Part shown: in pieces, positions 1 through 64,000 of the stretch
Layout of the letters: every line of letters begins with the position of its first letter
Numbering within the stretch: position 1 is the first letter of the stretch
Source of the DNA: a bacterium
Lineage (GTDB): Bacteria; Patescibacteriota; Minisyncoccia; Phycocordibacterales; Zambryskibacteraceae
Length of the DNA stretch: 64,000 nucleotides
Assembly (NCBI GenBank): GCA_030649135.1
Contig: JAUSGI010000002.1
Coordinates: 6,294 to 70,293 of the forward strand
Reading direction: 5' to 3'
Notes under the pieces: generated by a model
Seen by the model: only the letters and a program-made list of their open reading frames with translations
Told to the model about the DNA's origin: nothing
The model's database searches: none
Program-made: the position numbers and the translations under genes

Positions 1-339
1 TGTGATAGCGACACCGGTAAGCAAACCTCCTCGCACCAACGGATGCTCGTATTGACTAATTTGGTATCCTTTCGGAATATCAGGGTAGAAATAGTTTTTA
101 CGGTCAAATTCCGTATAATCGGCAATTTCTCCGCCTATCGCCACTCCAAGGCGTAAAACACTTCGCACCGCTTCTTTATTTATCACCGGCAAAGTGCCGG
201 GATATCCTAGGCAGATTGGGCAGACATTGGTATTGGGGCGTGATTCGTCAGTATTATTTCCAGAGTTACAGAACATCTTAGTCTTAGTCGAGAGCTCCGC
301 ATGTATTTCAAGCCCAATAGTCAAGATATAGTCCTTCAT
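1..339 (-). CDS. gatB: Asp/Glu-tRNA(Asn/Gln) amidotransferase subunit B, N-terminal part; the 3-prime end runs off the window
   Basis: Minus-strand translation starting at ATG 339-337 reads [29 protein letters not shown]...[14 protein letters not shown]...[23 protein letters not shown]. This is the conserved GatB N-terminus and it stays open to position 1. Confidence 0.85.
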
Positions 340-341
340 GA

Positions 342-1301
342 TTAAAAAGTTTTGCTGATGACATTGCCAAATTCTTTGACTAGTTTGTCATCCAGTACGG
401 AAACCGGATATACCTTCGAGCTAACTTTTTTTAAGAGCTTGAGCTTTTTGCCCTGTTCTTCTTTTGTTAGAGTGTCAACTTTGGTAAGGACAACAACTTC
501 GGTCTTCTTCAACATGTTCTTATTATAGAGCCCAAGTTCGTTTCGAACCACTTTATAAGCGTTCAGGGGATCCTCTTCCTCGGCAGAAACACAATGGACG
601 AGAGCCTTGGTACGTTCGATATGGCGCAAAAACTTATGGCCCAAACCCTTGCCTTTGGCCGCTCCCTCCAAGAGACCGGGAATGTCGGCCAGGATAAGTC
701 CATAAAAGTCTCCTAAACTTGGTTCAACGGTAGTAAATGGAAAGTTGCCCACTTTGGATTGAGCACTAGTGAGAGCATTCAAGAGACTTGATTTGCCGGC
801 ATTGGGCAAGCCTACAATACCCACATCGACGACCAAGAGAAGCTCAATGTGAAAATCTGCCTCTTCCCCCGAAACACCGGGAGTAGACTGTTTGGGGCGA
901 ATATTGGTTGAACCCTTAAAATGATTGTTTCCCAATCCCCCTCTTCCTCCACGAAGAAGTAACACCTTTTCACCATCTTTCAGAAGTTCCGTGGCATACC
1001 CTGTGGTGAGATTCGTTAGGCGTGAGCCGACAGGTAGTTTTATGACAACATCTTTCCCCACTCCGCCCTGCTTGAGGTCTTTAGCTCCATCCTCTCCACG
1101 TCCCGCTTCAAACTTCCCCACATTGCGATAGGCCGATAGAATACCGATATCCCGTACAGCGAGAGCATGAACATCGCCCCCTTTGCCACCGTTACCACCA
1201 GAGGGACCGCCATGGTCTTTGCCTTTCTCATGTCGCCAGCGCACTACACCGTCGCCGCCGCGACCAGCTTTAAAGTGAAGTGTTAATTCGTCTATAAACA
1301 T
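342..1301 (-). CDS. obg: GTPase Obg/CgtA
   Basis: Glycine-rich Obg fold ([20 protein letters not shown]), G1 motif [11 protein letters not shown], and the DIPGLLEGA and LTKVD motifs. Confidence 0.9.
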
Positions 1302-1310
1302 TCCCTTACC

Positions 1311-2183
1311 TTATGCATTAAGAGCAATTTCCGCAAGTGCTATCGCACCCTCTTTGCTTTGAGCCACTGCCGTAAAGAGTGCCCTATGACAAAACACGGC
1401 ATCCGGTACGCCTGTGATTTGCTGTAACTCTTTGTCTTTTTTACCCGCCCAAGATAGAGGCAGGGGTCGGCGTGACACGAAGCCGGTATCTTGAACTACT
1501 CTAAGACCCCATCGACTGTCATTACGAGGATAGACTACAAACAACACCTCCGGTTTTTCCGCAAAAACACGCCCCCACGGCAATTCTTCCGGCAAAATAA
1601 CAATTCGTTTGTCAGGGCTCGCCTCATAAACTTCTCTGACTTTAGCCTCGCCCGCAATAATATTTTTAGCTTTAGCAATCTCCCTTAGCAAAAGCTCTCT
1701 GGCCACACCGACCAGTTGCATAAAAATTCTATAAAGTTCCTCCTCACTTTCATGAAGACTCGGTAGAAATGAATAGAGAAAATCGACAATACTGTATGTC
1801 CTGACATTTTTAAAACGGTAATCGGCAATAGAGACTCCGTTATCGTGAGCATCCAACGGCTGCATAAGATTAATATCTATCAAATCCGTGACCTCTTGAC
1901 TGCCGGATAGCTTCTCTCCGAACTCTTTCCACACTAGTCCACAAGAAGCATAAGGGATGCCGTTTGGTCTCTCTCCCGCACCGCCGGGCTGGTGATGGTC
2001 AAAACGATGGGTGGCCGGGTCATGGGTCATTCCAACATCGACAACATAGTCGGCCAGGGCAATCTGGTCTGCATCACGAGTGCGGACCACTTTGGACTCG
2101 CCAATTGTCAACATTAAAATGGCCACAGCAAAGATATCATCGGCTTGGAAAGAACCGCTATGAGTGAGGATGGTTTTTGCCAT
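1311..2183 (-). CDS. MYG1/UPF0160-family metal-dependent hydrolase
   Basis: Opens MAKTILTHSGSFQADDIFA and carries the His-rich metal motif DPATHRFDHHQ; both are typical of MYG1/GAMM1 proteins. Confidence 0.7.
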   Translation of the reverse strand: MAKTILTHSGSFQADDIFAVAILMLTIGESKVVRTRDADQIALADYVVDVGMTHDPATHRFDHHQPGGAGERPNGIPYASCGLVWKEFGEKLSGSQEVTDLIDINLMQPLDAHDNGVSIADYRFKNVRTYSIVDFLYSFLPSLHESEEELYRIFMQLVGVARELLLREIAKAKNIIAGEAKVREVYEASPDKRIVILPEELPWGRVFAEKPEVLFVVYPRNDSRWGLRVVQDTGFVSRRPLPLSWAGKKDKELQQITGVPDAVFCHRALFTAVAQSKEGAIALAEIALNA

Positions 2184-2721
2184 AAATTTTATCGGCCCAA
2201 GCGAGAAGCAAAATGTAGAGCGAGACGGTGAGCGACATCATAGGGATAGTGATATAGCCGAACGCCATAACGTAAATCTTCGAGCAGGCGCCACCTAGCG
2301 CGGTGCAGGGCAGAATTGATGTGCCGCCAAGAGAGATGTATGACTGATAGGCGGCAAGAAGAGCCGAAGCCAGAGCAAAAGGCAAGGCGTAGAGAAAGGC
2401 GGACTCGGCCTTTTTCCACAGAGCCACCCAAAAGATAATGGCCAAAGGATAGAGGAAAACTCTCTGCCACCAACACAACGAACACGGCTCGAAACCCATA
2501 ATCTCGGAATAAAAGAGTGAGCCGATAATAGCGACGAGAGCAGTCAAACATGCAAGCAGTATGGCATGTTTCCCTAGTGATACCGAGAGTATCATGCCCC
2601 ATGAGTTTCTGAAAATAAGAGCGAAAAACAAAACCACCCAAACGACGTGGGAGAAGAGAACCAGGTACGGCAGCAGTAAATTGATATTCTCAACCATTGC
2701 TTTCCGGTAATTCCACCTCAC
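2158..2721 (-). CDS. Disulfide bond formation protein B (DsbB/BdbC family) membrane protein
   Basis: Multi-TM protein with the paired cysteines CSLCWWQR in a periplasmic loop. The overlapping 150-aa ORF 2189..2641 is judged spurious. Confidence 0.55.
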   Translation of the reverse strand: MRWNYRKAMVENINLLLPYLVLFSHVVWVVLFFALIFRNSWGMILSVSLGKHAILLACLTALVAIIGSLFYSEIMGFEPCSLCWWQRVFLYPLAIIFWVALWKKAESAFLYALPFALASALLAAYQSYISLGGTSILPCTALGGACSKIYVMAFGYITIPMMSLTVSLYILLLAWADKIYGKNHPHS

Positions 2722-3094
2722 TATCTGGCAGAGGGCATCCTGTGGCTTCGCTCAAACGTTTCAAAGGAACTTCTCCACTCTCGCGACTACCATCGGCAAA
2801 TTCCCAAGTCGGGTAACCGGTAACCTTTGCTTCTGTACATATCGGCAGTTGATTTCTGCCATCCGGTGTAGAACATTCCACATAAGGAAGAAATTTAGCG
2901 GAAGAACCAAACAGGGCCTTCTGGTTCTGGCAATGTTGACACCAAAAAGCGCCATAAAAGATAGTCCCGCTGTCCTTGATACAGGACGCGAATGTGTCCA
3001 ACTTCCCCGGCTTACTAGGCATTCTGATAATCCAGACCAAACCGGCAACTGCCAATACTAACATCGAAAGCCATATTAACTTATTTTTCGTCAT
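2690..3094 (-). CDS. Membrane-anchored thioredoxin-like thiol-disulfide oxidoreductase (DsbA/BdbA-like)
   Basis: N-terminal TM anchor followed by the CxxC active site WCQHC. It lies adjacent to a DsbB-like gene. Confidence 0.55.
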   Translation of the reverse strand: MTKNKLIWLSMLVLAVAGLVWIIRMPSKPGKLDTFASCIKDSGTIFYGAFWCQHCQNQKALFGSSAKFLPYVECSTPDGRNQLPICTEAKVTGYPTWEFADGSRESGEVPLKRLSEATGCPLPDSEVELPESNG

Positions 3095-3108
3095 ATTTTT
3101 ATATTATA

Positions 3109-5574
3109 TCAGATGCTAGCTCCGTGGCACTTCTTGTATTTCTTGCCGCTACCGCAAGGGCATGGGTCGTTTCTACCAACTTCGGCTTTGGGAGAAACGG
3201 CTGAACGTGAGGTATCTGAGAGTGTCGTGGCCTCTACTGCTATGGGAGCCATCTTAAAAGAAGTGAGCGCTTCCAGATTGATAGCAATAACAAATTCGGC
3301 AATCTGCCGAGCAATGGACACTTCCATATCTCTGAAAAATCTTAAACCATCTTTCTTGTACTCCACCAGAGGGTCGCGTTGACCATAGGCACGCAAATTC
3401 ACGCTCCCGCGCAGATATTCCATCATCTCCAAGTGGTCAACCCAGAACAAGTCTATGGTCTGGAGAATCACCCTCCGCAGAACCTCGACTACTTCTGGAG
3501 TGTCAAGGGACATCTGTGACATTTTATTATTTACCTTATCCGTCATCTCTTGGTCTAAATGCTCCGCTACCTCGACTAAATATCCTTTGATTTCAGCCTG
3601 ACCACCGACCAAAACTTTGCGACGGTGGCCATAAATAATACCCCGTTGAAAATTTAGTACGTCATCGAACTCGAGCACATGTTTCCTAGCATCAAAGTTG
3701 AAACCCTCTATTTTTTCTTGCGCCTTTTCAAGAGAGTTCGTTATAAGCTTGTTTTCTATGGGTTCGTCTTCGGGTATGTTGAAGCGTCCCATCATCTTTT
3801 TAATGGCATCCACGGCAAAAATACGCATCAAAGAATCCTCCAGAGAAACAAAAAACTGCGTCTCACCCGGGTCTCCTTGCCTACCGGAGCGTCCACGTAA
3901 CTGATTATCTATACGCCGAGCATCATGCCGCTCGGTACCAAGGACAAACAGACCGCCAAGTGTCCTAATGTCTTCATAAGCCCCCCGGGCAGCGGGATTA
4001 CCGCCAAGCTTAATATCAATGCCACGACCGGCCATATTGGTGGCAAGCGTTACAGCCCCTCGCTTACCGGCTTGAGCGATAATCTCGCCCTCTCGTTCAT
4101 GGTTCTTGGCGTTTAAGATTTCATGTTTGATTCCCTCGTTCTTTAAATAAGTCGAAAGAAGTTCATTGTGTTCTATAGAGACCGTACCGATGAGAACCGG
4201 CTGGCCTATTTTGCTCAACTCTCCGACTTTTTTAGCCACCGCTTTCATCTTGCCGGCTTGCGTTTGGAAAATCTGATCGCCGTGGTCCGTGCGGGCCACC
4301 GGTTTATTGGTCGGGATAACAAAAGTTTCTAAGCCATAAACTTTATAAAATTCTTCTTTGGAAGTAACAGCGGTGCCGGTCATGCCGGAGAGCTTCCGGT
4401 ACATACGAAAATAATTTTGGAAAGTGATACTGGCGAAAGTGCGGCTCTCTTCCTTAATACCCACGCCCTCCTTGGCCTCTATGGCTTGATGCAAACCTTC
4501 CGACCATCTCCTGCCGGGTTGCAGACGACCGGTAAAGGCATCCACGATGACCACCTCGTTATCTTTGACTACATATTCTTTGTCTCGCTGATACAGAGAC
4601 TTGGCCCTGACAGCTGTCTCAAGATGATGCACATATTTGACGCCGCCTTCGGCGTAAATATTTTCGATTCCCAAGGATTTCTCGGCCTTATTTAACCCAT
4701 CATCCGTCAAAGAAATGGCGCGCAGCTTTTCGTCAACTGTAAAATCTGGACCCTCTTCAAGCCCCCGAGCAATCTTGGCAAATTTTTCATATAGTTCTCC
4801 GGCAGTACCGGTATTGCCGGAAATAATGAGAGGCGTCCGCGCCTCGTCAATCAGAATGGAGTCTATTTCGTCAACAATAGCGTAATGGTAGTCCCGTTGG
4901 GAAAGATGTTCCTTATTATAAAGCAGGTTATCACGCAGATAATCGAAACCAAATTCATTGTTGGTACCATAGGTAATATCCGCCCGATAAGCCTCTTGCT
5001 TGGTGGCCGGCCTCAAGAACTCATGAACCACGCGGAAAGAACCAAGTTCATCACGTTCTTTATCTTTCTCCATATGAGACTCGTCATAAATAAAAGACTC
5101 CGCATGATTGAGCACACCCACGGACAGGCCAAGATAAGCATAAATTTCTCCCATCCAGACAGCGTCACGGCGGGAGAGGTGGTCATTAACCGTCACTATA
5201 TGTACCCCCTTACTCATAAGAGCGACGAGGTAAGCAGGTAGTGTCGCTACCAAGGTCTTACCTTCTCCCGTTTTCATTTCCGCGATTCCACCTTTGTAGA
5301 GAGCAATGCCACCAAGAAGCTGGACATCAAAATGTCTTTGCCCGAGGGTACGCTTAGCCGCCTCCCGCACAACGGCAAAAGCTTCCGGCAATATATCGTC
5401 CAGAGTTTCACCTTTAGCGATACGGCTTCTGAATTCGGTAGTTTGGGCCTTCAGCTCTGCAGGCGAGAGATTCTCTAGCGAAGATTCGAGCGCATTCGTG
5501 CGCTCGACAATCGGTTTCCAAGACTTAAGTAATTTCTCCTCGGGAGTACCGAAAAGGCTCTTAAAAAAGGCCAT
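3109..5574 (-). CDS. secA: Preprotein translocase ATPase SecA
   Basis: 821 aa with DEAD-like motor motifs ([39 protein letters not shown]) and a C-terminal zinc finger [14 protein letters not shown]. Confidence 0.95.
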
Positions 5575-5617
5575 AAGACGCCTATTTTAACACGTTTTAG
5601 GCCCCCGCCCAAGCGGG

Positions 5618-5650
5618 GTAAAAAAGAAAAAACGCCCTTGCGGGGGCGTT
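5618..5650 (-). terminator. Rho-independent-type hairpin, symmetric A/T flanks (bidirectional)
   Basis: ACGCCC-ttgcgg-GGGCGT flanked by an A-run 5-prime and a T-run 3-prime. It lies immediately downstream of the tiny basic ORF on the minus strand. Confidence 0.5.
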
Positions 5651-5686
5651 TTTTCTTTGAGCGGTCCGCCGATGGGCAGACTACAC

Positions 5687-5746
5687 TTACCTTCTCTTCT
5701 TTGAAGACTTTCTCTTCTTGGAAGCAGCTTTTCTTTTCTTTGCCAT
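5687..5746 (-). CDS. Candidate tiny basic peptide, 19 aa (MAKKRKAASKKRKSSKKRR)
   Basis: ATG with a GGGG stretch upstream, stop TAA, then the strong hairpin terminator. The extreme K/R content resembles very small ribosome-associated peptides. It is below the ORF-track size cut-off. Confidence 0.25.
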   Translation of the reverse strand: MAKKRKAASKKRKSSKKRR

Positions 5747-5999
5747 TGTGTTGCCCCAACATGATGTCGGGAAATTATTATTAACGTCTGTCGCAGATAA
5801 ATATTTTTAGAAACAATCTGTCTGCGGTTGCATTCATTATGGTACTAAAAGTTAACATATACAATAGGGAAAATAAAAAAATGTGGATAACTTTTTAAAA
5901 ATTTCCGTCCGCACGCGGAGAGCGGGGCTAGCTCCAAACGAATATCTTTGTGAGTGCGGCCGCTCTCCACGAACAAAAAGAAACTAATACCATTATAAC

Positions 6000-6030
6000 T
6001 ATAAAAACGTAAATCCCGCCAGAGGCGGGA
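6000..6030 (-). terminator. Hairpin TCCCGCC-aga-GGCGGGA followed on the minus strand by a T-rich tract
   Basis: Located about 70 nt downstream of the stop of the 6100..8148 minus-strand gene. Confidence 0.5.
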
Positions 6031-6099
6031 CTTACGCAGACATTCGTTCGTTTGGTGCTAGTTTCGAGCACCCACTCCGCCAGCATAGCATAGTCTGGA

Positions 6100-8148
6100 C
6101 TAATTTGCAACTTTTTCGAGATATTGTCGGTAAATACTCTCCTTGGCAGGGTCCAGCTTGATACGACTCCCGAGTAGGCCCCTCACCCTATCGGTTCGCC
6201 CATTGGCATAATAGGCATTCAGAATCCGATCGTCGAAAATTACTTCCCTTTCGGTCAGTGTATTCATTATTTTACTTTCGACAATTTTATCACCGGCGTA
6301 AATCGCGCCCACCAGATAAATCACCCTGGCTTCCGTATATTCCGGTGCCAATTCGTATGCTTCTCTGAAAATATCGAGCGCCTTAAGTGGTTCCTTTTTA
6401 TTTATATAAGCTGCACCGATTTCAAAATACACCTGTTGTTTGCCCGGCATCAACGCTCGAGAAACTTCCAAATGAGTTAATGCTTCATCAAGAAGTCCGA
6501 CAGTAGAAAGAAACGACCCAGCCAGTAACTCGTAGCGAGCGTCTCCATTCAAATCATCTGTTTGTCCAAGCAGGACATCCTTGGCGAAACTGAAGAATGC
6601 GTTCTTCTCTTCCATAGAAAGACCGCTGGACAGGATGGCAATCGAGTTGGCGGCAATATGCTCCGCCACCTCCGGTCGACCAAGACGTGATGCGTTGTAG
6701 GCCTTCTTAAAGTTTGCCACCGCGACGGGAACTTGCCCAGACGTTTGCAGAGATTGGAGAGCTTTTATGATAAATATGTTAGTAATAATCGGTTTAATAT
6801 TGGCAAAATATAAAGAGAGTATAAGCAAAATAGAAACCACCGGCAAAGCAATTCCCTTCACTTGTATATCGGAAAGTGTTTGCCCCCACAGAGTTCCGCC
6901 ATTATTCCTATAATGCACATAGGCAAGGAGAGAGAAGAATAGGGTGTAGCTAATAAGATTGTCGAAGACGAAAAAGTTATGGAAAAAGTACGTGGCTACC
7001 AGGCCAGTGAGAACGGACTTCTCCGTGTGAGACAAATTGGCATATTTCCAAATGGAAAATAGAAGCGCCACGTATAGAGCCAAGTAAGAAACAAGGCCGA
7101 GTAACCCACCAGCCACCATCCAGTCCAGAAAAATGTTGTGAGCGCGGTCGAACCATGGCTCTAAATTAAACATCTGCGGGTCATAGTACTGATTAAAAAC
7201 ATAATTAAAATTATCCTGCCCCCAACCCAAGAGCGGTCTTTCTTGGAATCCTTTGACAGCCATCGGCCAGACAAAATATCTTCCCTGTGTCTTTATCGCT
7301 TCCGTAGTGAGAGAAGAGAAACGCGAAAGTATTGGACTATTCTGTATGAAGTTTCTGTCCTTAAACAACATGAAGCCTCCGACCAAGACCACCAATCCCA
7401 CCAGGAGAGCCGCACTCGCCCTGCGGACAAGTTTGTCTTCTTTATTGGCAAGGTTAAGAACGGCCATGATGAATATACCGCCAATGAGTCCGAGAATAGC
7501 CCCTCGTGTGGCTGTCTGGTAGAGAATGAAGGCTTGGGAAAGGATGAGCAGTCCGTAGACCCATCTCAAAGCCACATTCTTCCACTCACGCCAGAGAAAA
7601 AGCAAAGCGATAAAAATATGAAAAAGCATGTAGACGGCCAAATAAATAGCGTTGCCTAGGGTACCATCTACCCGTACTCCTCCTTGATTTATCGCTCTTA
7701 ATCCGATGATCTGCAAAATGCAATACAGAACCATCAAGAACGATGCCACAAGCGAGACATTCCACCATCTCTTCCAATCGATTTCTCTAAAAACAGAGGA
7801 AGTGACCACGAAAAACATTCCCAAGTGTAATAGAGTAATAAACCCTTCCATACGTTCGAAGTTCGACCAGAAACTCTTGACTGGGGCCACACCGAAGAGA
7901 TCGGCAACACCAACAATCACCAAAAAACCTACCACTGCGTACAAGATGACGGATTTTTTCGGGCGAGAATCGACATCGTAGAGGGCAAGCAAGACCCAGA
8001 CAGCAAACACAATTTCTACAATAATTCTCCAAGTAAAAGCCTTAGTAGTGATGAAGGGGAAAAAAAGTGAACTGGACACAAGAAATGGAACGAACGGAAC
8101 CAAGAAAAGGCCGACGAGGATAATGTTTCGCGGTATTTGTTTATTCAT
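6100..8148 (-). CDS. O-antigen ligase (Wzy_C/WaaL) family membrane protein with a C-terminal TPR-repeat domain
   Basis: About 12 TM helices, the ligase signature region (TATRGAILGLIGG ... WGQDNFNYVF ... AHNIFLDWMVAGG) and a soluble C-terminal helical-repeat (TPR-like) domain. Confidence 0.75.
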   Translation of the reverse strand: MNKQIPRNIILVGLFLVPFVPFLVSSSLFFPFITTKAFTWRIIVEIVFAVWVLLALYDVDSRPKKSVILYAVVGFLVIVGVADLFGVAPVKSFWSNFERMEGFITLLHLGMFFVVTSSVFREIDWKRWWNVSLVASFLMVLYCILQIIGLRAINQGGVRVDGTLGNAIYLAVYMLFHIFIALLFLWREWKNVALRWVYGLLILSQAFILYQTATRGAILGLIGGIFIMAVLNLANKEDKLVRRASAALLVGLVVLVGGFMLFKDRNFIQNSPILSRFSSLTTEAIKTQGRYFVWPMAVKGFQERPLLGWGQDNFNYVFNQYYDPQMFNLEPWFDRAHNIFLDWMVAGGLLGLVSYLALYVALLFSIWKYANLSHTEKSVLTGLVATYFFHNFFVFDNLISYTLFFSLLAYVHYRNNGGTLWGQTLSDIQVKGIALPVVSILLILSLYFANIKPIITNIFIIKALQSLQTSGQVPVAVANFKKAYNASRLGRPEVAEHIAANSIAILSSGLSMEEKNAFFSFAKDVLLGQTDDLNGDARYELLAGSFLSTVGLLDEALTHLEVSRALMPGKQQVYFEIGAAYINKKEPLKALDIFREAYELAPEYTEARVIYLVGAIYAGDKIVESKIMNTLTEREVIFDDRILNAYYANGRTDRVRGLLGSRIKLDPAKESIYRQYLEKVAN

Positions 8149-9448
8149 CGCTACTATCTTATCATGGTACCAATATATGCCAAATCTGCGTAATGAGAGC
8201 TACCGACTTCTCCGGTGGAGCGAGAGTTTCTTCAAAACTGACATCAACTACCTGGCTAGAGGGGGGTTTTGGCTCTCCATGAGCCAGGGTGTGGCCATGA
8301 TTGCGGGTTTTCTCATTTCTATCGCCTTCGCAAATCTTTTTACAAAAGAGTCATTCGGTACCTACAAATTTATCATTTCAATGGCCGGAATCATAGGAGT
8401 ATTTTCTCTGACCGAAATAGGGACATCGGTTACTCAAGCAGTGGCACGAGACTTTGGGGGTTCTCTCCGCCAAGGTTTCCGCGTGAACTTGAAGTGGAGC
8501 ATTGGAATGTTTCTAAGCGGGCTAGCTCTTGGCATCTACTACTATCTCAACGACAATATGCTTTTATCGTTCTCGTTTCTATTGGCGGGAATATTCTCTC
8601 CAGTCACCGCCAGCGCCAGTCTCTATGCAAACTACATCTTGGGCAAGAAGGACTTCAGAAGAAATTCCTTCTACGCCATGACTCGTAATGCCGCCCCCGC
8701 CCTCGCCCTTATTTTGACACTGGTGCTGACTAGAAGTCTGCCGGCTATTATTGTCGTCTACTTCTTTTCAGGAACGATCGTCACATTATTCCTCTATCAT
8801 AGAACCCTTCGTGCTTACGCACATGAGAACAACAAAGAAGACCCTGAACTTAGCTCCTATAGCAAACACTTGAGCGCCATGGAAGTCATTGGTAATGTTT
8901 CCGGCTACTTGGATAAAATCCTTATTTTCCACTACCTCGGCGCAATACCGCTGGCTGTCTATGCCTTCGCCATTGCTCCAGTTGAACAACTCCAAAGTGG
9001 AAAGAAAATACTAAGCACCTTGATTCTACCTAAATTGAGTGGGCGCTCTTATGAAGAACTACGAGAGTCTGCCCCACGTAAAGCTATAATTCTCACCTTC
9101 TATGCCTTATTGCTCGCCCTAGTCTGGATACTTCTTTCCCCTTACTTCTACAGATTCCTCTATCCGCAGTATCTTGATGCGGTCTTTTACTCGCAAGTTT
9201 ATTCCCTAACCCTCTTGGCCATTTCCGGTACTATATTCGACTATATGCTGGTGGCTCATAAGAAAAAGAAGGAGTTATACTTACATCGCACCATCATCCC
9301 AATCCTTAAGATTGCCCTTTTCGTTATTCTGCTTCCCCTCTTCGGTCTTATGGGTCTCATCGTGGCACACGTCATCACGAGATCTTTCGGTAGTCTCCTG
9401 CTTTATTATCTTGTCAAGCATCCCTTCAAGAGCCAAATAAATGCTTAG
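8048..9448 (+). CDS. Polysaccharide/oligosaccharide flippase (Wzx, MOP superfamily)
   Basis: 12-14 TM helices and the family-typical ARDFG motif. The true start may be the internal ATG at 8123 or 8177, because the 8048 start overlaps the convergent ligase gene by 100 nt. Confidence 0.7.
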   Translation: MMKGKKSELDTRNGTNGTKKRPTRIMFRGICLFIATILSWYQYMPNLRNESYRLLRWSESFFKTDINYLARGGFWLSMSQGVAMIAGFLISIAFANLFTKESFGTYKFIISMAGIIGVFSLTEIGTSVTQAVARDFGGSLRQGFRVNLKWSIGMFLSGLALGIYYYLNDNMLLSFSFLLAGIFSPVTASASLYANYILGKKDFRRNSFYAMTRNAAPALALILTLVLTRSLPAIIVVYFFSGTIVTLFLYHRTLRAYAHENNKEDPELSSYSKHLSAMEVIGNVSGYLDKILIFHYLGAIPLAVYAFAIAPVEQLQSGKKILSTLILPKLSGRSYEELRESAPRKAIILTFYALLLALVWILLSPYFYRFLYPQYLDAVFYSQVYSLTLLAISGTIFDYMLVAHKKKKELYLHRTIIPILKIALFVILLPLFGLMGLIVAHVITRSFGSLLLYYLVKHPFKSQINA

Positions 9449-10151
9449 AGTAACAACCAGTTGGGATGACGGCGACATTTTGGACAAACGTCTGGCTGAC
9501 TTGTTATTACGTTACGGAATCAAAGGTACATTTTATATTTCAAAAGACTATCGCCCCGAACATCTATCAGATCAAGAGATTCTGGACTTAGCCAAAGCGT
9601 ACGAAGTCGGAGCACATACTCTGACCCACCCAGACCTTCGCACCCTCACACCGGCAGAAAAGAAAAACGAAATAAATGGAAGTAAAAAGTGGCTTGAAGA
9701 ACTTCTGGGCGCTGAAATAAAAATGTTTTGCTATCCCAAAGGACTTTATGATGATTCTGTCGTTTCAGCCGTCAAGGAAGCGGGATTTCTTGGAGCTCGT
9801 ACTACCCAACTGGGTGCAATAACTTCAAGTGACCCATTTCTGATGCCTACCACCATTCAAATTTATCCGTTCCCTTTTCGTAAAGATCTAGGAAAATTTC
9901 TTCAACCTTACAAACAGAGGGCTCCAGCTTTAAAAACATTAGGTGTAAGTTATTTCTCAATGTATTCTTGGTTCAACATGTCAAAGGCCGTCTTTGACAT
10001 CGCCCTAGAGAAAGGCGAAACATTCCATCTGTGGGGCCATTCATGGGAAATTGAAAAATATGGCATGTGGGAAGAGCTGGAAAAAATCTTTCAGTATATT
10101 GGGAATAGGAAAGACTGTGTGTATTTAACGAATAGCGAATCAATAAAATAA
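9441..10151 (+). CDS. Polysaccharide deacetylase (NodB homology, CE4)
   Basis: Carries the NodB motifs TTSWDDGD, HTLTHPDL and FCYPKG. Confidence 0.75.
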   Translation: MLRVTTSWDDGDILDKRLADLLLRYGIKGTFYISKDYRPEHLSDQEILDLAKAYEVGAHTLTHPDLRTLTPAEKKNEINGSKKWLEELLGAEIKMFCYPKGLYDDSVVSAVKEAGFLGARTTQLGAITSSDPFLMPTTIQIYPFPFRKDLGKFLQPYKQRAPALKTLGVSYFSMYSWFNMSKAVFDIALEKGETFHLWGHSWEIEKYGMWEELEKIFQYIGNRKDCVYLTNSESIK

Positions 10152-10154
10152 CCA

Positions 10155-10787
10155 ATGGACAATTTTAAAAATACTCGCGCTGTCGTTGTGTACCTAAGTA
10201 AGTATATATCGGGCAAAACTCTTGACTATGGCGCTGGCTCTGCCAAATATAGAAACCTGATTGCTCCACAGACGAGCGAATACATAACCTTTGATATGGT
10301 TCCCGGAGAATACATTGATGTGGTAGGAGATGCCCTCAAACCCCCTTTTCCTGACAACTCTTTTGATACCGTCATCTCCACTCAAATGCTGGAACATGTA
10401 GAAAAGCCATGGGTAGTGGCAAGCGAAATAAGACGCATCCTGAAGCCAGGTGGTATCTGTATACTCACAGCGCCCTTTTGGGTCCCTTATCACGCTGACC
10501 CTCACGACTATTTTCGCTACACCAAAGAAGGATTAGAAAGTTTATTTAAAAATGAGGGCTTTGAAATAGAGGTGAGCGGTAATTACGGAAAACCCCCATC
10601 TGTCCTGGGAGAAATGATTCATTTCTCCTTTTTTAGCCCTTATGATGTTGTCTCTCAAAGAAAAGCAAGATGGCGCTCAAGAATAATGCGTTTCATACAA
10701 TCGTTAACCTATAAGCTAGACACTCTCTCTAAAAACAAGGTTGTTTACGCTAACGCTTATGTGGTCGCAAGAAAATCCTCCAGTTGA
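10155..10787 (+). CDS. Class I SAM-dependent methyltransferase
   Basis: Motif I LDYGAGSAKY and Methyltransf_11 features FDTVISTQMLEHV and LKPGGICIL. Confidence 0.75.
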   Translation: MDNFKNTRAVVVYLSKYISGKTLDYGAGSAKYRNLIAPQTSEYITFDMVPGEYIDVVGDALKPPFPDNSFDTVISTQMLEHVEKPWVVASEIRRILKPGGICILTAPFWVPYHADPHDYFRYTKEGLESLFKNEGFEIEVSGNYGKPPSVLGEMIHFSFFSPYDVVSQRKARWRSRIMRFIQSLTYKLDTLSKNKVVYANAYVVARKSSS

Positions 10788-12463
10788 TCCACGACCCATT
10801 TACTCCCATTCTGATATGGGTCGCCAAAGTATCGTTCTCGCAATTCTTTGATGTTATCCTCTGATATTTGGGGAATATTTTTTATTCTTTTAATAAGCTC
10901 ACCAGGATTCTCAGCAAATAACGGACTCCCTGTCCCATAATCCTTCATGTTAAAGCAATCTCCCCATTTATCTGTCTTAAAGAAAATAGGTATCTTAAAC
11001 TCTAATAAGGCCTCCAACACTGCTGTACTATGAGAACCAACAGCGGCATCACATTCTTTGACGGCGTCAGTGATACTACCCCTCAAGATTTTGAGATTTT
11101 TGTCTTCTAATATTTCTGGTTCATTGGCTAAAAGCCACTCTTCAAATCCATCTTTGGTTGGCCTAAACTTTATGCTCAATTCAATTTCACGATTATTTAA
11201 TAATTCATTTAGGTAAGGCAATACCTCATAAGGCGCGGCCAATTGTTCCGAAATAAAAAGTACTTTAACGGGCCCTTGGTTGCTTTGCCCTGGGTTTGTC
11301 GAAGGGTTGGTTTGCTTTTCTAATGGCCTCATCGGACCTGATACGTAGAGCTGTTCCGGAAGATAGGCTCTGCTATTTGTAATATAATATTCCTTCCACC
11401 AGTCGCTCCAGAGACCATATTTATCGGTGGTTAAAATTTTTTCTCCATCAAATCCAGGCATAAAATCATACACATTATAATATTTAGAAGGGGCACCATG
11501 CAGAAGGCCAACAGTCGGAACATTGTTCAATTTACACCCTAGGACAGCATGGAAATTTCGTTCCAAGGCCACCGGGAAAAACGCCGACTTCACGCCAATG
11601 ACCCGCAAAATCCATTTCATAATCCGGATAGCCCACATATCATTATAGACATTAAGAAGATGATGGGTGGCCACCAAAATCTTAAACTGTTTTTGTGGAT
11701 CTCTTTCTATTTGCTTACTGATCTGATGACGGCTCCCCAAGATGAAGCTTAGGAACTTACCAACGAAAGCCACCGCTTCTGAGTAAATGACTGGACGCCC
11801 CCTGGTAAGAAAATGCTCTAAAATTGTTTTCCCAGACTCTAGACTTCTAATGAATTCAACAAAGGGGAGATTCCGGTCACGCAATTCCCTGTAGACAAAT
11901 TCCATTCTAAAATCGTAGTCTTTAGTCTTTTCGAATTTATCGCCGGTAAAAACCAGTATTCGTCGTCTTTGAAATATAAGAAATGGCAGAGACAAGAGGG
12001 TCAGAATTATTTGAAGAAGAATGCCAAGAGGTAGAATAGCTAGACTTTTAAAACCAGGTTTATTGAGCACGCTCATCTCACATCCATAAGCAGATAGATA
12101 GTGGGCAAAAAGACTTTTATATGGGGGGTTGTAAAAATACACCTGCCGAAAATCCCCTAAATACGAAAGAAGTTTTTTATATTGTGTGTATGGAAGACAA
12201 AAGTAGGTAGAGAGACTATTGTAATGTATCCACCATAATTCATAGCCCTCGTAAATAAAAGATTTGGCGATGCGCGTCCCGTCTGGAAACTTGAGATACG
12301 AAAGCTCTTTGGCAAACTGACTAGCTTCATAAATACTTCCGGGTCCAATAAATTTATTGAGCTCTTCACCAGAAAGCACCATATCGTAGGAACGTAGATC
12401 CCCTTTCGGCATCTCTTCGCCAAAAACTACTAAAATTGATTTATTTTTCATTTCTATAACCAT
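10757..12463 (-). CDS. Putative polysaccharide biosynthesis protein (capsule/teichoic-type glycosyl- or glycerophospho-transferase-like)
   Basis: The start is reassigned to ATG 12463 (MVIEMKNKSILVVFG). The track's longer N-terminus runs through a GC-rich hairpin terminator and the neighbouring gene. The C-terminal region AVGSHSTAVLEALLEFKIPIFF resembles PF04464/PF05159-type transferases. Confidence 0.45.
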   Translation of the reverse strand: MVIEMKNKSILVVFGEEMPKGDLRSYDMVLSGEELNKFIGPGSIYEASQFAKELSYLKFPDGTRIAKSFIYEGYELWWIHYNSLSTYFCLPYTQYKKLLSYLGDFRQVYFYNPPYKSLFAHYLSAYGCEMSVLNKPGFKSLAILPLGILLQIILTLLSLPFLIFQRRRILVFTGDKFEKTKDYDFRMEFVYRELRDRNLPFVEFIRSLESGKTILEHFLTRGRPVIYSEAVAFVGKFLSFILGSRHQISKQIERDPQKQFKILVATHHLLNVYNDMWAIRIMKWILRVIGVKSAFFPVALERNFHAVLGCKLNNVPTVGLLHGAPSKYYNVYDFMPGFDGEKILTTDKYGLWSDWWKEYYITNSRAYLPEQLYVSGPMRPLEKQTNPSTNPGQSNQGPVKVLFISEQLAAPYEVLPYLNELLNNREIELSIKFRPTKDGFEEWLLANEPEILEDKNLKILRGSITDAVKECDAAVGSHSTAVLEALLEFKIPIFFKTDKWGDCFNMKDYGTGSPLFAENPGELIKRIKNIPQISEDNIKELRERYFGDPYQNGSKWVVDQLEDFLATT

Positions 12464-12477
12464 ATCATATAGGAAAA

Positions 12478-12507
12478 GGGCCGGCCGCGATGTACTGCGG
12501 CCGGCCC
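12478..12507 (-). terminator. Perfect 11-bp GC hairpin GGGCCGGCCGC-gatgtact-GCGGCCGGCCC
   Basis: Lies immediately downstream (minus strand) of the stop of the GC-rich 144-aa ORF and is followed by TTTTCC. Confidence 0.6.
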
Positions 12508-12515
12508 AGGTTAGA

Positions 12516-12950
12516 TCAGGCGTCCGGGTCGATGGCGTTGGGGCGGTATTCGAACCGCCAGATGGTGACGAGGTTGTCGTCACCGAACGGCTTGTTGTAG
12601 ATGCCCGCCAGGTGATTCTTGACCTCCTCCTGGCTCGTGATGTCCGGGGACATACCACGGAGGTCCTCCGCCGTCAGCTCGCTGATCTTCTTCACCAGAT
12701 ACTCGGTGACCTCGACGTTGGTCCCGTCATCTGGGAAGAACTTGGCCGCCACGCCTCGGGCCTGGTCGCCAGGCACCTCGATGTAGCGCACGAGGATATT
12801 GGTGAACCGCGGGATGCCGGTGGGCTTGGTCGGGTCGGAGCGATCACCGGGTCTCACGACCGAGGTGATCGTCTGATCTTTGAAGCCCTGCATGTGCTCC
12901 ACTCGGACCCAGAGTCCGGGCTGGCCATACTCCACGTTTCGATCCAGCAT
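12516..12950 (-). CDS. Hypothetical protein, 144 aa, conspicuously GC-rich orphan
   Basis: Self-contained cassette: consensus promoter, SD AAGGGGGAGGG, ORF, GC hairpin terminator. About 60% GC against roughly 35-40% in the flanks. No family recognised. Confidence 0.6.
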   Translation of the reverse strand: MLDRNVEYGQPGLWVRVEHMQGFKDQTITSVVRPGDRSDPTKPTGIPRFTNILVRYIEVPGDQARGVAAKFFPDDGTNVEVTEYLVKKISELTAEDLRGMSPDITSQEEVKNHLAGIYNKPFGDDNLVTIWRFEYRPNAIDPDA

Positions 12951-12997
12951 GAAATCCCTCCCCCTTGCTTGATTTGTAACAATTTTACTCCTCGCGT

Positions 12998-13026
12998 ATT
13001 ATAGCAAACTATGTAGAATGTGTCAA
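12998..13026 (-). promoter_or_regulatory. Consensus sigma70-type promoter TTGACA-N17-TATAAT for the 144-aa gene
   Basis: Minus strand reads TTGACAcattctacatagtttgcTATAAT. The -35 box overlaps the TGA stop of the upstream epimerase gene. Confidence 0.5.
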
Positions 13027-13937
13027 TAGTCTGGAGAATGCTTCATATGCTCATCGTATCCTTCAGGATTAATCCTCTGGTGAGTCTCATTGATTAAATC
13101 AAGTAAACCTTGTCCGATATCAGTCGATAAATTAGGTATGAGCTTCCTAGCTAGACGAGGTTGGAAGCTGTAACCTGTCATTTGATAGTGCCCGAGATCT
13201 CCTTTGTTTAAAAATTCAATTTCCACTTCATGGTTGAGCATCTCTTTAATCATCATTAGAAGGTCGCGAGACTTGAGTGTCTGGTGACCAGTAATAAGTA
13301 TGTGTTGGTTTTCAAATTCTGGTTTGAGTATTTCCACACTTGATCGGGCCGCATCTCTGACGTGAATATGCTCGCGCACTTCTTCCCCTGTTCCGGGATA
13401 AGAGATCTTTTTTTCTTTGATTGCCTGATTGATAAACTTATTGATACTTGAAAGATGATTGGATCGAGCCGGACCATAGAGTGAACCGTAACGCAAAATG
13501 GTGAAAGGCAAGCCATATTGGCGCTGATATGTCTCCGTAATCTTTTCACTGGCTAATTTAGAGTCGCTATAGAAGGCACCGAAACGGCTGTAGGCGTAAA
13601 CGGAACTAGCATAGACAAAGCGCTTAGCTCCAGCCTTACGAGCTGCTTCAAGGGCATAGGTATTACCTAAAATATTAACTTTAACGACATCAATTGGATT
13701 ATTTTTAGCCACATCAATATCCGCTACGGCAGCAAAGTTGTAAACAATATCGTACCCTTTGACAGCCTTTTCTACCGCCTTCTGGTCAGTGATATCACCT
13801 ACGATCATTTGTTGACCCGGCTTTAAGTATTCCGATTTGGTACGGCCGAATATAACCACGTCGTGCCCTGCTTCAGTCAAAGCATCAGCCACATAACTAC
13901 CGAGAAATCCCCCACCACCAAAGACAATGATTTTCAT
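13023..13937 (-). CDS. NAD-dependent nucleotide-sugar epimerase/dehydratase (extended SDR)
   Basis: Rossmann N-terminus GGGGFLGSYV and the catalytic YxxxK region; whole-protein architecture typical of UDP-sugar 4-epimerases. Confidence 0.8.
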   Translation of the reverse strand: MKIIVFGGGGFLGSYVADALTEAGHDVVIFGRTKSEYLKPGQQMIVGDITDQKAVEKAVKGYDIVYNFAAVADIDVAKNNPIDVVKVNILGNTYALEAARKAGAKRFVYASSVYAYSRFGAFYSDSKLASEKITETYQRQYGLPFTILRYGSLYGPARSNHLSSINKFINQAIKEKKISYPGTGEEVREHIHVRDAARSSVEILKPEFENQHILITGHQTLKSRDLLMMIKEMLNHEVEIEFLNKGDLGHYQMTGYSFQPRLARKLIPNLSTDIGQGLLDLINETHQRINPEGYDEHMKHSPDY

Positions 13938-13941
13938 CTCG

Positions 13942-14691
13942 TTATTGATAGGTTTTAAATAAGGGATCGTTTCTCATAATTTCTCGCACCCTGATCAAGT
14001 CAGCCTCGGTATCGACATTGAAAGTTTCTTGCTCTGTTTCTACTACCTTAACTTTAGCACCATGTTCAAGAAAGCGTAAGAGATCAATCGATTCTATTGT
14101 TTCAAGTGGTGCCATTCCCCAATTGGTAAAGTCCCGGAGGCTTTCTCGTCGTATGGGATAGACACAGACCATTTTGTAGTGAGAAATCGGCTCTTTGGTC
14201 TTTGCCTTGGAGGGAATGGGTTCGCGCGAATAGAACAATGCATCCCCCTTACCATCTCGAACCACCTTAACTCGATTGCGATCTTCAACTTCAGAAAGGT
14301 CAGTAATTTTTTGCACTAATGTTCCGCATGCATAAGAATCATCTTCAGCCAGTGGCTTGGTAATAGCATCAATCATTTCTGGATAAATCAAGGGCTCATC
14401 GCCTTGAACATTGACAACGAGATCAGCCAAAATCGTTTCATTAGCTTCAGCCAGACGATCCATGGCCATGGTGTGGTCAGGTCGAGTCATAATGGCTTTA
14501 CCACCAAATTTCTCCACTACATCAAATATTTCTTTGTTGGGAGTGGCTACCCAAACTTCATCTAGGAGTTTAGACATCTTGGTGCGAAGCCAGACGTGTT
14601 CAACCATCGTCTTGCCTAAAATATCCACCAAGGGCTTACCTGGGAAGCGAGATGACTCCATCCGAGCTGGAATAATGGCTACAATCTTCAT
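13942..14691 (-). CDS. KdsB-family cytidylyltransferase (CMP-Kdo synthetase-like / CMP-keto-deoxy sugar synthetase)
   Basis: Carries IIPARMESSRFPGKPL and NVQGDEPLI, the hallmark motifs of 3-deoxy-manno-octulosonate cytidylyltransferases. Confidence 0.75.
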   Translation of the reverse strand: MKIVAIIPARMESSRFPGKPLVDILGKTMVEHVWLRTKMSKLLDEVWVATPNKEIFDVVEKFGGKAIMTRPDHTMAMDRLAEANETILADLVVNVQGDEPLIYPEMIDAITKPLAEDDSYACGTLVQKITDLSEVEDRNRVKVVRDGKGDALFYSREPIPSKAKTKEPISHYKMVCVYPIRRESLRDFTNWGMAPLETIESIDLLRFLEHGAKVKVVETEQETFNVDTEADLIRVREIMRNDPLFKTYQ

Positions 14692-14714
14692 ATTTCTAGA
14701 TTAGAATATGTATT

Positions 14715-15458
14715 CTAAAACTGTCCGCCATTTACGTCAACTATGGCACCGGCCATATAACTTGAGGCATCTGAACTAAGGAACAGAATGACTTCAGCCT
14801 GTTGCTCTGGCTTGGCGATATAACCAAGTGGAATTTTCTCATTCAACTGTCTTTCTATATCGTCGTTGATAAGAGAACGCAGCATTGGTGTCATAGTCTG
14901 CGAGGGAGCAAGACAATTTACATTGATACCAAATCTTGCAACTTCCGCACCAAGCTGACGAGTAAATCCGATGATTCCAGATTTGGCGTAAGCATAGTGG
15001 AGTCCTGAAGTCATGCCCCGAAATCGCCCTGCGATTGAGGCGACGTTTACTACTTTACCGTATTTTCTTTTTTTCATTTCAGCGATAACGTATTTACAGC
15101 ATAGGAAAGTTGTCAATCCATTGTTGCGATTGATCATCTCCCACTTTTCAACAGTCAGTTCATCAATATTTCCTCCTCCACTGACACCAGCAGAATTAAC
15201 TAAAATATCGACCTGACCGAACTTCTTGACAGTTTCCTCCACCATCGCTTTCACCTGTGCTTCTTCCGCCAAATCTAGTTTAATCGCTAATACACGCTTG
15301 CCCGAAGGATCCAATTCTTCAGCGGTGACATCAACCTTTCCGTCACGGCCGGCAATAACTACAGAAGCACCACGATCGAAAAAAAGTTTGGCTGTGGCCT
15401 TGCCGATACCTGACCCTGCTCCGGTGACAATGGCAACTTTATTCTTAAATGTTTGCAT
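14715..15458 (-). CDS. Short-chain dehydrogenase/reductase (FabG-like)
   Basis: Start reassigned to ATG 15458 (MQTFKNKVAIVTGAGSGIGKA), which is the TGxxxGxG motif. The catalytic triad region NSAG...YAYAKSG is present. Confidence 0.8.
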   Translation of the reverse strand: MQTFKNKVAIVTGAGSGIGKATAKLFFDRGASVVIAGRDGKVDVTAEELDPSGKRVLAIKLDLAEEAQVKAMVEETVKKFGQVDILVNSAGVSGGGNIDELTVEKWEMINRNNGLTTFLCCKYVIAEMKKRKYGKVVNVASIAGRFRGMTSGLHYAYAKSGIIGFTRQLGAEVARFGINVNCLAPSQTMTPMLRSLINDDIERQLNEKIPLGYIAKPEQQAEVILFLSSDASSYMAGAIVDVNGGQF

Positions 15459-15459
15459 G

Positions 15460-16491
15460 CTAGTTTGGTTTAAGTATAACTTTAAGTGCCTTACGACTAA
15501 AGCCCAATTCAAACCCTTCTCGCCAGTCTTCGAGTGGTAACACTTTGGAAATCATTTTTTTGGCATTAACCTTTCCACTCGAAATAAGATCGATGCATTC
15601 TTTCCACATCTCGTGAGTATGACTGAAGCTTCCTTGCAGGCGAATATTTTTCCTAATCAAAGTGTCAAGTGTGGTGTTGGTCGTCTTCATAAACCAGCCG
15701 ACTTTGGTAATCTGTCCACCCGGCCGCACCATCTCAAGTGCTTGATCCATCGTTTTGGACGAACCGCCGACGGTATCTATCACCAGCGGCGCCCCGTTTT
15801 GTTTGGTCAGTTCTAGTACCTTTTCAACAGGATTTTCATTAGCATAAATCAAATAATCAGCTCCCAGATCTTTGCCAATCTTCATTCGATTTACATCTTC
15901 TGGCAATCCAATGAGTGCCACCTTAGCTCCACGCAGTGTCGCCATCTGTAGGCACAAAAGACCAACAGTCCCAACCCCGATAATTACAACCAGCTCCCCT
16001 TCTTTAGGATTACTATTAATAAGCGTGGCATTGTAAGAAACGCAAGCCGGCTCGACCATTGCCCCCTCTTCGAAACTGACGTTGTCCGGCAAAAGATGAA
16101 TGTACTCCAGCGGCACTTTCATAAACGGGGCGTAAGCGCCATTCATCCCACCACCAATATTTTTGCGCTTTTTGCAGAGATTATAATTACCCAAATCACA
16201 AACTTCGCATTCGCCACAGACAAAATCAATCGTCTCAGCAGTCACTCTGTCACCTATTTTGAAATTTTTTGCACCGGGGGGCAATTCAACAATCGTGCCG
16301 GAGAATTCATGGCCGGGAATAAAAGGAACTTTTTTATCGTCAAGCTCTTCGCGAAAGTGTTCAAGATCGCGACCGCAAATGCCTACTGCCTCAACACGCA
16401 AAATAGCATGCGTCTCATCGACTAGAGGTTTAGGTACCTCCTGAAATTCAAGTGTTTCTGGTTTGGTGCCAAATCTAACAAGTGCTTTCAT
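15460..16491 (-). CDS. Zn-dependent medium-chain alcohol/polyol dehydrogenase (sorbitol/threonine-DH-like)
   Basis: Zn ligand motifs GHEFSGTIVE and the CGECEVC structural zinc site, plus the Rossmann loop GVGTVG. Confidence 0.8.
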   Translation of the reverse strand: MKALVRFGTKPETLEFQEVPKPLVDETHAILRVEAVGICGRDLEHFREELDDKKVPFIPGHEFSGTIVELPPGAKNFKIGDRVTAETIDFVCGECEVCDLGNYNLCKKRKNIGGGMNGAYAPFMKVPLEYIHLLPDNVSFEEGAMVEPACVSYNATLINSNPKEGELVVIIGVGTVGLLCLQMATLRGAKVALIGLPEDVNRMKIGKDLGADYLIYANENPVEKVLELTKQNGAPLVIDTVGGSSKTMDQALEMVRPGGQITKVGWFMKTTNTTLDTLIRKNIRLQGSFSHTHEMWKECIDLISSGKVNAKKMISKVLPLEDWREGFELGFSRKALKVILKPN

Positions 16492-17489
16492 GGTCGTAAT
16501 GTTAGTAAATATTTTAGGCTAGTTTCTAGCTCTGTTGCTTCGTAGGAAATAATTTTATCTACTGGCTCCCCAGCTTCCCATGGCGTCTGCCAGGAACCAT
16601 CCGCTACACGCACAGTCTCATGTTCGAGGAGTTGGAAAAAAGTAACGAGTTCCGAGTGATTACGTGGCTTGATTTCCTCCCAAAAATCTGACCCGAGCCA
16701 TGAGATGTTTCTGGCTTCCAATGCACCAAGCTCGATGACCATTTTAGCATTTGGACAGTTTCTAGCAAGAAGTGGTAACACTTTTTTAAAATCAACCGAA
16801 CCGTCGCCAATAGAGCATCGCACCAAGCGAAAACCCTCTTCACTTTTAAATATTTTGTATTCTTTCAGATGAATATTAATAATGTGTGGTCCAAGTTTAT
16901 TAGCAAATACTATGGGATCTTCACACGTAGCAAAGGCATTACCAATATCAAAGTTGACTCCAACTACGTCAGCTCCAACTACTTCGATAATTTGTAATAA
17001 ATCATTTGAATCAAGATCTTGGTGATTTTCTATTGCAATTCTAAGACCATTCTGACGCAGTAATGGCGTAAGCTCACTTAATACAGAGATGACGTGCCTT
17101 ACGTGCTCATTCCATGGTTTACCAAGTTTCTTCCTATCACAGCCTAAAATATTGCTGCTCTTTATCCTGATGATTGGTGAACCAAATTCTTTGGCTAAAG
17201 GTATTAAAGTCCTAATTTGTTCGACATCAAGCGCGACTTCAGAATCCATTATGAAAAACAGGTTGTGATCAGAAAGTTTTTTCTTTAATTCCTTAAGCCG
17301 ACTGGGCTCAAGATCAGGCACAAAACGTGAAAGTGGTACTTCAATTCCACCAAAATCATGCCCTATTGCAAAATCAACAAATCCTTCCAATATCCATGGT
17401 TTGGGATTTTTCTTATCCGTACTCTTACCGATATTACCCATGCTATACCCAAAGGCTGAGCTAGAGAGTCCAATTTCTTTTATATTCAT
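16488..17489 (-). CDS. Sugar-phosphate isomerase/epimerase, xylose-isomerase-like TIM barrel
   Basis: Fold-level similarity to the AP-endonuclease-2 / xylose isomerase-like family; no sharp motif identified. Confidence 0.45.
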   Translation of the reverse strand: MNIKEIGLSSSAFGYSMGNIGKSTDKKNPKPWILEGFVDFAIGHDFGGIEVPLSRFVPDLEPSRLKELKKKLSDHNLFFIMDSEVALDVEQIRTLIPLAKEFGSPIIRIKSSNILGCDRKKLGKPWNEHVRHVISVLSELTPLLRQNGLRIAIENHQDLDSNDLLQIIEVVGADVVGVNFDIGNAFATCEDPIVFANKLGPHIINIHLKEYKIFKSEEGFRLVRCSIGDGSVDFKKVLPLLARNCPNAKMVIELGALEARNISWLGSDFWEEIKPRNHSELVTFFQLLEHETVRVADGSWQTPWEAGEPVDKIISYEATELETSLKYLLTLRP

Positions 17490-17494
17490 ACGGT

Positions 17495-18412
17495 TTATTT
17501 CTCTAACTTTTCCAGACCTTTGATCAAATTATTGACTGTATTATCGTGAACATAATTTTCTGCTTCTACTGTGTTGTAAGCATTGTGCGGAGTCAGAATG
17601 ACGTTATTCATTTTTCTTAATGGACTATCAATGGGAAGTGGCTCCATTTCAAAGACATCAATTCCTGCTCCAGCAATTTTTTTATGTTGTAAAGCTTGAA
17701 CCAATGCCTTCTCATCAATAACCGGACCACGTGCGGTGTTGAAAATATAAGCAGTCGGCTTCATCAGAGAAAATTCTTTTAAACTTATGAGATAGTGACT
17801 CGTTGGATTCAAATCAACTGTCAGTGCCACGAAATCAGACTGACGGAGGAGATCTTCTTTACTCACATTGGACAATTCTTCTCTGATATCACTGCCTAAA
17901 ACTATCATCTCAAATGCTTTGGCCCGCTTCGCTACTGCTTGGCCCACGTTACCCATACCAATAATTCCAATAGTCTTACCAGCAAGTGCTGTACCTGGCA
18001 CATGCTTCCATTCACCATCACGAATAGACTTATCCTGGCCCCTAACATCACGAGCAAAATGTAATAAGTAGGAAAAAATTATGGTAGCACAACTTTCCGA
18101 AAATGCCCCGGGCGAATTGTAGACCGCAATACCTCGACGTTTAGCCGATTCTAAATCAATACTATTGATACCCACGCCCCATTTGGAGATCACCTTCAAA
18201 TTCTTAGCCTTTTCCATCACCTGATCGGTAATTTCATCATCACTACAGATAATGGCGTCGTAAGGTTCGACAATGGGAAGCAGGTCTGCTTCTGGTACAA
18301 ACTGTGGACTAGTAATTAGGTCGAAGTCGATATTATGCTTTTCAAGCAACTCTTTATACTGCTCGAGGCGAGACTGCAAATGTATGCTAGATATAAGGAC
18401 TTTCCAGCGCAT
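17495..18412 (-). CDS. D-isomer-specific 2-hydroxyacid dehydrogenase (NAD-binding)
   Basis: NAD-binding loop GKTIGIIGMGNVG and the catalytic region with R/E/H typical of D-2-hydroxyacid dehydrogenases. Confidence 0.75.
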   Translation of the reverse strand: MRWKVLISSIHLQSRLEQYKELLEKHNIDFDLITSPQFVPEADLLPIVEPYDAIICSDDEITDQVMEKAKNLKVISKWGVGINSIDLESAKRRGIAVYNSPGAFSESCATIIFSYLLHFARDVRGQDKSIRDGEWKHVPGTALAGKTIGIIGMGNVGQAVAKRAKAFEMIVLGSDIREELSNVSKEDLLRQSDFVALTVDLNPTSHYLISLKEFSLMKPTAYIFNTARGPVIDEKALVQALQHKKIAGAGIDVFEMEPLPIDSPLRKMNNVILTPHNAYNTVEAENYVHDNTVNNLIKGLEKLEK

Positions 18413-18429
18413 ATATAGGCCATATTAGC

Positions 18430-19113
18430 CTAAGAACTAGCATTTTTCAAGATCTGATCTGTGTAGAGATAGGCTTCAGGAATTTGTTTCATGATTTGGG
18501 CAGGCATTTGGGAGGGGGGAACGATTTCGTTTTGTAGGCGCGTAATAATTTCTTTCTTAGCCGGGCCGAAAACAAAAGCGTAAGCAACAGGAATTTTAGC
18601 CAAAACCGATAAAGTTAAAGTTATTCTAGTGTAGGGGGAAGCTTCAAAAGAGCGAACCATCTCTCTATCAGAAACTTCCATAGTTTCTGGCAAGATGCCA
18701 GCAATGTGGCCATCTGTCCCAATGCCCAATTGAGCAATCACGAGAGCATCATCGTCAAATATTTTTTCTAATTTCTTTGTATATTCCACTATGGTTTCTT
18801 CCAGAGACTTATCAATCAGAACTGGGATAGTAGTGATATTTTCAATATTAAACCCAGTATCCATAAGTTGCTGCCAATTAGAATCTCTGTGACCAACAGA
18901 ACCAAAGCGTTCATCAGTTAACGCAACTGTAAGATTCCTCAAATCTGCTCCTGCCTCACGAATTTCATTCATGGCCATAACTGAAAACTCTATATTCGAC
19001 CCACCGCAGACGAGCCATAGCACTTTCCCATTCTGAAGAGATGCGGTAATCCTTTGTGCCATAACCGACATAGCTCGGGCTGGTTCTTTTTCTTGAATAA
19101 TTTGCAGTCCCAT
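18430..19113 (-). CDS. 6-phosphogluconolactonase / glucosamine-6-phosphate isomerase family protein
   Basis: NagB/Pgl fold markers: LWLVCGGSN and TDERF. Confidence 0.6.
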   Translation of the reverse strand: MGLQIIQEKEPARAMSVMAQRITASLQNGKVLWLVCGGSNIEFSVMAMNEIREAGADLRNLTVALTDERFGSVGHRDSNWQQLMDTGFNIENITTIPVLIDKSLEETIVEYTKKLEKIFDDDALVIAQLGIGTDGHIAGILPETMEVSDREMVRSFEASPYTRITLTLSVLAKIPVAYAFVFGPAKKEIITRLQNEIVPPSQMPAQIMKQIPEAYLYTDQILKNASS

Positions 19114-19126
19114 ACCTAGGAGGTTT

Positions 19127-19672
19127 TTACTTGGTTAACCTAAATACCCCTTCGTCCATAACAAAATCATATCCGTGGGAGCGGGCGGACCTTTTTATTT
19201 CCCTTATGTCACGCACAGTAAAGTGTCGAGCATCATCGATGAGGACATCGTGTCCTTTAACAGGGTGAGAGAATACTGCATCTAACTCTTGCCGGACAGG
19301 CGAATTATCAAGATTGAAGGGAGAACCGTGAGCATCTAGCCAAATCAAAGCCGGCTCTTTGACTTCTGCCATTACCTCGTATATTTTCTCCCCGCTATCT
19401 CCGTGATACAGATGGATGTTCCTTGCACTGGCAAACATGGCCACTGCCTGATTATAGAGTGTCGGGTCAAGTTCTATTGAATAAATCTCCCTAAAACTAT
19501 CTTTCATGGCAGCAATAGTGTCGCCTCGGTTCGTACCAGTTTCTACAAAGATATTTTTCTTCCCTTTATACGATAGCAATATTTCAACTTTCCGCTCCCC
19601 TGTTATTTTGAGGCCTTTCGCAGGATTTCTAAGACCTACAAATACAAGAATTTTTTTAATATAGTGTTTCAT
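19127..19672 (-). CDS. SAM-dependent methyltransferase (FkbM/TylF-like)
   Basis: The ORF track begins at a TTG three codons upstream; ATG at 19672 (MKHYIKK) is preferred. Shows VETGTNRGDT and LIWLDAHG. Confidence 0.5.
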   Translation of the reverse strand: MKHYIKKILVFVGLRNPAKGLKITGERKVEILLSYKGKKNIFVETGTNRGDTIAAMKDSFREIYSIELDPTLYNQAVAMFASARNIHLYHGDSGEKIYEVMAEVKEPALIWLDAHGSPFNLDNSPVRQELDAVFSHPVKGHDVLIDDARHFTVRDIREIKRSARSHGYDFVMDEGVFRLTK

Positions 19673-19686
19673 ATATAGCAATAATA
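19650..19686. repeat. Direct repeat copy 1 (about 32 bp) covering the 5-prime UTR and first codons of a methyltransferase gene
   Basis: TTTTAATATAGTGTTTCATATATAGCAATAA recurs at 20535-20571. Both downstream genes start MKHYIKK. Confidence 0.7.
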
Positions 19687-19687
19687 A

Positions 19688-20557
19688 TTATATTTCTTCA
19701 AAATCCAAGTGTTTTATTTGGCTGAACTGTTCCTCAAGACTACCGAATCTTTTAAGAGTATATGGATTATGATAAAAAGCTTCTTCGGGCGAGACTTCTC
19801 TAAACTTCCCCTGCGCCACATCTCTCCTGACAAAGAAAGCATCAAGGCCATGGCTATCACAGGCTACCAAGTTGTAGCCTTTTTTTATCGCTAATTTTGA
19901 CAAAGCTCTCAAAGAAGCGCCGTAATAAAAATCATTCTGATAACGACGGGCCGGATTGTAAGGAATAGTCAAAGAGCGATGGCCCATGGCGGTGTTATAT
20001 TCCATCACTACTACCCTCGGATTAATCACGTTAATCGCTTCCCACACCCAGTAGTCATTACCATCTATATCTATAGAGAGTAGGTCAATTTCACCTCCAA
20101 TGCCGTTATCTTGAAGCAATTGGTTTATATTTTCAGCGGTGACCAAACACGCGGCTACTTTGACCTTATATTCTTGGTAAAAATCCCTGGCCCTTTTTAC
20201 CCACTCCTCGTTGGCATCAATCAAGAGTCCATTCCAGCCAAAGTTTCGAGACAAATTCGCGGTATTACATTCTGTGCCGTCTTCTACACCTACTTCCACA
20301 AATATACAATTAGTCATTCCTATCTTGGAGAAGATGAGAGCCAAGATACCATCGCCACCGTGCTTGGAATAAACTTTAAATTCCGCATTTTTGAAAGCTA
20401 TTTTTTGACTTAAATTGGGGTCGGCTATTCCCTGATAGTAAGTCAAGAACAAGTTGCCCAACCGTTCTTCGAGAATATTAATTTTCTCTGGATAGAAAAT
20501 GTCCCTAATAAAAGCAAGAAGCTGTGGGGGTAGAAACTTTTTAATATAGTGTTTCAT
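19688..20557 (-). CDS. FkbM-family methyltransferase-like protein
   Basis: ATG start at 20557. Motifs FVEVGVEDGTEC and LLSIDIDGNDYWV match the Methyltransf_21 pattern. Confidence 0.5.
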   Translation of the reverse strand: MKHYIKKFLPPQLLAFIRDIFYPEKINILEERLGNLFLTYYQGIADPNLSQKIAFKNAEFKVYSKHGGDGILALIFSKIGMTNCIFVEVGVEDGTECNTANLSRNFGWNGLLIDANEEWVKRARDFYQEYKVKVAACLVTAENINQLLQDNGIGGEIDLLSIDIDGNDYWVWEAINVINPRVVVMEYNTAMGHRSLTIPYNPARRYQNDFYYGASLRALSKLAIKKGYNLVACDSHGLDAFFVRRDVAQGKFREVSPEEAFYHNPYTLKRFGSLEEQFSQIKHLDFEEI

Positions 20558-20571
20558 ATATAGCAATAAGC
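20535..20571. repeat. Direct repeat copy 2
   Basis: Same 32-bp string as at 19650-19686. Confidence 0.7.
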
Positions 20572-21770
20572 TTAGCTATTTGAACATTTAAATTGAAGTT
20601 TGTTTTGATTCTATCTAAACCAGCTTTACCAAATCTTTCTGCTTTTTCAGGATGGTTGATTAAATCAAGCATTTTTTCTGCCACTTCTTTTGTATGGAAA
20701 GGATTAACCACATATCCAGTGATACCATCCTCAATGATTTCCGGCGCTCCCCCATAGCAAGTGCCCACCACCGGTTTGGCGCAGGCCATCGCCTCAAGCA
20801 CGATTCTGGGGAAAGAATCGAAGATAATTGATGGCACCAAGACAAGGTCGGCACAGGCATAAGCAGATTTTATCTCGTCCCTTTCTATCCAACCAGTAAA
20901 AATTAGTCTACCCCCTATTCCCAACTTGTCTGCCGCCTCTTTCATGCTGGCGGCATACCCCTCCATTTTACCCGCAACCAGGAGTACTACATTATCTACT
21001 TCCTTCTCAAGCTCTGCCATCACTTCAAGTGCCTTTCCCCCGCCTTTAGCCTCACTTAACCGCCCACCGAACAATATTACTTTTTTATTTGTTAGATTAT
21101 ACTTTTCTCTAAATTGGGCTACTTCTTCTCCACTCGTGCGCCACAAATTCACATCAGCTCCGAAATACATCACTTCTACATTTACAATACCATTTTGTTC
21201 AAGAGCTTTTTTTAAGGCACCGCTTACTGCAAAAATTTTGTCCGCGTGTTTGAGATACTTTCTAATGAATAAATTACGAAGGGGATTCCACCTTTTTCTC
21301 GCCTGTTTCAGATGGTCAAACCAAGTTGTATGGGCATCAAAATTTTCCAAATACCGCTTGGTGTGTAGTTTCCCATAATTAAAAGACATGACATCATGAG
21401 CAGTCAAAACCACTACTTTGCTAAACCGCTTCGCAATCACCAGAGTATGGTAAGAGAGGTAGAAGTGAATGTTGTGGGCATGCACTACATCCGGCTTAAT
21501 GTTCTTAAGAAGTTTTGCCACTTGGCGTACAACTGGAGGATTGTACAGACCAAGATAGGAACGCCATCTGGTGGAATAATTGCTGGTAATTTTCCAAACT
21601 TTTATACCATGGTATTCCGATACTCCCGCCTCATCTCTATTTCTACACGTAGTGATCACATAAATCTCGTGACCCATCCTTTTCATGGCGATGGCAAAAT
21701 CATATGCGACAATCCCCGCCCCCCCAAAGCTCTGTGGCGGAAAATCGTCTGAAAGAAAGACTATTCTCAT
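20541..21770 (-). CDS. Glycosyltransferase family 4 (GT-B, Glycos_transf_1)
   Basis: N-terminal Glyco_trans_4 region FPPQSFGGAGIV and the C-terminal EX7E-type region FPRIVLEAMACAKPVV. Confidence 0.8.
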   Translation of the reverse strand: MRIVFLSDDFPPQSFGGAGIVAYDFAIAMKRMGHEIYVITTCRNRDEAGVSEYHGIKVWKITSNYSTRWRSYLGLYNPPVVRQVAKLLKNIKPDVVHAHNIHFYLSYHTLVIAKRFSKVVVLTAHDVMSFNYGKLHTKRYLENFDAHTTWFDHLKQARKRWNPLRNLFIRKYLKHADKIFAVSGALKKALEQNGIVNVEVMYFGADVNLWRTSGEEVAQFREKYNLTNKKVILFGGRLSEAKGGGKALEVMAELEKEVDNVVLLVAGKMEGYAASMKEAADKLGIGGRLIFTGWIERDEIKSAYACADLVLVPSIIFDSFPRIVLEAMACAKPVVGTCYGGAPEIIEDGITGYVVNPFHTKEVAEKMLDLINHPEKAERFGKAGLDRIKTNFNLNVQIAKLIAIYETLY

Positions 21771-23515
21771 ATTTTACGGTAAATGGCTATATCATCGAAT
21801 TCGGCCACTTTAGTTAGGAATTTGTATTTATCCAAATTCCAGAGAGGGTCACTCTTTTTATCCCAAACAAGATACGCCACTTCGTACTTAGTCCAGAGAT
21901 TCTTTAACCATTCCGCCGCGGGTAGAGAAAGCGTTTTTTTATAGGAAAGAGCAATTTCTCTGATTTTCTCATCGGGAAACGCCTCATGTGAACCAAAAAG
22001 CTCCCGATAATGAATCCCGTAAGCCTCAAAAGAAACTTTCTCGCGATCCTTGAGAAACGCATCTTCTACTTCTTTACTGTCCACACCAGCAAGCCTATAA
22101 AACGAAAACATGGTATTAAGCTGACGCGCATAGGTAGCGGATAGGGAGGCAAATGAAGTTGACCGATGGTAAAAAACATTCAGAGGAGTGTAGATAACAG
22201 TTATATGAGAAATCTCGTCATTGGCAAAGACAACAGACTCCTTCTCTGCATTCAGATTGAGCCATTTCATAACCGGCCCATATCTCTGACGCCCAATGAG
22301 AACCGTGCCCCCATCACCCATATCATGAGAATAGGAGTAAGCCTGGACATAAATACCTGTCGTGACACTTGTCACGATAATGAGAACGGCCAAAGCCTTC
22401 TTGTAGAAATCCAGCTTCCAACGAGCAAGCAGGTAGAAAATCACTATGAGCATAAAAATAATAGCCATCGGTTTGTGGAAAAACCAGTGGTAATGCGGCG
22501 CTTCAAGCACTTTGCCCGTGAAAAGCTGTTGATTCAGTGTGACAAAAGGGGTTAAGAGTAAAGCTAAACCAAAAAAATACTTTTCCCTATCCCCTTTCGG
22601 GAAACCTAAGAAAAAAATGATTAGGGCAACAATCACTCCCCAACCAACGAACAAGGGCGCATGGGTTAGAAGTACACCAATATTTGAACTAACTTCATTG
22701 TATGCGGGAAATTGGGTAACTCGGTATAGATTGATAACATAAGGGGTGGCCACCAAAAATGCGCCTAAAAATACGCTGGATATTCTTACCGCCTCTCGCC
22801 ATTTTTTCTGGATGAGAAGCAGCAAAACCAAAACGCCGCCAAAAGAATATAGGTACGTCCATGTGTAAAAATAGTTATAAAAATTCAAACCTAAGAGAAT
22901 GGCGCTAATAACACCGTACTGCCACTTCCGTTTGCGATAGAACAACCAAAAGGCGATTAGGAAGGCAAAAAGAAAAAAGTAGATCATAGCGGGATTCACC
23001 GGCTTGGAGAGCCGTAAAAAATTTTCGTAACTAACGCCGTGGAAGAATAACTGAACAAGGCCGGATTTGCTCAAAATAGAATCCGCCAGTAAATTTACTG
23101 CCGCACCGCAAAGGGCGACCAACTTATCTTTAGATAACAAAAAGACAAAGCCGTAAATTAAAAGGAAAACAATAAACGAGAGCACAAACCGAGATAACAA
23201 GAAGGTATTATTGATATCAAGGGAGAATATTTCCCCCATGTAGGCCACCACCATTGACCCCAGTGGCTGCAGGAGATACGGGTTATCCTTACCATCTTTT
23301 TGATAGATATTGCCGAAATTGGGGTGTCCATCTTGTACTTCCCGGGCTCGCGCCGACCAGGGAGAATCGGGCAACAACTCTATGCCTTGATAAATACCGT
23401 CATTTCTATGTTCAAGACGGAAATAAACCTGCGGTGAAGCCGCAATCACGGAGGTAAGTACAGCCAAAGCAATGGCCACCCGATGTTCACGGAGTATTTG
23501 TTTAAACTGATTCAT
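21767..23515 (-). CDS. Large polytopic membrane protein, putative GT-C-type glycosyltransferase (paralog of 34373..36079)
   Basis: About 12 TM helices plus a C-terminal soluble domain. Paralogy with the 34373 gene shows in the ARxxEVxDGxPxxGN and C-terminal ANDxIS blocks. A 4-nt overlap with the GT4 gene suggests co-translation. Confidence 0.45.
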   Translation of the reverse strand: MNQFKQILREHRVAIALAVLTSVIAASPQVYFRLEHRNDGIYQGIELLPDSPWSARAREVQDGHPNFGNIYQKDGKDNPYLLQPLGSMVVAYMGEIFSLDINNTFLLSRFVLSFIVFLLIYGFVFLLSKDKLVALCGAAVNLLADSILSKSGLVQLFFHGVSYENFLRLSKPVNPAMIYFFLFAFLIAFWLFYRKRKWQYGVISAILLGLNFYNYFYTWTYLYSFGGVLVLLLLIQKKWREAVRISSVFLGAFLVATPYVINLYRVTQFPAYNEVSSNIGVLLTHAPLFVGWGVIVALIIFFLGFPKGDREKYFFGLALLLTPFVTLNQQLFTGKVLEAPHYHWFFHKPMAIIFMLIVIFYLLARWKLDFYKKALAVLIIVTSVTTGIYVQAYSYSHDMGDGGTVLIGRQRYGPVMKWLNLNAEKESVVFANDEISHITVIYTPLNVFYHRSTSFASLSATYARQLNTMFSFYRLAGVDSKEVEDAFLKDREKVSFEAYGIHYRELFGSHEAFPDEKIREIALSYKKTLSLPAAEWLKNLWTKYEVAYLVWDKKSDPLWNLDKYKFLTKVAEFDDIAIYRKI

Positions 23516-24122
23516 TTTTAGAGTTTACCATAATAAATGTTGGGGAAAGAAATCCCACCAGCTTTTTAATTTTAAAAAAGAAGAAATTAAGATAGGGAAA
23601 GTATCCATAAATTTGGTAGCCACTGGCAAGCTTTTTAATACCCCTCAAATCAAAAAACTGTTTGTGGTCAGCATTTTGCAGTTTCTGGGGAGTCCAACCC
23701 CATAATTTAACAACATGATAAAACCAGAAAGCAGAATTGGGGGTAGTGATGATGGCAGTTCCTCCCGTTTTGAGAGTCCGCCCAATCTCTCTAATTAAAA
23801 AGTCCGGTTTGTGCAAATGCTCAATGACGTCGGTACACCAAATTAAGTCGAAATAGTTATTTCCAAAAGGGAGACCATTTTCAAGGTCATGTTTTATAGC
23901 TTCTTGGTATTTGGGCTCAATGTCTAGAGAAATGACCGTATAGCCAAACTCTTTTATTCTCTCCGACCAGTAACCATCTCTGCAACCCATATCGAGAGCG
24001 ACTAGCCCCTCCCCAGACTTCGGAATGAGAGACAGAGCAATCATTTTCTCTGCCGCGCCATGTTTATACTCAGCTTGCCCCAGATCGATAGGCAGTTTTT
24101 TCAGTAAAGAGATTAAATTCAT
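23502..24122 (-). CDS. Class I SAM-dependent methyltransferase
   Basis: Motif I LDMGCRDGYW and DLIWCTDVIEHL. Confidence 0.75.
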   Translation of the reverse strand: MNLISLLKKLPIDLGQAEYKHGAAEKMIALSLIPKSGEGLVALDMGCRDGYWSERIKEFGYTVISLDIEPKYQEAIKHDLENGLPFGNNYFDLIWCTDVIEHLHKPDFLIREIGRTLKTGGTAIITTPNSAFWFYHVVKLWGWTPQKLQNADHKQFFDLRGIKKLASGYQIYGYFPYLNFFFFKIKKLVGFLSPTFIMVNSKNESV

Positions 24123-24133
24123 TTCGGTTTATT

Positions 24134-25813
24134 TTACATCGTTTGATCACTTTTCTCAACGACAAAAATTAGACTCAAACCAAAACCTAGATTAATTTTG
24201 TTTTCAATATATTTGAACCAAAAATTCAAGACCTTAAAAAAAATGCCCTTTTTATTCTTGCCCCCCCTAATACTTTCAAAATGAGATTCTCTCTTTAAAA
24301 CTTTATACAAAATCCAATAAGGCAGAACTCCAAGCATATTCCAATATCTCACTTTTATTATTTTCAGCCCCAAATCTTCAAGCTCACGCGAAAGCTCTTT
24401 TTTGCTAAAGCGCCTAAAATATCCCATCATCTTATCTCTCGAGCCATATAGCGAAGGGAGTGCCGGAACCACTAAAATCAATCTCCCCTCTTTATTTAGA
24501 AGAGAGATGGCCTTTATGAGATTTTTTTTGTAGTCTTCAAGGCATTCCAAAACATCAATCATGATAATGTTGTCAAATCTCTTCTGGGAATCATACTGCT
24601 CAATAGAGACTTGATTAATGTCCAATTTACCAAAAAACTTTTCCGATAAATCAACCAATTTTTTATCCGGTTCTATCCCCTTCACCTCTATGTTCTTTTG
24701 GAGAGCCTTGGAAACCAAGAGCCCCAGTCCTGCTCCGATATCAAGAAGATTACCTTTTCTTAAGAAATTTAGAACAAAATCAGCCAGATTATTATTTCTA
24801 AAATCCTCTTCGGGGTTATTAAGATTTGAGTAAAATTCTGTGTGTGTTTTAGCTTGGTAGTCAAAAGTTCTTTTACCAAAAAAATTTCTATACCAAAAAG
24901 CCCAAACAAAAAACAGGAAAGAAAAAAGGATGATTTGGATATGGAGAATAAAACTCAGGTTGAAAGCATCCTCTATACTGACACTTAAAAGGACGAGTCC
25001 ACCGGCCACCGTTCCCTCAAACGCTCCAAAGTTTCCAATTAGATTGATGGGAATTAAACTGGCTAAAGCCGGGAAGACTCCAATAAACGCCGCCTCTATA
25101 AGAGAGAAATCAAACCCGGCAGAAAGTAATATCACCAAGACAAAGAGTGTGTCTAAAACCCAAACAAAAAGCGAGAGTGTGGCAAGAATAGCTAATCTTT
25201 TGAAATTCTTAATCTGCTCAAGAGCGAGAAAGGTTTCTGCCATAATCCGAGAAAATTTATTTAGGAACGAGTTTTTGAAAGAAAGACCGGAAAAAAATCT
25301 ACTTAATTCATGTCGATAAAAAACAATACCCCAAAGGATGACCACGCCAGATATTAAAATAGACACGATAAAAGTTAATGGGGTTGATGCTAAAAAACTT
25401 GGATTCTGACGAAAAATAAAAAAACCTGATATTAAAAAAAAGGTCAATACTATTAAAAGGTCGAAAACTCTAGCCAGCACGAGCGAAGTTACATTTTCTC
25501 CATTCGAGATATTCTTTTCTTCATTAACCATATAAAGGTACGTTATTTCTCCGGATCTAAAAGGCAATATGTTGTTCCAGAAACTATGTATGGAGACTAT
25601 ACTCAATAGTTTTTTTAGGCTAATTTTATTTCTTAGGACAAAACGAAAACGTAAAGTTTTAGCTACCAAATTTAAAATATACAGAAAGAAAGCCAGGACA
25701 ACTATAACGGGATTAATATTTTTAAGAATTTCAAATAAACCACTATCACCACTAAATCGCCATAATAAGTAAGCGACAATAACTGTAGTGGCTGCGGTTG
25801 CAATAATCTTCAT
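24134..25813 (-). CDS. Fusion protein: flippase-like/UPF0104 (lysyl-PG-synthase-type TM) domain plus C-terminal SAM methyltransferase
   Basis: The N-terminal 8-10 TM region has UPF0104-like features. The C-terminal part carries LLDIGAGLGLL and LILVVP methyltransferase motifs. Confidence 0.55.
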   Translation of the reverse strand: MKIIATAATTVIVAYLLWRFSGDSGLFEILKNINPVIVVLAFFLYILNLVAKTLRFRFVLRNKISLKKLLSIVSIHSFWNNILPFRSGEITYLYMVNEEKNISNGENVTSLVLARVFDLLIVLTFFLISGFFIFRQNPSFLASTPLTFIVSILISGVVILWGIVFYRHELSRFFSGLSFKNSFLNKFSRIMAETFLALEQIKNFKRLAILATLSLFVWVLDTLFVLVILLSAGFDFSLIEAAFIGVFPALASLIPINLIGNFGAFEGTVAGGLVLLSVSIEDAFNLSFILHIQIILFSFLFFVWAFWYRNFFGKRTFDYQAKTHTEFYSNLNNPEEDFRNNNLADFVLNFLRKGNLLDIGAGLGLLVSKALQKNIEVKGIEPDKKLVDLSEKFFGKLDINQVSIEQYDSQKRFDNIIMIDVLECLEDYKKNLIKAISLLNKEGRLILVVPALPSLYGSRDKMMGYFRRFSKKELSRELEDLGLKIIKVRYWNMLGVLPYWILYKVLKRESHFESIRGGKNKKGIFFKVLNFWFKYIENKINLGFGLSLIFVVEKSDQTM

Positions 25814-26856
25814 AGAGAAATGTGTCTGCCCCGGCTACGCATCGACTCTGAAGCTTTTTCAAGAAGATGGACCACTTGCTCTCCAAAAAATCCATCTGTT
25901 ACCGGTACTTTGTTTGATAAAATTAAATCTATAAAAGCAGCGCAGGCAGATTTAAGAGGTTCGTCATCGTAAGAGACGCCCGGAAGCTCATCACCTTTCC
26001 CGCCTAAAAAATCTTCAATACAAGCATCGAGAGCGCGCGATGGGGAATAACTTTCTTCCGTAGGATAGATTCGAGCCGTTCTTCCGGCAAAACTTCCTTC
26101 GTAGATAATCGTTTTCTCCTTACCTACAATACTGGCTCGGGCAGCCTTAGGAACATGGAGTCCTCGCACAGTCTGGTCTTTCCAAGCCAATTTAATTTCC
26201 GAACGAGTACCATCCTCAAAATGAACCTCCCCCTCAAGAGCCGACGGCGTTTGTGTATCTGGTATTCGTTCAATAATATTCATATGAAGTGAAACAGGTT
26301 TTTTGCCTATCAAAAAAAGCATAGAAGAAAAGGCATGGGGCCCAGAATCCCATAAAACGTCCGGCCCTTGGGGTTTTGCTCGAGCTCCGAGCCACTCAAA
26401 ACGAGAATGATAAATTTCTCCAAGCTTACCTTCATCAATTAGTTTTCGTTTTTCTATAAACACAGCGTCGTGGCAAAAGGTATGGTCGATAAAAATATTT
26501 AAGTGTTTCTTTTTGGCCAGATTATTAAGAAGGACTGCGCCCTTTTTTGTCACAGTCATTGGCTTTTCTATGTAGACATGCTTTCCTGCTTCAAGCACTT
26601 GGCGAGCAATATCAAGATGGGTGGCCGGTGGAGTAACGACAATCACGGCGTCTACCTGATGCTTGGAGTTATCCAGAAGTTCACTTATTTTTGTTGTACC
26701 TTTTATGCCAGAAACCTTCTCAGCCTCACCTAAAAGACCGGGGTCAAGGTCACAAATAACGGTCACTTTGGCCTGGGGTATGGATTGAAATTTATCAATT
26801 AGCTTCGGCCCCCAATACCCTAAACCAACTATTCCTAGATTTACCGTATTTTTCAT
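25810..26856 (-). CDS. Gfo/Idh/MocA-family NAD(P)-dependent oxidoreductase
   Basis: N-terminus LGIVGLGYWG and the EKP motif. Confidence 0.75.
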   Translation of the reverse strand: MKNTVNLGIVGLGYWGPKLIDKFQSIPQAKVTVICDLDPGLLGEAEKVSGIKGTTKISELLDNSKHQVDAVIVVTPPATHLDIARQVLEAGKHVYIEKPMTVTKKGAVLLNNLAKKKHLNIFIDHTFCHDAVFIEKRKLIDEGKLGEIYHSRFEWLGARAKPQGPDVLWDSGPHAFSSMLFLIGKKPVSLHMNIIERIPDTQTPSALEGEVHFEDGTRSEIKLAWKDQTVRGLHVPKAARASIVGKEKTIIYEGSFAGRTARIYPTEESYSPSRALDACIEDFLGGKGDELPGVSYDDEPLKSACAAFIDLILSNKVPVTDGFFGEQVVHLLEKASESMRSRGRHISL

Positions 26857-26860
26857 ACTT

Positions 26861-27763
26861 CTATCTGAAAGTCTTAATAACGAATTTAGGATTCTCTCTG
26901 CAATCTATAAATCTTCCCAGATTCCAAATGACGCTTAAAAGAGGCAGTATGATAATGATAAGTATGGATGAAGGCCAAAAGCCACCAGTAAGAACACCGC
27001 TTATGAGTAATAACCCAATAAATATTGTAAAGTAAATAGTTTTTTTTCTAATATTCTCAAGAGACTCCTGGTTCCTTTTTCTGATAAAAGGAACCACGAG
27101 GATGTCATTCATGATAATAAAGATTCTTTCTAGCCCGTAATGAGACTTGCCGGCCAGTCTGACTCTGTCTGGTACTTGTACTTCTGTAAAATCTTTCGGA
27201 TCAATATCATATATTACAGGAGAGAATCTGTTATTAAAACCTTTCGGTGTGTAATAATTTTTTATCACATCAGAACGATAAGCTTTAAGAGTGCACCCTG
27301 TATCGTGAACGGAAAAACCGGTGACCAGCGAAATAAGCTTGTTGGCAACTACCGATGGTATCACGCGATCAATAAGACCGATGCGTTTTTCTCTCCGACC
27401 ACTGACAACTTTGAAGCCGTCATTTATTTTGTTGACTAAAACTGGTATAAAACGCGGGTCATTCTGAATATCGCCATCAATAGTCACAATCACCTTACCT
27501 CGAGCTTTAGAGACGCCGGCGTAAACGGCCCAATTTTCCCCAACATTAAACTCTAAATCACAATAATGAAAATTATTGTCGTCTCTTCCGCGAATTTGCT
27601 CTAAAACTTTAAGGGTATCATCGTTTGAAAAATCGTTAACAAAAATTATTTCATAGCCCTTGTTATAAACGTCGAGAGATTCCTTTATCTCTTCATATAG
27701 CTGCATGGCATTACCTTCCTCATCATGCATTGGGACTACTACTGATATTTCAAGGTCATTCAT
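26861..27763 (-). CDS. GT2 polyprenyl-phosphate glycosyltransferase (GtrB/ArnC/DPM1-like) with C-terminal TM helices
   Basis: Motifs VVVPMHDEEGN, VNDFSNDDT and DGDIQNDP, followed by two C-terminal TM helices. Confidence 0.8.
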   Translation of the reverse strand: MNDLEISVVVPMHDEEGNAMQLYEEIKESLDVYNKGYEIIFVNDFSNDDTLKVLEQIRGRDDNNFHYCDLEFNVGENWAVYAGVSKARGKVIVTIDGDIQNDPRFIPVLVNKINDGFKVVSGRREKRIGLIDRVIPSVVANKLISLVTGFSVHDTGCTLKAYRSDVIKNYYTPKGFNNRFSPVIYDIDPKDFTEVQVPDRVRLAGKSHYGLERIFIIMNDILVVPFIRKRNQESLENIRKKTIYFTIFIGLLLISGVLTGGFWPSSILIIIILPLLSVIWNLGRFIDCRENPKFVIKTFR

Positions 27764-27775
27764 TTACACAATAAA

Positions 27776-28879
27776 TTACTGCTTAAAAAAGTCCTTCACG
27801 ACCGAGATAGTATACTCGATCTCCTCTTCAGTCAACTCAGCGAAGACGGGCAGAGCAATATTATCTTTTGAATATTGCTCCGCTCTGGGGAAAGAGCCAG
27901 CCGGAAGCTTGGCATGACTCCACGCTTCTTGAGTATGTAGAGGATATGGGTAGTAGCTCCCATTGCCTATTTCCTTTTCATCCAAATATTTTTTGAAAGC
28001 CTCTCTATTATTGGCGTAAAATATTCCTTGATGATAGACGGATTCTCCGTTGATAGATTCCGACATGGGAACGAGTGGCAAGTCTTTAAAAGCTTCTTTG
28101 TATCTTTTATAGATATCGACCCTTCTTTTGTTTCTCTCATCAAGAACTTTCAGCCCAAATAATAACCAAGCGGCTTGAATTTCGTCTAGCCGGCTGTTCC
28201 AACCATAGATGGTATGGAGATACTTGCTCTTCTCACCATGGTGAGCCAGCTGTACGATTTTTGAGTACAAATTGCTATCATCGGTAGTAATAGCCCCGGC
28301 ATCCCCGACTGCTCTAAGATTTTTAACCGGACCAAGACTGAAAACGCCAATCTTACCCAGACTACCAACTTTTTTACCATTGATCGATGCCCCTTGAGCT
28401 TGAGAAGCATCTTCAATGACAGGCACCCCGCTCTCTTCGGAAACCTTGAGGATTTCCTCCATTGCCGATGGGACGCCGAGCAGGTGGACCACTAAAATGG
28501 CCTTGGTCTTTTTGTTGATCGCTTTTTTCAATTGCTCCAAATCAGGTCCGTAATCATTTTCACTTTTATCAACTAGAACGGGAGTGGCTCCAATGGCCAT
28601 GATCGGTTCGATATCAGCGATGAAAGCATTGGCGTGAGTGATGACTTCATCGCCATGGCCGATATCAAAGGCTTTCAGGCTCAAAAAAATGGCATCCGTA
28701 CCTGAGGCCACACCCAAACAATGTTTAACGCCTAAATATTGGGAAAATTTTTCCTCAAAATCTTTTTTATAAGGACCGTTTAAAAGACGCCCGGACAAAA
28801 TAATGCCCCGAACTTGTACCAGCCATTCTTCAGCAATTTCTTTATTAAATCTCGTTAAATCCAGCAGTGGTACTTTCAT
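27776..28879 (-). CDS. DegT/DnrJ/EryC1/StrS-family PLP-dependent sugar aminotransferase
   Basis: GVASGTDAI and the conserved lysine region SLGPVKNL. Confidence 0.85.
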   Translation of the reverse strand: MKVPLLDLTRFNKEIAEEWLVQVRGIILSGRLLNGPYKKDFEEKFSQYLGVKHCLGVASGTDAIFLSLKAFDIGHGDEVITHANAFIADIEPIMAIGATPVLVDKSENDYGPDLEQLKKAINKKTKAILVVHLLGVPSAMEEILKVSEESGVPVIEDASQAQGASINGKKVGSLGKIGVFSLGPVKNLRAVGDAGAITTDDSNLYSKIVQLAHHGEKSKYLHTIYGWNSRLDEIQAAWLLFGLKVLDERNKRRVDIYKRYKEAFKDLPLVPMSESINGESVYHQGIFYANNREAFKKYLDEKEIGNGSYYPYPLHTQEAWSHAKLPAGSFPRAEQYSKDNIALPVFAELTEEEIEYTISVVKDFFKQ

Positions 28880-28891
28880 ATTAATTATAGT

Positions 28892-29845
28892 TTACTGCTT
28901 ATTTCGCCAATAAGTAATCGCTTTGTTAAGGCCTTCGTCTAATGAATATCGCGCTTGCCACCCCAAAACTTTTTTAGCCTTAGAAGAATCGAGGGAAAGA
29001 TAATCTTCAGCTATTGGACGCGTGGGATAATCTGGCGGGAAACGTTCTGCAATAATTTTCCCCTTAAACCCAAGCATGGATTTAATTTTTTTAGCTAGCT
29101 CCATCATTGTAATGCCAGAGCCATTGCCAAAGTTAAAAGTCCGATTGACTTCTTTTGATCTAAGCAAGGTTAGATACGCATTGACGTGGTCGTCAACATA
29201 CATCAAATCTCTCACTGCTTTCGGGGTGCCGATATAGACATCTTCCCCTGCCAACATTTTAGTAATGAGATACTCGACGATGAAACCTGCATTATGTTTT
29301 CTGCCGTAGGTATTGCATGGACGGAGAATTATATACGGTAAACCAAAAACTTTGCTAACCATTTCTAGATAGTATTCGCAAGCCGCCTTGGAGACCGCAT
29401 AAGGGCTACCGGGATGCAATAAAATATTTTCTTTAAAAGGTCTCTTCTCCTTCTGGAAACCATATGTCTCCATGGTCGAGGCAAAAATAAATTTCTTTAA
29501 TCTCGGAAGGTTAAGAGCAGCATGTATTAGATTAATAGTGCCAAGGTAATTTGCCTCATTAAATTCATGTGGCATCTCAAAAGAGTCGCGTACGGCAGTT
29601 TGGGCGCCGATATGCAAGATATAATCTGGCGCAAATTTTTTAACTACATTTTGTAGGGCATAATAATCAGTAAGGTTGGCCCTTAAAAGCGTTACCTTGT
29701 GAGCAATATCGGCAATTGGATCAAGGTCGTTCTTATTCGATGAAATACGGACTAAACCAGCAACTCGATACTTGCTGTCTTTGACTAGCTTACGAGCTAG
29801 TTCGCTGCCAATAAAACCGGTAATGCCAGTAATAAGTATCTTCAT
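28892..29845 (-). CDS. NAD-dependent nucleotide-sugar epimerase/dehydratase
   Basis: Rossmann N-terminus TGITGFIGSEL and the YxxxK motif. Confidence 0.8.
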   Translation of the reverse strand: MKILITGITGFIGSELARKLVKDSKYRVAGLVRISSNKNDLDPIADIAHKVTLLRANLTDYYALQNVVKKFAPDYILHIGAQTAVRDSFEMPHEFNEANYLGTINLIHAALNLPRLKKFIFASTMETYGFQKEKRPFKENILLHPGSPYAVSKAACEYYLEMVSKVFGLPYIILRPCNTYGRKHNAGFIVEYLITKMLAGEDVYIGTPKAVRDLMYVDDHVNAYLTLLRSKEVNRTFNFGNGSGITMMELAKKIKSMLGFKGKIIAERFPPDYPTRPIAEDYLSLDSSKAKKVLGWQARYSLDEGLNKAITYWRNKQ

Positions 29846-29846
29846 A

Positions 29847-30551
29847 CTAAGTTTGTCTATGGTTCTTTAGTATCTTTTCAGCCTCTTTTAAATCTTTTTG
29901 GTCGTTAACGGTGGTGAATAAGCCCTTATGCACATAAGACCTAAGTTTGCCCATCTTAGCCAGCTTCTTAAAAGTAGTTCTTTCAATTGACCCGTGCTTT
30001 GGTAAATATTTTAAAATTTCTTTATCAAACATATAGATACCAGTGTTCATTAAAACGTCTTCTAAGATTGGTTTCTCGAGAAAATCCTCAATCGAGTGGT
30101 CATGACCGAGTTTAACCACGCCATACGGATGGCGAGTAGGGCAAGTTACAATCGTAGCCACGGGCCTATATTTTTTATGATGTAGCTCTAAATCTCTTAA
30201 AGACAGGTCGGTAAATTGGTCAGAATTCATAGCAAAAAAATATTTTGGCAGATGGATATTCTCCAAAACACTACGGAAGGCATCGCCGGTTTCTTTAGCT
30301 CCACTGTGGTCATTATAAATAATACGAATACCGAAATTCTTGCCATTTCCCAAATGCTTCATCAGAACCTCTTTCTTGTAATCCACGCTTAAGACTAAGC
30401 GTTTTATTTTATTTTTCCTAAGCCAGATAAGAATCCACTCTATCATGGGCTTATCCAAGACCATCACCATAGTCTTGGGTTTATCTAGTGTGAAGGGAAG
30501 CATTCTAAATCCCTTGCCTCCTGCTAAAATAATGGCGGTTTCTACTTTCAT
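29847..30551 (-). CDS. Sugar-1-phosphate nucleotidyltransferase (glucose-1-P cytidylyl/thymidylyl-transferase-like)
   Basis: NTP_transferase signature AIILAGGKGFRMLPFT. Confidence 0.75.
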   Translation of the reverse strand: MKVETAIILAGGKGFRMLPFTLDKPKTMVMVLDKPMIEWILIWLRKNKIKRLVLSVDYKKEVLMKHLGNGKNFGIRIIYNDHSGAKETGDAFRSVLENIHLPKYFFAMNSDQFTDLSLRDLELHHKKYRPVATIVTCPTRHPYGVVKLGHDHSIEDFLEKPILEDVLMNTGIYMFDKEILKYLPKHGSIERTTFKKLAKMGKLRSYVHKGLFTTVNDQKDLKEAEKILKNHRQT

Positions 30552-30610
30552 ATTATCTTTAAATGGCCAATTTCTTGCTTAGTATATACTAGTGTACTAA
30601 TATGTAAATT

Positions 30611-31831
30611 ATGAGTAATAGTCAACCTAAAATGAGAGTGCCCTACGGTCTTTCTGTGCATGGTCAAGAAGAGATCGATGCTGTAGTGAAAGTTTTGAGG
30701 GGCAATACTGCCTTGGGCGACCGTACGAGAGAATTTGAAAAAAAAATAGCAAAAATGTTTGGTAAGAAATACGGGGTCATGGTCAATTCTGGATCATCGG
30801 CTAATTTACTGGCGTTTGAACTCTTACGTCTACCCAAGGGTAGCGAAGTTATAACTCCCATTCTAACGTGGGCTACTACTGTCGCTCCAATTGTCCAAAA
30901 GGGTCTTGTCCCAGTCTTTGTAGATGTGGACCCGTACACCTTTGTCGCCAATATAAAACAGGTAGAAAAAGCGATTACCAAAAAGACCAGAGCTCTCATG
31001 ATTCCGTCTCTCATGGGTAATATTCCTGATATGGAAAAACTGGCCAAACTAGCGAAGAAGTATAGACTTTATTTTATTGAAGACTCGTGCGATACGCTCG
31101 GAGGAAAATACAAAAGGAGGCCAACGGGAAGTTACTCCCATATCACTACCACTAGTTTCTATGGCTCCCACATTATTAATGGCGCCGGTGGGGGTGGCAT
31201 GATTTGCGTAAGCAACCCAGAATGGATGAGGCGCCTTACAGTTCTGCGCCTTTTTGGTAGGCAGTCTTCCCTCTTTGGTGAAAAAGAGAATTCCGAAGCC
31301 CTGGAAAATCGTTTCAGACAGAAGCTTGGTGGCATACCATACGATAGTAAATATCTCTTTAGTGAACTCGGCTACAACATGATGCCCCTGGAAATCTCTT
31401 CCGCCTTCGCTCTAGAGCAACTAAAGAAACTGCCCAAATTCGCCAAGATGAGAAGTAAAAATTTTGACAATTTATATAAATTTTTTAAGAACTATAAAAA
31501 ATACTTTTCCCTTGCTGTTCAGACGTCTCAAACTGAAACCATCTGGCTAGCCTTTCCTCTCGTCATTAATAATGGAGCACCTTTTACGCGTATGGAGCTG
31601 GTCACCTTTCTAGAGACAAACAATATACAAACAAGACCTATATTTACCGGGAATATTTTAAGACAACCAGGATTTAAAAATATCTCTCATCGCCTAGCGC
31701 AAAAAAGCTATCCTAATACGGAACACGTCATGCGTAATGGCTTAGTCATAGGTAGTCATCATGGTTTGAGTCCACGGCAAATTGCCTATTTAAAAGAAAA
31801 ATTTGTGGAATTTTTGTCTGATTACAAATAA
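30611..31831 (+). CDS. DegT-family PLP enzyme (sugar aminotransferase or CDP-4-keto-6-deoxyglucose-3-dehydrase-like)
   Basis: Matches DegT-family architecture; it sits beside a cytidylyltransferase. Confidence 0.7.
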   Translation: MSNSQPKMRVPYGLSVHGQEEIDAVVKVLRGNTALGDRTREFEKKIAKMFGKKYGVMVNSGSSANLLAFELLRLPKGSEVITPILTWATTVAPIVQKGLVPVFVDVDPYTFVANIKQVEKAITKKTRALMIPSLMGNIPDMEKLAKLAKKYRLYFIEDSCDTLGGKYKRRPTGSYSHITTTSFYGSHIINGAGGGGMICVSNPEWMRRLTVLRLFGRQSSLFGEKENSEALENRFRQKLGGIPYDSKYLFSELGYNMMPLEISSAFALEQLKKLPKFAKMRSKNFDNLYKFFKNYKKYFSLAVQTSQTETIWLAFPLVINNGAPFTRMELVTFLETNNIQTRPIFTGNILRQPGFKNISHRLAQKSYPNTEHVMRNGLVIGSHHGLSPRQIAYLKEKFVEFLSDYK

Positions 31832-31850
31832 GCCCTATGGATTAAAGGGG

Positions 31851-32546
31851 TTATTTCCCAAACCTTAATTTAATCAAAGTAAATATATAAGTCAGCATAA
31901 AGATAAACAGATTTCTTTTAGTCTTTCCAAACATCCTTTGGTTGAAAGTGAATGGTATTTCTTTTATTTTCAGGTTTTTATTATTTTTCTTCAACTTGAA
32001 GAGAATCTCTTCTACGATATCGAAATTATTGCAATATAAGTTAAGCCTTTTGAGGTCTCCTGCCTGATATAATTTAAAACTATTGGAGACATCCTTGCAG
32101 TTTAAACCCAGAACCAAAGAATATACTAGGTTAACCACGAGACTCATGAAGATTAACACTTTGCTATTTTTTGTAGCACCTCCCGCCACATAACGAGAAG
32201 CGATAACTACATCAAAATTATTTCTATATTTGTAAAGCTGACTTATAAATTCCGGATCATGAGAACCATCTGCGTCCATGAAGATAACGTACTCCCCCAT
32301 GGCCCTGGCGATGCCAGTGCGCACGGCATTACCGAAGTCGTTTCCTTTTTCGCGATTTACATACTTAATATGAGAGTCAAGACCAGAACAATAATCTTTA
32401 GTTCCGTCCATTGGCTCCATGGTATCAACAATAATAATTTCGTATGACGGCTCAGTTTGGTCCAATGTGGAACACAACCGAGGTAAAATGACTTTCAAAT
32501 TATCCTCTTCTTTATAAGATGGGATTATAACGCTTAAAGTTATCAT
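31851..32546 (-). CDS. GT2 glycosyltransferase (DPM1-like)
   Basis: Motifs SVIIPSYKEEDN, IIVDTMEPMDGT and MDADGSHDP. Confidence 0.75.
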   Translation of the reverse strand: MITLSVIIPSYKEEDNLKVILPRLCSTLDQTEPSYEIIIVDTMEPMDGTKDYCSGLDSHIKYVNREKGNDFGNAVRTGIARAMGEYVIFMDADGSHDPEFISQLYKYRNNFDVVIASRYVAGGATKNSKVLIFMSLVVNLVYSLVLGLNCKDVSNSFKLYQAGDLKRLNLYCNNFDIVEEILFKLKKNNKNLKIKEIPFTFNQRMFGKTKRNLFIFMLTYIFTLIKLRFGK

Positions 32547-33436
32547 TGCATTTTATTTTTATACCGAAGGTAATAATCTAATGTTTTTTGAAGCCCTGCA
32601 TCTAAACTAGTCTTTGGTTTTATCAAATTATTAAACTTGTCTAGTTTCGTAGGCTTATCCTTGTTATTTAAATCTACATGGATTTTTAACCGCTTGCCAA
32701 TTAATCTCATAATTTTTGAAACGAGTTTCTTTACCTCAATAGTCTCGTCATTGCCAATGACGAAAAAGTTTTTGGGGCTGTTTCTTATCGCTATCAAATT
32801 AGCGACAAAATCATCAATATAAACAAACTGAAGTCTACGCTTGCCATTCGAACGTAGGACCACGCCATCTTTGCTTTCAGCCGTTTTCATTATAAAAAAC
32901 GGGATTACTTGAGCAACCTCTGGGTTAAAGTCATTGCCTGGACCGTAAACTGCCGGTGGACGAACTATTTTAACATTTATCTTGGTCTGGGCCTCAAATG
33001 ATTTAAGGATTAGCTCATTCATGTATTTACCAATGACATAACCGTCAATTTGTATATCTTGAGATAATGCGTATTCAACAAGAACTGAACTAACATAGAT
33101 GATTGTCTTAATTTTGCTAGTCTTGGCCGCTTCTAAAAAAGTTAGCAGGGGCAAGGTATTATTAAAAATAGCATCAAATGGCCATCCAGTGTGAACAGCC
33201 ACATTTTTCTTAAAGGCCGCTAGATAATAGACAGCATCAATATTTTTAACAATTTTTTGGCAAAATTTCTTATTCCTCAAATCTCCATAAAAGACTTTTG
33301 CTCCAGAACATTTGAATTTTTCATCCCGCGAAACTAGAAATAAGTTGCTATTACCAACTAATTTTTTGGTCAAAGCGTGACCAACGAAACCATTTGCTCC
33401 CGTGACCAAGATATTTTGTTTTTTCTGTCTAGTCAT
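32543..33436 (-). CDS. NAD-dependent epimerase/dehydratase
   Basis: Rossmann N-terminus VTGANGFVGHAL. Confidence 0.7.
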   Translation of the reverse strand: MTRQKKQNILVTGANGFVGHALTKKLVGNSNLFLVSRDEKFKCSGAKVFYGDLRNKKFCQKIVKNIDAVYYLAAFKKNVAVHTGWPFDAIFNNTLPLLTFLEAAKTSKIKTIIYVSSVLVEYALSQDIQIDGYVIGKYMNELILKSFEAQTKINVKIVRPPAVYGPGNDFNPEVAQVIPFFIMKTAESKDGVVLRSNGKRRLQFVYIDDFVANLIAIRNSPKNFFVIGNDETIEVKKLVSKIMRLIGKRLKIHVDLNNKDKPTKLDKFNNLIKPKTSLDAGLQKTLDYYLRYKNKMQ

Positions 33437-33551
33437 CCGAATATTTTGCTAAGTCTAACAAATCATAGACTTATTAAAAACCGTTGACTTTAAATATGTA
33501 ATATGTTATTATAGTAAAAGAGTGTAAATCAAGTTTGGGAAAGGACTTCTC

Positions 33552-34310
33552 ATGGGTGGAGTAGTGGTCGTCACAACTACGTTATACAACAGCATCGAGG
33601 AATTACGGTTTCGCCTGGCCTGCGATATGGTCAGGGTGGCCGTAGCCGATGGGTACAAAGTTGTCATCGGTGACGACTCGTCTATTATTCCCGAAGTGGC
33701 GGGAACTTTCCGTAGTCTCGGCGCGAATGTCTATCCCCGGCACCACAAGGGCGTGGGGTCAGGACGACGGGAAGCATTCTTCCACGCCTGGGAAGTGTCG
33801 GTGCGGGAGAACTGCTCCGCCATCGTCTGGACCGAACCTGAGAAGGTCGACCTGATCCGATGGGTCGGGAAAATTATCAGGCCCCTCGAGAATGGAGAGG
33901 CTGACATCGTCATTCCCGCACGCACGGAAAGGAGCTGGCAGACCTGGCCAGCATTCCAGCGGGAAAGCGAGACGCGGGCCAACGGTGTCTACAACGAGGT
34001 TTTGGGTACGAGAGGCTTCGACCCGATGTTTGGGCCGGTGGCTTTCACTCTCGACTTCGTGCCAGAATTTGCTTTCTGTAACCCGAAGGCGCTCGGAGTG
34101 CCGGACACCTACGTCCAGCATTACGCACCGATCATCGCCCGACATCATGGCGCCCGGGTCGTGTCGGTTGAGGTCGACATGACCTATCCGCCCGAGCAGC
34201 GAGCCGAGGAAGAAGGAGCGGCGAAAGAGACCATGCTCGAGAAACGCAAGTGGCAGCTCGGGAGCCTCTCTGAGGCCTACCGAACCTTAGCGAAAATTTC
34301 TCCCCGATGA
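33552..34310 (+). CDS. GT-A-fold (GT2/DPM1-like) glycosyltransferase-like protein, GC-rich
   Basis: Motifs VVIGDDSS, HHKGVGSGRREAFFHA and EADIVIPAR. Upstream lies TTGACT-N17-TATTAT plus an AAAGGA SD. The GC is clearly above its flanks. Confidence 0.45.
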   Translation: MGGVVVVTTTLYNSIEELRFRLACDMVRVAVADGYKVVIGDDSSIIPEVAGTFRSLGANVYPRHHKGVGSGRREAFFHAWEVSVRENCSAIVWTEPEKVDLIRWVGKIIRPLENGEADIVIPARTERSWQTWPAFQRESETRANGVYNEVLGTRGFDPMFGPVAFTLDFVPEFAFCNPKALGVPDTYVQHYAPIIARHHGARVVSVEVDMTYPPEQRAEEEGAAKETMLEKRKWQLGSLSEAYRTLAKISPR

Positions 34311-34372
34311 AACGTGTCCAGTAGTGCATCACAATGGCGACCGCAGTAATACACGCGGTCGCCATTTTCACT

Positions 34373-36079
34373 TTAGAGAGGCAGGGACAAAATCACAAAT
34401 CTCCCGTCATCATACAGGGCCTTGTTTAAAGAGATGCGCTCAAGATTATCGTGAGCACGATCGAGGATGAGATATTTAACGTTAAATTGTTGGAGGAGGG
34501 TGGCTTGATCTTTTTTGACGGTCTTAAAACGCTCTACCAGCGTTTTGAAATATTCTTCCCCGCGGAGAGTAATCGAATCGGTACGTGGCGGACATTGGCG
34601 AGGACCAGCAAAACGCACCCAAACATCGCAGAGCCAGGCGCGCCGGTTTTGAGCTAGAGGCTCTAGTTCTGACGGCCCGGCGCCAGCGTAAAGCCCTAGA
34701 CCACTCTTTATGTCTTCGATCGTCAAAACATCCATGCTATGCGAGACGAGATATCTATCCTCAAGTTCGGGCCCAGAAATATTATGAAGTACCGTACCTT
34801 CTGTAAAGAGTGGGTAGTGCCGAGTCATAATCGGTATATATTCCGAAATTGAATCGTTCGCCCAAATCACAGATTGTTCTGGCACATTTTTATCTAGCCA
34901 TTTTAGCGGGCCAGCATAGGTCTGTAGATCGGCGGTATAATCACTACCACGTTCACCAAAAAACTTGAAAAAATCTAGCCCATGAGGAAGGTTTCTCACC
35001 ACTCCTACCGAGAGTATTGAGAGAAGAATCGCTACTACTATGTATTTGGTTCTGTGGGTTTTTAAAGTTTCTGAGAAATACCATTCATACAAACCGACTC
35101 CTAAAATTATCACCATCCATAAAATGACAAAACGTCCGACATGCACGCCAAGAGTCAGTTCGACGCCAGTAATGATATTTAAACACAAGCTAACGAAGAG
35201 TGCCGCACCTGTCGAGAACCAAAATACTTTTTGTTTTAAAGGCACCAGCCATGTCAAAAGCATTCCGACTGCCAACCAACGACCATAGAAAAAAACTTCT
35301 ATCGATGGAACGCGAGTGTAAACAAGACCAATGCGACTAAGGGTTTCAAAGTAATAAGGGCCCTGCATCTGCATCAAGGTATAGAAACCGAAAGGGATAA
35401 GGAGGAGTGCGGTAAAAATACCGCAGGTCAGAAGCGAGCGTAACTCTTGGAAACGTCTGGTAAACAAAAACCAGAAAAAAATAAAGGCAAAACTTAACAA
35501 GACAATATAAGAAAGATACGAGTAGACATAAAAGGCAGAAGCCGCAGCGAGCGAAAGCCAAACTATCCTCTTTCTCTCATGCGGCTCGTACAAGAACTTC
35601 AGAAGGGCAATGAGAAACATGAGAAAGAAAGGATAAACTATCTGCATAATGGTCGGCCGAAGCATGAGTGAATATAAACTGATATAGAGAAACACCGACC
35701 ACAGGAATGCCCACCCTCTCGGCAAACGCAAGAGCCGGAGCAGGGTAAAGGACAGAGCTAAAAATACAAAACTCCACGCGAACATATTAATCATAACGGC
35801 GAGATTAAACGGCACCCCAAGAAGCATTGGAATCGCTGAGACAATATCCGGCAAGAAAAACGCTGGAGCCAAATCCTTGCGGTATTCATAGACATACGGA
35901 TTGCCGAGGAGCGGGTATCCATCCACCACTTCATGCATGCGCGCATAGTAATACAAACTGTCGGTAGAACCTCTGGGTAAGACGCCCTGCCAGTTTCGCC
36001 ATCCCCCAACTTCGTATATGACAAAAATTGCTGGAATTAGTGTGGCCACCAAAGCGACGGCTAGGAACAATTTCTTCAT
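34373..36079 (-). CDS. Large polytopic membrane protein, putative GtrC/GT-C-type glycosyltransferase (paralog of 21767..23515)
   Basis: About 12 TM helices plus a C-terminal domain. It overlaps the GtrA-like gene by 4 nt. Confidence 0.45.
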   Translation of the reverse strand: MKKLFLAVALVATLIPAIFVIYEVGGWRNWQGVLPRGSTDSLYYYARMHEVVDGYPLLGNPYVYEYRKDLAPAFFLPDIVSAIPMLLGVPFNLAVMINMFAWSFVFLALSFTLLRLLRLPRGWAFLWSVFLYISLYSLMLRPTIMQIVYPFFLMFLIALLKFLYEPHERKRIVWLSLAAASAFYVYSYLSYIVLLSFAFIFFWFLFTRRFQELRSLLTCGIFTALLLIPFGFYTLMQMQGPYYFETLSRIGLVYTRVPSIEVFFYGRWLAVGMLLTWLVPLKQKVFWFSTGAALFVSLCLNIITGVELTLGVHVGRFVILWMVIILGVGLYEWYFSETLKTHRTKYIVVAILLSILSVGVVRNLPHGLDFFKFFGERGSDYTADLQTYAGPLKWLDKNVPEQSVIWANDSISEYIPIMTRHYPLFTEGTVLHNISGPELEDRYLVSHSMDVLTIEDIKSGLGLYAGAGPSELEPLAQNRRAWLCDVWVRFAGPRQCPPRTDSITLRGEEYFKTLVERFKTVKKDQATLLQQFNVKYLILDRAHDNLERISLNKALYDDGRFVILSLPL

Positions 36080-36492
36080 GAGTTTTCATTATGGATGCTA
36101 TCGGGAGAAAAAACCAGGTATTTAAACACAAAAAAACTATAGACGGCGACCAGACCGAGAACAAAAAATTGAGAGATTAGGTAATGAATATGAAGCATAT
36201 CCACACTTATGTATAGGAGTAAAGCATTAACGCCTAGATTTAAAATCTGAATTCCTAGATAAACGAGAGACTGCTGTCTGATTTTCTCTTTTGTATAGTC
36301 GTTGAAAGTGAAAAACTTCTGCATCATGAAACTCACGGCAACCGCCACGATGAAGGCTACGACGGAAGCCAGCAAATACCACATATAAAAAAAGTGTACC
36401 AAGATAAAAAGCATGGTTAGATTTATAACTGCGGCAGAACCACCGGAGATAAGATAGCGAATGGCGCGATGATTAAGGATGATTTTTATCAT
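36076..36492 (-). CDS. GtrA-family small membrane protein (polyprenyl-P-sugar flippase-like)
   Basis: 138 aa with 4 TM helices and YLISGGSAAVINL. Confidence 0.7.
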   Translation of the reverse strand: MIKIILNHRAIRYLISGGSAAVINLTMLFILVHFFYMWYLLASVVAFIVAVAVSFMMQKFFTFNDYTKEKIRQQSLVYLGIQILNLGVNALLLYISVDMLHIHYLISQFFVLGLVAVYSFFVFKYLVFSPDSIHNENS

Positions 36493-36532
36493 TTGGGTAT
36501 CTGTAAGGCGCTATGATAGTATAAACGCTAAG

Positions 36533-37090
36533 ATGATAAAAGAATACCTAGAAAAATCCTTGGCGGTAAAAAATGCCGCGCTGACCGATCAAAGCTTCCT
36601 TGAAAATGCGGAGAAAGCGGGACGGCAAATTTATGACTCGCTGATGGCCGGTAAACATATTTATATCGCCGGTGTTGGCGGAGCAGCCGCAGAGTCGCAA
36701 CATTTCTCCGCAGAACTCTTGGGTAAATACTCTGCGATGAGGAGAGCTTTTCCGGCAGTAGCCTTAACTACCGACTCCTCAATGCTTACTGCTTGGGCAA
36801 ATGATACCAGCTTTGACTTTATATTTTCGCGCCAACTTGAAGGCCTTGGAAAAGAAGGGGATATATTTGTCGCTCTCTCCGCGGGAGGAAACTCACCTTG
36901 TATCGTAGAAGCTCTTAAGACGGCAAACTCTATCGGAATGATCTCCATTGGTCTTTTGGGTAAAAGTGGCGGAAAAGCCAAAGAAATGTGCACCATTCCC
37001 ATCGTCGTCCCTTCAGATGTTACTTCTCACATTCAAGAAACCCATCTCATGCTTGTTCACTTTTTCTGCGAATATTTAGAACCGCAGTAA
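36533..37090 (+). CDS. gmhA: SIS-domain phosphoheptose isomerase (sedoheptulose-7-P isomerase)
   Basis: Motifs GVGGAAAESQHFSAEL and ALSAGGNS. The start is taken at ATG 36533; the track start at 36479 overlaps the GtrA gene. Confidence 0.7.
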   Translation: MIKEYLEKSLAVKNAALTDQSFLENAEKAGRQIYDSLMAGKHIYIAGVGGAAAESQHFSAELLGKYSAMRRAFPAVALTTDSSMLTAWANDTSFDFIFSRQLEGLGKEGDIFVALSAGGNSPCIVEALKTANSIGMISIGLLGKSGGKAKEMCTIPIVVPSDVTSHIQETHLMLVHFFCEYLEPQ

Positions 37091-37098
37091 ACAAATAC

Positions 37099-37127
37099 TT
37101 GACATTTGCATAGTATACAGATATAAT
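37099..37127 (+). promoter_or_regulatory. Perfect consensus sigma70-type promoter TTGACA-N17-TATAAT
   Basis: TTGACAtttgcatagtatacagaTATAAT, with a strong SD AAAAGGAGG 6 nt before the ATG at 37171. Confidence 0.55.
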
Positions 37128-37170
37128 CGGGAAAGAACTCATTCCCCTACACTACAAAAGGAGGGCACAC

Positions 37171-37848
37171 ATGCCCACGATTCTCAAGGCCATTCTTTGT
37201 GATGTCGACGGAGTGCTCGTCGACACAGAGGGTCTGCATTTTCAGGCGTGGGATTGGATTTGTCGTGATATCGGAGGACAACCCCTCACTCAGGAAGAAC
37301 ACGCTACTCTCGTTGGGAAAGACGGGCCAGTCATCATGAGGGAACTTTCCCAGATGAAGGGGTTCGGCGGCGATCTGACCAAACTCAATGACCGTTGCCG
37401 AGAGAAGTACATCGAGTTACGGCAGACTGGGAACATCCCAGTCATCATGGAGAACGTTATGCTTCTTCGTGAGTTTGCCGAGCTGTACTCGGGCTTAAGG
37501 TTCGCGGCTGTTTCTTCCGATACTCACGACCATATTCAGCAGAACCTTCGGGTAGCTGGGCTTGAAAATTTCTTCGAACTGGCAGTTTCCGCCCATTCAG
37601 ACGGTTTGAAGAAGAAGCCCGCCCCCGACGTGTGGTTGGTGGCGATGAAGAGACTCGGAGTCGCTCCAGAAGAATGCCTAGCTTTCGAAGATTCACCAGC
37701 CGGAGTCGAATCTGTCACCAGCGCCGGGGTCAGGGTAGTGGCGCTACCCAGCCCCTCAACTGTATCCTGTAGCTTCCCGACCGCTCACACGGTCATCAAA
37801 CCAGGAGAAAGGAAAAACGCCAGAGAAATCCTTGCGCGCGTGATGTAG
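37171..37848 (+). CDS. HAD-IA hydrolase (beta-phosphoglucomutase/phosphatase-like), GC-rich
   Basis: DVDGVLVDTE (DxD), the motif II S/T and the K/DD motifs AFEDSPAG. Confidence 0.75.
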   Translation: MPTILKAILCDVDGVLVDTEGLHFQAWDWICRDIGGQPLTQEEHATLVGKDGPVIMRELSQMKGFGGDLTKLNDRCREKYIELRQTGNIPVIMENVMLLREFAELYSGLRFAAVSSDTHDHIQQNLRVAGLENFFELAVSAHSDGLKKKPAPDVWLVAMKRLGVAPEECLAFEDSPAGVESVTSAGVRVVALPSPSTVSCSFPTAHTVIKPGERKNAREILARVM

Positions 37849-37860
37849 TGTGCTCACCAA

Positions 37861-37890
37861 GAGCCGGGTCCTGACCCGGCTCTTTTCAAT
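37861..37890 (+). terminator. Hairpin GAGCCGGG-tcctga-CCCGGCTC followed by TTTTCAAT
   Basis: 12 nt downstream of the HAD gene stop; it also abuts the stop of the convergent 37890 gene. Confidence 0.6.
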
Positions 37891-38381
37891 TACGATTTTT
37901 CTTTATAAATTTTAAGAATCTTTTCTATAATATTTGTCGTCGACTGAACACGGCCAGGAATAATTACCACCTTATCTACATTCTCGCGCACAAAGTCTGC
38001 TTGAATATTTTGTTCCACAGTATAATCTCCACCTTTAGTATAAATGTCAGGGTGGACTGCTTTCAAAAAAGTGCCCGGGTCTTTTTCATCAAAAATATGA
38101 ACGTAGTCGACGCAAGCCAGAGCTGCCACCACTTCCGCGCGTTCACGTTCAGGAATGATTGGACGAAGTTTTGATTTGTATTGTCTTACCGAAGCATCTG
38201 AATTTATACCCACTACTAGAATATCACCAAGCAATTTACTTTCTTCTAGAAGTATTTTCTGGCCGATGTGGAATACATCAAAAGCACCGTTGGTAGCTAC
38301 AATTTTTTTACCATGCTTTTTGAGTTCCTCGACTCTTGCTTCAAGCTCGGAGAGAGAAACAATTTTGTGAGCTGTTTTCAT
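37890..38381 (-). CDS. Heptose-1-phosphate adenylyl/nucleotidyl-transferase (HldE domain II / RfaE-II-like cytidylyltransferase fold)
   Basis: Start reassigned to ATG 38381 (MKTAHKIVSL). Carries the HxGH-type motif NGAFDVFHIGQ and the region GINSDASV. Confidence 0.7.
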   Translation of the reverse strand: MKTAHKIVSLSELEARVEELKKHGKKIVATNGAFDVFHIGQKILLEESKLLGDILVVGINSDASVRQYKSKLRPIIPERERAEVVAALACVDYVHIFDEKDPGTFLKAVHPDIYTKGGDYTVEQNIQADFVRENVDKVVIIPGRVQSTTNIIEKILKIYKEKS

Positions 38382-38409
38382 ATCAGACAGTATACAGCTG
38401 AAAAAATAC

Positions 38410-38437
38410 TTGACAAGTAGGCTAAATCTATTATAAT
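38410..38437 (+). promoter_or_regulatory. Perfect consensus sigma70-type promoter TTGACA-N16-TATAAT
   Basis: TTGACAagtaggctaaatctatTATAAT, then SD GAGGAG 6 nt before the ATG at 38477. It shares the AATACTTGACA prefix with the promoter at 37099. Confidence 0.55.
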
Positions 38438-38476
38438 CAGAAGCAGACACAATCAATATAAACGCGAGGAGAACGT

Positions 38477-39211
38477 ATGAACTTCGCTGAGTTCTGCTCA
38501 AAACAAAGCAGTATCTACGACGACATGCGGAAGCAGGAATGCGAGGAATCACGGATCACAGGGATGATGGAAGATCCCGGGCTCGTCACTAGGAGAGGCG
38601 GGTTTTTTCTCTCCCTCATTCACCCGCCTGAGTTTGCTCAGAAAGTAGCGGATTTCTCCGCCAAGGTTGGCGCCCTGATGCCAGCAATGGTTTACAGCAA
38701 CAAGGAGATACACACGACCGTCGGGTCAATTTCCACTTCGGTCATCCCACACTTCTATTTCGACGGAAACCGTGAGGACCATGCGCACCAGCTTTCCGTC
38801 ATCGAACGCGTGGCGGAGGAGACAGCAAAGAGAGTGAAAGCGGGGGTATGCAAAATTGGTTTTATTACGCCCTGCATCCTTCTGCCGAATCTCATCATCG
38901 CGCCGGGCGAAGCGAATCAGAGCGTCTTCGAAGTGACGACCGCGCTGACCGAATTCGGTACACAGATGGGGTTAGCAATGGCCCCATGCAAAAACGGCCA
39001 TGTGACAGTCAACCGCTTCACCGAAGCGAAGAGTGTAGGGGAAATATCCGATATTCTTAGGTTGATGGAGAAGGAGCCACCCTTTGGTGTCAGTCATCCG
39101 ATCGGGATCGCAGCGGGTTACACACTGCGTCACGAATCCGAACGAAATGTTACTGACCTTCGCGAAACACCCGGGCACTTCCACGGCACCAAGTTCTTCC
39201 GGTTCCAATAA
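38477..39211 (+). CDS. 2H phosphoesterase superfamily protein (LigT / cyclic phosphodiesterase-like), GC-rich
   Basis: Two H-x-T-x motifs, EIHTTVGS and NGHVTVNR, about 95 residues apart. Confidence 0.45.
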   Translation: MNFAEFCSKQSSIYDDMRKQECEESRITGMMEDPGLVTRRGGFFLSLIHPPEFAQKVADFSAKVGALMPAMVYSNKEIHTTVGSISTSVIPHFYFDGNREDHAHQLSVIERVAEETAKRVKAGVCKIGFITPCILLPNLIIAPGEANQSVFEVTTALTEFGTQMGLAMAPCKNGHVTVNRFTEAKSVGEISDILRLMEKEPPFGVSHPIGIAAGYTLRHESERNVTDLRETPGHFHGTKFFRFQ

Positions 39212-39215
39212 AGAC

Positions 39216-39246
39216 GGCCACCTCGAAGTTTGAGGTGGCCTTTTAT
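39216..39246. terminator. Bidirectional hairpin GGCCACCTC-gaagttt-GAGGTGGCC with T-tracts on both strands
   Basis: Sits between the convergent 2H-phosphoesterase and transaldolase genes. Confidence 0.65.
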
Positions 39247-39248
39247 CC

Positions 39249-39971
39249 TTAATACGCGCTGATGCCATAGCCCGCAGCCTTGGCATCATCGTAGAACATT
39301 CGTACTGTTTCGAGCGAGTAGACGTCGTGGTCCTTGCCGACGAGCGACAACTTCTTGAGGATGTCGTTGGTTGCCGTGATGATGTGACAACCGACGGAGT
39401 CGGCCTGGAAGACATTGAGAAGCTCGCGTGGGCTGGCCCAGATGAGCTCAGCCTTCGGCCTCGCTCTCATGATCTCGACTGCCTGTTGCATTAACGGCAT
39501 CGGATCAACCCCGGTGTCAGCGATACGCCCTGCAAATACCGAGATGATGGCCGGTGTCCCTGGTGAGAGATGCTCGGTCACGGCCTTCACTTGTTCCAGA
39601 GTGAGTAACGCCGTGACGTTGAGCTTCACGCCAGCGTGCGACAGCCGCTCGATAAGCGGGCCACTCGACTCCCCTGTCGTGTTGGTGACTGGAATCTTGA
39701 CGTAGACGTTATCGCCCCACGAGGCGATGACGCGCGCTTGCGCCTCCATCTCATCGAAGTCGTCAGCGAAAACTTCGAACGACACCGGGCGATCCGAGAT
39801 AGTGGCGAGCACTTCCTTGGCAAACGCCTTGTAGTCAGTGACACCCGCCTTCCTCATCAGCGTAGGGTTGGTCGTGAACCCTTTAATGAGGGGGTTCGCG
39901 TACATCTCCTTCATGCCGGTGAGGTCCGCGCCGTCTGCGAATAACTTGATTTTGAGTTCTTGGATGTTCAT
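39249..39971 (-). CDS. tal: Transaldolase / fructose-6-phosphate aldolase (short Tal/FSA type), GC-rich
   Basis: TTNPTL and the Schiff-base lysine region VYVKIPVT. Its ATG overlaps the stop of the upstream kinase gene (ATGA). Confidence 0.85.
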   Translation of the reverse strand: MNIQELKIKLFADGADLTGMKEMYANPLIKGFTTNPTLMRKAGVTDYKAFAKEVLATISDRPVSFEVFADDFDEMEAQARVIASWGDNVYVKIPVTNTTGESSGPLIERLSHAGVKLNVTALLTLEQVKAVTEHLSPGTPAIISVFAGRIADTGVDPMPLMQQAVEIMRARPKAELIWASPRELLNVFQADSVGCHIITATNDILKKLSLVGKDHDVYSLETVRMFYDDAKAAGYGISAY

Positions 39972-40933
39972 GAGTTTTTCTCCTTTAAGATTTTCACTAA
40001 ATCTTTCCTTCTGGGTGGCATAGTACCATGAATTTTAGTTGAAAGTGCTCCCCAGATATTGGCTATCCTAAGAGATTCTTCAGGTCGGTTTCTATCTCCA
40101 AGACTAAAAGCCGCCAAAAAAGCATCGCCTGCCCCGCAAACATCGACCGCTTTTACTTTATATGGCCGGCTTTTTATATACTGGTCACTAAATATAGCTA
40201 TGGAGCCTAGACCACCCAGTTTAACCACAACATTTTTTAGCTTTAACTTTTTCATTATTACCAAAAGAGACTGCTCAGGCTTTTGGAGATTAAACTTAGG
40301 GTACACACTCTTAGCTTCTTTTTGGTTTAAAAACATCGTGTCTACCCCTTTATATAAATGGTGATTCGAAGGACGGTGAAAAACTTGCACATCGACATGC
40401 AAAGGTTTTTTATATTTCTTACTCATAGCAACAATATTTTTAATCAACTTTTTTGAGAGCATTCCATGCTGGGGGTCCATAATAACAACAACGTCTACAT
40501 GTGGGGCATTAGCTTCCACTAATTTAATTATTTTTTTCTCCAGATCGGAATTAATGTAGTGATTATCAACTTTGTTAACTTGTAGGAGTTTCAGATTTTT
40601 GTCATACCATCTTCTCTTAACAGTCGTTTTCCGGGTCGGATCTATTAAAAAAATCTTTTTTAATTTTGGATGTGTCCACGAATCATAATATTTCGCATCT
40701 TCATCGTCACCCAAGATGGTAACAAAAGTTACCCTCCCCCCGAGATTTAAAATATGACTGGCAATCAGTCCATTACCACCGAAAAATATTGATGACTTTC
40801 TCTCTTCCATTTCTGGCGCAGGAGCATCAGGAGACAGACCGATAGTATTGCCATAAATATAAATATCCAGTATAGTGTCGCCCACTAGCAACACCTTTTT
40901 ATCTTTAAATGACCTTATAATATCTGGCTTCAT
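39968..40933 (-). CDS. PfkB-family sugar kinase, heptose-7-phosphate kinase-like (HldE domain I / RfaE-I)
   Basis: Motifs LLVGDTILDIYIYG, GGNGLIASHILNLGG and DVCGAGDAFLAAFSLG. Confidence 0.7.
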   Translation of the reverse strand: MKPDIIRSFKDKKVLLVGDTILDIYIYGNTIGLSPDAPAPEMEERKSSIFFGGNGLIASHILNLGGRVTFVTILGDDEDAKYYDSWTHPKLKKIFLIDPTRKTTVKRRWYDKNLKLLQVNKVDNHYINSDLEKKIIKLVEANAPHVDVVVIMDPQHGMLSKKLIKNIVAMSKKYKKPLHVDVQVFHRPSNHHLYKGVDTMFLNQKEAKSVYPKFNLQKPEQSLLVIMKKLKLKNVVVKLGGLGSIAIFSDQYIKSRPYKVKAVDVCGAGDAFLAAFSLGDRNRPEESLRIANIWGALSTKIHGTMPPRRKDLVKILKEKNS

Positions 40934-40957
40934 CCATGGTATAATACACTTTTTGCT

Positions 40958-41734
40958 ATGAAATATAAATCTATTCTTCTAGATGTCGACGGGACACTTG
41001 TCGCTGTCGGACCCAATACAATTCCATCTGAAAGAGTGCGAGAAGTCCTAAGCCATGCCAAATATGTGGCACATGTTTCTCTTGTTTCTGGACGTTGTCT
41101 TGATTGGCTCAAAGAAATCTTTCGAGTCCTTGATTTGACAGCTCCTTCTATTATCAACGGTGGTTCACAAATCATTAATCCAAAAACGGGAGAGATTCTT
41201 TGGGAGCGGCCAATCACGCAAGAAGATGTGGGAAAAGTGCTAAGAATAGTTACAAGAGACGGGATTCCTTTTGTGGTCAGTGACAACGGTATTGAGTATG
41301 AGAATCCACCCCAGTCCGAATTTACTAATCCCCTTGCTATAAAACTTTCGTATTTTGATTCTAAAGAGAAATCTGACCAGTGTCTAAAGATTCTAGAATC
41401 GATACAGGGTATTTCGGCCCATAAAACTTTTTCCTGGAATAAAGAAAGAAACTACATAATGGATATATACATCACTCATAGAGAAGCCACCAAACATCAC
41501 GCTGCCGAAGAATTAGCAAAAATTTTAGGAATTGAAACTCATGAAATGATAGGGGTTGGTGATGCTCGAAACGACGTTCCCCTGCTCAATGTGTGTGGAC
41601 TAAAGGTGGCTATGGGTAACGCCGACGACAAACTGAAGAAAATTGCTCATTACATTGCCCCTAGTGTAGACGAGGACGGTGTGGCTCACGTGGTGGAGAA
41701 GTTTATTCTTTCTCAATTGGTCTGTTCTGGCTAG
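40958..41734 (+). CDS. HAD-IIB (Cof/YidA-like) sugar phosphatase
   Basis: LLDVDGTL and GVGDARNDVPLL. Confidence 0.7.
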   Translation: MKYKSILLDVDGTLVAVGPNTIPSERVREVLSHAKYVAHVSLVSGRCLDWLKEIFRVLDLTAPSIINGGSQIINPKTGEILWERPITQEDVGKVLRIVTRDGIPFVVSDNGIEYENPPQSEFTNPLAIKLSYFDSKEKSDQCLKILESIQGISAHKTFSWNKERNYIMDIYITHREATKHHAAEELAKILGIETHEMIGVGDARNDVPLLNVCGLKVAMGNADDKLKKIAHYIAPSVDEDGVAHVVEKFILSQLVCSG

Positions 41735-42860
41735 CTTCTTTGAGAGCTTCTACTGCCGCAGTTATAACATCTTCAAGACGGGTGGACTCCGCTATGCGCT
41801 CCGCTTCTTTAACATCGTGATTCCGCGTGTTCATAATACAAAGTAATGGTTTGGGTCCTCCGGGGGGAAAGACCATCTTGTGAATTTTGCCTTGCGGCGG
41901 CTGGTCCCATGGATTAACTGGGCCGAGGATATCGACCGTTGGGATATTAAAGGCTTCAGCAATGTATAGAGGGCCAGTATTGACACTCACAAAAACATCC
42001 AGCTTCGATATGATCGCCTTTAATTCGTCTATTGATACAGAAGTGGTATCAGTCACCATTGATTTATCCTCGATCGCCAACATCATTTCATTAGACTCGC
42101 GTAGGTCGTTCCTACCGCCAATAACAAAAATATGGACGCTAAACTTTTCGATAAGATGATTCGCTACTTTGGCAAAATTTTTTGGACTCCATTGCTTTTC
42201 TTTATTACCAGAACCGGCTGCAATACCAACGATATATTTGTATGGTTCACATATTTGAGAAATTATCTCCGCAGCCCTTTTTTCAGCAGTTTCGGAAAAG
42301 CCAAGGTGTTTGGTGGTATCGTCTGTAAAAATACCGAGTGATTCGAGAGCTTTCAATCTTTCTCTGGGAGCATATCCATCCAACTGATGCGGAAAGGTCT
42401 TAATAAGCCTCTGAAGAATTTTATAGGGCCTGGTCACATCATGGGCTACACCTCCCACGGCAGCCGGAGCTATCACTAAGGGAATCCCGGCAAGGTAAAG
42501 TAGAGAGGTGTGTTTAAATGATGGGCCAGTCACTATCGCTACTTCAGGATGATATTTTTTAATACGTTCTGTAGCCCCTTCATCCTCCAGATCAACATAT
42601 TCATTAACCAATCTACTGTCCGACAAAAGTGGACGATGCAATTTAGAATTACCCGCTACGATAATACGCGCTTTCGGTAAGTGCGCTCGAATGGCACGCA
42701 AGACTGGTGTAGCACAGACCACATCGCCCAGTTTACCAGTTGGCACCACCACAATATCGGAAATGCTTTTGGGAATCTTAGTGGCAGTTCCGTGGAAAAG
42801 TGCCCTTATTAGACATTGGACAAGAAGTAGCATTCTATTGGCTCTATTTAAAAAATCCAT
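41703..42860 (-). CDS. Glycosyltransferase family 9 (ADP-heptose:acceptor heptosyltransferase, RfaF/RfaC-like)
   Basis: GT9 architecture: PTGKLGDVVCATPVLRAIR, then GIAAGSGNKEKQWSPKNF and the VNTGPLYIAEAFNIP region. Confidence 0.8.
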   Translation of the reverse strand: MDFLNRANRMLLLVQCLIRALFHGTATKIPKSISDIVVVPTGKLGDVVCATPVLRAIRAHLPKARIIVAGNSKLHRPLLSDSRLVNEYVDLEDEGATERIKKYHPEVAIVTGPSFKHTSLLYLAGIPLVIAPAAVGGVAHDVTRPYKILQRLIKTFPHQLDGYAPRERLKALESLGIFTDDTTKHLGFSETAEKRAAEIISQICEPYKYIVGIAAGSGNKEKQWSPKNFAKVANHLIEKFSVHIFVIGGRNDLRESNEMMLAIEDKSMVTDTTSVSIDELKAIISKLDVFVSVNTGPLYIAEAFNIPTVDILGPVNPWDQPPQGKIHKMVFPPGGPKPLLCIMNTRNHDVKEAERIAESTRLEDVITAAVEALKEASQNRPIEKE

Positions 42861-42888
42861 GTCGTTTTTTATAATTATAATACAAAGT

Positions 42889-42917
42889 GGGGCGGAGAGC
42901 TTGTGACTCCCCGCCCC
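42889..42917 (-). terminator. Hairpin GGGGCGGAGAG / CTCCCCGCCCC
   Basis: Downstream (minus strand) of the rSAM gene stop, followed by an A/T-rich tract. Confidence 0.5.
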
Positions 42918-42923
42918 GGTTTC

Positions 42924-44450
42924 TCAAGTAGTTTTTCCGCCCTCCCATCGCGTCCCGATTTCTATCTGGAGACGCTTTCTGCGGTACTCCTCCGAGTTGA
43001 CGCCAAACTCCGCCCATTGTTGCAGTTCCTCGATTCTTTCCGGAGGTACTGTCGTGTTCTTCATGACAGCATTCCTCCAGTTAAAAATATCGGGGTCGAA
43101 GTCTTGCACCAAGTACCCGTCACGCAGAGCCAAATCATGTAGGTTACTGCCGGGCAGAGGAACAGGGATCTTGAAAGAACAGTAATCTGCCCCCGCACCC
43201 ACCAGCCGCCGGCCGAGCTCGATCGAGGACATCATCTCTGCCTCGGTCTCGTCCGGGAAACCGATCATCATGTTGATGGGGCACGTGATACCGATATTCC
43301 TCGCAACCCTCACCAGCTCGACTACATCGAGTCGTTCATGGTTGAGCTTCCTCGTCGCATGCTGGTCAAGAATGCGCTGGGAAGCTGACTCCACCGGGAA
43401 AACGATCTGTGTGAGACCGCAGTCATAGAGGAGTTGCAGGAACTCTACATCGATGACCGGCTTGCCTCCGACGCTTCCCTTGAGAAAGTGCACCAGATTC
43501 ACTCCGTTCACGTCAGCGAGCTTGAGCCCCAGGCCTCGGACTTTCCCGAGAATCTTACGCATCCGCGGCTTGTTGGCCAGGAGCGTATCATCCTCGAGGT
43601 AGACTTTTGTGACACCAAGGCTCTTGAGTATTGAGAGCTCTTCGAACACCCGCGCTTCGGACTTGAAGCGCAACTTGGCGATCCCGCCACTCTCCTCTTC
43701 ATTTTCACTTTCTTTAGAGATGTGGCAGTACGAGCACTTGAAAATACATCCGCGGGATGTTTGCATGTTCCCGGAACGCTCTGGGTCTTTGAGAAAGGCC
43801 CTTCCGCCAGCTGCTTCGGCACGATCGTAATGCATCCAGGGAAGCTTGTGCCATGCCGGGATGGGCAGAGCATCAAGATTAGTGAGCGTATCCCCCACTT
43901 GAGGAAAACGTCTCACGATTCTCCCATTCTGCATGGTGACTGTTCCAGAGACGGCGAGACTTTCCCCCGCTTCCCAGGCTTGGATGACCTCGACGACCAC
44001 CCGCTCACCTTCGGTATTGCAAATGGCATCTACGCCGGCCGCGAGGAACCGTTTGTGAAGAGCTCGGGCGTTAACGCCACCGGCAATGACCAGGATTTCC
44101 GGAGATACTGCCTTGGCCGCCTTGACGACTTCAAGTGCCATCCTGTGCTGCGGAGTGAAAATGGAGCTAAGACCGACAACGTTGTAGCCACCACGAGCGA
44201 TGACCTCACTCATCCGATCGGTCGTCATGCCGATACGGGTGAGGCCGTTTTCCTGCATGACAAGCTTGTCGAAGGTGTCTTCAAGCTTGTCATCCGGCGT
44301 GCCGACATTGGCGTCGAGCAACTCCGACTCAATACCGGCTCGTTCGAGCGAGGCATCGAGATACAAGAGACCGAGCGAACCATCGACACGACGGGCTTCT
44401 CTCTTCGCCAACTGGGTAGGATGGTAAATGAGCAGAGCTTTTGCCTTCAC
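42924..44450 (-). CDS. B12-binding domain radical SAM enzyme (class B rSAM, methyltransferase-like), GC-rich
   Basis: N-terminal cobalamin-binding-like Rossmann region and the radical SAM cluster motif SRGCIFKCSYCH. GTG start preceded by SD AGGGGGG. Confidence 0.8.
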   Translation of the reverse strand: MKAKALLIYHPTQLAKREARRVDGSLGLLYLDASLERAGIESELLDANVGTPDDKLEDTFDKLVMQENGLTRIGMTTDRMSEVIARGGYNVVGLSSIFTPQHRMALEVVKAAKAVSPEILVIAGGVNARALHKRFLAAGVDAICNTEGERVVVEVIQAWEAGESLAVSGTVTMQNGRIVRRFPQVGDTLTNLDALPIPAWHKLPWMHYDRAEAAGGRAFLKDPERSGNMQTSRGCIFKCSYCHISKESENEEESGGIAKLRFKSEARVFEELSILKSLGVTKVYLEDDTLLANKPRMRKILGKVRGLGLKLADVNGVNLVHFLKGSVGGKPVIDVEFLQLLYDCGLTQIVFPVESASQRILDQHATRKLNHERLDVVELVRVARNIGITCPINMMIGFPDETEAEMMSSIELGRRLVGAGADYCSFKIPVPLPGSNLHDLALRDGYLVQDFDPDIFNWRNAVMKNTTVPPERIEELQQWAEFGVNSEEYRRKRLQIEIGTRWEGGKTT

Positions 44451-44508
44451 GGTGTGTTCCCCCCTTGATTTTGGAACGTTTCTTGAAACAGATTAACAGA
44501 AATATCAA

Positions 44509-45684
44509 TTAAGTCAAGGTCTTTTTTATAAATTCGGCGATAGCGATGCCGCGTTTTTCCCAAGTGTATTTATCTTTAGTAATCCAGGCTTGGTTCGACA
44601 AACTTTGGGCCAGTTCTCGGTCATTATAGATTTTTAGGATAGCCTTCGCCCACCCTTTCGGAGTATTCGTCTCTATAATCAGGGCATCGGCTCCGTCGGT
44701 AAGCACCTCTTCGATACATGCTGTATGACCACCAACAATCGGCCGGCGACTAGCAAGTGCCGGAAACATTTTGGCAGGAGAATCCCCTATTAAATCTTTC
44801 TTTCGTTTTGGGATAAGAATGATATCGAATGCCTGTAGATATTTCGGTATCTCGCTCCTTTCCTGCCACGGCACAATAATTACCCGCCCTTGGACACCAC
44901 TTTCTTGCGCAATTTCTCGTAACCATCCCGCATTCTCGTTCAGTTCACCCACAATCACAGCCACGATATTTGTCGGTAGAGATGCAAGGCTCTTCACGAT
45001 ATCGTCCACTTCATAGTAGTCATTATTCGGATTGGCTCCGACCACACCGGTGTATCCTATAAGAAATAAATCGTTGGGAAGCTCTAATTCTTTCCGAAAT
45101 GTGTATCTGTCTTGCGAATAGTCAAACCATGAATCCTCGGCCGCGCTACACAGAGAGAGCAGAATACTGTGATTGGATTTTTGATAATACCGTTTAAGTC
45201 CAGAACTGATGGCAATTACGCCGTCCGCCCATCTTACTGAAACCGTATTCAAAAATTGCCTAGGCTTGCTTTCCAGCACCGAATGTATCTCGAAAAACAC
45301 TTTTTTCTGCAAAATCATCTTCGCCGCCAAGACTGCGGGGAAAAGCGACTCGTCTCGAAAATAAACCGCGTCGAATTCTCCCGTATGCATGAGGAAAAAC
45401 CAGGTGAGACGAAGATTGGCAACAAAAAACATAAATAGTTCATACCAACTCTTACCGCCATACCTGGAGACGGTATTTGTCGCTTGTAGGCAGACAATAT
45501 CAAATGGCTGATGGATACCCATCTTGCTGAAGAAGACGTGCCTGTCTCTATCTTGGTCCGTTGTCATAAACCTGACTTGAATATCTTTGTCGGTATTTAC
45601 GGCTTCACATGTTTTAGCCAGATTATAAACATTGGTCCTTCCGGCCAAAAGATTTACCCTAGAGATAAAGAGTATGCGTATCAT
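44509..45684 (-). CDS. Glycosyltransferase, GT-B fold (GT4-like)
   Basis: C-terminal Glycos_transf_1-like region with conserved acidic residues. Confidence 0.65.
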   Translation of the reverse strand: MIRILFISRVNLLAGRTNVYNLAKTCEAVNTDKDIQVRFMTTDQDRDRHVFFSKMGIHQPFDIVCLQATNTVSRYGGKSWYELFMFFVANLRLTWFFLMHTGEFDAVYFRDESLFPAVLAAKMILQKKVFFEIHSVLESKPRQFLNTVSVRWADGVIAISSGLKRYYQKSNHSILLSLCSAAEDSWFDYSQDRYTFRKELELPNDLFLIGYTGVVGANPNNDYYEVDDIVKSLASLPTNIVAVIVGELNENAGWLREIAQESGVQGRVIIVPWQERSEIPKYLQAFDIILIPKRKKDLIGDSPAKMFPALASRRPIVGGHTACIEEVLTDGADALIIETNTPKGWAKAILKIYNDRELAQSLSNQAWITKDKYTWEKRGIAIAEFIKKTLT

Positions 45685-46430
45685 AGTCTTACATCTTTAC
45701 GCTTGACTTCTTCTTGATGATAAAGTGGAAGAAGAGCCTCGTAAGAACCGACTTCGGCCCCAATACTTTCAAAGTAACGCGGGAAATATTTCCCGCAATT
45801 TAACCGCAAGGTTTCGGAACTAAGTTTTATTTTGGATAGAAAGTTAAAAAGGTCAAATCCAGCGAGGGTAGAAACACCGGCATAATCGTAGTCGATAAGG
45901 TAAATATCTTTTTCCGAGACAAGGACATTATCCGGTGTCATGTCTCCATGTTGGGTAATCACGGGCAATCTAATATTATCGGGAAGTGTCTGAAATTCCT
46001 TGGTATTTTGTGCCAAATGAGACTGCCAAGCAATATAGTTTTCCATCACCAGCTCCACGTCTTGAGTTGAAGCCGAAAATCTCACCCCTGGGCAAACGGA
46101 TTCAATACAAAATACTATTTTCCCATCATCATAGAGATAAAGTGGAAGAGCAAAGAGGCTGGAATGAACACTTCCCTTCACCTCTTCTTGAAGCTTCTGA
46201 AGATTATGATGATTCTCCCTGATACTCTCTCCCGCCGCGTAAGTACGAGTAGTTTTAACACAAAGGGTTGGCCATTTTTCCTCTTCTTCAAAGACAAAGA
46301 TGAGAACCTTGCCTTGGTCGACTTTAGTCCCAGAAGCCGGAGTACTGGTCTTCATAAACGACAGTTTGCTCTCTCTGGCATGAAGCCATTCTGGATGCTC
46401 TTTTATAAGCTTGGTTAGAATAGCAATCAT
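45681..46430 (-). CDS. Protein-kinase-like-fold phosphotransferase (APH / choline kinase / LPS core kinase-like)
   Basis: Catalytic loop HGDMTPDNVLV and the metal-binding motif YLIDYDYAG. Confidence 0.55.
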   Translation of the reverse strand: MIAILTKLIKEHPEWLHARESKLSFMKTSTPASGTKVDQGKVLIFVFEEEEKWPTLCVKTTRTYAAGESIRENHHNLQKLQEEVKGSVHSSLFALPLYLYDDGKIVFCIESVCPGVRFSASTQDVELVMENYIAWQSHLAQNTKEFQTLPDNIRLPVITQHGDMTPDNVLVSEKDIYLIDYDYAGVSTLAGFDLFNFLSKIKLSSETLRLNCGKYFPRYFESIGAEVGSYEALLPLYHQEEVKRKDVRL

Positions 46431-47329
46431 TTCTGTACTACTATGCCAAAACTAAAGAAAAAATAGCGATAGAGCCACAACAAGATTGATGAGTGCACAA
46501 TGGAGTGCAGGGCATACGAGAGCGCATTTAGATTGTCATATGGAATCATCATTCGTGGCAAATTATATCCCGGGTATGTAAGGTAAAATTCTATATTATT
46601 GAAGCCGGCTTCGCGGAGAAGTTTCTCATAGCCACTTTTGGTATAAGTGTAGGTATCGTAACTTCTCCCTCTCCTCAACTTCATGTAGATATTAGCTACA
46701 AAACGTGGCATGTAGCTCGTAAAGTAAAGTCCGCTGTGGTCCCGGCCTCGTAGATAGGCCAAGGCGAAGCGATTCTCGATGCCAATATAGAGATGCCCGC
46801 CTTTTTTTAATAAATCTTTGGCGATTTTTAAACTGGCGATTTGCGCCTCTCGGGGGTCGTGAAAGCGCTCTGTAGCACCGACCCATTCCAGAAGTCCATT
46901 CATGACAATTAAGTCAAAGCTCTCTTTTCCAAAAGGTTTGTCCAAAATATCTCCCACATAGACCTCGATATTTTTGAGACCCTCTTTTTCGGCTCTTAAT
47001 TTCAGAAACTTCATCCGCAAATATGAACCATCAAGAGCCACAACACTTGACGCAACCCTGGCCAGCGGAATACTAATCCGCCCCATACCGGCCCCAACGT
47101 CCAAGACTCTAAAGTCCTCGGCCAGAGGAATAACGAAGCGCCAATCAGCCCTGTTTTCCTCAAAAGTTTGGTCAAATTTATTGCTGAAACGACTTCTAAA
47201 CTCATCCCATCCCTCCTTTTCTATCACTTCAACGGCTCTCTCCAGCTCTTCTTTGGGCGCTTTTCCCCAATAACGATCTTCGGAGAAAAAGGGTATGCCT
47301 TCAACTATTTTCTTATAATTTGCGTTCAT
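46427..47329 (-). CDS. Class I SAM-dependent methyltransferase
   Basis: VLDVGAGMGRISI and FDLIVMNGLLEWV. Confidence 0.75.
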   Translation of the reverse strand: MNANYKKIVEGIPFFSEDRYWGKAPKEELERAVEVIEKEGWDEFRSRFSNKFDQTFEENRADWRFVIPLAEDFRVLDVGAGMGRISIPLARVASSVVALDGSYLRMKFLKLRAEKEGLKNIEVYVGDILDKPFGKESFDLIVMNGLLEWVGATERFHDPREAQIASLKIAKDLLKKGGHLYIGIENRFALAYLRGRDHSGLYFTSYMPRFVANIYMKLRRGRSYDTYTYTKSGYEKLLREAGFNNIEFYLTYPGYNLPRMMIPYDNLNALSYALHSIVHSSILLWLYRYFFFSFGIVVQK

Positions 47330-47940
47330 TTTGTTACCTCTAAATTCAGAGAATTATCACGATTTGATTTGTCATGAAATTCATGATGTTCGGCACTTTC
47401 GACATCCCATGGTCTCAACTGACCGGAAAAACCCGCTTCTTTAAGAATCTTTTTTGCATAATTAAAATTCCAGATAGTGCAATGCCTATCAAAGTCCTGA
47501 TCTTGGCCAAGAAGCTGATTAATAATGCTATCCGTTTCTTTCCCGGACGCGTTATAAAAATCTATGAGCTTGTCGAAATCAGGAACTCCAAATCTTAGGA
47601 TACCTCCCGGCTTAAGTACTCGCCGCCATTCTGCCAAAGTCCCAAGGAGATTGCTTCTGGGAATATGCTCGAGAACGTGACTGGCGTACACCATGTCAAC
47701 CGACTCATTGGGAAAGACCGAAAGGTCTCGGATATCCAAAACCAAATGGGTCTTGCGAAACGGAAAAGCATCAATATTTATAAATTCCGATGAGGTATTT
47801 ACCCCGCTGCCCAAATTCAGATAAATCTTTCCATCTTTATTCTTTGGAATCCTCTCCCTAAAAATTAAAAACTTTATACGCCACAAGAGACGATAAAGCC
47901 ATAATCTCGATGGTAGAGTCCATGCTTTGAATTTATCCAT
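47326..47940 (-). CDS. Class I SAM-dependent methyltransferase
   Basis: LNLGSGVN, VDMVYASHVLEHI and LKPGGILRF. Confidence 0.75.
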   Translation of the reverse strand: MDKFKAWTLPSRLWLYRLLWRIKFLIFRERIPKNKDGKIYLNLGSGVNTSSEFINIDAFPFRKTHLVLDIRDLSVFPNESVDMVYASHVLEHIPRSNLLGTLAEWRRVLKPGGILRFGVPDFDKLIDFYNASGKETDSIINQLLGQDQDFDRHCTIWNFNYAKKILKEAGFSGQLRPWDVESAEHHEFHDKSNRDNSLNLEVTK

Positions 47941-47948
47941 AGAAAAAC

Positions 47949-48914
47949 CTATTTCTGCTGGTTTTGCTTATCTATCCAACGGTAAGTTTCAGCCAGTCCG
48001 ATTTGAAGTTTCTGACTGGGGGCCCAACTTAATTTTTCTTTTATCAATTTATTATCGGAGTTACGGCCTCGCACACCAAGCGGACCTTCAATATGTTTGA
48101 TACTTAGCTTTTTACCGGCAATCTCCATGACCATTTCTGCCAATCCGTTGATAGTCACCATCTCATCCGAACCAATATTAACTGGCCCAGTAAAGTCAGA
48201 ATCCATAAGCCGTCTGACACCGTCTAGGCACTCATCAATATATAGAAACGAGCGTGTTTGCTTACCGTCACCCCAGATTTCAATTGTGCCCCCTTCCGAT
48301 GCTTCGGCGACCTTCCTACACATGGCGGCTGGGGCTTTTTCCTTCCCACCGCGCCAAGTACCTTCCGGCCCGAAGATATTATGAAACCGCGCAATGCGAA
48401 CATCCAGACCATAGTTTCGGTAGTAGGAAAGATACATCCGTTCACTAAAAAGTTTTTCCCAACCATATTCGCTGTCGGGCGCGGCGGGGTAAGCCGATTC
48501 TTCCGAACACTTGGGATTATCTGGGTCAAGTTGGTTATACTCGGGATAAATACAGGCAGAAGAAGAGTAGAAGATTTTTTTTATGCCAGCTTTTTGTCCA
48601 AAGGAAACAACATTTAAGTTGATGCTGGCAGAATTGTGCATCACGTCGGCATCATGTTCCCCGCTAAAGATGTAACCGGCACCACCCATATCGGCAGCCA
48701 ATTGATAAACCTCGTCAAACGGCTGGTCCAGTACATTTTTAACCACACTCTGGTCTCGTAGGTCGCCAATAACAAATTCATCAGCCACAGTTGGGGAAAA
48801 TTCTGGCTGCTTCAAGTCTACGCCTCGGACCCAGGCACCCTCGCCCTTTAACTTCTTAACCAAATGGCCACCAATAAACCCGCCAGCACCACAGACTAGT
48901 ATTTTTTTTGCCAT
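47949..48914 (-). CDS. NAD-dependent nucleotide-sugar epimerase/dehydratase
   Basis: Rossmann N-terminus CGAGGFIGGHL and the YxxxK motif. Confidence 0.8.
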   Translation of the reverse strand: MAKKILVCGAGGFIGGHLVKKLKGEGAWVRGVDLKQPEFSPTVADEFVIGDLRDQSVVKNVLDQPFDEVYQLAADMGGAGYIFSGEHDADVMHNSASINLNVVSFGQKAGIKKIFYSSSACIYPEYNQLDPDNPKCSEESAYPAAPDSEYGWEKLFSERMYLSYYRNYGLDVRIARFHNIFGPEGTWRGGKEKAPAAMCRKVAEASEGGTIEIWGDGKQTRSFLYIDECLDGVRRLMDSDFTGPVNIGSDEMVTINGLAEMVMEIAGKKLSIKHIEGPLGVRGRNSDNKLIKEKLSWAPSQKLQIGLAETYRWIDKQNQQK

Positions 48915-48927
48915 AAGTGGGTGTATT

Positions 48928-49953
48928 CTACCTCGTTAAGAATTGAGGCGCAATTTCATTAATAACCTTGCGGGCTAAGATTTTAGGAGTAAATTCTTGC
49001 TGGTATAGCTGGTAAGCATGTTCCGCAACTTGTTCAAGTTCTTTCGGGTGACCCCTTAACTCAACAATCTTACGAGCCAACTCACGATAACCCCCCGGTG
49101 GCACGGTAAAGCAGGTTTGGTTATCGGCGAGAAACTCCATCACACCTTTATTTTCTCCAGTAAGATACGGGAGTTTCATCGCCATGCTTTCAAAAACTTT
49201 ATGTGGAATCGTGGTGTGAACCCGCGGATGATTAGCTAATTGTCCAAGCGACAGGTGACATTCCGTCATTTTTTGTCGCAATTCATCTATGGGAAGTCTC
49301 GTAGTAACAAGTTCGAGATTCTTGGGTTTAAGCTCATCTATCAATTTTTCAATTTCTTTTAACAGTAAACCACGACCAATAATTCGGATTTTAATATCTT
49401 CTTGCTCTAACTCTTTGGCCGCCCGAACGACAACTTCTGCCCCAGCTTCTGGCAGAAACATGCCACGGAAAACAACAGTAAATTGTTTTAATTTGGCAAT
49501 GGCGGGGTCAAAGTAAAATTGTTTATCGTCCGTCCCAACGAAGTGGACCGAGATTTTGTCCGGATTAATTCGGAAAATTTTGACCACTAAATCTTTTTGA
49601 GACTGACACTCAAGAAATACCTTATCGGCCAAACTGAAAGCCAGGAAATCTATTAGCCAATATCGCACCAGATTCGCGCCCCGGGATATCACCATGCTGT
49701 CATAAAAAGTGGCCAGAGCATTGTATATAATTCTTTTTCTGGTAAAAAATCTAAGAAAGATAATTAAGATACTTGAGGCGTAGCCTATCATTACTAAATC
49801 ACTCTCTGGTTCCAGATTACGAAAGTCTTTCAAAAGCTTGCAATATCCATTAAAGCCGAGCTCTTTGACTTCTACTCCATTTTCTTTTAAACCCATGACG
49901 GTAATCCGGTCTCGCGGATTATCGAGTTTGAAGCTCACGTAGCAGATTTTCAT
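48928..49953 (-). CDS. Glycosyltransferase family 4
   Basis: C-terminal Glycos_transf_1 region FRGMFLPEAGAEVV ... FESMAMKLPYL. Confidence 0.7.
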   Translation of the reverse strand: MKICYVSFKLDNPRDRITVMGLKENGVEVKELGFNGYCKLLKDFRNLEPESDLVMIGYASSILIIFLRFFTRKRIIYNALATFYDSMVISRGANLVRYWLIDFLAFSLADKVFLECQSQKDLVVKIFRINPDKISVHFVGTDDKQFYFDPAIAKLKQFTVVFRGMFLPEAGAEVVVRAAKELEQEDIKIRIIGRGLLLKEIEKLIDELKPKNLELVTTRLPIDELRQKMTECHLSLGQLANHPRVHTTIPHKVFESMAMKLPYLTGENKGVMEFLADNQTCFTVPPGGYRELARKIVELRGHPKELEQVAEHAYQLYQQEFTPKILARKVINEIAPQFLTR

Positions 49954-50891
49954 AATTCTCGCGCCAACTTATCCATGAGTAGATTAAGGCTGTGGTCTTC
50001 TACCTTGAAGTTTTTTAGGTCCGGGTTCCTAACTTCGAGCTTCATCCCGCAAGCGGCAGCTTCAATTATTGTTTTATCCATACTTCCGGCAGGAGTGAAG
50101 TTGGCGTAAGTTTCGTGTGTTTGGTAAAGCTTGAGAGCCTCGACTTGATTTACCGGTCCGATGAATTTGATTTTATCGTTAAGATTTTGCTTTACACGTT
50201 CTCCATATTCCTTATCATCCGGCAAAATAGGCCCGGCAATAGTTGCAGTATATTCGGTACCCCCGACCCAATCAATGAACTCTAAAACCTTCTTTACCGG
50301 AGAAATGCGGCCTAGGAAAAGAACGGAATTAGGTATTCTCTTTACACTTGGGTCAGGTTTGAAAAAATCAGTATCTATACCAGCGGGCATCAATTTAGTC
50401 TTTTTGAATCTGGCAGTATAAGAACTCGGCGAAGTGCAGAAAACTTTATCTGAAAGTAATACGGCCATACGAGTCCATAAATTCCCCTTCGCATGATTCC
50501 TCCACAAACATACTTTCTTGCCCATTAGCCACCACGATTTCCAACCGAGGATGACATACTCTTGATTCATGTGCACAAACACAGAATTATAATTTCTCCT
50601 CTCCCGCCAAATATATTCATAAAATCTGAAAATGTATTTGAATCTAGACCGACCACCCTCTTTGCCAAGAGATAGTACCTTAACATTTGCCGGTAAATGA
50701 TAGCTCCCCCGTGAAATAATTTTTCCTCCAGAAAAATTATCGCCTTGCGATATTTCACGGGGTGAACCCCTCTCAAGACAGATTACTGTCACAAACTCAA
50801 ATCGCTTAGCAAACTCCCGTACCCAGCGTACAAAGAAACCAAGCACAGGATTATTCTCGTCTAGTGATTGTGTAATTATTAGTAATTTCAT
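49950..50891 (-). CDS. Glycosyltransferase (GT-B, GT4-like)
   Basis: General GT4-like architecture with conserved C-terminal E residues. Translationally coupled to the upstream GT4. Confidence 0.55.
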   Translation of the reverse strand: MKLLIITQSLDENNPVLGFFVRWVREFAKRFEFVTVICLERGSPREISQGDNFSGGKIISRGSYHLPANVKVLSLGKEGGRSRFKYIFRFYEYIWRERRNYNSVFVHMNQEYVILGWKSWWLMGKKVCLWRNHAKGNLWTRMAVLLSDKVFCTSPSSYTARFKKTKLMPAGIDTDFFKPDPSVKRIPNSVLFLGRISPVKKVLEFIDWVGGTEYTATIAGPILPDDKEYGERVKQNLNDKIKFIGPVNQVEALKLYQTHETYANFTPAGSMDKTIIEAAACGMKLEVRNPDLKNFKVEDHSLNLLMDKLAREL

Positions 50892-51114
50892 GTGGAGGGC
50901 CTTGTGAAATACGATTTGAGCCTGTTTTTTGTCGATTCTACAGCCCCCTTCAAGTGTTGCTCAAATCGTAATTCAATATCATTAGTATACCCGACATAAA
51001 AATTTCCATCTTTTTGACTCTGTAGAACATAGACGTAGAATTTTTCATCAAATACAGACATGATATTGAATTATTTCACTGGGCAAGTCCAACGATGGAA
51101 AAAACCCAAAATAG

Positions 51115-51967
51115 GGTCACTTTTATCGACTTTCTGGGTGATCACCAGCAGTTTCATTGGATTTCCTCGCTCCTATTTTCTTATATGCGGAAGGTTAAAC
51201 CTTGCGTATTGGTCTTACTTCCATCATAATTCTAGTATGACACGCCCAATTATATTATCAATCGGAGAATTTTATCACATTTATAATCGTGGCACTGAAA
51301 AAAGAAAGATTTTTTTATCCAAACATGACTACGAACGTTTTATAGCTCTTCTCTATCTTTGTAACTCCACTATCTCCGTCCGTATAGACATGCGACGCAA
51401 ATCTTTAGATGAAACCCTCGATACTGACCGTGATAAGAATCTGGTAGATATTGGTAGCTACTGTTTAATGCCCAACCACTTTCATATTCTACTTAAAGAA
51501 AGAGTTGAAAATGGTATTAGCCTATTTATGCAAAAATTAACTACGGCTTATACTATGTATTTCAATAAAAAATACGAACGTAACGGATCTCTTTTCCAAG
51601 GAACTTTTAAGGCAGAGCATGCGGATAAAGACAGTTACTTGAAATATCTATTCGCATATATTCACTTAAATCCAGTCAAACTGATTGAACCCGAATGGAA
51701 GAAGGTGGGTATCAAAAACCGCACAAATGCTAAGCAGTTTCTGAGAAATTACCCTTATTCTAGTTATTTTGAATATACCGGAATCGACAGAAAATGGAAG
51801 ACTATTCTAACGCCTAAGGCGTTTCCAGACTATTTTGATACTACCGATGGCTTTCAGAAAATGATTGATTACTGGCTTGAGTTTAGTTCTGAACAATCCT
51901 AGTGTAGTGCGTAAGGTTTAACCTTGTTCAAAAAGGTCATTTTTATCGACTTTCTGGGTAACTACCA
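51115..51967 (+). mobile_element. IS200/IS605-like unit: Y1-transposase gene flanked by 33-bp direct repeats and subterminal palindromes
   Basis: GGTCACTTTTATCGACTTTCTGGGTGATCACCA at 51115-51147 matches GGTCATTTTTATCGACTTTCTGGGTAACTACCA at 51935-51967. The palindromes AAGGTTAAACCTT at 51191-51203 and AAGGTTTAACCTT at 51913-51925 are subterminal. Confidence 0.5.
51237..51902 (+). CDS. tnpA: IS200/IS605-family Y1 (HUH) transposase / RAYT-like
   Basis: YHIYNRGTEKRKIF, HUH motif LMPNHFHILL and the catalytic Tyr region GSLFQGTFKAEH..YLFAYIHLNP. Start reassigned to ATG 51237. Confidence 0.75.
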   Translation: MTRPIILSIGEFYHIYNRGTEKRKIFLSKHDYERFIALLYLCNSTISVRIDMRRKSLDETLDTDRDKNLVDIGSYCLMPNHFHILLKERVENGISLFMQKLTTAYTMYFNKKYERNGSLFQGTFKAEHADKDSYLKYLFAYIHLNPVKLIEPEWKKVGIKNRTNAKQFLRNYPYSSYFEYTGIDRKWKTILTPKAFPDYFDTTDGFQKMIDYWLEFSSEQS

Positions 51968-51973
51968 ATAATC

Positions 51974-53257
51974 TCATTGAGTTGGTGTGTCTGGGGTCTT
52001 TTCCGCATTTTCAGTTTGCTCTTCTTTTTTCATAAGTTCAAATGCTTGGCCGAGATATCTCAATACATGGTGCCCGACAAGATAATGGAATAGGAGGCCA
52101 ACCAGTCCGGCAAGAATGACGAGCAAGAGGAGATAAACGAGATTGTCTTTGATAAATTTGCTAATAAGCGATGACGACGAGACTGCCGCTGTGACATCTC
52201 TGATATTGCCGGCCTTATCGAAGACTCGCACCATAACGTTTAAGTCGCCGCGAGCGAGCGGTATCTGAAAAGGACTCTCCGTTTGGACAAAAACGGGGGA
52301 GACGGTAACTGGTTGGCTTTTATCAATTATTCCGACCTCATAATAATCCACTCCCGACAGATTATCCGTAGTAAAGAAAGAGATTATCGACCGTTCGACC
52401 AAATTCACCGCTGCCAACAAATAACTAACTTCCGGTTTGAAGTCTGCCGGCGGGACAGTGTCAATTCTTATCAGAAAATGCCCAGTCGTCCCCCAGACTC
52501 CATTTTTATTGGCTTTAATATGAAAATACCATAAGCCATCGGCCAAACTTTCAAACGCTTCTGAAGTCTCGTTGGCAGTAATGGAGTTCTCTGGGATTGT
52601 GGATGGTTTATCATCCAAAATATAACTAAATCCCGAAACGCCGGCATCCCGATCCCATGAGATTACCGGACTGTCATTGTTGTACCACTCACCCTGGAAC
52701 GGATGGGTCTCCGAGAAGACCTTCACCCCTTCCGGAGCCTTCGGCACAATCGCATATTCCGCCCTGCCCAACTCTACTTCGGCTTCCGTACCTTGGCCAT
52801 CATTCAAGAGTACTTTTGAATTAGCGCCAAAAGAGACCGTTGCCCAGCCAGTCCTCTTGGCTTTAAAAGTGATTGTCCCCACTAAACCGGAGTTCGTAGT
52901 AATACCGTCCGGTATGACACCGACATAACTGGCCGTACCGCGAGTGTTATCGTAACTTGGCGGTTCCACCCAGACACCGATAATAGAGAGGCCGCTCGAC
53001 GGTTTTATGATTTCCAGCTTATCTTTGTCGAAGTTAACCCTGATTTCAATACCATTGATTTCGGCGCCGTCTGTATCGACTAGAATCGGGATATTGAAGG
53101 TTGAGTTCTCGACAAAGCTGGCGGCACGGGGAGAGAATGAAAGTTCGATTTTCGGAATTAATTGCGAGACATCCAGAGAGACTGTCTCGGCGTATGTATG
53201 AGACCAGATGAGAGCCGTGAGAACAAACAGTAGAAGTATTCTTGAAATACGTGCCAT
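51974..53257 (-). CDS. Cohesin-domain surface protein with signal peptide and C-terminal TM anchor
   Basis: Signal peptide, then a cohesin-like beta-sandwich (INGIEIRVNFDKDKLEIIKP...GLVGTITFKAKRTGWATVSF), a second conserved domain (VMVRVFDKAGNIRD) and a C-terminal TM helix. Confidence 0.6.
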   Translation of the reverse strand: MARISRILLLFVLTALIWSHTYAETVSLDVSQLIPKIELSFSPRAASFVENSTFNIPILVDTDGAEINGIEIRVNFDKDKLEIIKPSSGLSIIGVWVEPPSYDNTRGTASYVGVIPDGITTNSGLVGTITFKAKRTGWATVSFGANSKVLLNDGQGTEAEVELGRAEYAIVPKAPEGVKVFSETHPFQGEWYNNDSPVISWDRDAGVSGFSYILDDKPSTIPENSITANETSEAFESLADGLWYFHIKANKNGVWGTTGHFLIRIDTVPPADFKPEVSYLLAAVNLVERSIISFFTTDNLSGVDYYEVGIIDKSQPVTVSPVFVQTESPFQIPLARGDLNVMVRVFDKAGNIRDVTAAVSSSSLISKFIKDNLVYLLLLVILAGLVGLLFHYLVGHHVLRYLGQAFELMKKEEQTENAEKTPDTPTQ

Positions 53258-53266
53258 TATTATTAT

Positions 53267-54244
53267 CTAATCCCCGAGATCCTTCTCAGCGTGGACAACT
53301 TCCTGATGGATGATTTTTTCAGCATCTGCCAAGTTCTGCTTTAGGCGATGCGTGATTGTCTCTTCTTCCGCGGTTAGCTTCCGTTTATCGCGGGTCCGCT
53401 CCAAAATATGGAGGCTATCACCGACATCCTCTTTCAGAAGTTCAAAAGATTTTCCCGTCAATCGGTCTATATTATGCAGGTCTTTCCTCATATCCTTCCG
53501 CAATCTCGATACATTGCCCGCCCCCTTCGCGGCAGTATGAGTGAGAAGGAATATAAGCGCGACAATGAGAGCGAGCAGGAAGAATAACGCCAGAAGCCAG
53601 CTTATGGCAGTTTTAAGCGACGGGGTGCCAAATGGAAGAGTGTCCGCTTCTTCCTCCTTATCAAGCGTTCCAAGATCAATGGCGGGTGCTAAATTGTCTT
53701 CTCCATCTGTACCATTAGTCTCGAGCACTGCTGGCGGAGTGACGGGAAGTTGCTGCTTTTGCTCCAGCGCAAACGAGGCAGTGCCGAGGGTCTTAAGAAT
53801 ATTGGTGCCATAGCCATCGTTGGCAAGAAGTGAACCCGATGTCAAGCGAATGAGGGCGTTACCCGTACCGACTACCTTAAAATTGACACCCAAAACCCTG
53901 CCGTTAGATTCGCTAAAGCCGGGGTTAGGCACCACGCCCTCGAAAGTCACCGTGCCGCGAGAGTTGGAAAATGACGGTTCCTGGATCCAGAGCGATAGCA
54001 CCGACCCAATCTTCGATATGGAAGTCACCTGCAGACTGTCCGCCGGGAATGACAGCACGCCGGAAACGGCATTGATGGACTGCTGGGGACTTGAGACCAT
54101 GATGCGCACCGAGAACGTATCCCCGACGGAGTACGTCCCAGTTAAGGGAGAGAGAAAAATAGTATCGGCAAAAACGCTCTTCGGTGATACGAGGACTAAA
54201 AGAATCGTGAGCGTAAAGAGCGCCTTAAGAGTAAAAGAACGCAT
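53267..54244 (-). CDS. Cohesin-domain membrane protein with cytoplasmic coiled-coil tail
   Basis: Signal peptide, a cohesin-like domain (INAVSGVLSFPADSLQVTSI...GRVLGVNFKVVGTGNALIRL), a TM helix and a charged helical C-terminus. Confidence 0.55.
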   Translation of the reverse strand: MRSFTLKALFTLTILLVLVSPKSVFADTIFLSPLTGTYSVGDTFSVRIMVSSPQQSINAVSGVLSFPADSLQVTSISKIGSVLSLWIQEPSFSNSRGTVTFEGVVPNPGFSESNGRVLGVNFKVVGTGNALIRLTSGSLLANDGYGTNILKTLGTASFALEQKQQLPVTPPAVLETNGTDGEDNLAPAIDLGTLDKEEEADTLPFGTPSLKTAISWLLALFFLLALIVALIFLLTHTAAKGAGNVSRLRKDMRKDLHNIDRLTGKSFELLKEDVGDSLHILERTRDKRKLTAEEETITHRLKQNLADAEKIIHQEVVHAEKDLGD

Positions 54245-54945
54245 AACAATATTATAATACTAATCAAAACACTTGCATAATGGTATGGACCAGCTGTGGA
54301 TGCATCTCTATGATTACCTGCCTTATCCACCGCGCGAATGTGTATCTTCTGGAAAGTCTCTAGGTGCGATAAAACTAAGGGTGATTCTGTTTCTATCCAA
54401 TTTTCATCTCTAGGACTAAGAAACCAAGTGGAAGCCGCCTCGTAGCGCTCGACGCCCGTGCCCTTGTCTTGAGCGGTAAACGAAATGAAATGTCTGCCGC
54501 CAAAAATATCCGGCGATGTTGATATTATAGGCTCAAAAGGTTCCGGTGGTACCGTATCTTCGGCTATTTCCGTTTGTCGTAAAGAGAGCCTGACCGAAAC
54601 GCTTTCTCCGGAACCGTCATTTTTATATGCTTTTATGTTGTTGAAAGAGAAGCCGGCAATATTTGAAGCGTCAAAAGCAAAAAGCCGATATTTCCCCCTA
54701 AATCCGCCCGGTGTTATACCGGCAAACGGGATGGTATTTCCAAGCAGCTCCGGCGAGGTAACCCAGATAAGAACGGCTGAATTGCCGGTATAGATATTTT
54801 CCACGCTTACATTTGTTGGCAAAACTAAAGTTCCCTCAATGGCATTGATTGTTTCTGTACCCGTATCAACTTCAATCACGGCAGTAACTGCTCCAGCAAA
54901 GAGTGGTAGAGAAAAGAGAATGATTATGATAAGAATTTTTCTCAT
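54196..54945 (-). CDS. Cohesin-like surface protein with C-terminal TM anchor
   Basis: Signal peptide, a cohesin-like domain, the conserved block HIRAVDKAGNHRD shared with the 51974 protein, and a C-terminal TM helix. Confidence 0.5.
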   Translation of the reverse strand: MRKILIIIILFSLPLFAGAVTAVIEVDTGTETINAIEGTLVLPTNVSVENIYTGNSAVLIWVTSPELLGNTIPFAGITPGGFRGKYRLFAFDASNIAGFSFNNIKAYKNDGSGESVSVRLSLRQTEIAEDTVPPEPFEPIISTSPDIFGGRHFISFTAQDKGTGVERYEAASTWFLSPRDENWIETESPLVLSHLETFQKIHIRAVDKAGNHRDASTAGPYHYASVLISIIILLCVLLLLRRSLRSRFF

Positions 54946-54946
54946 A

Positions 54947-56287
54947 CTAGCCAGTCCAATTAAACGCCATTATAGAGAAGTCTACGAGATTGACCTTGCC
55001 ATCGCCATTGATATCAGCACTCTTGGGCGGAGCTGGCCTATTATACCAATAGGCAACAATGGAAAAGTCCACGAGGTTGACACGGCAATCGGCGTTCGCA
55101 TCTCCTCGTTTATCGCACTTTTGGGGAGTTTTGGCAAAAAGAATACTGATGTTGCCGACAACGAAAGGCACTGCCAGGCTGTACGGGCTTATCTCATTTG
55201 CTTTAGCAGCTTTCGACTTGGTGCTATGGTCGCCATACTCGAGTGGTGTAGTATCAAAGTTGTAGAGATATATCCCGTTCACATCTGCCGGAGTTTTGGC
55301 GAAGAACTGCTGGTCGGAATTTATTTGTATTGTTACTTCGCTTTGGTGAGCTACCTGACCGAATATGGTAATGTCATCCCCTTTTCTCACTTGCGATTTA
55401 TCCACAGCCACAGTCGGCGCTATGAATATGCCGGTAATATCGGTGGTCACTCCTGCGGTTACGCTCACCGGGAATGTCAATAAAGATGACCTATTACCTT
55501 GATTGTCCTCGCTATATATGGAAAAGAAATAATTGCCGGCAGTCAGATTGGTAAGTGATGCCTGGAAATTGGACGTGGCGTCAGCAATTGTTGTGGCAGA
55601 CACTTGGGCATCTTTAAGGATAGTGATGGGTCTTCTCGGATATGCTCGGCCGGAGAAATTGACCCCGCCTGTAGCATAGGTCGTCACGCCTCCTCCACCA
55701 CCACCACCACCCCCACCACCTCCGCCTCCTCCGCCATCATCATCGTCGTCAACCGGTGCGGTGGGGGTAGCGGAAACCTCGGTAGAAGTGGCAATGGTAT
55801 TATCCAGAGCATCCAAAACCCTGACAACGAAGTAATATGTGGTGCCGGCAGTAAGCCCCGTGCGCGTGGAAGCAAGTACGTCACCAACATCTGTATAAGT
55901 ATATGCACCGCCGGCAGTAGTGGACTGACCCACCGAATATCCTCCTACCGCCCAGCCAGTCGAGGCATCCGCGGTCGTCCAAGTGAGTGACACTTGCTCG
56001 GCACCGGCGGTGGCCGTCACGGCAGGAGTGGAAACAAACGGAAAATAAAGAAAGCCACCAAAAAGTTGATAGAGACTGTTGGTGGTTGAAGTGCCAATCG
56101 CCATTTGGGAAATGACTGCGTTTAGTCTGAAACTAGTGGAAGTAGAGTATCCGCCGGAAAATAACACGGGGTTAGAGACCGTATAAGTATCGGAAGAAAA
56201 ATCCTGCGCATAGGCGGCGTTGACGGTGAGAAAAAATAGAAAACATAAACTTAGAAGCGTTAGAAATCGTACTTGTGGAAAAAACAT
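54947..56287 (-). CDS. Secreted FN3 / Ig-like protein with C-terminal type-I dockerin
   Basis: Signal peptide, a fibronectin-III-like domain (LTWTTADASTGWAVGGYSV...TYYFVVRVLD), a D5-G17 linker and two dockerin Ca-binding repeats (DANADCRVNLVDFSIVAYW and DINGDGKVNLVDFSIMAFNW). Confidence 0.7.
   Translation of the reverse strand: MFFPQVRFLTLLSLCFLFFLTVNAAYAQDFSSDTYTVSNPVLFSGGYSTSTSFRLNAVISQMAIGTSTTNSLYQLFGGFLYFPFVSTPAVTATAGAEQVSLTWTTADASTGWAVGGYSVGQSTTAGGAYTYTDVGDVLASTRTGLTAGTTYYFVVRVLDALDNTIATSTEVSATPTAPVDDDDDGGGGGGGGGGGGGGGGVTTYATGGVNFSGRAYPRRPITILKDAQVSATTIADATSNFQASLTNLTAGNYFFSIYSEDNQGNRSSLLTFPVSVTAGVTTDITGIFIAPTVAVDKSQVRKGDDITIFGQVAHQSEVTIQINSDQQFFAKTPADVNGIYLYNFDTTPLEYGDHSTKSKAAKANEISPYSLAVPFVVGNISILFAKTPQKCDKRGDANADCRVNLVDFSIVAYWYNRPAPPKSADINGDGKVNLVDFSIMAFNWTG
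55689..55746 (-). repeat. Low-complexity tract encoding DDDDD-GGGGGGGGGGGGGGGGG
   Basis: CCTCCACCACCACCACCCCCACCACCTCCGCCTCCTCCGCC...ATCATCATCGTCGTC on the plus strand. Confidence 0.8.
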
Positions 56288-56347
56288 ACTAAGTAATTAT
56301 ACAACATAGTAACTGTGCAGAATATATAGTACCGAGTACTGAAAGCC

Positions 56348-57089
56348 GAGAGCTTTAGACTCTCACTAATACTGTATACTTATAGATATCTCCCAAACAT
56401 GAGAAAGGAACCTATCATAACAAACCATTATTATCACATTTATAATCGAGGAGTGGATAAGCGTGACATATTTAGCGATATAAAAGACCTTAAACGTTTT
56501 AAAGAAAGTGTAAAACAGTTCAATCAAGTCGATGGCATAGGTAGCCTGGAACTATATCGCAAATCCGTGAGAGCTTTAGGCTCTCACTTTGAATTGAAAT
56601 CGAAACCGATTGTGGATATTGTCGCCTTCTGCATAAATCCTAATCATTTTCATTTTATCTTAAAACAACTGGAGGACGGCGGAATAGCAAAATTCATGCA
56701 GAAATTACTCGGTGGATACACATATTACTTTAATCAGAGACATGCACGTTCTGGTTCATTATTTCAAGGAACATTCAAGTCTAAACTAATCAACCACGAT
56801 GACTATTTTAGAAAAATATTTGCGTATGTAAACCAAAATTATTCTGTTCATAACATACCAAAAAATAAATCAATTTTTATTTTTGCAAGCAATACAGAAT
56901 ACGAGAGTGGGCATTTTGATTTTGTTTCTAAAATCGAAGGACAGGAAATGTTAAAAATTTTTGGTGGAAAAAATAATCTTAAAAAACACTGCGAAGAAAT
57001 TATATCTATTATTCGAAAAGAACGTGGCAAAACTTCTCTAGAAGAACCAGACGAACTGCCTATGTGAGTGAGAGCCTAAAGCTCTCACT
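56348..57089 (+). mobile_element. Second IS200/IS605-like unit: Y1-transposase gene flanked by about 20-bp terminal inverted palindromic repeats
   Basis: GAGAGCTTTAGACTCTCAC at 56348-56366 and its reverse complement GTGAGAGCCTAAAGCTCTCAC at 57069-57089 match at 19 of 20 positions. Each forms a hairpin. Confidence 0.5.
56399..57067 (+). CDS. tnpA: IS200/IS605-family Y1 (HUH) transposase / RAYT-like, diverged paralog of 51237..51902
   Basis: YHIYNRGVDKRDIF, INPNHFHFIL and GSLFQGTFKSKL..IFAYVNQN. Confidence 0.75.
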   Translation: MRKEPIITNHYYHIYNRGVDKRDIFSDIKDLKRFKESVKQFNQVDGIGSLELYRKSVRALGSHFELKSKPIVDIVAFCINPNHFHFILKQLEDGGIAKFMQKLLGGYTYYFNQRHARSGSLFQGTFKSKLINHDDYFRKIFAYVNQNYSVHNIPKNKSIFIFASNTEYESGHFDFVSKIEGQEMLKIFGGKNNLKKHCEEIISIIRKERGKTSLEEPDELPM

Positions 57090-57101
57090 AAACAAACGAT
57101 C

Positions 57102-57632
57102 TTATAGGAAGAGCCAGGTTTTTATTATAGGAGAAAGCCAGGATTCTTGCTCACGAAGAGCGGTCACTTCATAGAGAAATCCCTTATGGACAAACCAGAC
57201 TTCCCAAGTCTCACCGAGCTTAACACTCTTGCTATAGAAAGACGTGGCGAGCACGCCATCAAGATAAAAAGTGGAGGGATTCTGTTTGATGCCGGACGGC
57301 ACGTCCAGCAAGAAACGCTTATCACTTATCTTTTCCTCGCCATAGGGAACCACAAAAATCTGGAAACCCATTTTTTCGTCTTTATTTTCAAAAATAAAAG
57401 TCTTTGCCCCATCACCCTCATCGAACTCTCTTGCAATTGTGCCTGCCGGATAGAGCAGGGAGAAAATGTATCGTTCGCTTCGATATTCGTGCCACCCATC
57501 GGGCACGTCTCGCACGGCACCCGCTGTCCTGTTCTCGTCGTCTCCACCACGCTTTTCCGGTAAATAAAAAAATGCTCCGACAATAAGCCCGAGGGTTATA
57601 ACAATACCGACCACAATGCTTGTGTATTTCAT
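57102..57632 (-). CDS. Hypothetical N-terminally membrane-anchored protein
   Basis: Start at ATG 57632 (MKYTSIVVGIVITLGLIVGAFFY), followed by a single TM helix and a soluble domain. Confidence 0.4.
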   Translation of the reverse strand: MKYTSIVVGIVITLGLIVGAFFYLPEKRGGDDENRTAGAVRDVPDGWHEYRSERYIFSLLYPAGTIAREFDEGDGAKTFIFENKDEKMGFQIFVVPYGEEKISDKRFLLDVPSGIKQNPSTFYLDGVLATSFYSKSVKLGETWEVWFVHKGFLYEVTALREQESWLSPIIKTWLFL

Positions 57633-57748
57633 ACTTTTACACATATAATTATATCACCGCACACCTTGGCACGAAACGGTGATATACTTTAAGAGAGTGG
57701 GTGGGTGGTCGACCCCACAAGAAAAGATTACGAGTAATGAATTAAAAA

Positions 57749-57928
57749 ATGAAAAAACTTTTGCCTATGGGCCTAATCGTAGTGGGGTTAATCGTGGTGG
57801 CATTCTTAGTCGCAGGGACAAATCAAACTTTTGCAAAAAAACCGACACCGCCACCGGATACCTCAACGACAACACCGCCGACTACCTCAACGACCACGAA
57901 ACCAGCGGTGTCTCCAATGGACCCATAA
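57749..57928 (+). CDS. Candidate small secreted/membrane Pro-Thr-rich peptide (59 aa)
   Basis: MKKLLPMGLIVVGLIVVAFLVAGTNQTFAKKPTPPPDTSTTTPPTTSTTTKPAVSPMDP. It is followed by a perfect palindromic terminator. Below the ORF-track size cut-off. Confidence 0.35.
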   Translation: MKKLLPMGLIVVGLIVVAFLVAGTNQTFAKKPTPPPDTSTTTPPTTSTTTKPAVSPMDP

Positions 57929-57953
57929 ATTCCACGCTATTGAATCTCCAAAC

Positions 57954-57989
57954 CAAAATACCACGTTTAAACGTGGTATTTTGGTTTTT
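57954..57989. terminator. Perfect 28-nt palindrome AAAATACCACGTTTAAACGTGGTATTTT plus T-run (bidirectional)
   Basis: Lies between the small plus-strand ORF and the stop of the convergent 1025-aa gene. Confidence 0.7.
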
Positions 57990-58010
57990 TAAAATTACAC
58001 AGATGCCAAC

Positions 58011-61000
58011 TTATTGCGTGTAATAGACCTTCGCCTGAATATGGTCCAAGTTTATTGCAGGAAACTCTCCACCACCTAGAGAGTCAGCGTTAATTCTCAA
58101 TCTAAAATTGGCATCGGAAAATTCCGTATCCGCCCAGATTCTGCCCCACTTGTCAGTGGCGCCTCCTAAGGTATAAATAACGTCTTCTGAAGTAGTTAAC
58201 TCCCCCGTATCATAACCGGATGTTGTATAAGTTGGTCCCCCATCCCACGAAAGTTCCACACCTATGATACAAGAGGTGCAATCCACGTCTTTAACCTCGG
58301 CCTTTACCTCTATGCCGTCTATCGTCGCCCCAGCCGGAATACTAAAAGAAAAATTATAATAATCCTGTTCCTGGTTTAACGTAATTTCTACCGCATAATC
58401 ATTATTTGAAGAAAAGGCGCTGGAACCGCTTCCCCACTGATTATGGTCCTCCCCAGTAGCTGTAGGTGATTTAAGCCCAGTATCACCCGGGCCGCCACCG
58501 CCACTACTACCACTGCCATATAAAACCACCTTCCCATTTAGAAATTTAATAGTAGAACCTTCAAAGAGACGCAGGGTGCGCGCCGCGGTGCTGTTGCCAG
58601 TCACAAATTGCTTGATAGCTCCATAACCCTCCAATGCTCCGGCGAAGGCATAGGCACGGAAGAAGTAGGTAGTATCGGCAGCAAGCGAAGCGATGCCGCT
58701 ACTGAAAGAGCTATTGCTTGCAAGCGCGCCGAGTGTGGTAGTCGCCGCAACCGCAAGCGTCGAATCAGTACCGTAGGCAAAACCATGCTCTGTAGCATTA
58801 TCTCCTCCCGTTTTGGTGCCGTTAAGATTGGCAGAGTTAAAGCCCGGGGTGGCAAAATTGGTGGTGACGGTGGGAGTAATAATATTCTCTTCCTCGGCAC
58901 TTATGGTATAAAAAGTGGAAGTGGCATTTTGGTTATTATATTCTGTCTGAATCCAGTCATACGAACGAGCGGTACTTGAGATTCGAACTTCGTCTATAAC
59001 ACCACCGAAGAAAATATTGGTGCCAAAAGCATTAGACCCTTGGCCCAAAAGAAGGTTGTTCGTGTTGACTTCAAAATCAGTGCTAACGGTAGAACTAGCA
59101 ACCCGCACGCCGTCCACATAATAATTCATAATTGAGCCAGTATGCGTCACAGCCACATGCTTGAAGACGTCCGGCGCCGTCGAAGTGGCAAAAGTGGTCG
59201 GTTTCCCTGCCCAGTCAAAGACGTACCCACTCCCCGTCTGAATCATTTCATAGGCGGCGAGCTTGGAAACAAATGGATGCGCCGGAAGTGTGGAAGAGGC
59301 GGTAGTCCATACGGGAGTCGTACCGTCATGCCCAAAAGCGCTGTAAAAAAGACTTTTGCCGTCACTTTCAAGAGCCGCGTCAGCGGACTGAGCAGCTGCG
59401 GTAGCATTCGGCTGACCGGTGCCAAGGTTAATCCACGACAGCGCGGGAGTTGTACCGTCGAGGGTTGAGGAGGCGTAAGAGTAGCTTTCCGTAGCACCAC
59501 TGAACATAAACGCCGCGTGGTACATATAGTCTCCAACGATTGTAGAGTCATTAAAAGAATGATCCGTGGAGCCGGTGGCTTGGGGGTCAGCATCATTAGT
59601 AAATGCATCGGTGGAAGAAAGATCAAGAGGCATATCCACGCGGGCGTAGTTGGATAAAGAGTTGGTCCCCAAACCACACATACCTGCTATATAAAGTCGG
59701 TCACCGTTCGTATTAAGACCAGCCCCACATCCTTCCGAAGCGGTTCCCGCAGGAGGAGTGTTATTGGGGTCTATCCAGCCAGTCCAGTCACTGCCGTCGA
59801 TATTAATAGAGGCCACCATATCATTCTCGGTACCACCGGTGAGCATCAGAGCATAGAAATATGCTCTCTTGCCTGTAACCACGACATCAATACTCGAGGA
59901 TTCCGCGGCACCTATACCAGTCGGGTTTGCGGGATTTTTCCAAGTAGATATGGCGCCACCGAGAGTTGATGTGGCATAGCTGAAAGTGGCTGTCGTACTG
60001 TCGTTGTTTAAAACTGCGTACCAGATGTACTGCCCATCGGAGTCTACGCCGATAGAGCTTCCGTCGGTCGAGGCACAGGCACCAGTCGGTGAGGTACCAA
60101 CAGCCCAAGCGGTAACAGAAGAACCACTAAGAGTCGAGGAAGCGGTCTTAAAGGCATCTGTCGCTGTCGTACAATTGATATTTCCATAGTAGATACGCTC
60201 ACCGACGACAACTGAATCCAATTGACTGTATTCGTCACCCCCAACTCCCGCTGGCGCGGTGCGAGTCACCCATGGTGACATGTTGGTTGTCGGCTTGCTT
60301 GAAGTACTGGTGGTTTGCACCCACGCTTCTATGGTACCGGTGTTTAGAATGTCGAGGTCAGCGTGGTCTGTTACGGTAGAGACGTCATTAACACCGTCGA
60401 AGGTATAGGCAGGACCAAATTTCCCTACATTAGCGCCAGCTGTGGCACCGGAGACCGAACCATTTTGTGCCGTGCCGGCAGAATCGCTATTGGAAGAACC
60501 TGTATCGTCCATGTGCCAGACACCGACGAATGTCCCTTCCGTTGTGGCATCCCATGTGCCGGAAACATCTTCGGTCGGCGTAGTCACACCTGAATTACCG
60601 TAAAACATATAGATAGTCGTGTCGTTATCGAAATCCAGAGTCGGAACTTCCACCCACATGATTACCTCTCCCGTGGTAGGAGTATAGCGTTCCACTTCGT
60701 GTTTAAGTTGAGACGACCCCTGAGTGTCCGTTGCAAATACAATATCGTCTCCCCCGAGGTCGGTCACATGACCACCACTACCATCATCCTCCTTAAACTC
60801 TGCCTCGGTAAACGACATCAGAACCGGAAAGCCGGTGAAGTTGGCTGTCCCGATAACCTGCGCGTTTTGGATAGTAATAGTACGGCGGTAGGTATAACCA
60901 TTGTCGAACGAGGCCTCCGCCCTTTTCACCTCAAAGCCGAGTTCTATTTTCTTATCGGAAAAAGGCAGTTTAATCGTTAGCAGCACGGGAGAGAATACCC

Positions 61001-61088
61001 ACACAAAAATGAAAAGAAAGACAAAGGCACTGCGTATGAGTCTCTGCGATAGCCGGTTCGAGCGCAATGTTTGATGTAAAAAATTCAT
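58011..61088 (-). CDS. Giant (1025 aa) extracellular DUF2341 / LamG-like (concanavalin-A-like lectin) domain protein
   Basis: N-terminal TM/signal; YTYRRTITIQNAQV...FPVL, typical of DUF2341; the LamG hallmark FFGGVIDEVRISSTARSYDWI; FN3-like and Ser/Thr/Gly-rich regions. Confidence 0.6.
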   Translation of the reverse strand: MNFLHQTLRSNRLSQRLIRSAFVFLFIFVWVFSPVLLTIKLPFSDKKIELGFEVKRAEASFDNGYTYRRTITIQNAQVIGTANFTGFPVLMSFTEAEFKEDDGSGGHVTDLGGDDIVFATDTQGSSQLKHEVERYTPTTGEVIMWVEVPTLDFDNDTTIYMFYGNSGVTTPTEDVSGTWDATTEGTFVGVWHMDDTGSSNSDSAGTAQNGSVSGATAGANVGKFGPAYTFDGVNDVSTVTDHADLDILNTGTIEAWVQTTSTSSKPTTNMSPWVTRTAPAGVGGDEYSQLDSVVVGERIYYGNINCTTATDAFKTASSTLSGSSVTAWAVGTSPTGACASTDGSSIGVDSDGQYIWYAVLNNDSTTATFSYATSTLGGAISTWKNPANPTGIGAAESSSIDVVVTGKRAYFYALMLTGGTENDMVASINIDGSDWTGWIDPNNTPPAGTASEGCGAGLNTNGDRLYIAGMCGLGTNSLSNYARVDMPLDLSSTDAFTNDADPQATGSTDHSFNDSTIVGDYMYHAAFMFSGATESYSYASSTLDGTTPALSWINLGTGQPNATAAAQSADAALESDGKSLFYSAFGHDGTTPVWTTASSTLPAHPFVSKLAAYEMIQTGSGYVFDWAGKPTTFATSTAPDVFKHVAVTHTGSIMNYYVDGVRVASSTVSTDFEVNTNNLLLGQGSNAFGTNIFFGGVIDEVRISSTARSYDWIQTEYNNQNATSTFYTISAEEENIITPTVTTNFATPGFNSANLNGTKTGGDNATEHGFAYGTDSTLAVAATTTLGALASNSSFSSGIASLAADTTYFFRAYAFAGALEGYGAIKQFVTGNSTAARTLRLFEGSTIKFLNGKVVLYGSGSSGGGGPGDTGLKSPTATGEDHNQWGSGSSAFSSNNDYAVEITLNQEQDYYNFSFSIPAGATIDGIEVKAEVKDVDCTSCIIGVELSWDGGPTYTTSGYDTGELTTSEDVIYTLGGATDKWGRIWADTEFSDANFRLRINADSLGGGEFPAINLDHIQAKVYYTQ

Positions 61089-61101
61089 ATAAGTTTACTG
61101 A

Positions 61102-62088
61102 TCATTGGCTGGCGTGCGAAAAAAATTCAAGCGCTATGTTCGATACTGCATGCATCATACGCGCCGCCTGTTCCCGTTCGACAATGTCGTCATTTATCCC
61201 TCTCACCTCAACCATGACGGTTATAAGATATGGCCGGTTCGGGAGATAAACGATACCGGAATCGCTATATGAGTTAGTACTGGGACCCATGCCGTATTTA
61301 TGGGGGAAAGGAATCGTTTCTGGAACCGGCTGTCGCAAAAAATCTTTAAACTCTGCGTGGTTTAATAATTCAAGGATAAGTTCCGAGTTTTCCCTATTAA
61401 GATAACTGGCGGTGTAAAGCGCTCGTATTGTCCGGGAAAACTCTTTCGAGGTTACCTCCCCTTTTTCATTAAACAAATCATCAAGACCGAGTGCTTCCTG
61501 TAGGGCGCCTAATTTTGATTGAGGAATATTTCTCGCCAGGATGTTATAGGCAGTGTTATCGGAACGAATTAGAAGCTCTTCTAAAAGTTTCTCTACCGTA
61601 AACTTGGTACCAACCGGTTGCGTATGGATATTGGATGATGCACTCGTACGATCCCCTTCTTCAAGTGCTAAAGTCTGCCCGCGTGTCCAAGTTCCAGCTT
61701 CAATCATTCCCATCACGGCAAACGCCATGGGGATTTTGGCTAAACTCTTGGGCACGAAGCGATTCTCCGGATTGATATTAATATTGGCGCCAGTGTTTAG
61801 AAATTCGATGTATATCGAAATTCTCATATCTTTCTCAGATGCGACAAAATCGCGTAACCGTTCGCGCAGTGGCTGTAAGGTAGAGAGAAAATGTTCCTGC
61901 GGGACAAGATGCCGCGCCACATCAATGAGTGGATATTTTTGCTGTAATTTTTCTATGTTTTCACTCCCCTGACCACCATTGAATACATAAGTGCGGAACA
62001 CAATAAGGACAAGCGCTAGTAAGAGAATGGAGCTTGCTATCCGCCACTGTTTGAGTGCTGTCTGTAATTTATCTTTATCCTTCATCAT
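61102..62088 (-). CDS. Class A beta-lactamase-like serine hydrolase (membrane-anchored)
   Basis: SxxK (KSLAK), SDN loop (IRSDNTAYNIL) and a KTG-like KYGMG motif, with an N-terminal TM helix. Confidence 0.6.
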   Translation of the reverse strand: MMKDKDKLQTALKQWRIASSILLLALVLIVFRTYVFNGGQGSENIEKLQQKYPLIDVARHLVPQEHFLSTLQPLRERLRDFVASEKDMRISIYIEFLNTGANININPENRFVPKSLAKIPMAFAVMGMIEAGTWTRGQTLALEEGDRTSASSNIHTQPVGTKFTVEKLLEELLIRSDNTAYNILARNIPQSKLGALQEALGLDDLFNEKGEVTSKEFSRTIRALYTASYLNRENSELILELLNHAEFKDFLRQPVPETIPFPHKYGMGPSTNSYSDSGIVYLPNRPYLITVMVEVRGINDDIVEREQAARMMHAVSNIALEFFSHASQ

Positions 62089-62091
62089 TTT

Positions 62092-64000
62092 TTATTGGCT
62101 GGCTGAAGATTCTGGTTCAGGTGTGATTTCGGGCTCTGGAGCGGGCTCTGGAGCCGGTTCAAGAGCCGGTTCGGTCGTCGGTTCTGGGGTCGGTGTTACT
62201 TCCGGTGTAGGTTCGGGAGTTGGCTCTGGCGTAGGTTCAGGGGTCGGTTCCGGTTCCGGAGTTGGTTCGGGAGCAGGTTCAGGGGTTGGCTCTGGTGTTG
62301 GTACCGGCTCCGGTGTAGGTTCTGGGGTTGGCTCGGGAGCGAGTTCTGGCGTAGGTTCTGGAGTTGGAGCTGGCGTTGGGATAATGCTCTGTCCTGCAAG
62401 CATCGCCGCGAGCTGGTCACCGGTAACACACACTTCTGTGCCGTCAGATTTTTTCACACAGAGATTATCCGTATGAACCTCCTTCGCGAAGAACTTTGTA
62501 ACGCCGTTTGTGGCATCAGCCAGCCACACAGTAATGCGCGCAAAGATGTTACTAAAGAAACTTTCAGCGAAAGATTCCGAAGCTGGCGTGGAACTTGCGG
62601 TTGTCGAGGCAATAGTGGCGAGATTGAGGTCAAGCTCTTTGAGCGCATTCACAGTGACGGAGAGAATAGCGGTTGAGTTTATTGTTTGCGCAGTACCATC
62701 AGGATTGAAGTACGCGAGTTGCGGACTGGTTGAGGCTACTTCTTCGGCAATGAAACCCCAGTGAGTGCTGGTTGAAGTGTTGTCATTGTATTTGAACGAG
62801 ACAGGTCGGAGAGTGCGTAACATCTCCAGACCGGTTTCCGGTAACGAGTTGATACTATTTTTAAAGCGGGCGGAAGATGCGTTACAGGTGTCGCCTGTTT
62901 GGGTGGTAATTTCCAATGTTGTAGTATCAATACATACCGAATTATCGGCCCCGGTAACTCCGCTCAAGCCATTGATAGCTACAGTACCGTTAACCGAGAG
63001 AGTTCTCCACGGCGTGCTGGAGCTGATGCCTGTGAGAATACTGGTGGCGCCAGCTCCTTTGGTAATAGTAAACGCAACATTTGTAGAAAGGTTGGTGGAA
63101 GATGCGATGTTGAAAGACTTGTTAGTAGAGAGATAACCGATAGACCAAGCATTTTCGTCATTGGCAAATTGGAAGTTTGCATCGCCCGTGTTGGCACTAT
63201 TACCTATGGTCGTCAGACCGTTACTGTCAATATTGAAGACCGTAGTAGTAGCAAAGGCAGATGTGGAACTACTGATAGTAAAGAGTGGTACGGTCCCTCC
63301 GGATTTTCCCGCAATTGATAATCTTCCCCAGGGTGTCGTTGTGCCGATGCCAATGTTCCCATTCGTTGCCAAGAAAATAGTAGAGGTGGCAGACAAAGTG
63401 CTGGCGCCATTGTAGTACGGGAACTGTCCGGCTGTGCCGGTGATACCAGTAATTGCCCCCGTGCCATTACCCTGCAAAAGCCCCGTGAGAGTTCCCGCCC
63501 CTGTGCCTCCATTTTCCACAGTCAAGTCTGCCGTAAGAGTAAGTCCCGCGAACGTAGGTGAGCTTGCTTGTTTAACAGCTTGGTCGAACCAGTCATCGAG
63601 AGTGGGGGCGCCAGTGACGGTGAAAGCTTTGCCATTAACTGTGAGAGACGAAGTAAAAAGATTAGTTGAACTGGCAGTAGTGGAAAATAAATTAGTCGTA
63701 GTGGCATTAGTAGTAGTGCCCCTAGTGGCGACAAAGTTATCTATAACACTTGGGAGAGCAACAGTTGAGGAGGCATAGAAAGCAGTTTTGAACCAAGTTG
63801 GAGTAGTAGTGGAGTTTGTCGTAGTGCTATATGTGGTGTCGGATGTCCATGGCCATGTGCCACTGCCGCTATCATCCGCTTCGCAACCGAACTCTCCACC
63901 GGCCCAGGTGAGGACGTTGTTGGTTTGGCAAGTGGCAAGACCGGCGCCATTAAAGAGAGCGGTGTAGAGGTTCGATGAAGATGCGGTGGTGGAGAAGAAG
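62092..64000 (-). CDS. Tail-fibre-like surface protein with peptidase-S74 intramolecular chaperone domain and C-terminal TPEP-repeat tail; 5-prime end beyond window
   Basis: The reading frame is open from 64000 to the stop at 62092. It has Gly/Thr/Ser-rich beta-helix-like repeats and the S74-type block [28 protein letters not shown]. The tail contains about 20 TPEP repeats. Confidence 0.6.
62095..62385 (-). repeat. Imperfect tandem repeat (period 12-18 nt) encoding (T/A)PEP repeats
   Basis: GGTTCNGGNGTNGG-type units recur on the plus strand across about 290 nt. Confidence 0.75.

What the first reader, a model, noticed from the sequence alone, without database searches (positions are those of the whole stretch)
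42924..44450. B12-binding radical SAM enzyme embedded between heptosyltransferase and GT4 genes
Class-B radical SAM enzymes (cobalamin-binding N-domain plus CxxxCxxC, here SRGCIFKCSYCH) typically C-methylate unactivated carbons. In a sugar cluster this predicts a C-methylated or otherwise radical-modified sugar, a branched-chain sugar. Together with at least seven SAM methyltransferase domains elsewhere in the cluster, the glycan is likely heavily methylated. The gene is GC-rich with its own SD (AGGGGGG, GTG start) and terminator, so it appears acquired.
Basis: inference. Interest (0 to 1): 0.5.

Follow-up and report, generated by a model that had tools for sequence, protein, structure and literature searches.

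The report
Heptose-pathway B12-type radical SAM enzyme
The gene is a real cobalamin-domain radical SAM enzyme from an uncharacterised, sharply bounded family that sits almost only next to heptose-sugar pathway genes in ultra-small bacteria, archaea and a phage, so it most likely tailors a surface heptose, though its chemistry is unproven and it was not recently acquired.

Summary
Window 42924-44450 (-) encodes a 508-aa protein with a Pfam B12-binding domain, a Radical_SAM core and CIFKCSYC, lying between GT9 and GT4 genes. It has an SD, a GTG start and a strong 3' hairpin.

The fold is class B (AF2 pLDDT 89). However, cobalamin methylases (MgmA, CysS, TsrM) and cobalamin-free AprD4 are equally close, at about 16-19% identity, and no curated family threshold is met. 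C-methylation is therefore plausible, not shown.

**Main new result:** the protein belongs to a tight family. In 27 of 32 well-flanked loci it lies within 10 kb of at least 3 of 4 heptose-nucleotide functions (transaldolase, GmhA-like isomerase, kinase, nucleotidyltransferase). This holds in CPR bacteria, DPANN archaea, other phyla and one tailed phage.

The window clade swapped the GDP-type kinase, nucleotidyltransferase and GT2 for ADP-type PfkB, adenylyltransferase and GT9, yet kept the rSAM. Heptose cassettes usually lack the rSAM (2 of 38), so it looks like an accessory tailoring enzyme.

"Acquired" is not supported. High GC (41 of 44 loci) and the terminator-like hairpin (55% versus 9% of other genes) are family-wide traits, and the gene sits in a block syntenic with relatives.

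The parts
42924..44450 (-). Class-B-type radical SAM gene (508 aa), the finding itself
   Evidence: ORF; Pfam B12-binding + Radical_SAM; AF2 pLDDT 89, pTM 0.89; 944 homologs
43986..44375 (-). N-terminal cobalamin-binding-type Rossmann domain (residues 26-155); carries the invariant GGVNAR and TEGE motifs
43215..43763 (-). Radical SAM core (residues 230-412) with the cluster motif C235-x3-C239-x2-C242 at nt 43725-43748
   Evidence: PF04055, 49.6 bits; all three Cys and H243 are invariant in 28 homologs
44459..44466 (-). Shine-Dalgarno-like AAGGGGGG, 8 nt upstream of the GTG start
   Evidence: Sequence; most homolog loci also have AGGAG-type motifs at this position
42889..42917 (-). Terminator-like hairpin directly after the stop codon, between the rSAM and GT9 genes
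   Evidence: 12 bp with 9 GC pairs; dG -25.6, z -4.66; the feature recurs after the rSAM gene in 26/47 loci vs 9% of other genes, p=2e-14
41703..42860 (-). GT9 heptosyltransferase-family gene, immediately downstream; the likely transferase for the (modified) ADP-heptose
   Evidence: PF01075; best NCBIfam hits are LPS heptosyltransferases I/II/III, all below cutoff; same position in L001-L003
44509..45684 (-). GT4-type glycosyltransferase, immediately upstream
   Evidence: PF00534/PF13692
40958..41734 (+). Cof-type HAD-IIB phosphatase, syntenic with the rSAM in the ADP-type clade; candidate heptose bisphosphate phosphatase
   Evidence: PF08282; TIGR00099, 126.8 bits; 58-63% identical in L002, L003 and L005 at the same position
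39968..40933 (-). PfkB kinase resembling HldE domain I (heptose-7-P kinase)
   Evidence: PF00294; TIGR02198 rfaE_dom_I, 160.8 bits, below cutoff 345
39249..39971 (-). Transaldolase (sedoheptulose-7-P supply); in the same cluster as the transaldolase found in 34 rSAM loci
   Evidence: TIGR02134, 373.8 bits, above cutoff 282; cluster c2
37890..38552 (-). Adenylyltransferase resembling HldE domain II (the true start is probably the internal Met near nt 38384)
   Evidence: PF01467; TIGR02199 rfaE_dom_II, 151.6 bits, below cutoff 181.5, with the match starting at residue 74
36479..37090 (+). GmhA-like sedoheptulose-7-P isomerase (SIS domain)
   Evidence: PF13580; phosphoheptose isomerase models at 171.6 and 155 bits, below cutoffs; cluster c5 occurs in 30 rSAM loci
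34373..36079 (-). Polytopic membrane protein (about 9 TM segments plus a C-terminal soluble domain), cluster c9; candidate GT-C-like extracytoplasmic transferase
   Evidence: No Pfam or NCBIfam hit; 9 hydrophobic segments; present in 16 rSAM loci and in 0/35 rSAM-less heptose loci

Best explanation
The gene encodes a member of an uncharacterised, sharply delimited subfamily of class-B (cobalamin-domain) radical SAM enzymes. Its job is to tailor a heptose made by the neighbouring genes.

Proposed pathway in this genome:
1. Transaldolase supplies sedoheptulose-7-P.
2. The GmhA-like isomerase makes glycero-manno-heptose-7-P.
3. The split HldE-like kinase and adenylyltransferase, with a HAD phosphatase, make an ADP-heptose.
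4. The rSAM uses its [4Fe-4S]/SAM site to abstract a hydrogen from the sugar. Most probably it then transfers a methyl group from methylcobalamin, giving a C-methylated (branched or chain-extended) heptose.
5. The adjacent GT9 transfers that sugar to a cell-surface acceptor.

In most other genomes the same enzyme works with the GDP-heptose route and an ArnC-like polyprenyl-phosphate GT2 plus a GT-C-like membrane protein.

Shown: the domain architecture and fold, the family boundaries, the synteny with heptose genes, and the accessory (tailoring-like) distribution.

Inferred: the substrate (a heptose, at an unknown stage), cobalamin use, and methylation as the chemistry.
For: - Architecture: Pfam B12-binding + Radical_SAM. 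The AF2 model has pLDDT 89. Full-length structural matches are to MgmA, CysS, TsrM, TokK and OxsB. The N-domain shows sequence similarity to cobalamin-binding members but not to AprD4, and it carries invariant GG and EGE motifs.
- Family: only 74 of 1.84 billion cluster representatives reach E<=1e-30. About 17 full-length representatives have >=38% identity, followed by a drop to a ~30% continuum.
- Context: within 10 kb of the rSAM in 47 loci there is GT2 (36 loci), transaldolase (34), NTP-transferase (33), HddA-like GHMP kinase (31), GmhA-like SIS (30) and GmhB-like HAD (26). 27/32 loci with >=8 kb on both sides have >=3 of 4 heptose functions.
- The immediate neighbours are the NTP-transferase upstream (18/44) and a GT2 or GT9 downstream (18/44).
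- The ADP-type clade (window, L001-L003, L005) is monophyletic and nested within the GDP-type loci. The rSAM therefore stayed with the heptose while the activation and transfer genes were replaced.
- Reciprocal test: only 2/38 heptose cassettes found via the kinase carry the rSAM, while TAL, SIS and NTP-transferase are equally frequent with and without it. This is the pattern expected of a tailoring enzyme.
- A phage carries TAL-SIS-epimerase-rSAM-kinase as one block.
- Methylation: it is the commonest class-B chemistry (reviews PMC11659888, PMC12931638). The best curated hit, and the best hit of all sister sequences, is the SD_1168 methyltransferase model.
Against: - No direct evidence for cobalamin binding or methyl transfer.
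- HpnJ and BchE (non-methylating) are the next-best models for the sister sequences.
- No cobalamin riboswitch in the window or in 6 related loci.
- Hosts (CPR, DPANN) generally cannot make cobalamin (my own knowledge, not tested here).
- Switching from GDP-alpha- to ADP-beta-heptose without unusual divergence of the rSAM (61% identity to the GDP-type L004) argues that the nucleotide is not a major recognition element. The substrate stage is therefore unresolved.
- All heptose-pathway assignments in the window except the transaldolase are below NCBIfam equivalog cutoffs.
Confidence: 0.5

Rival explanations
1. Same pathway and substrate class, but non-methylating radical chemistry. Options are an AprD4-like dehydration/deoxygenation of a vicinal diol (for example the exocyclic 6,7-diol of the heptose), an epimerisation, or an OxsB/HpnJ-like ring rearrangement. 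The N-domain would then bind substrate, or cobalamin in a non-methyl-transfer role.
For: AprD4 acts on a sugar diol and is essentially tied as closest structure. It is the top PDB hit by sequence profile, with OxsB second. HpnJ and BchE models score next after SD_1168 for the sister sequences. AprD4 and ArsL show that a Rossmann-like N-domain need not bind cobalamin (PMC12931638). In 19/33 rSAM-positive modules a DAO-type flavoprotein or GFO-DAO fusion co-occurs, against 0/35 rSAM-less ones; this could be a redox partner for a dehydration/reduction sequence.
Against: The N-domain aligns in sequence with cobalamin-binding members and not with AprD4. The NCBIfam AprD4 model reaches only 43 of 500 bits, starting at residue 153. 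The window clade lacks the DAO/GFO partners. Methylation is the majority chemistry in class B.
Confidence: 0.3
2. The rSAM does not act on the sugar. It modifies the lipid carrier, the acceptor polymer or protein, or the glycan after transfer, and is only co-located with the heptose genes.
For: The enzyme is usually adjacent to a glycosyltransferase (GT2 or GT9). It tolerated a complete swap of nucleotide and anomer. Class-B enzymes are known to methylate lipids (HpnP and HpnR, listed in PMC12931638).
Against: The phage block TAL-SIS-epimerase-rSAM-kinase contains early pathway enzymes, and no transferase was recognised within 8 kb. The NTP-transferase is the commonest upstream neighbour and never has a terminator between it and the rSAM (0/41). 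The only functions common to both variants are those that make the heptose.
Confidence: 0.1
3. The pathway makes an eight-carbon sugar, not a heptose. Transaldolase + isomerase + kinase + phosphatase + nucleotidyltransferase is exactly the LmbR/LmbN/LmbP/LmbK/LmbO logic that builds GDP-octose in lincomycin biosynthesis, and the rSAM tailors that octose. This rival concerns the sugar's identity, not the enzyme class.
For: The enzyme-family set is the same, including epimerase, GFO-type oxidoreductase and DegT aminotransferase in many loci (PMC4351081 Table 2). All heptose-specific models are below their cutoffs. A transaldolase is built into the cassette in 25/38 and 27/32 loci.
Against: The best family hits are consistently the heptose enzymes (GmhA, HddA, GmhB, HldE domains). 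The window transaldolase passes the cutoff of the housekeeping staph-type transaldolase family. A GT9 'heptosyltransferase' is the adjacent transferase. No Lmb sequences were available for a direct comparison.
Confidence: 0.12
4. One reading: the gene is a recent foreign acquisition into this cluster, signalled by its high GC and its own SD and terminator.
For: Gene GC 0.552 against flanks of about 0.44, and GC3 0.64. A strong hairpin follows the gene. The module is found in many phyla and in a phage, so it does move horizontally.
Against: The GC excess is a family property: 41/44 loci, mean +5.7% GC. The hairpin is also a family property: 26/47 against 9% of other genes. The gene order is conserved with L002, L003 and L005, and the neighbours are as similar (55-81%) as the rSAM itself (58-73%). 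The ADP-type clade is monophyletic.
Confidence: 0.08

Closest known systems
SD_1168 (Sden_1168) family B12-binding radical SAM P-methyltransferases (NCBIfam NF038361)
   Same: Best-scoring curated model, aligned over nearly the full length including the N-domain (residues 4-478). It is also the best model for all ten nearest out-of-family sequences.
   Different: 116 bits against a 575-bit cutoff, so this is not a member. The context is heptose biosynthesis, not phosphinate/phosphonate chemistry.
GenK / GenD1 / Fom3-type class-B C-methyltransferases acting on sugars or nucleotide-linked substrates
   Same: The proposed logic is the same: a cobalamin-dependent radical SAM methylates an unactivated, often hydroxyl-bearing sp3 carbon of a sugar-like substrate (listed as Csp3 methyltransferases in PMC12931638).
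   Different: No sequences or models of these enzymes were available here, so relatedness was not tested. Those enzymes act in antibiotic pathways of actinomycetes, not in surface-glycan heptose modules.
AprD4, radical SAM 1,2-diol dehydratase (PDB 6fd2)
   Different: It does not bind cobalamin (PMC12931638). The sequence match covers only the radical SAM core and C-terminal part (from residue 228). The NCBIfam AprD4 model reaches 43 of 500 bits.
Structurally solved cobalamin-dependent radical SAM enzymes: MgmA (9ccb), CysS (9n1b), TsrM (6wte/6wtf), TokK (7kdx), OxsB (5ul2-4)
   Different: Only 15-19% identity. Their substrates are proteins, peptides, carbapenems, tryptophan or nucleotides. 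None is linked to heptose.
HpnJ and BchE (non-methylating class-B enzymes)
   Same: Same superfamily region. They are the second- and third-best models for the sister sequences. HpnJ is thought to rearrange a sugar ring (my own knowledge).
   Different: About 66 bits against cutoffs of 578 and 481. There is no hopanoid or bacteriochlorophyll context.
GDP-/ADP-glycero-manno-heptose pathways (GmhA, HddA/HldE, GmhB, HddC) and the lincosamide GDP-octose pathway (LmbR/N/P/K/O)
   Same: The surrounding genes reproduce these pathways' enzyme families (PMC4351081).
   Different: Neither known pathway includes a radical SAM enzyme. Most assignments here are below equivalog cutoffs.

Membership tests
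Radical SAM superfamily | CxxxCxxC cluster-binding motif within a partial TIM-barrel core (PF04055) | tested here: met
   C235/C239/C242 are invariant in 28 homologs; PF04055 at 49.6 bits > GA 29.5; the predicted fold matches many radical SAM structures
Class B (cobalamin-dependent) radical SAM enzymes | N-terminal Rossmann-type cobalamin-binding domain (PF02310) fused to the radical SAM core | tested here: met
   PF02310 at 57 bits > GA 32.1; full-length structural matches to MgmA, CysS, TsrM, TokK and OxsB; the N-domain alone matches corrinoid proteins
Class B (cobalamin-dependent) radical SAM enzymes | Actual binding of cobalamin | not testable with these tools
   Only indirect evidence: the N-domain aligns with cobalamin binders and not with AprD4. 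AprD4 and ArsL show that the fold alone is insufficient (PMC12931638). No cobalamin riboswitch nearby.
Class B radical SAM methyltransferases | Methyl transfer from methylcobalamin to a substrate radical (two SAM consumed; SAH plus 5'-deoxyadenosine formed) | not testable with these tools
   No sequence signature separates methylases from other class-B chemistries; the structural neighbours are mixed
NF038361 Sden_1168 P-methyltransferase family | NCBIfam equivalog cutoff of 575 bits | tested here: not met
   116 bits
HpnJ (TIGR03471) / BchE (TIGR02026) | Equivalog cutoffs of 577.6 and 481.35 bits | tested here: not met
   65.9 and 65.8 bits
AprD4 family diol dehydratases (NF033070) | Equivalog cutoff of 500 bits | tested here: not met
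   43 bits, with the match starting at residue 153
GenK/Fom3-like sugar C-methyltransferases | Phylogenetic grouping with characterised members | not tested
   No sequences or profiles of GenK, GenD1 or Fom3 were available in the tools. PhpK subfamily model: 57.8 of 600 bits.
ADP-glycero-manno-heptose pathway (context genes of the window) | GmhA, HldE domain I, HldE domain II and GmhB at equivalog level | tested here: inconclusive
   The best hits are the right families but fall below cutoffs: GmhA 171.6/276, rfaE_dom_I 160.8/345, rfaE_dom_II 151.6/181.5. The phosphatase is a Cof-type HAD, not GmhB-type.
The family defined here (heptose-module class-B rSAM) | >=38% identity over the full length, plus synteny with TAL, GmhA-like, kinase and nucleotidyltransferase genes | tested here: met
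   50-85% identity to more than 100 members; the window has all four functions within 8 kb; 27/32 well-flanked loci have >=3 of 4

The most novel reading that the evidence does not exclude
This family performs a previously undescribed cobalamin-dependent radical modification of heptose, for example a GenK-like C-methylation giving a branched or 8-carbon (8-deoxy-octose-type) sugar. That modified sugar would be displayed on the surfaces of CPR bacteria, DPANN archaea and some other lineages, and the module is spread by phages. If so, these ultra-small, cobalamin-auxotrophic organisms spend scavenged B12 on tailoring a surface glycan. A new sugar and a new class-B reaction would be waiting in a five-to-nine-gene cassette that can be expressed heterologously.
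Probability: 0.4. Interest if true: 0.7.

Novelty: new variant of a known kind. Interest (0 to 1): 0.55.

Why it matters
Class-B radical SAM enzymes are a large and mostly uncharacterised group. Every characterised sugar-acting member comes from antibiotic or lipid pathways. The 2026 review of the field does not mention heptose, and full-text searches found no paper linking the two.

This analysis gives a sharply bounded subfamily with a specific, testable substrate hypothesis: a heptose phosphate or NDP-heptose. It also defines a compact cassette, and the distribution centres on CPR and DPANN organisms, whose envelopes are almost unknown chemically.

The family offers a concrete route to a new sugar modification. 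It also provides a marker for a distinctive surface glycan in uncultivated lineages, and an example of a phage carrying the module inside its structural gene block.

Tried and rejected
- PDB sequence searches with the single protein and with the family profile gave only weak, non-discriminating hits (AprD4 44 bits, OxsB 42, TokK 33). Homology cannot assign the chemistry.
- The AFDB library was not available.
- Rfam scans of the window and of six related loci found no cobalamin riboswitch and no other RNA apart from one tRNA.
- Five literature searches for radical SAM plus heptose, CPR or polysaccharide found nothing relevant. A Campylobacter HS:19 paper mentions an unrelated radical SAM.
- I considered that the transaldolase marks an rSAM-specific, LmbR-like octose route. 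It is equally common in rSAM-less cassettes (24/35 vs 25/33), so it is not specific to the rSAM. I kept the idea only as a minor rival about the sugar's identity.
- I considered GC content as evidence of acquisition and rejected it after the 44-locus comparison.
- A home-made methyltransferase HMM found no methyltransferase beyond those Pfam had already found.
- A direct comparison with GenK, Fom3 and LmbR was not possible because no sequences were available.
- Pocket-level inspection of the AF2 model was not possible because coordinates are not exposed.
Full report
**Observation.** The ORF is real and lies where stated: 42924..44450 on the minus strand, 508 aa, GTG start. It contains SRGCIFKCSYCH, with the cluster cysteines at residues 235, 239 and 242 (nt 43725-43748). 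Pfam finds a B12-binding domain (residues 26-155, 57 bits) and a Radical_SAM domain (230-412, 49.6 bits), both above gathering thresholds. The flanking genes are a GT9 family member (41703-42860) and a GT4-type Glycos_transf_1 (44509-45684), both on the same strand. An AAGGGGGG motif sits 8 nt upstream of the GTG, and the start matches the N-termini of homologs. A perfect 12-bp hairpin (dG -25.6 kcal/mol, z -4.66) lies between the stop codon and the GT9 gene. The gene is GC-rich: 0.552, with GC3 0.64, against 0.442 for the window.

**What the protein is.** No NCBIfam equivalog is met. The best model is the Sden_1168 P-methyltransferase at 116 of 575 bits. The TIGR04013 (MJ_1487), RiPP C-methyltransferase, ApyD, HpnJ, BchE and PhpK models score 58-84 bits, and AprD4 scores 43 bits.

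All are at 16-19% identity. The N-domain alone matches corrinoid-binding proteins and MetH, and Foldseek agrees. A family profile searched against PDB sequences gives only weak hits (AprD4 44 bits, OxsB 42, TokK 33, CysS 30.5, MgmA 30, TsrM 28). The AprD4 match covers only the core from residue 228, while OxsB, TokK, CysS and TsrM align through the N-domain. A 2026 review states that AprD4 and ArsL do not bind cobalamin despite a Rossmann-like domain (PMC12931638).

So the class-B architecture is confirmed. Genuine cobalamin binding is likely but untested. The chemistry cannot be assigned by homology.

**Family.** The protein database returns 944 hits, and the top 120 are 50-100% identical. 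Where these are named, they are overwhelmingly Parcubacteria/Patescibacteria. An exhaustive search of 1.84 billion cluster representatives finds 17,386 class-B relatives at E<=1e-3 but only 74 at E<=1e-30. About 17 full-length representatives have >=38% identity, after which scores fall to a ~30% continuum. Ten of those nearest outsiders all score best against the Sden_1168 model (97-349 bits, still below cutoff); for most of them HpnJ and BchE come next. The window's family is therefore a tight, divergent offshoot of the SD_1168/HpnJ/BchE-like region of class-B sequence space.

**Genomic context.** This is the main result. I fetched 51 loci from reference genomes, called ORFs and clustered all neighbours. 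Within 10 kb of the rSAM in 47 loci the recurrent families are:

| Family | Loci |
|---|---|
| Membrane-anchored GT2 (best hit ArnC-type polyprenyl-phosphate transferase) | 36 |
| Transaldolase | 34 |
| Sugar-1-P nucleotidyltransferase | 33 |
| GHMP kinase (best hit HddA) | 31 |
| SIS isomerase (GmhA-like) | 30 |
| NAD epimerase/dehydratase | 27 |
| HAD-IIIA phosphatase (GmhB-type) | 26 |
| Class-I methyltransferase (MT10) | 16 |
| ~600-aa polytopic membrane proteins c9 and c24 (8-11 TM) | 16 and 6 |
| GFO/IDH/MocA oxidoreductase | 15 |
| DAO-type flavoprotein (sometimes fused to GFO) | 19 |

(Sources.)

The typical order is NTP-transferase, rSAM, GT2, GFO-DAO, HAD, GHMP kinase, SIS, TAL, methyltransferase. 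Of 32 loci with at least 8 kb on both sides, 27 carry at least 3 of the 4 heptose-nucleotide functions and 31 carry at least one. The loci come from many CPR lineages. They also come from Woesearchaeota and from Pelagibacteraceae-labelled, Elusimicrobiota, Nitrospirae and Dehalococcoidales bins.

**The window variant.** In the window and its four closest relatives (L001, L002, L003, L005), the GDP-type genes are replaced by the ADP-heptose set:
- a PfkB kinase (rfaE domain I, 160.8 bits)
- a separate adenylyltransferase (rfaE domain II, 151.6 bits)
- a Cof-type HAD
- a GT9 in place of the GT2

The transaldolase (TIGR02134, 373.8 bits, above cutoff), the GmhA-like isomerase and the c9 membrane protein remain. 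In a neighbour-joining tree these five rSAMs form one clade nested inside the GDP-type CPR sequences. A CPR survey independently reports the ADP-heptose pathway only in Paceibacteria (PMC9166423). The rSAM thus stayed with the heptose while the kinase, nucleotidyltransferase, anomer and transferase were exchanged. This ties its role to the sugar skeleton and suggests that the nucleotide is not a key recognition element.

**Reciprocal test.** Starting from an alignment of the module's HddA-like kinase, I fetched 80 metagenome loci. Among the 38 loci of at least 9 kb, 25 have the transaldolase, 26 the isomerase and 27 the nucleotidyltransferase. Only two have a true family rSAM, at 65-66% identity. 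The core heptose genes are equally frequent with and without the rSAM. Several genes track the rSAM:

| Gene | rSAM-positive loci | rSAM-negative loci |
|---|---|---|
| DAO flavoprotein | 19/33 | 0/35 |
| MT10 | 14/33 | 0/35 |
| ArnC-like GT2 | 28/33 | 5/35 |
| c9 membrane protein | 11/33 | 0/35 |

Caveat: the two sets come from different collections and taxa, so part of this contrast may be taxonomic. The asymmetry is that the rSAM almost always comes with heptose genes, whereas heptose genes usually come without it. That is the signature of an accessory tailoring enzyme, not a core biosynthetic step. The rSAM-less cassettes instead carry an NDP-sugar 6-dehydrogenase and a classical SDR.

**'Acquired'?** The rSAM gene is GC-richer than the median flanking gene in 41 of 44 loci (mean +5.7% GC, +7.5% GC3). 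A hairpin plus T-run lies within 60 nt of its stop codon in 26/47 loci, against 69/785 other genes (Fisher p=2e-14). With a co-directional next gene the figures are 19/32 against 40/610 (p=1.5e-13). The NTP-transferase that usually precedes the rSAM never has such an element (0/41).

The window block is syntenic with L002, L003 and L005, and the neighbours are as similar (55-81%) as the rSAM itself (58-73%). Better candidates for recent insertions are three GC-rich plus-strand ORFs with no counterpart in the syntenic relatives: 33552-34310, 37171-37848 and 38477-39211. Over longer timescales the module clearly moves horizontally, across bacterial and archaeal phyla.

**Mechanism.** The best-supported reading is that the enzyme tailors the heptose made by its neighbours through radical chemistry.

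Methylation is the most probable chemistry for three reasons:
- It dominates class B (PMC11659888, PMC12931638).
- The closest curated family, for this protein and for its sister sequences, is a methyltransferase.
- The N-domain resembles those of cobalamin binders.

By analogy with GenK (my own knowledge), methylation of a hydroxyl-bearing carbon such as C7 would give an 8-deoxy-octose-type sugar.

An AprD4-like dehydration of the exocyclic diol, an epimerisation, or an OxsB/HpnJ-type rearrangement cannot be excluded. The stage of action (heptose phosphate, NDP-heptose or transferred sugar) is also unresolved.

The transaldolase-isomerase-kinase-phosphatase-nucleotidyltransferase set is the same logic as the lincosamide GDP-octose route (PMC4351081). 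A C8 backbone therefore remains a minor possibility.

**Known or new?** Full-text searches found no paper linking a cobalamin-type radical SAM to heptose or to CPR glycans. The 2026 review of the enzyme class lists no such member and does not contain the word heptose. I rate this a new variant of a known kind: a known enzyme class, in a new and well-delimited subfamily, with a new pathway association and a testable substrate hypothesis.

Noticed in passing
L053 (IMGVR_UViG_3300049725_000006) 5429-10357; head gene 91-1161; adaptor 14235-15203; tail 16076-17068: A tailed phage contig carries transaldolase, GmhA-like isomerase, epimerase, a family rSAM and an HddA-like kinase as one block. The block lies between its major head protein (phrog_10, E 6.6e-48) and its head-tail adaptor and major tail protein genes. 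Its rSAM and kinase are 60% and 68% identical to those of a Dehalococcoidales bin (L031). Six other IMG/VR contigs (L054-L059) carry more distant relatives (36-42%), some next to epimerase, DegT or NTP-transferase genes.
   Followed up: partly
47 loci; in the window 42889-42917 (-): A GC-rich hairpin plus T-run directly follows the rSAM gene in 55% of loci, against 9% of other genes (p=2e-14). This holds even when the next gene is co-directional. The upstream NTP-transferase never has one (0/41). This suggests a conserved transcript end, attenuator or mRNA-stabilising element at this exact position inside the operon.
   Followed up: yes
window 33552-34310 (+), 37171-37848 (+), 38477-39211 (+): Three GC-rich ORFs (GC 0.585, 0.54 and 0.53) lie on the strand opposite to the cluster and have no counterpart in the syntenic loci L002 and L003. 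They are better candidates for recent insertions than the rSAM. 37171-37848 is a beta-phosphoglucomutase-family HAD. 38477-39211 has no Pfam or NCBIfam hit but shows two H-x-T-x motifs (IHTTVG, GHVTVN) about 95 residues apart, reminiscent of 2H phosphoesterases (by eye only).
   Followed up: no
window 51060-51902 (+): An IS200-like Y1 transposase domain (PF01797) sits at the edge of the glycan cluster, on the opposite strand.
   Followed up: no
window 51974-53257 (-) and 54947-56287 (-): Proteins with a cohesin domain, and with a dockerin plus a bacterial Ig domain, lie next to the glycan cluster. They are possible surface proteins and candidate glycosylation targets.
   Followed up: no
window 13023-19113 (-): A second sugar-activation block: NAD epimerase, a CMP-sugar-type cytidylyltransferase (CTP_transf_3, 179 bits), SDR, zinc alcohol dehydrogenase, xylose-isomerase-like TIM barrel, D-2-hydroxyacid dehydrogenase and a glucosamine-6-P-isomerase/6PGL-like protein. 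This suggests an unusual CMP-activated sugar or polyol.
   Followed up: no
window 24134-25813 (-): A fusion of a lysyl-phosphatidylglycerol-synthase-type transmembrane region (PF03706) with a class-I methyltransferase domain.
   Followed up: no
clusters c13/c15 in the related loci, e.g. L042:247-1350 (-), L012:12535-14520 (+): A DAO-type FAD oxidoreductase, often fused to a GFO/IDH/MocA domain, is found in 19/33 rSAM-positive heptose modules and 0/35 rSAM-negative ones. It has no PDB sequence relative at E<0.01. It is absent from the window clade.
   Followed up: partly
L024, gene 18 of my ORF call (second *rSAM*): One locus carries two family-related rSAM genes. The second is a deep-branching paralog at the base of the tree.
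   Followed up: no
L032, L033, L035 (Alphaproteobacteria/Pelagibacteraceae-labelled bins, flank GC 0.21-0.25): Very AT-rich marine bins carry GT2-rSAM-TAL-kinase-NTP-transferase modules. A cobalamin-type enzyme would be unexpected in SAR11-like genomes if the binning is right.
   Followed up: no
window 6100-9448: A Wzy_C/O-antigen-ligase-like protein with TPR repeats and a Wzx-type flippase (Polysacc_synt) lie at the other end of the roughly 45-kb glycan supercluster, next to housekeeping genes (SecA, Obg, DsbB).
   Followed up: no

Follow-up and report, generated by a model that had tools for sequence, protein, structure and literature searches.

A conserved, probably vertically inherited cohesin-dockerin operon of Paceibacterota with separate Y1 HUH gene insertions at its two ends

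The 64-kb stretch of bacterial DNA analysed here (the window) carries on its minus strand four surface-protein genes (51974-56287) that are a vertically inherited cohesin-dockerin operon across Paceibacterota (candidate-phyla-radiation bacteria). The two Y1 genes flanking them are separate small hairpin-framed insertions, not a transposon carrying the operon. Taken together, the region is very probably a chromosomal, vertically inherited Paceibacterota envelope operon that picked up small selfish genes at gene junctions.

Operon layout and conservation

The coordinates of all open reading frames (ORFs) of the region were found to be correct. In downstream-to-upstream order the surface genes encode proteins of 427, 325 and 249 aa and a dockerin protein of 446 aa. 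On one side lies a glycosyltransferase (GT) gene (49950..50891, minus strand), assigned by Pfam and comparison with relatives, and upstream are conserved genes for a 180-aa protein and a 1025-aa DUF2341/LamG protein (57102..61088, minus strand; Pfam). The latter two neighbours were also observed in the related loci L005, L003 and L097, and the GT and DUF2341 neighbours are common to L003 and L005. In relatives the GT start overlaps the 3' end of the 427-aa gene. The window further encodes SecA, Wzy, a flippase, many glycosyltransferases and sugar-nucleotide enzymes.

Relatives were compared for presence or absence of the 6-kb block, as proposed with the original prediction. The block turned out to be syntenic, while the Y1 units varied. 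Among the 36 related loci with at least 4.6 kb of upstream sequence, the gene order dockerin-249-325-427 was kept in 23, often with the same GT/DUF2341 neighbours, and most of the remainder had the same genes rearranged or distant matches only. Within the cluster the 427-aa protein is conserved best, and 423 homologs of it were obtained. The best 120 of these are 57-74% identical to it, which looks high for a surface protein, and named sources among them are Zambryskibacteria, Wolfebacteria, Paceibacterota and Parcubacteria.

Cohesin-like and dockerin proteins

Each of the three cohesin-like proteins, all predicted to be type I membrane proteins, was found to have a signal peptide and a membrane helix at the C-terminus. 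The 427-aa protein (51974..53257, minus strand), characterized by Pfam, an AF2 model and its homologs, is made up of a cohesin module (nt about 52745-53152), an FN3-like middle domain, an Ig-like domain and a TM helix. It was the only one of the three to match Pfam Cohesin (PF00963) directly, at 27.3 bits against a cut-off of 24.1. Its AF2 model (pLDDT 81) contains a predicted nine-stranded beta-sandwich superposable on solved cohesins, with TM scores of 0.70-0.78 and an rmsd of 2.5-3 Å over about 150 columns (Foldseek).

The 325-aa protein (53267..54244, minus strand) has a cohesin-like N-domain followed by a linker, a TM helix read from the sequence and a charged tail, about 90 aa long, on the cytoplasmic side, and is 32% identical to the 427-aa N-domain (BLASTP, E 2e-19). 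The 249-aa protein (54196..54945, minus strand) consists of a short cohesin-like N-domain, an Ig-like domain and a C-terminal TM helix. Comparison of its family with the 427 family resulted in a probability of 99.9% (hhalign, E 2.8e-36), and 8 of the 40 family members matched Pfam Cohesin. The top Foldseek matches of its AF2 model (pLDDT 93.7) were 2w1n and 2xdh, both cohesins, and the structural check that had been proposed was here answered by modest TM scores of 0.5-0.58. Three cohesin-like paralogs had been predicted. This held directly for the 427-aa protein, whereas the 325-aa and 249-aa proteins, with no direct Pfam Cohesin match of their own, are tied to the cohesin family indirectly via paralogy, profile comparison and predicted folds (models of the 427-aa and 249-aa proteins).

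The fourth gene (54947..56287, minus strand) encodes the 446-aa protein, in which a signal peptide (MFFPQVRFLTLLSLCFLFFLTVNAAYA, read from the sequence), an N-terminal beta-rich region, an FN3-like domain, an Asp/Gly linker, Ig-like domains and a C-terminal dockerin follow one another. Dockerin_1 (PF00404) was matched at 32.0 bits over residues 395-440 (cut-off 22.9), a Pfam name that takes in all dockerin types. The earlier label of a canonical type I dockerin goes further than the sequence can establish. The L003 and L005 orthologs also match Dockerin_1. The dockerin module (residues about 395-446; 54950..55105, minus strand), delimited by the Pfam match and the translation, contains two duplicated F-hand calcium-loop segments, DANADCRVNLVDF and DINGDGKVNLVDF. 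Their loops, DANADCRVNLVD and DINGDGKVNLVD, both read D1, N3, D5, N9 and D12 in the translation. Of the secreted FN3 protein ending in a dockerin that had been anticipated, the dockerin end is borne out, while the fn3 match (18.6 bits) falls below the Pfam cut-off, as does that of Big_6 (23.7 bits).

Y1 units flanking the operon

The genes flanking the operon had been predicted to be Y1 HUH genes, and this was confirmed by matches to Y1_Tnp (PF01797) of 41 bits for tnpA1 (221 aa; 51237..51902, plus strand) and 35.3 bits for tnpA2 (222 aa; 56399..57067, plus strand) against a cut-off of 23. Cohesin, Dockerin_1 and Y1_Tnp, the three families proposed for HMM searches, were accordingly all matched above cut-off. 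The start of tnpA1 is at 51237 and not at the ORF-list start of 51060. Alignment showed the motifs PNHFH, FQG, YIHLNP and SS in tnpA1 and PNHFH, FQG and YVNQNY (Y---NY) in tnpA2. Both proteins carry the HUH motif and catalytic Tyr of the superfamily, and in the Y1 alignment neither Y141 nor either His of PNHFH varies. Profile matches in the PDB were weak (ISDra2 TnpA and E. coli TnpA-REP, E about 0.2). Between the two proteins identity is 42% over 146 aa, lower than the roughly 50% claimed previously, and no alignment is obtained for the C-terminal thirds.

An IS200/IS605 type had also been assigned to these genes, which proved too specific. TnpA proteins of IS200 (subclass 1.1) are about 150 aa long, have a Y---Q motif and occur as near-identical multiple copies, often with tnpB (PMC6006769). 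The window proteins share the Y1 HUH catalytic core (Y1_Tnp) and subterminal hairpins with IS200/IS605 but differ in length (221-222 aa), in having Y---N(P) (YIHLNP/YVNQNY) and in being 42% identical copies, and no tnpB-like ORF adjacent to either gene was present in the ORF list. TnpA-IS200 identity was ruled out on these grounds. The two genes are class 2 Y1 HUH genes (RAYT-like, Y---NP) and not IS200 insertion sequences, and the motifs PNHFH, FQ, YIHLNP and SS fit subclass 2.1 (Quentin et al. 2018, PMC6006769).

Two Y1 units of about 0.75-0.8 kb each lie antisense at the operon's two ends, each framed by copies of its own palindrome. At tnpA1 a repeat search and folding identified the 13-mers AAGGTTAAACCTT upstream (51191..51203, unstranded) and AAGGTTTAACCTT downstream (51913..51925, unstranded), the latter being the reverse complement of the former. 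These are the real palindromes of the unit; the 14-mer AAGGTTTAAACCTT reported earlier does not occur. Like the other repeats described here, they are more than chance would produce. The upstream copy with its extended stem (dG -6.4 kcal/mol, z -4.35) fits the family theme (C)AAGG-loop-CCTT(G), and the downstream copy alone folds weakly (dG -2.6 kcal/mol). At tnpA2 the predicted hairpin exists, though as three unstranded copies rather than two 20-bp inverted palindromes, and 0 of 100 shuffles reached the observed count. A degenerate upstream copy (56346..56367) folds no better than shuffles (z -1.15). An intragenic in-frame copy encoding VRALGSH (56567..56588; dG -9.5 kcal/mol, z -3.9) is a perfect 22-nt complement of the downstream copy, which overlaps the stop codon (57067..57089; dG -10.6 kcal/mol, z -6.4).

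The REP/RAYT-like framing of each gene by its own palindromes, as predicted, was observed in the window and also across the family. In 53 of 73 patescibacterial Y1 loci a cognate palindrome precedes the start by about 35-50 nt and also follows the stop at 0-20 nt, with a median best flank match of 16-17 versus 8-9 in displaced controls, and the intragenic in-frame copy recurred in 13 of the 53. The Y1 enzymes probably act on their own hairpins. Alignment of 32 hairpin pairs resulted in an apical AGG/CCT theme as the only common feature and no conserved foot of the GT[AG]G tetranucleotide type.

These properties were compared with those of REPtron/TIRtron class 2 TnpA-Y1 proteins (RAYT, TIRYT; Quentin et al. 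2018, PMC6006769; Di Nocera et al. 2013, PMC3733652; Bertels et al. 2017, PMC5581495). Shared features are the HUH plus Y---NP motifs (Y---NY in tnpA2), flanking cognate palindromes and the presence in one genome of multiple copies of low identity, each with a palindrome of its own on its flanks. The window units differ from REPtrons in that the GT[AG]G foot is missing and a dispersed REP population was not detected in the 64-kb window or the family loci, and from REPtron/TIRtron units in that their occupancy varies among close relatives. While their protein motifs are those of subclass 2.1, that subclass is described as lacking REP-like flanks (PMC6006769) and the window units have flanking palindromes. 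The in-frame palindrome inside the gene is reminiscent of subclass 2.4 (PMC6006769), but the window copy is N-terminal to the HUH motif and not between HUH and Tyr.

It is improbable that the Y1 genes are domesticated, vertically inherited and immobile RAYTs that maintain a genome-wide REP/REPIN population and lie beside the operon incidentally. Such a role would agree with the Y---NP motif, the flanking cognate palindromes, the intragenic palindrome (as in subclass 2.4), the occurrence, described for RAYTs (PMC6006769), of several diverged copies in one genome with a separate palindrome for each, and the matches to NCBIfam NF047646 REP_Tyr_transpos. These matches are weak, however, at 41.7 and 31 bits, far under the cut-off of 80, and the GT[AG]G foot is absent. 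No further hairpin copies of either unit occur within the 64-kb window, although the genome may have other copies of the units or hairpins outside it, and none of the cognate hairpins was found in 318 kb more than 800 nt from the 53 family genes (8 copies lie within 200-800 nt of them). Occupancy also differs between close relatives, with non-orthologous Y1 genes at the same site, and any Y1 gene within 8 kb was observed in only 2 of 83 relatives.

The variation in occupancy could be followed at both junctions. At the 427-aa/GT junction tnpA1 is absent in L005, L003 and L089, and in L005, the closest relative, the 427-aa gene overlaps the GT gene with no insert between them. The tnpA2 junction of L005 is occupied by another Y1 gene (35% identical to tnpA2, 43% to tnpA1) with a different hairpin. 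A promoter-like box upstream of the dockerin gene, TTACTATGYTGTATAATTA, is common to the window and L005 (22 of 23 nt) and absent there in L003. Because of this distribution the tnpA2 site may hold one old insertion whose Y1 cassette was later turned over, not two independent insertions. The tnpA1 and tnpA2 units differ and would have been acquired, or turned over, separately.

The 33-bp direct repeats reported at tnpA1 are a repeat beyond chance (0 of 100 shuffles reached the observed count) but of another extent and origin, namely 50 nt that are 80% identical, including a 25-nt core in which 24 of 25 positions agree. One half is a relic copy of the GT gene start (51933..51977, minus strand; aligned against the L005 and L003 GT starts) that adjoins the 427-aa gene at its stop, the two overlapping in ATGA. 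The other half is a second relic copy, MKLLVITQKVDKSDPILGFFHRW followed by a stop (51085..51157, minus strand), identical to the L005 GT start at 66 of 73 nt. The direct repeat is the duplicated 5' end of the neighbouring GT gene and not a transposon end.

Next to the tnpA1 unit lies a truncated GIY-YIG ORF of 57 aa (50888..51061, minus strand) whose stop overlaps the functional GT start codon. It matches Pfam GIY-YIG (PF01541; 39.7 bits against 22.6) at profile positions 1-41 of 78 only, and a PHROG homing endonuclease with GIY-YIG motif (E 8e-6). The ORF in L003 is 87 aa. Like free-standing GIY-YIG homing endonuclease genes it is a small ORF wedged at a junction with translational overlap with the next gene, but it is truncated, apparently a decayed gene. 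Similar GIY-YIG ORFs were seen at other junctions of the operon in relatives.

The original prediction further proposed a composite transposon or mobile island in which the two Y1 genes jointly excise and move the 4.3-kb cohesin-dockerin block. Apart from the presence of two same-strand Y1 HUH genes bracketing the block, each with palindromes, the results argue against this, and we regard it as extremely unlikely. The Y1 proteins are 42% identical and their hairpins unrelated, and the units therefore have no common ends. Relatives that lack one of the Y1 genes, or both, keep the order and the neighbours of the block. The block has a GC content of 0.48, matching its flanks (0.43-0.49), and it is the Y1 units that are compositionally foreign, as AT-rich outliers (0.34-0.36). 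The apparent direct repeats are duplicated GT gene starts, and no composite transposons are known from class 2 Y1 proteins (PMC6006769, PMC5581495). A composite transposon was rejected on the marks of closely related IS copies, matching ends and cargo absent in relatives, as the cargo is syntenic without Y1.

Relation to known cohesin-dockerin systems

As expected from the original prediction, the cohesin/dockerin set stands without cellulosomal enzymes. The only glycoside hydrolase (GH) signal in the scanned window ORFs was a secondary GH57 match on a CE4 deacetylase, with no real GH or CBM; the scan covered the window ORFs other than 39968-40933 and 40958-41734, those from 41703 to 47940 by a precomputed Pfam list only. 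Each cohesin-like protein has one cohesin-like module, and the dockerin protein has FN3/Ig-like domains only. The set accordingly differs from cellulosomes, with no multi-cohesin scaffoldin, CBM or dockerin-bearing glycoside hydrolase or other carbohydrate-active enzyme in the window ORFs so covered. As in the anchoring scaffoldins of cellulosomes, which fix one or a few cohesins to the cell (OlpA 3ul4, ScaE 2zf9; TM about 0.56-0.71 to the 427-aa model), a surface-held cohesin could capture a secreted dockerin protein, but the anchor is a C-terminal transmembrane helix and not SLH domains or a sortase.

The set also resembles non-cellulosomal pairs. The Clostridium perfringens GH84C cohesin-FN3 double module (2w1n), which is the best structural match of both models (427-aa and 249-aa), and the Archaeoglobus fulgidus cohesin (2xdh) are likewise single modules outside a cellulosome, and the two intact calcium-loop repeats of the window dockerin are a further similarity. 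The window set differs from these pairs in that its dockerin protein has no enzyme domain, its cohesins are on three small membrane-anchored proteins and the whole is a conserved Paceibacterota operon adjoining a glycan-synthesis locus.

In the proposed mechanism the dockerin-bearing protein, with its FN3/Ig-like domains and terminal dockerin, would be Sec-secreted, while each of the three type I membrane proteins would display its cohesin-like module at an outward-facing N-terminus. The dockerin would dock in a calcium-dependent manner onto one or more of these membrane-anchored modules. The Ig/FN3 stalk would in this way be anchored at the cell surface, beside a large locus for surface-glycan biosynthesis.

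Binding within the operon is suggested by the fact that most relatives, rearranged loci included, have the dockerin gene together with the three cohesin-like genes. It is a less likely but real prospect that the cohesin-like modules do not bind this dockerin and instead form another envelope structure, or that the dockerin partner is a glycan or is encoded elsewhere. Many non-cellulosomal proteins have a lone cohesin or dockerin module according to a survey by Peer et al. 2009, as cited in PMC6487960, the sequence match to cellulosomal cohesins is weak (PDB profile search E 0.09), and three different cohesin-like proteins for one dockerin exceed the need of simple tethering. Against this stand the gene co-location, the intactness of both dockerin calcium loops and the well predicted cohesin fold.

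In a cultivated Saccharibacterium a dockerin-domain envelope protein is essential (PMC10633639); that protein is no ortholog of the window operon. Tentatively, the four genes might encode a lineage-wide minimal cohesin-dockerin surface complex that belongs to the core of the Paceibacterota cell envelope or host-attachment apparatus. Separately, and with equal caution, the patescibacterial Y1 units, each with two or three co-varying copies of one private palindrome and no dispersed repeats in the sequence searched, could be a distinct, self-contained RAYT variant.

Modules of the cohesin-dockerin operon

The minus-strand operon consists of genes for a 446-aa dockerin protein (54947-56287) and three cohesin-like proteins of 249 aa (54196-54945), 325 aa (53267-54244) and 427 aa (51974-53257), at positions borne out by the ORF listing. 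Pfam searches were performed for the Cohesin, Dockerin_1 and Y1_Tnp families named in the original prediction, and each was recovered over cut-off. Cohesin was matched by the 427-aa protein at 27.3 bits (cut-off 24.1) and Dockerin_1 by the 446-aa protein at 32.0 bits (cut-off 22.9), while Y1_Tnp (cut-off 23) was matched by both plus-strand Y1 HUH genes at the two ends of the operon, tnpA1 (true start 51237, end 51902; 41 bits) and tnpA2 (56399-57067; 35.3 bits). Matches of the 446-aa protein to fn3 and Big_6 fell under their Pfam cut-offs.

The 325-aa and 427-aa proteins have an N-domain in common (32% identity, E 2e-19). The C-terminal Ig-like domain of the 427-aa protein is also found in the 249-aa protein (E 2e-9), whose N-domain matched that of the 427-aa protein only weakly (E 0.007). 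A profile built from 40 of its homologs aligned to the 427-aa family profile over both domains with 99.9% probability, and 8 of the 40 had a Pfam Cohesin match of their own. As searching the PDB by sequence alone with a profile of the 427-aa family gave only a marginal cohesin match (E 0.09), fold comparison was required. The AF2 model of the 427-aa protein (pLDDT 81) matched 2w1n, the cohesin-FN3 double module of C. perfringens, best (E 1e-11) and superposed on many solved cohesins with TM 0.70-0.78 and rmsd 2.5-3 A. Cohesins were also the top PDB matches of the 249-aa model (pLDDT 94), namely 2w1n and 2xdh from Archaeoglobus, at TM 0.5-0.58.

The dockerin, as read from the translation, is made up of two repeats, DANADCRVNLVDF and DINGDGKVNLVDF, both carrying the calcium-ligand pattern D1, N3, D5, N9, D12. 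On inspection, each of the 427-, 325- and 249-aa proteins starts with a signal peptide and has a hydrophobic helix close to its C-terminus, the helix being visible in the AF2 models of the 427-aa and 249-aa proteins; the 446-aa protein has a signal peptide only. Based on the Pfam, paralogy, profile, fold and signal-peptide evidence, the operon proteins had therefore been described essentially correctly in the original prediction, the type I class of the dockerin being putative and the cohesin call indirect for two of the three cohesin-like proteins. The Asp5-Gly16 linker of the dockerin protein (55684-55745) is encoded by a GC-rich triplet-like repeat, CCACCACC..., of direct-repeat family D1. 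At related loci L092, L098, L108, L114, L116, L124, L130, L134, L144, L145 and L155, the 427-aa protein is represented by two or three paralogs in tandem.

Synteny of the block and origin of the two Y1 units

The 427-aa protein had 423 homologs, the best 120 of which were 57-74% identical, with named sources among these 120 in several Paceibacterota lineages. Going by homolog names, the window belongs to a patescibacterial MAG close to Zambryskibacteria. In the closest related locus, L005, the 427-aa ortholog is 437 aa long (74% identical) and the gene order is DUF2341, p180-like, a Y1 gene on the opposite strand, dockerin, ~260 aa, ~280 aa, 437 aa and a glycosyltransferase (GT) gene that overlaps the 437-aa gene, followed by the same GT, epimerase and methyltransferase series as in the window. 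Loci L003 and L004 (Zambryskibacteria) have the gene order of L005 without any Y1 gene, and L007 has all four operon genes without Y1 next to differing downstream neighbours. A metagenome scan added 80 loci, so that 83 were mapped in all, 36 of them with at least 4.6 kb upstream. The order dockerin-249-325-427 was found in 23 of these 36 and the same genes were rearranged in several others. Only 2 of the 83 loci had any Y1 gene within 8 kb.

Identity between the Y1 proteins of the window is 42% over 146 residues, and their C-terminal thirds do not align. The hairpins of the two units are unrelated, AAGGTTWAACCTT at tnpA1 versus GTGAGAGC-TTTAG-GCTCTCAC at tnpA2, and GC content is 0.34-0.36 in the Y1 units (gene plus own hairpins), 0.48 in the operon and 0.43-0.49 in the flanks. 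Synteny in relatives, Y1 divergence, unrelated hairpins and GC content together rule out the composite transposon, or mobile adhesion island, that had been proposed. The block is not mobile cargo. It is a conserved, uncharacterised non-cellulosomal cohesin-dockerin operon of Paceibacterota.

There is no evidence for a connection between the tnpA1 and tnpA2 units. No insert is present at the tnpA1 junction in L005, L003 or L089. The Y1 gene of L005 lies at the tnpA2 junction, where flanking proteins of L005 and the window are 64-77% identical, and its product is 35% identical to tnpA2 and 43% to tnpA1. Its hairpin, TTAGGACAT-CCG-ATGTCCTAA, also differs. An old shared insertion at the tnpA2 site followed by cassette turnover is nevertheless as plausible as two independent insertions, because a 22/23-nt promoter-like box 5' of the dockerin gene is common to the window and L005 and absent in L003. 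This box, TTACTATGYTGTATAATTA, resembles an extended -10 element and immediately precedes the dockerin gene, at 56292-56310 on the minus strand of the window and at 6795-6815 in L005. The two loci bearing the box are those with a Y1 unit at this site; the intergenic gap in L003 is 14 nt. What remains in the window is two ordinary RAYT-like units, separately acquired, and a decayed GIY-YIG gene.

The latter lies beside the 33-bp direct repeat that had been noted at tnpA1. Both copies of the repeat, read on the minus strand, encode a GT start (MKLLVITQKVDK...). Within 50888-51977 this start is present in triplicate, as the functional copy and two relics, A and B. Copy A runs from 51977 down to 51933 and adjoins the 427-aa gene, whose stop it meets in an ATGA overlap. 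Copy B, from 51157 down to 51085, agrees with the GT start of L005 in 66 of 73 nt (90%) and then breaks off, and the functional start at 50891, also on the minus strand, agrees in only 46 of 73 nt (63%) before the real gene continues. Copies A and B enclose the tnpA1 unit; between copy B and the functional start is a truncated GIY-YIG ORF of 57 aa, the stop of which overlaps the start codon of the GT gene. With hairpins masked, the repeat of the window was the single top outlier among 73 Y1 loci, the family median of 9.5 equalling the control value of 9. The repeat is therefore not a family-typical transposon end or target-site duplication. As no comparable repeat occurs at other Y1 family loci after masking, the duplication is probably a scar left locally by two insertions at the GT gene start and not a family signature. 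Small GIY-YIG ORFs were also observed at differing junctions of the same operon in L003 (4875-5138), L088, L105, L115 and L125; that of L003 separates the dockerin gene from the gene after it, and 11-12 nt of the dockerin gene end (TGGACAGGGTA) are duplicated there.

Class and hairpins of the Y1 genes

Alignment of the window proteins and their homologs revealed invariant residues in PNHFH (HUH), FQG and Y..Y[IV]HLNP and an SS tail motif. Quentin et al. 2018 take Y---NP as the mark of class 2, the RAYT-like proteins (PMC6006769). The window proteins match subclass 2.1 (NH[YF]H / FQ / Y[IV]HLNP / SS and a length near 238 aa), unlike the IS200 transposases of subclass 1.1, which are ~150 aa long, carry Y---Q and occur as near-identical copies (PMC6006769). 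NCBIfam REP_Tyr_transpos was matched at only 41.7 and 31 bits (cut-off 80). The RAYT-like framing of the original prediction is upheld by the Y---NP motif and the flanking palindromes of each gene. At least 581 Y1 relatives were obtained from GTDB species genomes, the best 80 of which were nearly all from Patescibacteria or unclassified MAGs, with two labelled Omnitrophota and Gastranaerophilales. Phage origin of the Y1 genes was rejected as they gave no PHROG matches, and neither known RNA families nor tRNA genes were found in the window as integration targets. A literature search on Y1/IS200 genes in Patescibacteria returned nothing specific.

In 53 of the 73 loci with complete flanks, the Y1 gene was framed by a locus-specific palindrome, located some 35-50 nt ahead of the gene start and 0-20 nt past its stop. 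Best flank matches had a median of 16-17 at Y1 loci compared to 8-9 in displaced controls. The palindromes have only an apical AGG/CCT theme in common and lack a GT[AG]G foot. Loops were direct in 16 pairs and inverted in 15, ruling out a consistent orientation, whether IS200-like direct or REPIN-like inverted. Eight cognate hairpin copies were located 200-800 nt from Y1 family genes and none beyond 800 nt in 318 kb; the tnpA1 and tnpA2 hairpins do not recur elsewhere in the 64-kb window. The Y1 units therefore resemble REPtrons or TIRtrons in species without a REP population (PMC3733652). An extra hairpin copy 550-720 nt from the Y1 gene was observed at seven family loci. A third L005 copy (CTAGGACATCGGATGTCCTAG; 5476-5496) lies just upstream of the p180-like gene, so that hairpins bracket this gene too. 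In L008 and L059 an identical promoter-like -10 box (TGGTATAAT with context) is found just 5' of the Y1 start and just 3' of the stop.

The best-folding tnpA2 copies are at the stop codon and in the coding sequence at +170 nt, the upstream copy being degenerate. The intragenic copy (56567-56588) is in-frame and encodes VRALGSH. Cognate in-frame intragenic hairpins were found in 13 of the 53 hairpin-bearing loci, at 154-232 nt from the gene start (one at +486), in a variable linker before the HUH motif, while only 14 of 2754 non-cognate hairpin-gene pairings matched (0.5%). Loci with such a palindrome further include L012, L014, L015, L024, L064, L065, L067, L072, L076, L077, L080 and L083, and in many family members it is encoded as LQG[RS]TLEE. 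A T-rich tail follows only the intragenic copy, and a hairpin that recurs within the gene as well as on both sides of it is unlikely to be a simple terminator. In-frame REP insertions between the HUH and Tyr motifs have been reported in tnpA-REP genes of subclass 2.4 (PMC6006769), and the intragenic tnpA2 copy is a variant of this known oddity, not a new phenomenon. The units bring the catalogue of RAYT-like genes into Patescibacteria in a compact private-palindrome layout, at times with an in-frame intragenic copy, and with no dispersed repeat population seen in the 64-kb window or the 318 kb around family genes.

Surface context of the operon

The window is mostly a surface-glycan locus encoding SecA, a Wzy-type polymerase or ligase, a flippase, many glycosyltransferases and sugar-nucleotide enzymes, together with radical SAM and methyltransferase genes. 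Positions 1-50000 form one long biosynthesis locus with SecA, Wzy_C, Polysacc_synt, many GT1/GT2/GT4/GT9 genes, DegT aminotransferases, epimerases, an LPG_synthase_TM-methyltransferase fusion and a B12-binding radical SAM protein. No cellulosome-type enzymes were found among the window ORFs scanned. Upstream of the DUF2341 protein, 62092-63525 encodes a 477-aa protein that combines an acidic repeat region and a Peptidase_S74 (endosialidase chaperone) domain, and 61102-62088 encodes a 328-aa protein of the Beta-lactamase2 family.

The four operon genes most likely encode a cell-surface complex, in which we infer that a secreted FN3/Ig stalk would be tethered via its own dockerin to the membrane-anchored cohesin modules. 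Tn-seq in a cultivated Saccharibacterium placed a dockerin-domain envelope protein among the essentials (PMC10633639). Orthology with this essential protein, SEML1_0315, is unsupported, its 927-aa gene standing alone in a different context. Literature on cohesin and dockerin in Parcubacteria yielded nothing specific. To our knowledge, Paceibacterota have almost no cultured members, and envelope building and host attachment in candidate-phyla-radiation bacteria are largely unknown. As the block is not mobile, it should be regarded as part of the biology of the lineage rather than as an adhesion module that spreads horizontally. The main interest therein is that a small conserved set of one dockerin and three membrane-anchored cohesin-like modules offers a concrete, testable surface protein-protein interaction in Paceibacterota, a poorly understood lineage.

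Follow-up and report, generated by a model that had tools for sequence, protein, structure and literature searches.

A probable surface protein resembling phage tail fibres, with an internal S74 chaperone domain, heads a surface gene cluster in Patescibacteria

The gene at the end of the 64,000-nucleotide stretch of DNA analysed here (the window) probably encodes a large, exported, phage-tail-fibre-like surface protein, which is a normal chromosomal, multi-copy component of Patescibacteria and heads a cluster of surface-protein genes with a likely role in attachment. The host belongs to the ultrasmall Patescibacteria (CPR; Parcubacteria/Paceibacteria-type), and the part of the gene in the window corresponds to the C-terminal half of the fibre protein or less. 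Domains, conservation and taxonomic distribution, fold, synteny, export signals of homologues and the contrast in architecture with viruses were computed directly. Three adjacent genes on the minus strand code for the fibre, a beta-lactamase-fold hydrolase and a DUF2341/LamG giant, separated by gaps of 3 nt (fibre/hydrolase) and 13 nt (hydrolase/giant). All three lie where the sequence-only reading had placed them and recur together on a separate 5.9-kb Logan contig.

The fibre ORF is open up to the window end. Its 3' part (62092->64000, minus strand) comprises at least 635 codons and the stop; the 5' end is cut off by the window border. The first 374 residues (62878..63999, minus strand) form a shaft rich in Thr, Ser, Gly and Asn, which contains a GIGTTTPW motif and two Cys pairs, C24/C39 and C356/C372. 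The latter pair is located just N-terminal of the predicted cleavage site, and C372 (‘C53’) is invariant across the aligned fibre homologues. Homology to phage tail fibres reaches into the shaft: the PHROG tail fibre family phrog_1980 covers aa 110-458 (E=1.9e-12), and a profile built from the homologues matches the tail fibres 8jov (2.9e-9) and 6f45 (1.7e-6) in the PDB. The same profile also finds MyRF 7dc3 (0.02). Fibre homologues are 500-3700 aa long, and 21 of the 38 that are 5'-complete have an N-terminal hydrophobic segment; the homologue from L162, one of the closest full loci, begins with MRFLKIKKTKAFCIVLFCVGLLLLF. DsbB, a thioredoxin-like protein and SecA, all encoded in the window, are also consistent with export. 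PGAP names homologues ‘tail fiber domain-containing protein’, with Patescibacteria, Minisyncoccia, Kaiserbacteria and similar taxa attached, and we found no experiment on any member of the family in the literature.

The shaft leads into an S74-type intramolecular chaperone (ICA) domain (aa 375-465; 62605..62877, minus strand), claimed earlier from the sequence and recognised here by profile score, Ser-Lys dyad and fold. Peptidase_S74 (PF13884) matches aa 375-427 with 42.1 bits against a gathering cutoff of 22 (E=1e-10; profile positions 1-55 of 58), and the block quoted in the sequence-only reading falls within this match. The S-x4-K dyad is intact and stands at profile position 1 (S375-S-A-R-F-K380, ‘SSARFK’). 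S375 (62875-62877, minus strand) is the predicted nucleophile and K380 (62860-62862, minus strand) the predicted base. The dyad shows no variation among 19 aligned homologues, is conserved to at least 90% in a set of 56, and is matched by a regular expression in 61 of the 67 Patescibacteria homologues. Its equivalents are S911/K916 in endoNF and S587/K592 in MyRF, where the substitutions S587A and K592A each abolish cleavage (PMC8326128). The scissile bond is predicted to lie between A374 and S375. AF2 modelled the ICA core with pLDDT >90. When the model, a monomer, was searched with Foldseek, the best PDB match was the ICA domain of MyRF (7dc3, E=8e-5), followed by GA-1 (3gud) and endoNF (3gw6), and 264 viral ICA proteins were retrieved from BFVD at E<=1e-3.

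In phage fibres, the ICA domain is the C-terminus of the precursor. Here, 170 residues come after aa 465, and the domain is non-terminal, as had been noticed from the sequence: 75 folded residues precede a 95-aa Pro/Glu/Thr tail. The folded part, which we call the post-chaperone module (aa 466-540; 62380..62604, minus strand), is specific to the Patescibacteria lineage and consists of an amphipathic helix, a Cys-stapled beta-hairpin (C514/C524) and a short helix. It is conserved in three homologue alignments (A1-A3), the hairpin and helix have AF2 pLDDT of ~90, and 986 protein clusters among 1.84 billion representatives match it at E<=1e-3. In some clusters, the module appears to follow a second self-cleaving chaperone, Peptidase_G2-like, as judged from one Pfam match barely over the cutoff (27.1 vs 25) and a PDB match with E=0.014. 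The acidic, Pro-rich (T/A)PEP tail (aa 541-635; 62095..62379, minus strand) is composed of 42% P, 23% E and 18% T, is encoded by imperfect tandem repeats of 12-66 nt and ends in PEPESSASQ. Comparable P/E/T/A-rich tails end close homologues of the fibre, and in other paralogues a DUF5011/Bact_surface_Ig-like domain takes the place of the tail (~26 of the 67 Patescibacteria homologues). Since the Cys hairpin was found by regular expression in only 36 of these 67, the C-terminal extension is heterogeneous. The proposal that the PEP tail is a wall-spanning linker is unproven; the fibre sequence has no LPXTG, transmembrane or hydrophobic segment, other anchor or known wall-binding domain after the ICA domain; the protein thus falls outside the sortase-anchored Gram-positive surface proteins with a Pro-rich wall-spanning region.

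These features bear on what the ICA domain does. Cleavage would remove the conserved module and the tail along with the chaperone, and under a ‘disposable chaperone’ model their conservation is hard to explain. The S74 domain might not cleave at all and act solely as a clamp for trimerisation and folding, with the C-terminal tail or Ig domain as the distal working tip. The DUF5011 domains at the C-terminus of many homologues are typical adhesin parts, and discarding folded domains would be unexpected in an organism with a reduced genome. However, a Ser and a Lys that are invariant or nearly so are hard to explain without catalysis, and the MyRF substitutions cited above abolish cleavage, so that we regard a purely structural role as unlikely. 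Somewhat less doubtful, though still not favoured, is a release switch of the MYRF kind, in which internal ICA cleavage parts two functional halves: the C-terminal fragment would stay lodged, in the envelope or bound to PsbP-fold or cohesin proteins, and the N-terminal fibre would be released or repositioned after trimerising. MYRF itself is the precedent, with an internal ICA domain and trimerisation-dependent cleavage that detaches the N-terminal part from its anchor at the C-terminus. The strictly conserved dyad and the conserved, folded post-ICA region are in line with such a switch, and if the module also follows the unrelated G2-like chaperone, it would be tied to cleavage rather than to S74 itself. 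Yet the G2 link consists of the two marginal matches given above. Moreover, the region past the ICA domain lacks the transmembrane segment, LPXTG or known wall-binding domain that could hold the fragment, and the N-terminal hydrophobic segment of many homologues could itself be the anchor.

The resemblance to phage fibres raised the question of whether the gene is a domesticated fibre or a remnant of a prophage or tailocin. The remnant was the other option in the sequence-only reading, and the gene would then be a past or still active tail fibre of a prophage, tailocin or extracellular contractile injection system (eCIS), with its neighbours as cargo or moron genes. Points in favour of the remnant are the matches of S74 domain and shaft to phage tail fibre profiles, published work on S74 that concerns phages, eCIS and giant viruses, the RAYT/IS200-like genes close by, and the end of the window at 64000, within the fibre gene. 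The genomic context, however, is cellular. Genes for sugars and glycosyltransferases occupy ~40 kb of the window, which also encodes GatB, Obg, SecA, DsbB and transaldolase. The fibre is the only phage-type PHROG match among the 10 window proteins scanned, and Pfam annotates the rest of the 64 kb as cellular genes. Homologues are found among genes for GreA, LysS, FtsI, MurE, RuvX, L19, GAPDH, transketolase, Obg and GatB, and the upstream flank in L162 consists of GreA, LysS, RsmH, FtsI and MurE. Neither the window (to 64000) nor the flanks of the homologues contain sheath, tube or baseplate genes, and up to 64000 no phage structural or lysis genes surround the fibre gene. About 67 of the best 80 genome loci are Patescibacteria-labelled MAGs, and the complete 752-kb Campbellbacteria genome CP011215 carries at least four paralogues of the family.

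Viral relatives also differ in architecture. The Patescibacteria ORFs (n=67) continue for a median of 243 aa after the GFIAEE motif (minimum, 158), against a median of 55 aa (maximum, 123) in viral contigs (80 IMG/VR loci). The post-chaperone extension is absent from these 80 best IMG/VR loci, none of which matches the query beyond residue ~160. Instead of tail parts, the conserved neighbours of the fibre gene encode cohesin, dockerin and PsbP-fold proteins. Taken together, these data make it highly improbable that the present gene is part or remnant of a prophage, tailocin or eCIS and favour a phage-tail-fibre-like protein used by the cell.

The giant (58011-61088, minus strand; 1025 aa) is an exported, lectin-like protein with an N-terminal hydrophobic segment, named ‘DUF2341 domain-containing protein’ by NCBI. 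Both Pfam families expected from the sequence score above threshold, namely, DUF2341 (35.9 bits, cutoff 23.4) and Laminin_G_3 (52.4 bits, cutoff 27.6). The latter match spans profile positions 62-151 only, and the LamG domain appears to have its first half ~375 aa upstream. An fn3-like domain of the giant (aa ~720-857; 58518..58931, minus strand) matches proteins in nine related loci by phmmer and blastp (E=1e-14 to 1e-42), and in related genomes the gene directly after the S74 gene encodes a protein that ends in this domain at its C-terminus.

The second neighbour is a 328-aa membrane-anchored serine hydrolase of the beta-lactamase fold (61102-62088, minus strand). Pfam Beta-lactamase2 matches it over the whole profile (E=1e-36), and it has an N-terminal hydrophobic anchor and the motifs S-L-A-K, S-D-N and K-Y-G, which align with those of the beta-lactamase 6v4w. 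Its earlier description as class-A beta-lactamase-like thus holds for the fold, the anchor and the SxxK and SDN motifs. It does not extend to class A proper: NCBIfam bla_class_A gives 80.4 bits against a cutoff of 200, K-Y-G stands in place of K-T/S-G, and no equivalent of E166 was identified. The protein therefore belongs only to the broader Beta-lactamase2 fold family, and PGAP names it simply ‘serine hydrolase’. Class A beta-lactamases and PBP-A-type proteins such as Tll2115, which is among its PDB relatives, share the fold family, SxxK and SDN with the hydrolase, which differs in being membrane-anchored. Homologues occur near S74 genes in three loci only (L162, L006 and L008), and the closest relative, L167, lacks the gene. 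The hydrolase is an accessory gene, a lineage-specific insertion in the cluster, and the trio named in the sequence-only reading is not a conserved unit.

The recurring partners of the fibre are the fn3-like domain of the giant, a PsbP-fold protein and a dockerin/cohesin set (51974-56287), and the last two map outside the region first described, at 51974-57644. Of the neighbours of S74 fibre genes, the one that recurs most widely, found downstream in ~21 related loci, encodes a 180-aa protein in which an N-terminal transmembrane helix is joined to a PsbP/Mog1-like domain (57102-57644, minus strand). It has no match in Pfam, NCBIfam or PHROG. Its AF2 model (pLDDT 88.5) is an alpha-beta-alpha sandwich, for which Foldseek retrieved PsbP 2xb3 (E=5e-6, probability 1.0, TM-score ~0.5) and M. 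tuberculosis Apa 5zxa (E=8e-4). Next is a secreted protein with fn3, poly-Gly, Big_6 and dockerin regions (54947..56287, minus strand; Dockerin_1, 32 bits, cutoff 22.9), syntenic in ten related loci including L162 and L167. Adjacent to it are three genes for cohesin-like proteins of 249, 325 and 427 aa (51974..54945, minus strand), which are homologous to one another and keep their synteny with the fibre gene across related loci. Each combines an N-terminal signal sequence with a C-terminal transmembrane segment, as read from the sequences, and Pfam Cohesin matches the 427-aa protein (51974-53257) with 27.3 bits (cutoff 24.1). By Pfam thresholds, the adjacent genes form a putative cohesin-dockerin pair. 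This synteny characterises a subclade (~10 loci) and not the whole family. Since no dockerin or cohesin domain is recognisable in the fibre or its homologues, a physical link between fibre and scaffold is offered only as a hypothesis. A RAYT/IS200-like Y1 transposase gene (56399..57067, plus strand; Pfam Y1_Tnp) is inserted in the cluster, and a second copy lies at 51060-51902. NCBIfam REP_Tyr_transpos matches the former below its cutoff, REP-like palindromes flank it (56348, 56567, 57067), and 16 loci have homologues in the neighbourhood of S74 genes. Like the hydrolase gene, the RAYT-like genes represent insertions specific to the lineage.

For the chromosomal surface fibre that we favour, we infer trimerisation, cleavage, disulfide formation and an adhesive role. 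The protein would be exported via Sec, and its three Cys pairs would be oxidised outside the cell. The ICA domain would align three chains and nucleate folding of the Thr/Ser-rich shaft, after which the S375/K380 dyad would cleave between A374 and S375. The C-terminal fragment is probably more than a folding aid, because, unlike in phage fibres, the module and then the tail (or an Ig-like domain) follow the chaperone; it may stay attached or serve as an anchor or spacer. The fibre gene heads a conserved cluster that also encodes a lectin-like exported protein with the shared fn3-like domain (here the giant) and PsbP-fold, dockerin and cohesin-like proteins, likely for attachment to a host cell or a substrate. 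More tentatively, Patescibacteria may have turned S74 chaperones, and in other paralogues apparently also Peptidase_G2, into a maturation switch for their giant surface fibres in which the module keeps or docks the cleaved fragment. This could point to an undescribed host-attachment apparatus of Parcubacteria-type episymbionts, conceivably made up of the fibre, the membrane-anchored PsbP-fold protein and the cohesin-dockerin scaffold.

To our knowledge, little is established about the means by which Parcubacteria-type CPR cells adhere to hosts or to surfaces, and the attachment experiments that we found in the literature concern type IV pili in Saccharibacteria. The locus described here provides a concrete, testable candidate, with multi-copy phage-derived fibres, a predicted cleavage site at A374/S375, an extra module and conserved partners. 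It also extends the cellular uses of the self-cleaving ICA domain beyond MYRF and eCIS, and cautions against taking automatic ‘tail fiber’ or S74 matches in CPR bins as prophage signals.

Among known systems, non-cellulosomal cohesin-dockerin assemblies likewise have genes for secreted dockerin and membrane-anchored cohesin-like proteins side by side; here these are syntenic with the fibre and glycoside hydrolases are lacking. The S74 tail fibres of eCIS and tailocins are, like this fibre, phage-derived and encoded in cellular genomes; sheath, tube and baseplate genes are absent here from the window and the homologue flanks. MYRF, a eukaryotic membrane-bound transcription factor and the best structural match, likewise combines an internal ICA domain with a Ser-Lys dyad and sets the precedent for ICA cleavage that parts two functional halves (PMC8326128). 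In MYRF, a DNA-binding domain precedes the ICA domain and a transmembrane segment follows it, whereas the fibre has neither and is extracytoplasmic and fibre-like. Phage tail fibres and tailspikes (endoNF of K1F, GA-1 gp12, T5 pb1; PF13884/MEROPS S74) share the ICA fold and the S-x4-K dyad, and the ICA domain likewise comes after a Thr/Ser-rich shaft, which in this fibre itself matches a phage tail-fibre profile. By contrast, the present gene is chromosomal and multi-copy, stands apart from virion genes in the window and in homologue flanks alike, and encodes a chaperone that is non-terminal, with medians of 243 (Patescibacteria) and 55 aa (viral) after GFIAEE.

Three closely packed minus-strand genes occupy 58011-64000, with gaps of 3 nt between fibre and hydrolase and 13 nt between hydrolase and giant. 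The fibre ORF (62092 to 64000) is stop-free to the window edge, leaving its C-terminal 635 codons visible. Pfam places Peptidase_S74 at fibre aa 375-427 (E=1e-10, 42.1 bits, cutoff 22), and the profile start coincides with SSARFK, which forms the S-x4-K catalytic dyad S375 and K380. The S74-type block proposed in the sequence-only reading for this partial ORF is borne out, and the Ser-Lys dyad that it named as a check is conserved. Neither residue varies among 19 aligned homologues, and in an alignment of 56 each is conserved to at least 90%. Their counterparts are S911/K916 in endoNF and S587/K592 in MyRF; in MyRF the cut falls immediately before the serine, and S587A and K592A each abolish cleavage (PMC8326128). 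The AlphaFold2 model of fibre aa 320-540 has a core pLDDT above 90, and its top structural matches are the chaperone domains of MyRF, GA-1 and endoNF; 264 viral intramolecular chaperone (ICA) proteins also match it. A phage tail-fibre PHROG covers aa 110-458, including the shaft. The S74 domain is indeed not terminal, since 75 conserved residues and a 95-aa tail (P 42%, E 23%, T 18%) lie C-terminal to it. There is no sorting signal in this PEP tail, and its role as a wall-spanning linker is therefore unproven. Neither a dockerin nor a cohesin domain was found among full-length homologues of the fibre, and the idea that it carries one was dropped.

The closest relative (L167, 59% identity) is likewise cut by the end of its contig. 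No exact match to a 38-mer taken from the window's edge was found in JGI metagenomes, and a 5.9-kb Logan contig holding the exact hydrolase protein stops short of the same point. Within this clade, S74 fibre genes recurrently stop at the edge of a contig, are interrupted by a scaffold gap or seem to contain a frameshift (window 64000, L001, L162 at ~9990-10008, L163 at ~10000-10194 and the start of L167). The pattern suggests assembly difficulties caused by repeats or paralogy, so that deposited protein lengths in the family are often too short.

The region beyond the chaperone is unusual. Past the GFIAEE motif, 67 Patescibacteria ORFs continue for a median of 243 residues (minimum 158). In the best 80 IMG/VR viral loci, from a scan that included a pattern taken from the extension, ORFs stop a median of 55 and at most 123 residues past the motif, and no match covers the 221-aa query past residue ~160. 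Matches in non-CPR genomes (Bacteroides, an anammox bacterium and a Woesearchaeote) are virus-like, with 57-85 residues past GFIAEE. The extension opens with a conserved amphipathic helix, SFAExFFxNIFARIxxWLADAxNG, followed by a hairpin, in which two cysteines are almost invariant, and then by a short helix (LCVxxxDGxxVCVTxDQLxxLL); AF2 models this part at pLDDT ~90. Past this point the homologues differ, some having Pro-rich tails and others a DUF5011/Bact_surface_Ig-like domain. The 75-aa module (fibre aa 466-540) served as query in an exhaustive HMMER search, which recovered 986 clusters at E<=1e-3, of which 290 are at E<=1e-10. The matched proteins reach 5111 aa in length, and the median distance of the module from their C-terminus is 104 residues. 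Two of the matched proteins, P0268 and P0275, contain the Cys-hairpin part in 12-13 tandem copies, and the hairpin can thus also stand alone as a repeat unit.

Some module matches lack S74 and contain instead a region of the form D[YIL]AE...GRVPVKVNLEGG...GD...PG.G.KA. CPR giant proteins with this arrangement include P0241, P0220, P0225, P0229, P0231, P0252, P0271 and P0281. One member is just above the Pfam Peptidase_G2 threshold (27.1 bits versus 25), and the top PDB match of the region's profile is 3gqh, the phi29 gp12 autochaperone, a weak match (E=0.014) that begins at the first residue of the chain. Judging from these sequence comparisons, the module possibly also lies C-terminal to a Peptidase_G2-like autochaperone of the phi29 gp12 type in other CPR giants. 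If confirmed, it would accompany two unrelated self-cleaving chaperones.

A genome scan with one genome per species yielded 127 relatives. About 67 of the best 80 come from MAGs labelled Patescibacteria, including Harrison-, Giovannoni-, Vogel-, Kaiser-, Taylor-, Campbell-, Zambryski- and Nomurabacteria; four loci are in a complete 752-kb Campbellbacteria genome. PGAP names the homologues 'tail fiber domain-containing protein'. The sequence-only reading had considered a prophage or tailocin remnant. Among 10 window proteins scanned against PHROGs, the fibre alone matched a phage structural family, and the window contains no tRNA genes and no Rfam matches, hence no such mark of an integration site. 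Proteins of the contig are deposited under accessions that include MDO8589699-MDO8589721, with locus tags near Q7R69_00360. The window encodes GatB, Obg, MYG1, DsbB, a thioredoxin-like protein, SecA and a Wzy_C protein, as well as transaldolase and PfkB- and HAD-family proteins, and some 40 kb consist of nucleotide-sugar, aminotransferase, glycosyltransferase, methyltransferase and radical-SAM genes. Homologues elsewhere are flanked by GreA, LysS, FtsI, MurE, RuvX, ribosomal protein L19, GAPDH, transketolase, Obg and GatB. Cellular genes in the window and around homologues thus do not support a prophage or tailocin, on evidence that ends at 64000 on the upstream side of the fibre; an eCIS was rejected on the same grounds.

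The interval ~6100-50900 is a very large surface-glycan region with many nucleotide-sugar enzymes and glycosyltransferases, among them a Wzy_C/TPR protein (6100-8148), an LPG_synthase_TM-methyltransferase fusion (24134-25813) and a B12-binding radical SAM enzyme (42924-44450). Its products could glycosylate the adjoining Thr/Ser-rich surface proteins. Several S74 paralogues of 2000-3300 aa (L004, L021, L026, L033, L059, L063) share a conserved N-terminal helix-turn-helix-like motif, 'K.FIS...AA....Y..DYI.QL.R'. Paralogues with this N-terminus adjoin a GatB-Obg-MYG1-DsbB-thioredoxin-like block; window 1-3094, which here stands 60 kb from the fibre gene, shows homology to some or all of that block (to all five genes in the case of L060).

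The immediate neighbours of the fibre are as first described, an anchored Beta-lactamase2-fold protein and a 1025-aa DUF2341/LamG protein (Pfam). The former, the hydrolase (61102-62088, minus strand), has a membrane anchor and SLAK/SDN/KYG motifs; a bona fide class A beta-lactamase was rejected on the NCBIfam scan (80 bits, cutoff 200). In the giant (58011-61088, minus strand), an insertion of ~375 aa apparently interrupts the LamG domain (aa ~186-722 region): a 300-aa LamG protein from L004 matches it in two separate stretches, aa 186-265 and aa 641-722. At least four repeats of a '...Y...A(S/T)STL...W' unit occur within the insertion, a pattern that suggests a beta-propeller-like structure. 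The stretch that separates the end of the giant's coding sequence from the PsbP-fold gene contains a perfect 19+19-nt palindrome (AAACCAAAATACCACGTTT/AAACGTGGTATTTTGGTTT) as well as a hairpin that resembles a terminator and carries a T-run (57843-57890 and 57950-57987); these may end the fibre-hydrolase-giant transcript. Promoter and terminator scans gave nothing beyond shuffled expectation.

Sensitive comparison of window proteins with related loci revealed several recurrent neighbours. The gene directly 3' of the fibre gene, often with a 4-nt overlap, encodes a C-terminal domain homologous to giant aa ~720-857 (L002, L005, L007, L010, L011, L014, L162, L163, L167), and in L004 and L166 a LamG protein is encoded next after the fibre. 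A 180-aa protein (57102-57644), PsbP/Mog1-like in fold and with a transmembrane helix at its N-terminus, is found downstream in ~21 loci. Genes for the dockerin protein and the C-terminally anchored cohesin-like proteins (51974-56287) come next, with gene order preserved, in L006, L010, L012, L030, L167 and L169; in L163 the set is upstream instead. RAYT-like genes are variably present. Only L162, L006 and L008 share the beta-lactamase-fold gene, which L167 lacks, and the trio was rejected as a general operon-level functional unit across genomes. By these sequence comparisons, the conserved unit is larger than the trio and overlaps it only partly.

The dockerin protein (54947-56287) has a linker (aa ~180-205) of five Asp and then ~16 consecutive Gly (DDDDDGGGGGGGGGGGGGGGG) at an fn3-like/Big_6 boundary. 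The cohesin/dockerin block is bracketed by two RAYT-like genes that are 42% identical. A REP-like palindrome, GTGAGAGCTTTAGGCTCTCAC, occurs three times within and on either side of the RAYT/IS200-like gene 56399-57067 (56348-56367, 56567-56588, 57067-57088), and the second gene, 51060-51902, is bracketed by a 50-nt direct repeat with 80% identity (51110-51159 and 51930-51979).

We favour a surface fibre that would be exported by Sec, trimerize under the drive of its chaperone domain, cleave itself and act at the cell surface together with neighbouring proteins. An N-terminal hydrophobic segment is present in 21 of 38 5'-complete homologues, and the L162 homologue has a clear signal sequence. 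That the dyad is so strictly conserved speaks for cleavage, yet the conserved folded parts after the chaperone argue that the C-terminal fragment is not simply discarded. This tension would accommodate a MYRF-like 'release switch', a candidate model of low probability. The exported, trimeric, self-cleaving fibre is the reading we prefer. Our literature search found no paper tying S74 or tail-fibre domains to Patescibacteria. The S74 domain family and its automatic annotation are already known; the chaperone's non-terminal placement, the lineage-specific module, its possible link to a second chaperone type and the synteny with PsbP-fold and cohesin/dockerin genes appear to be undescribed.
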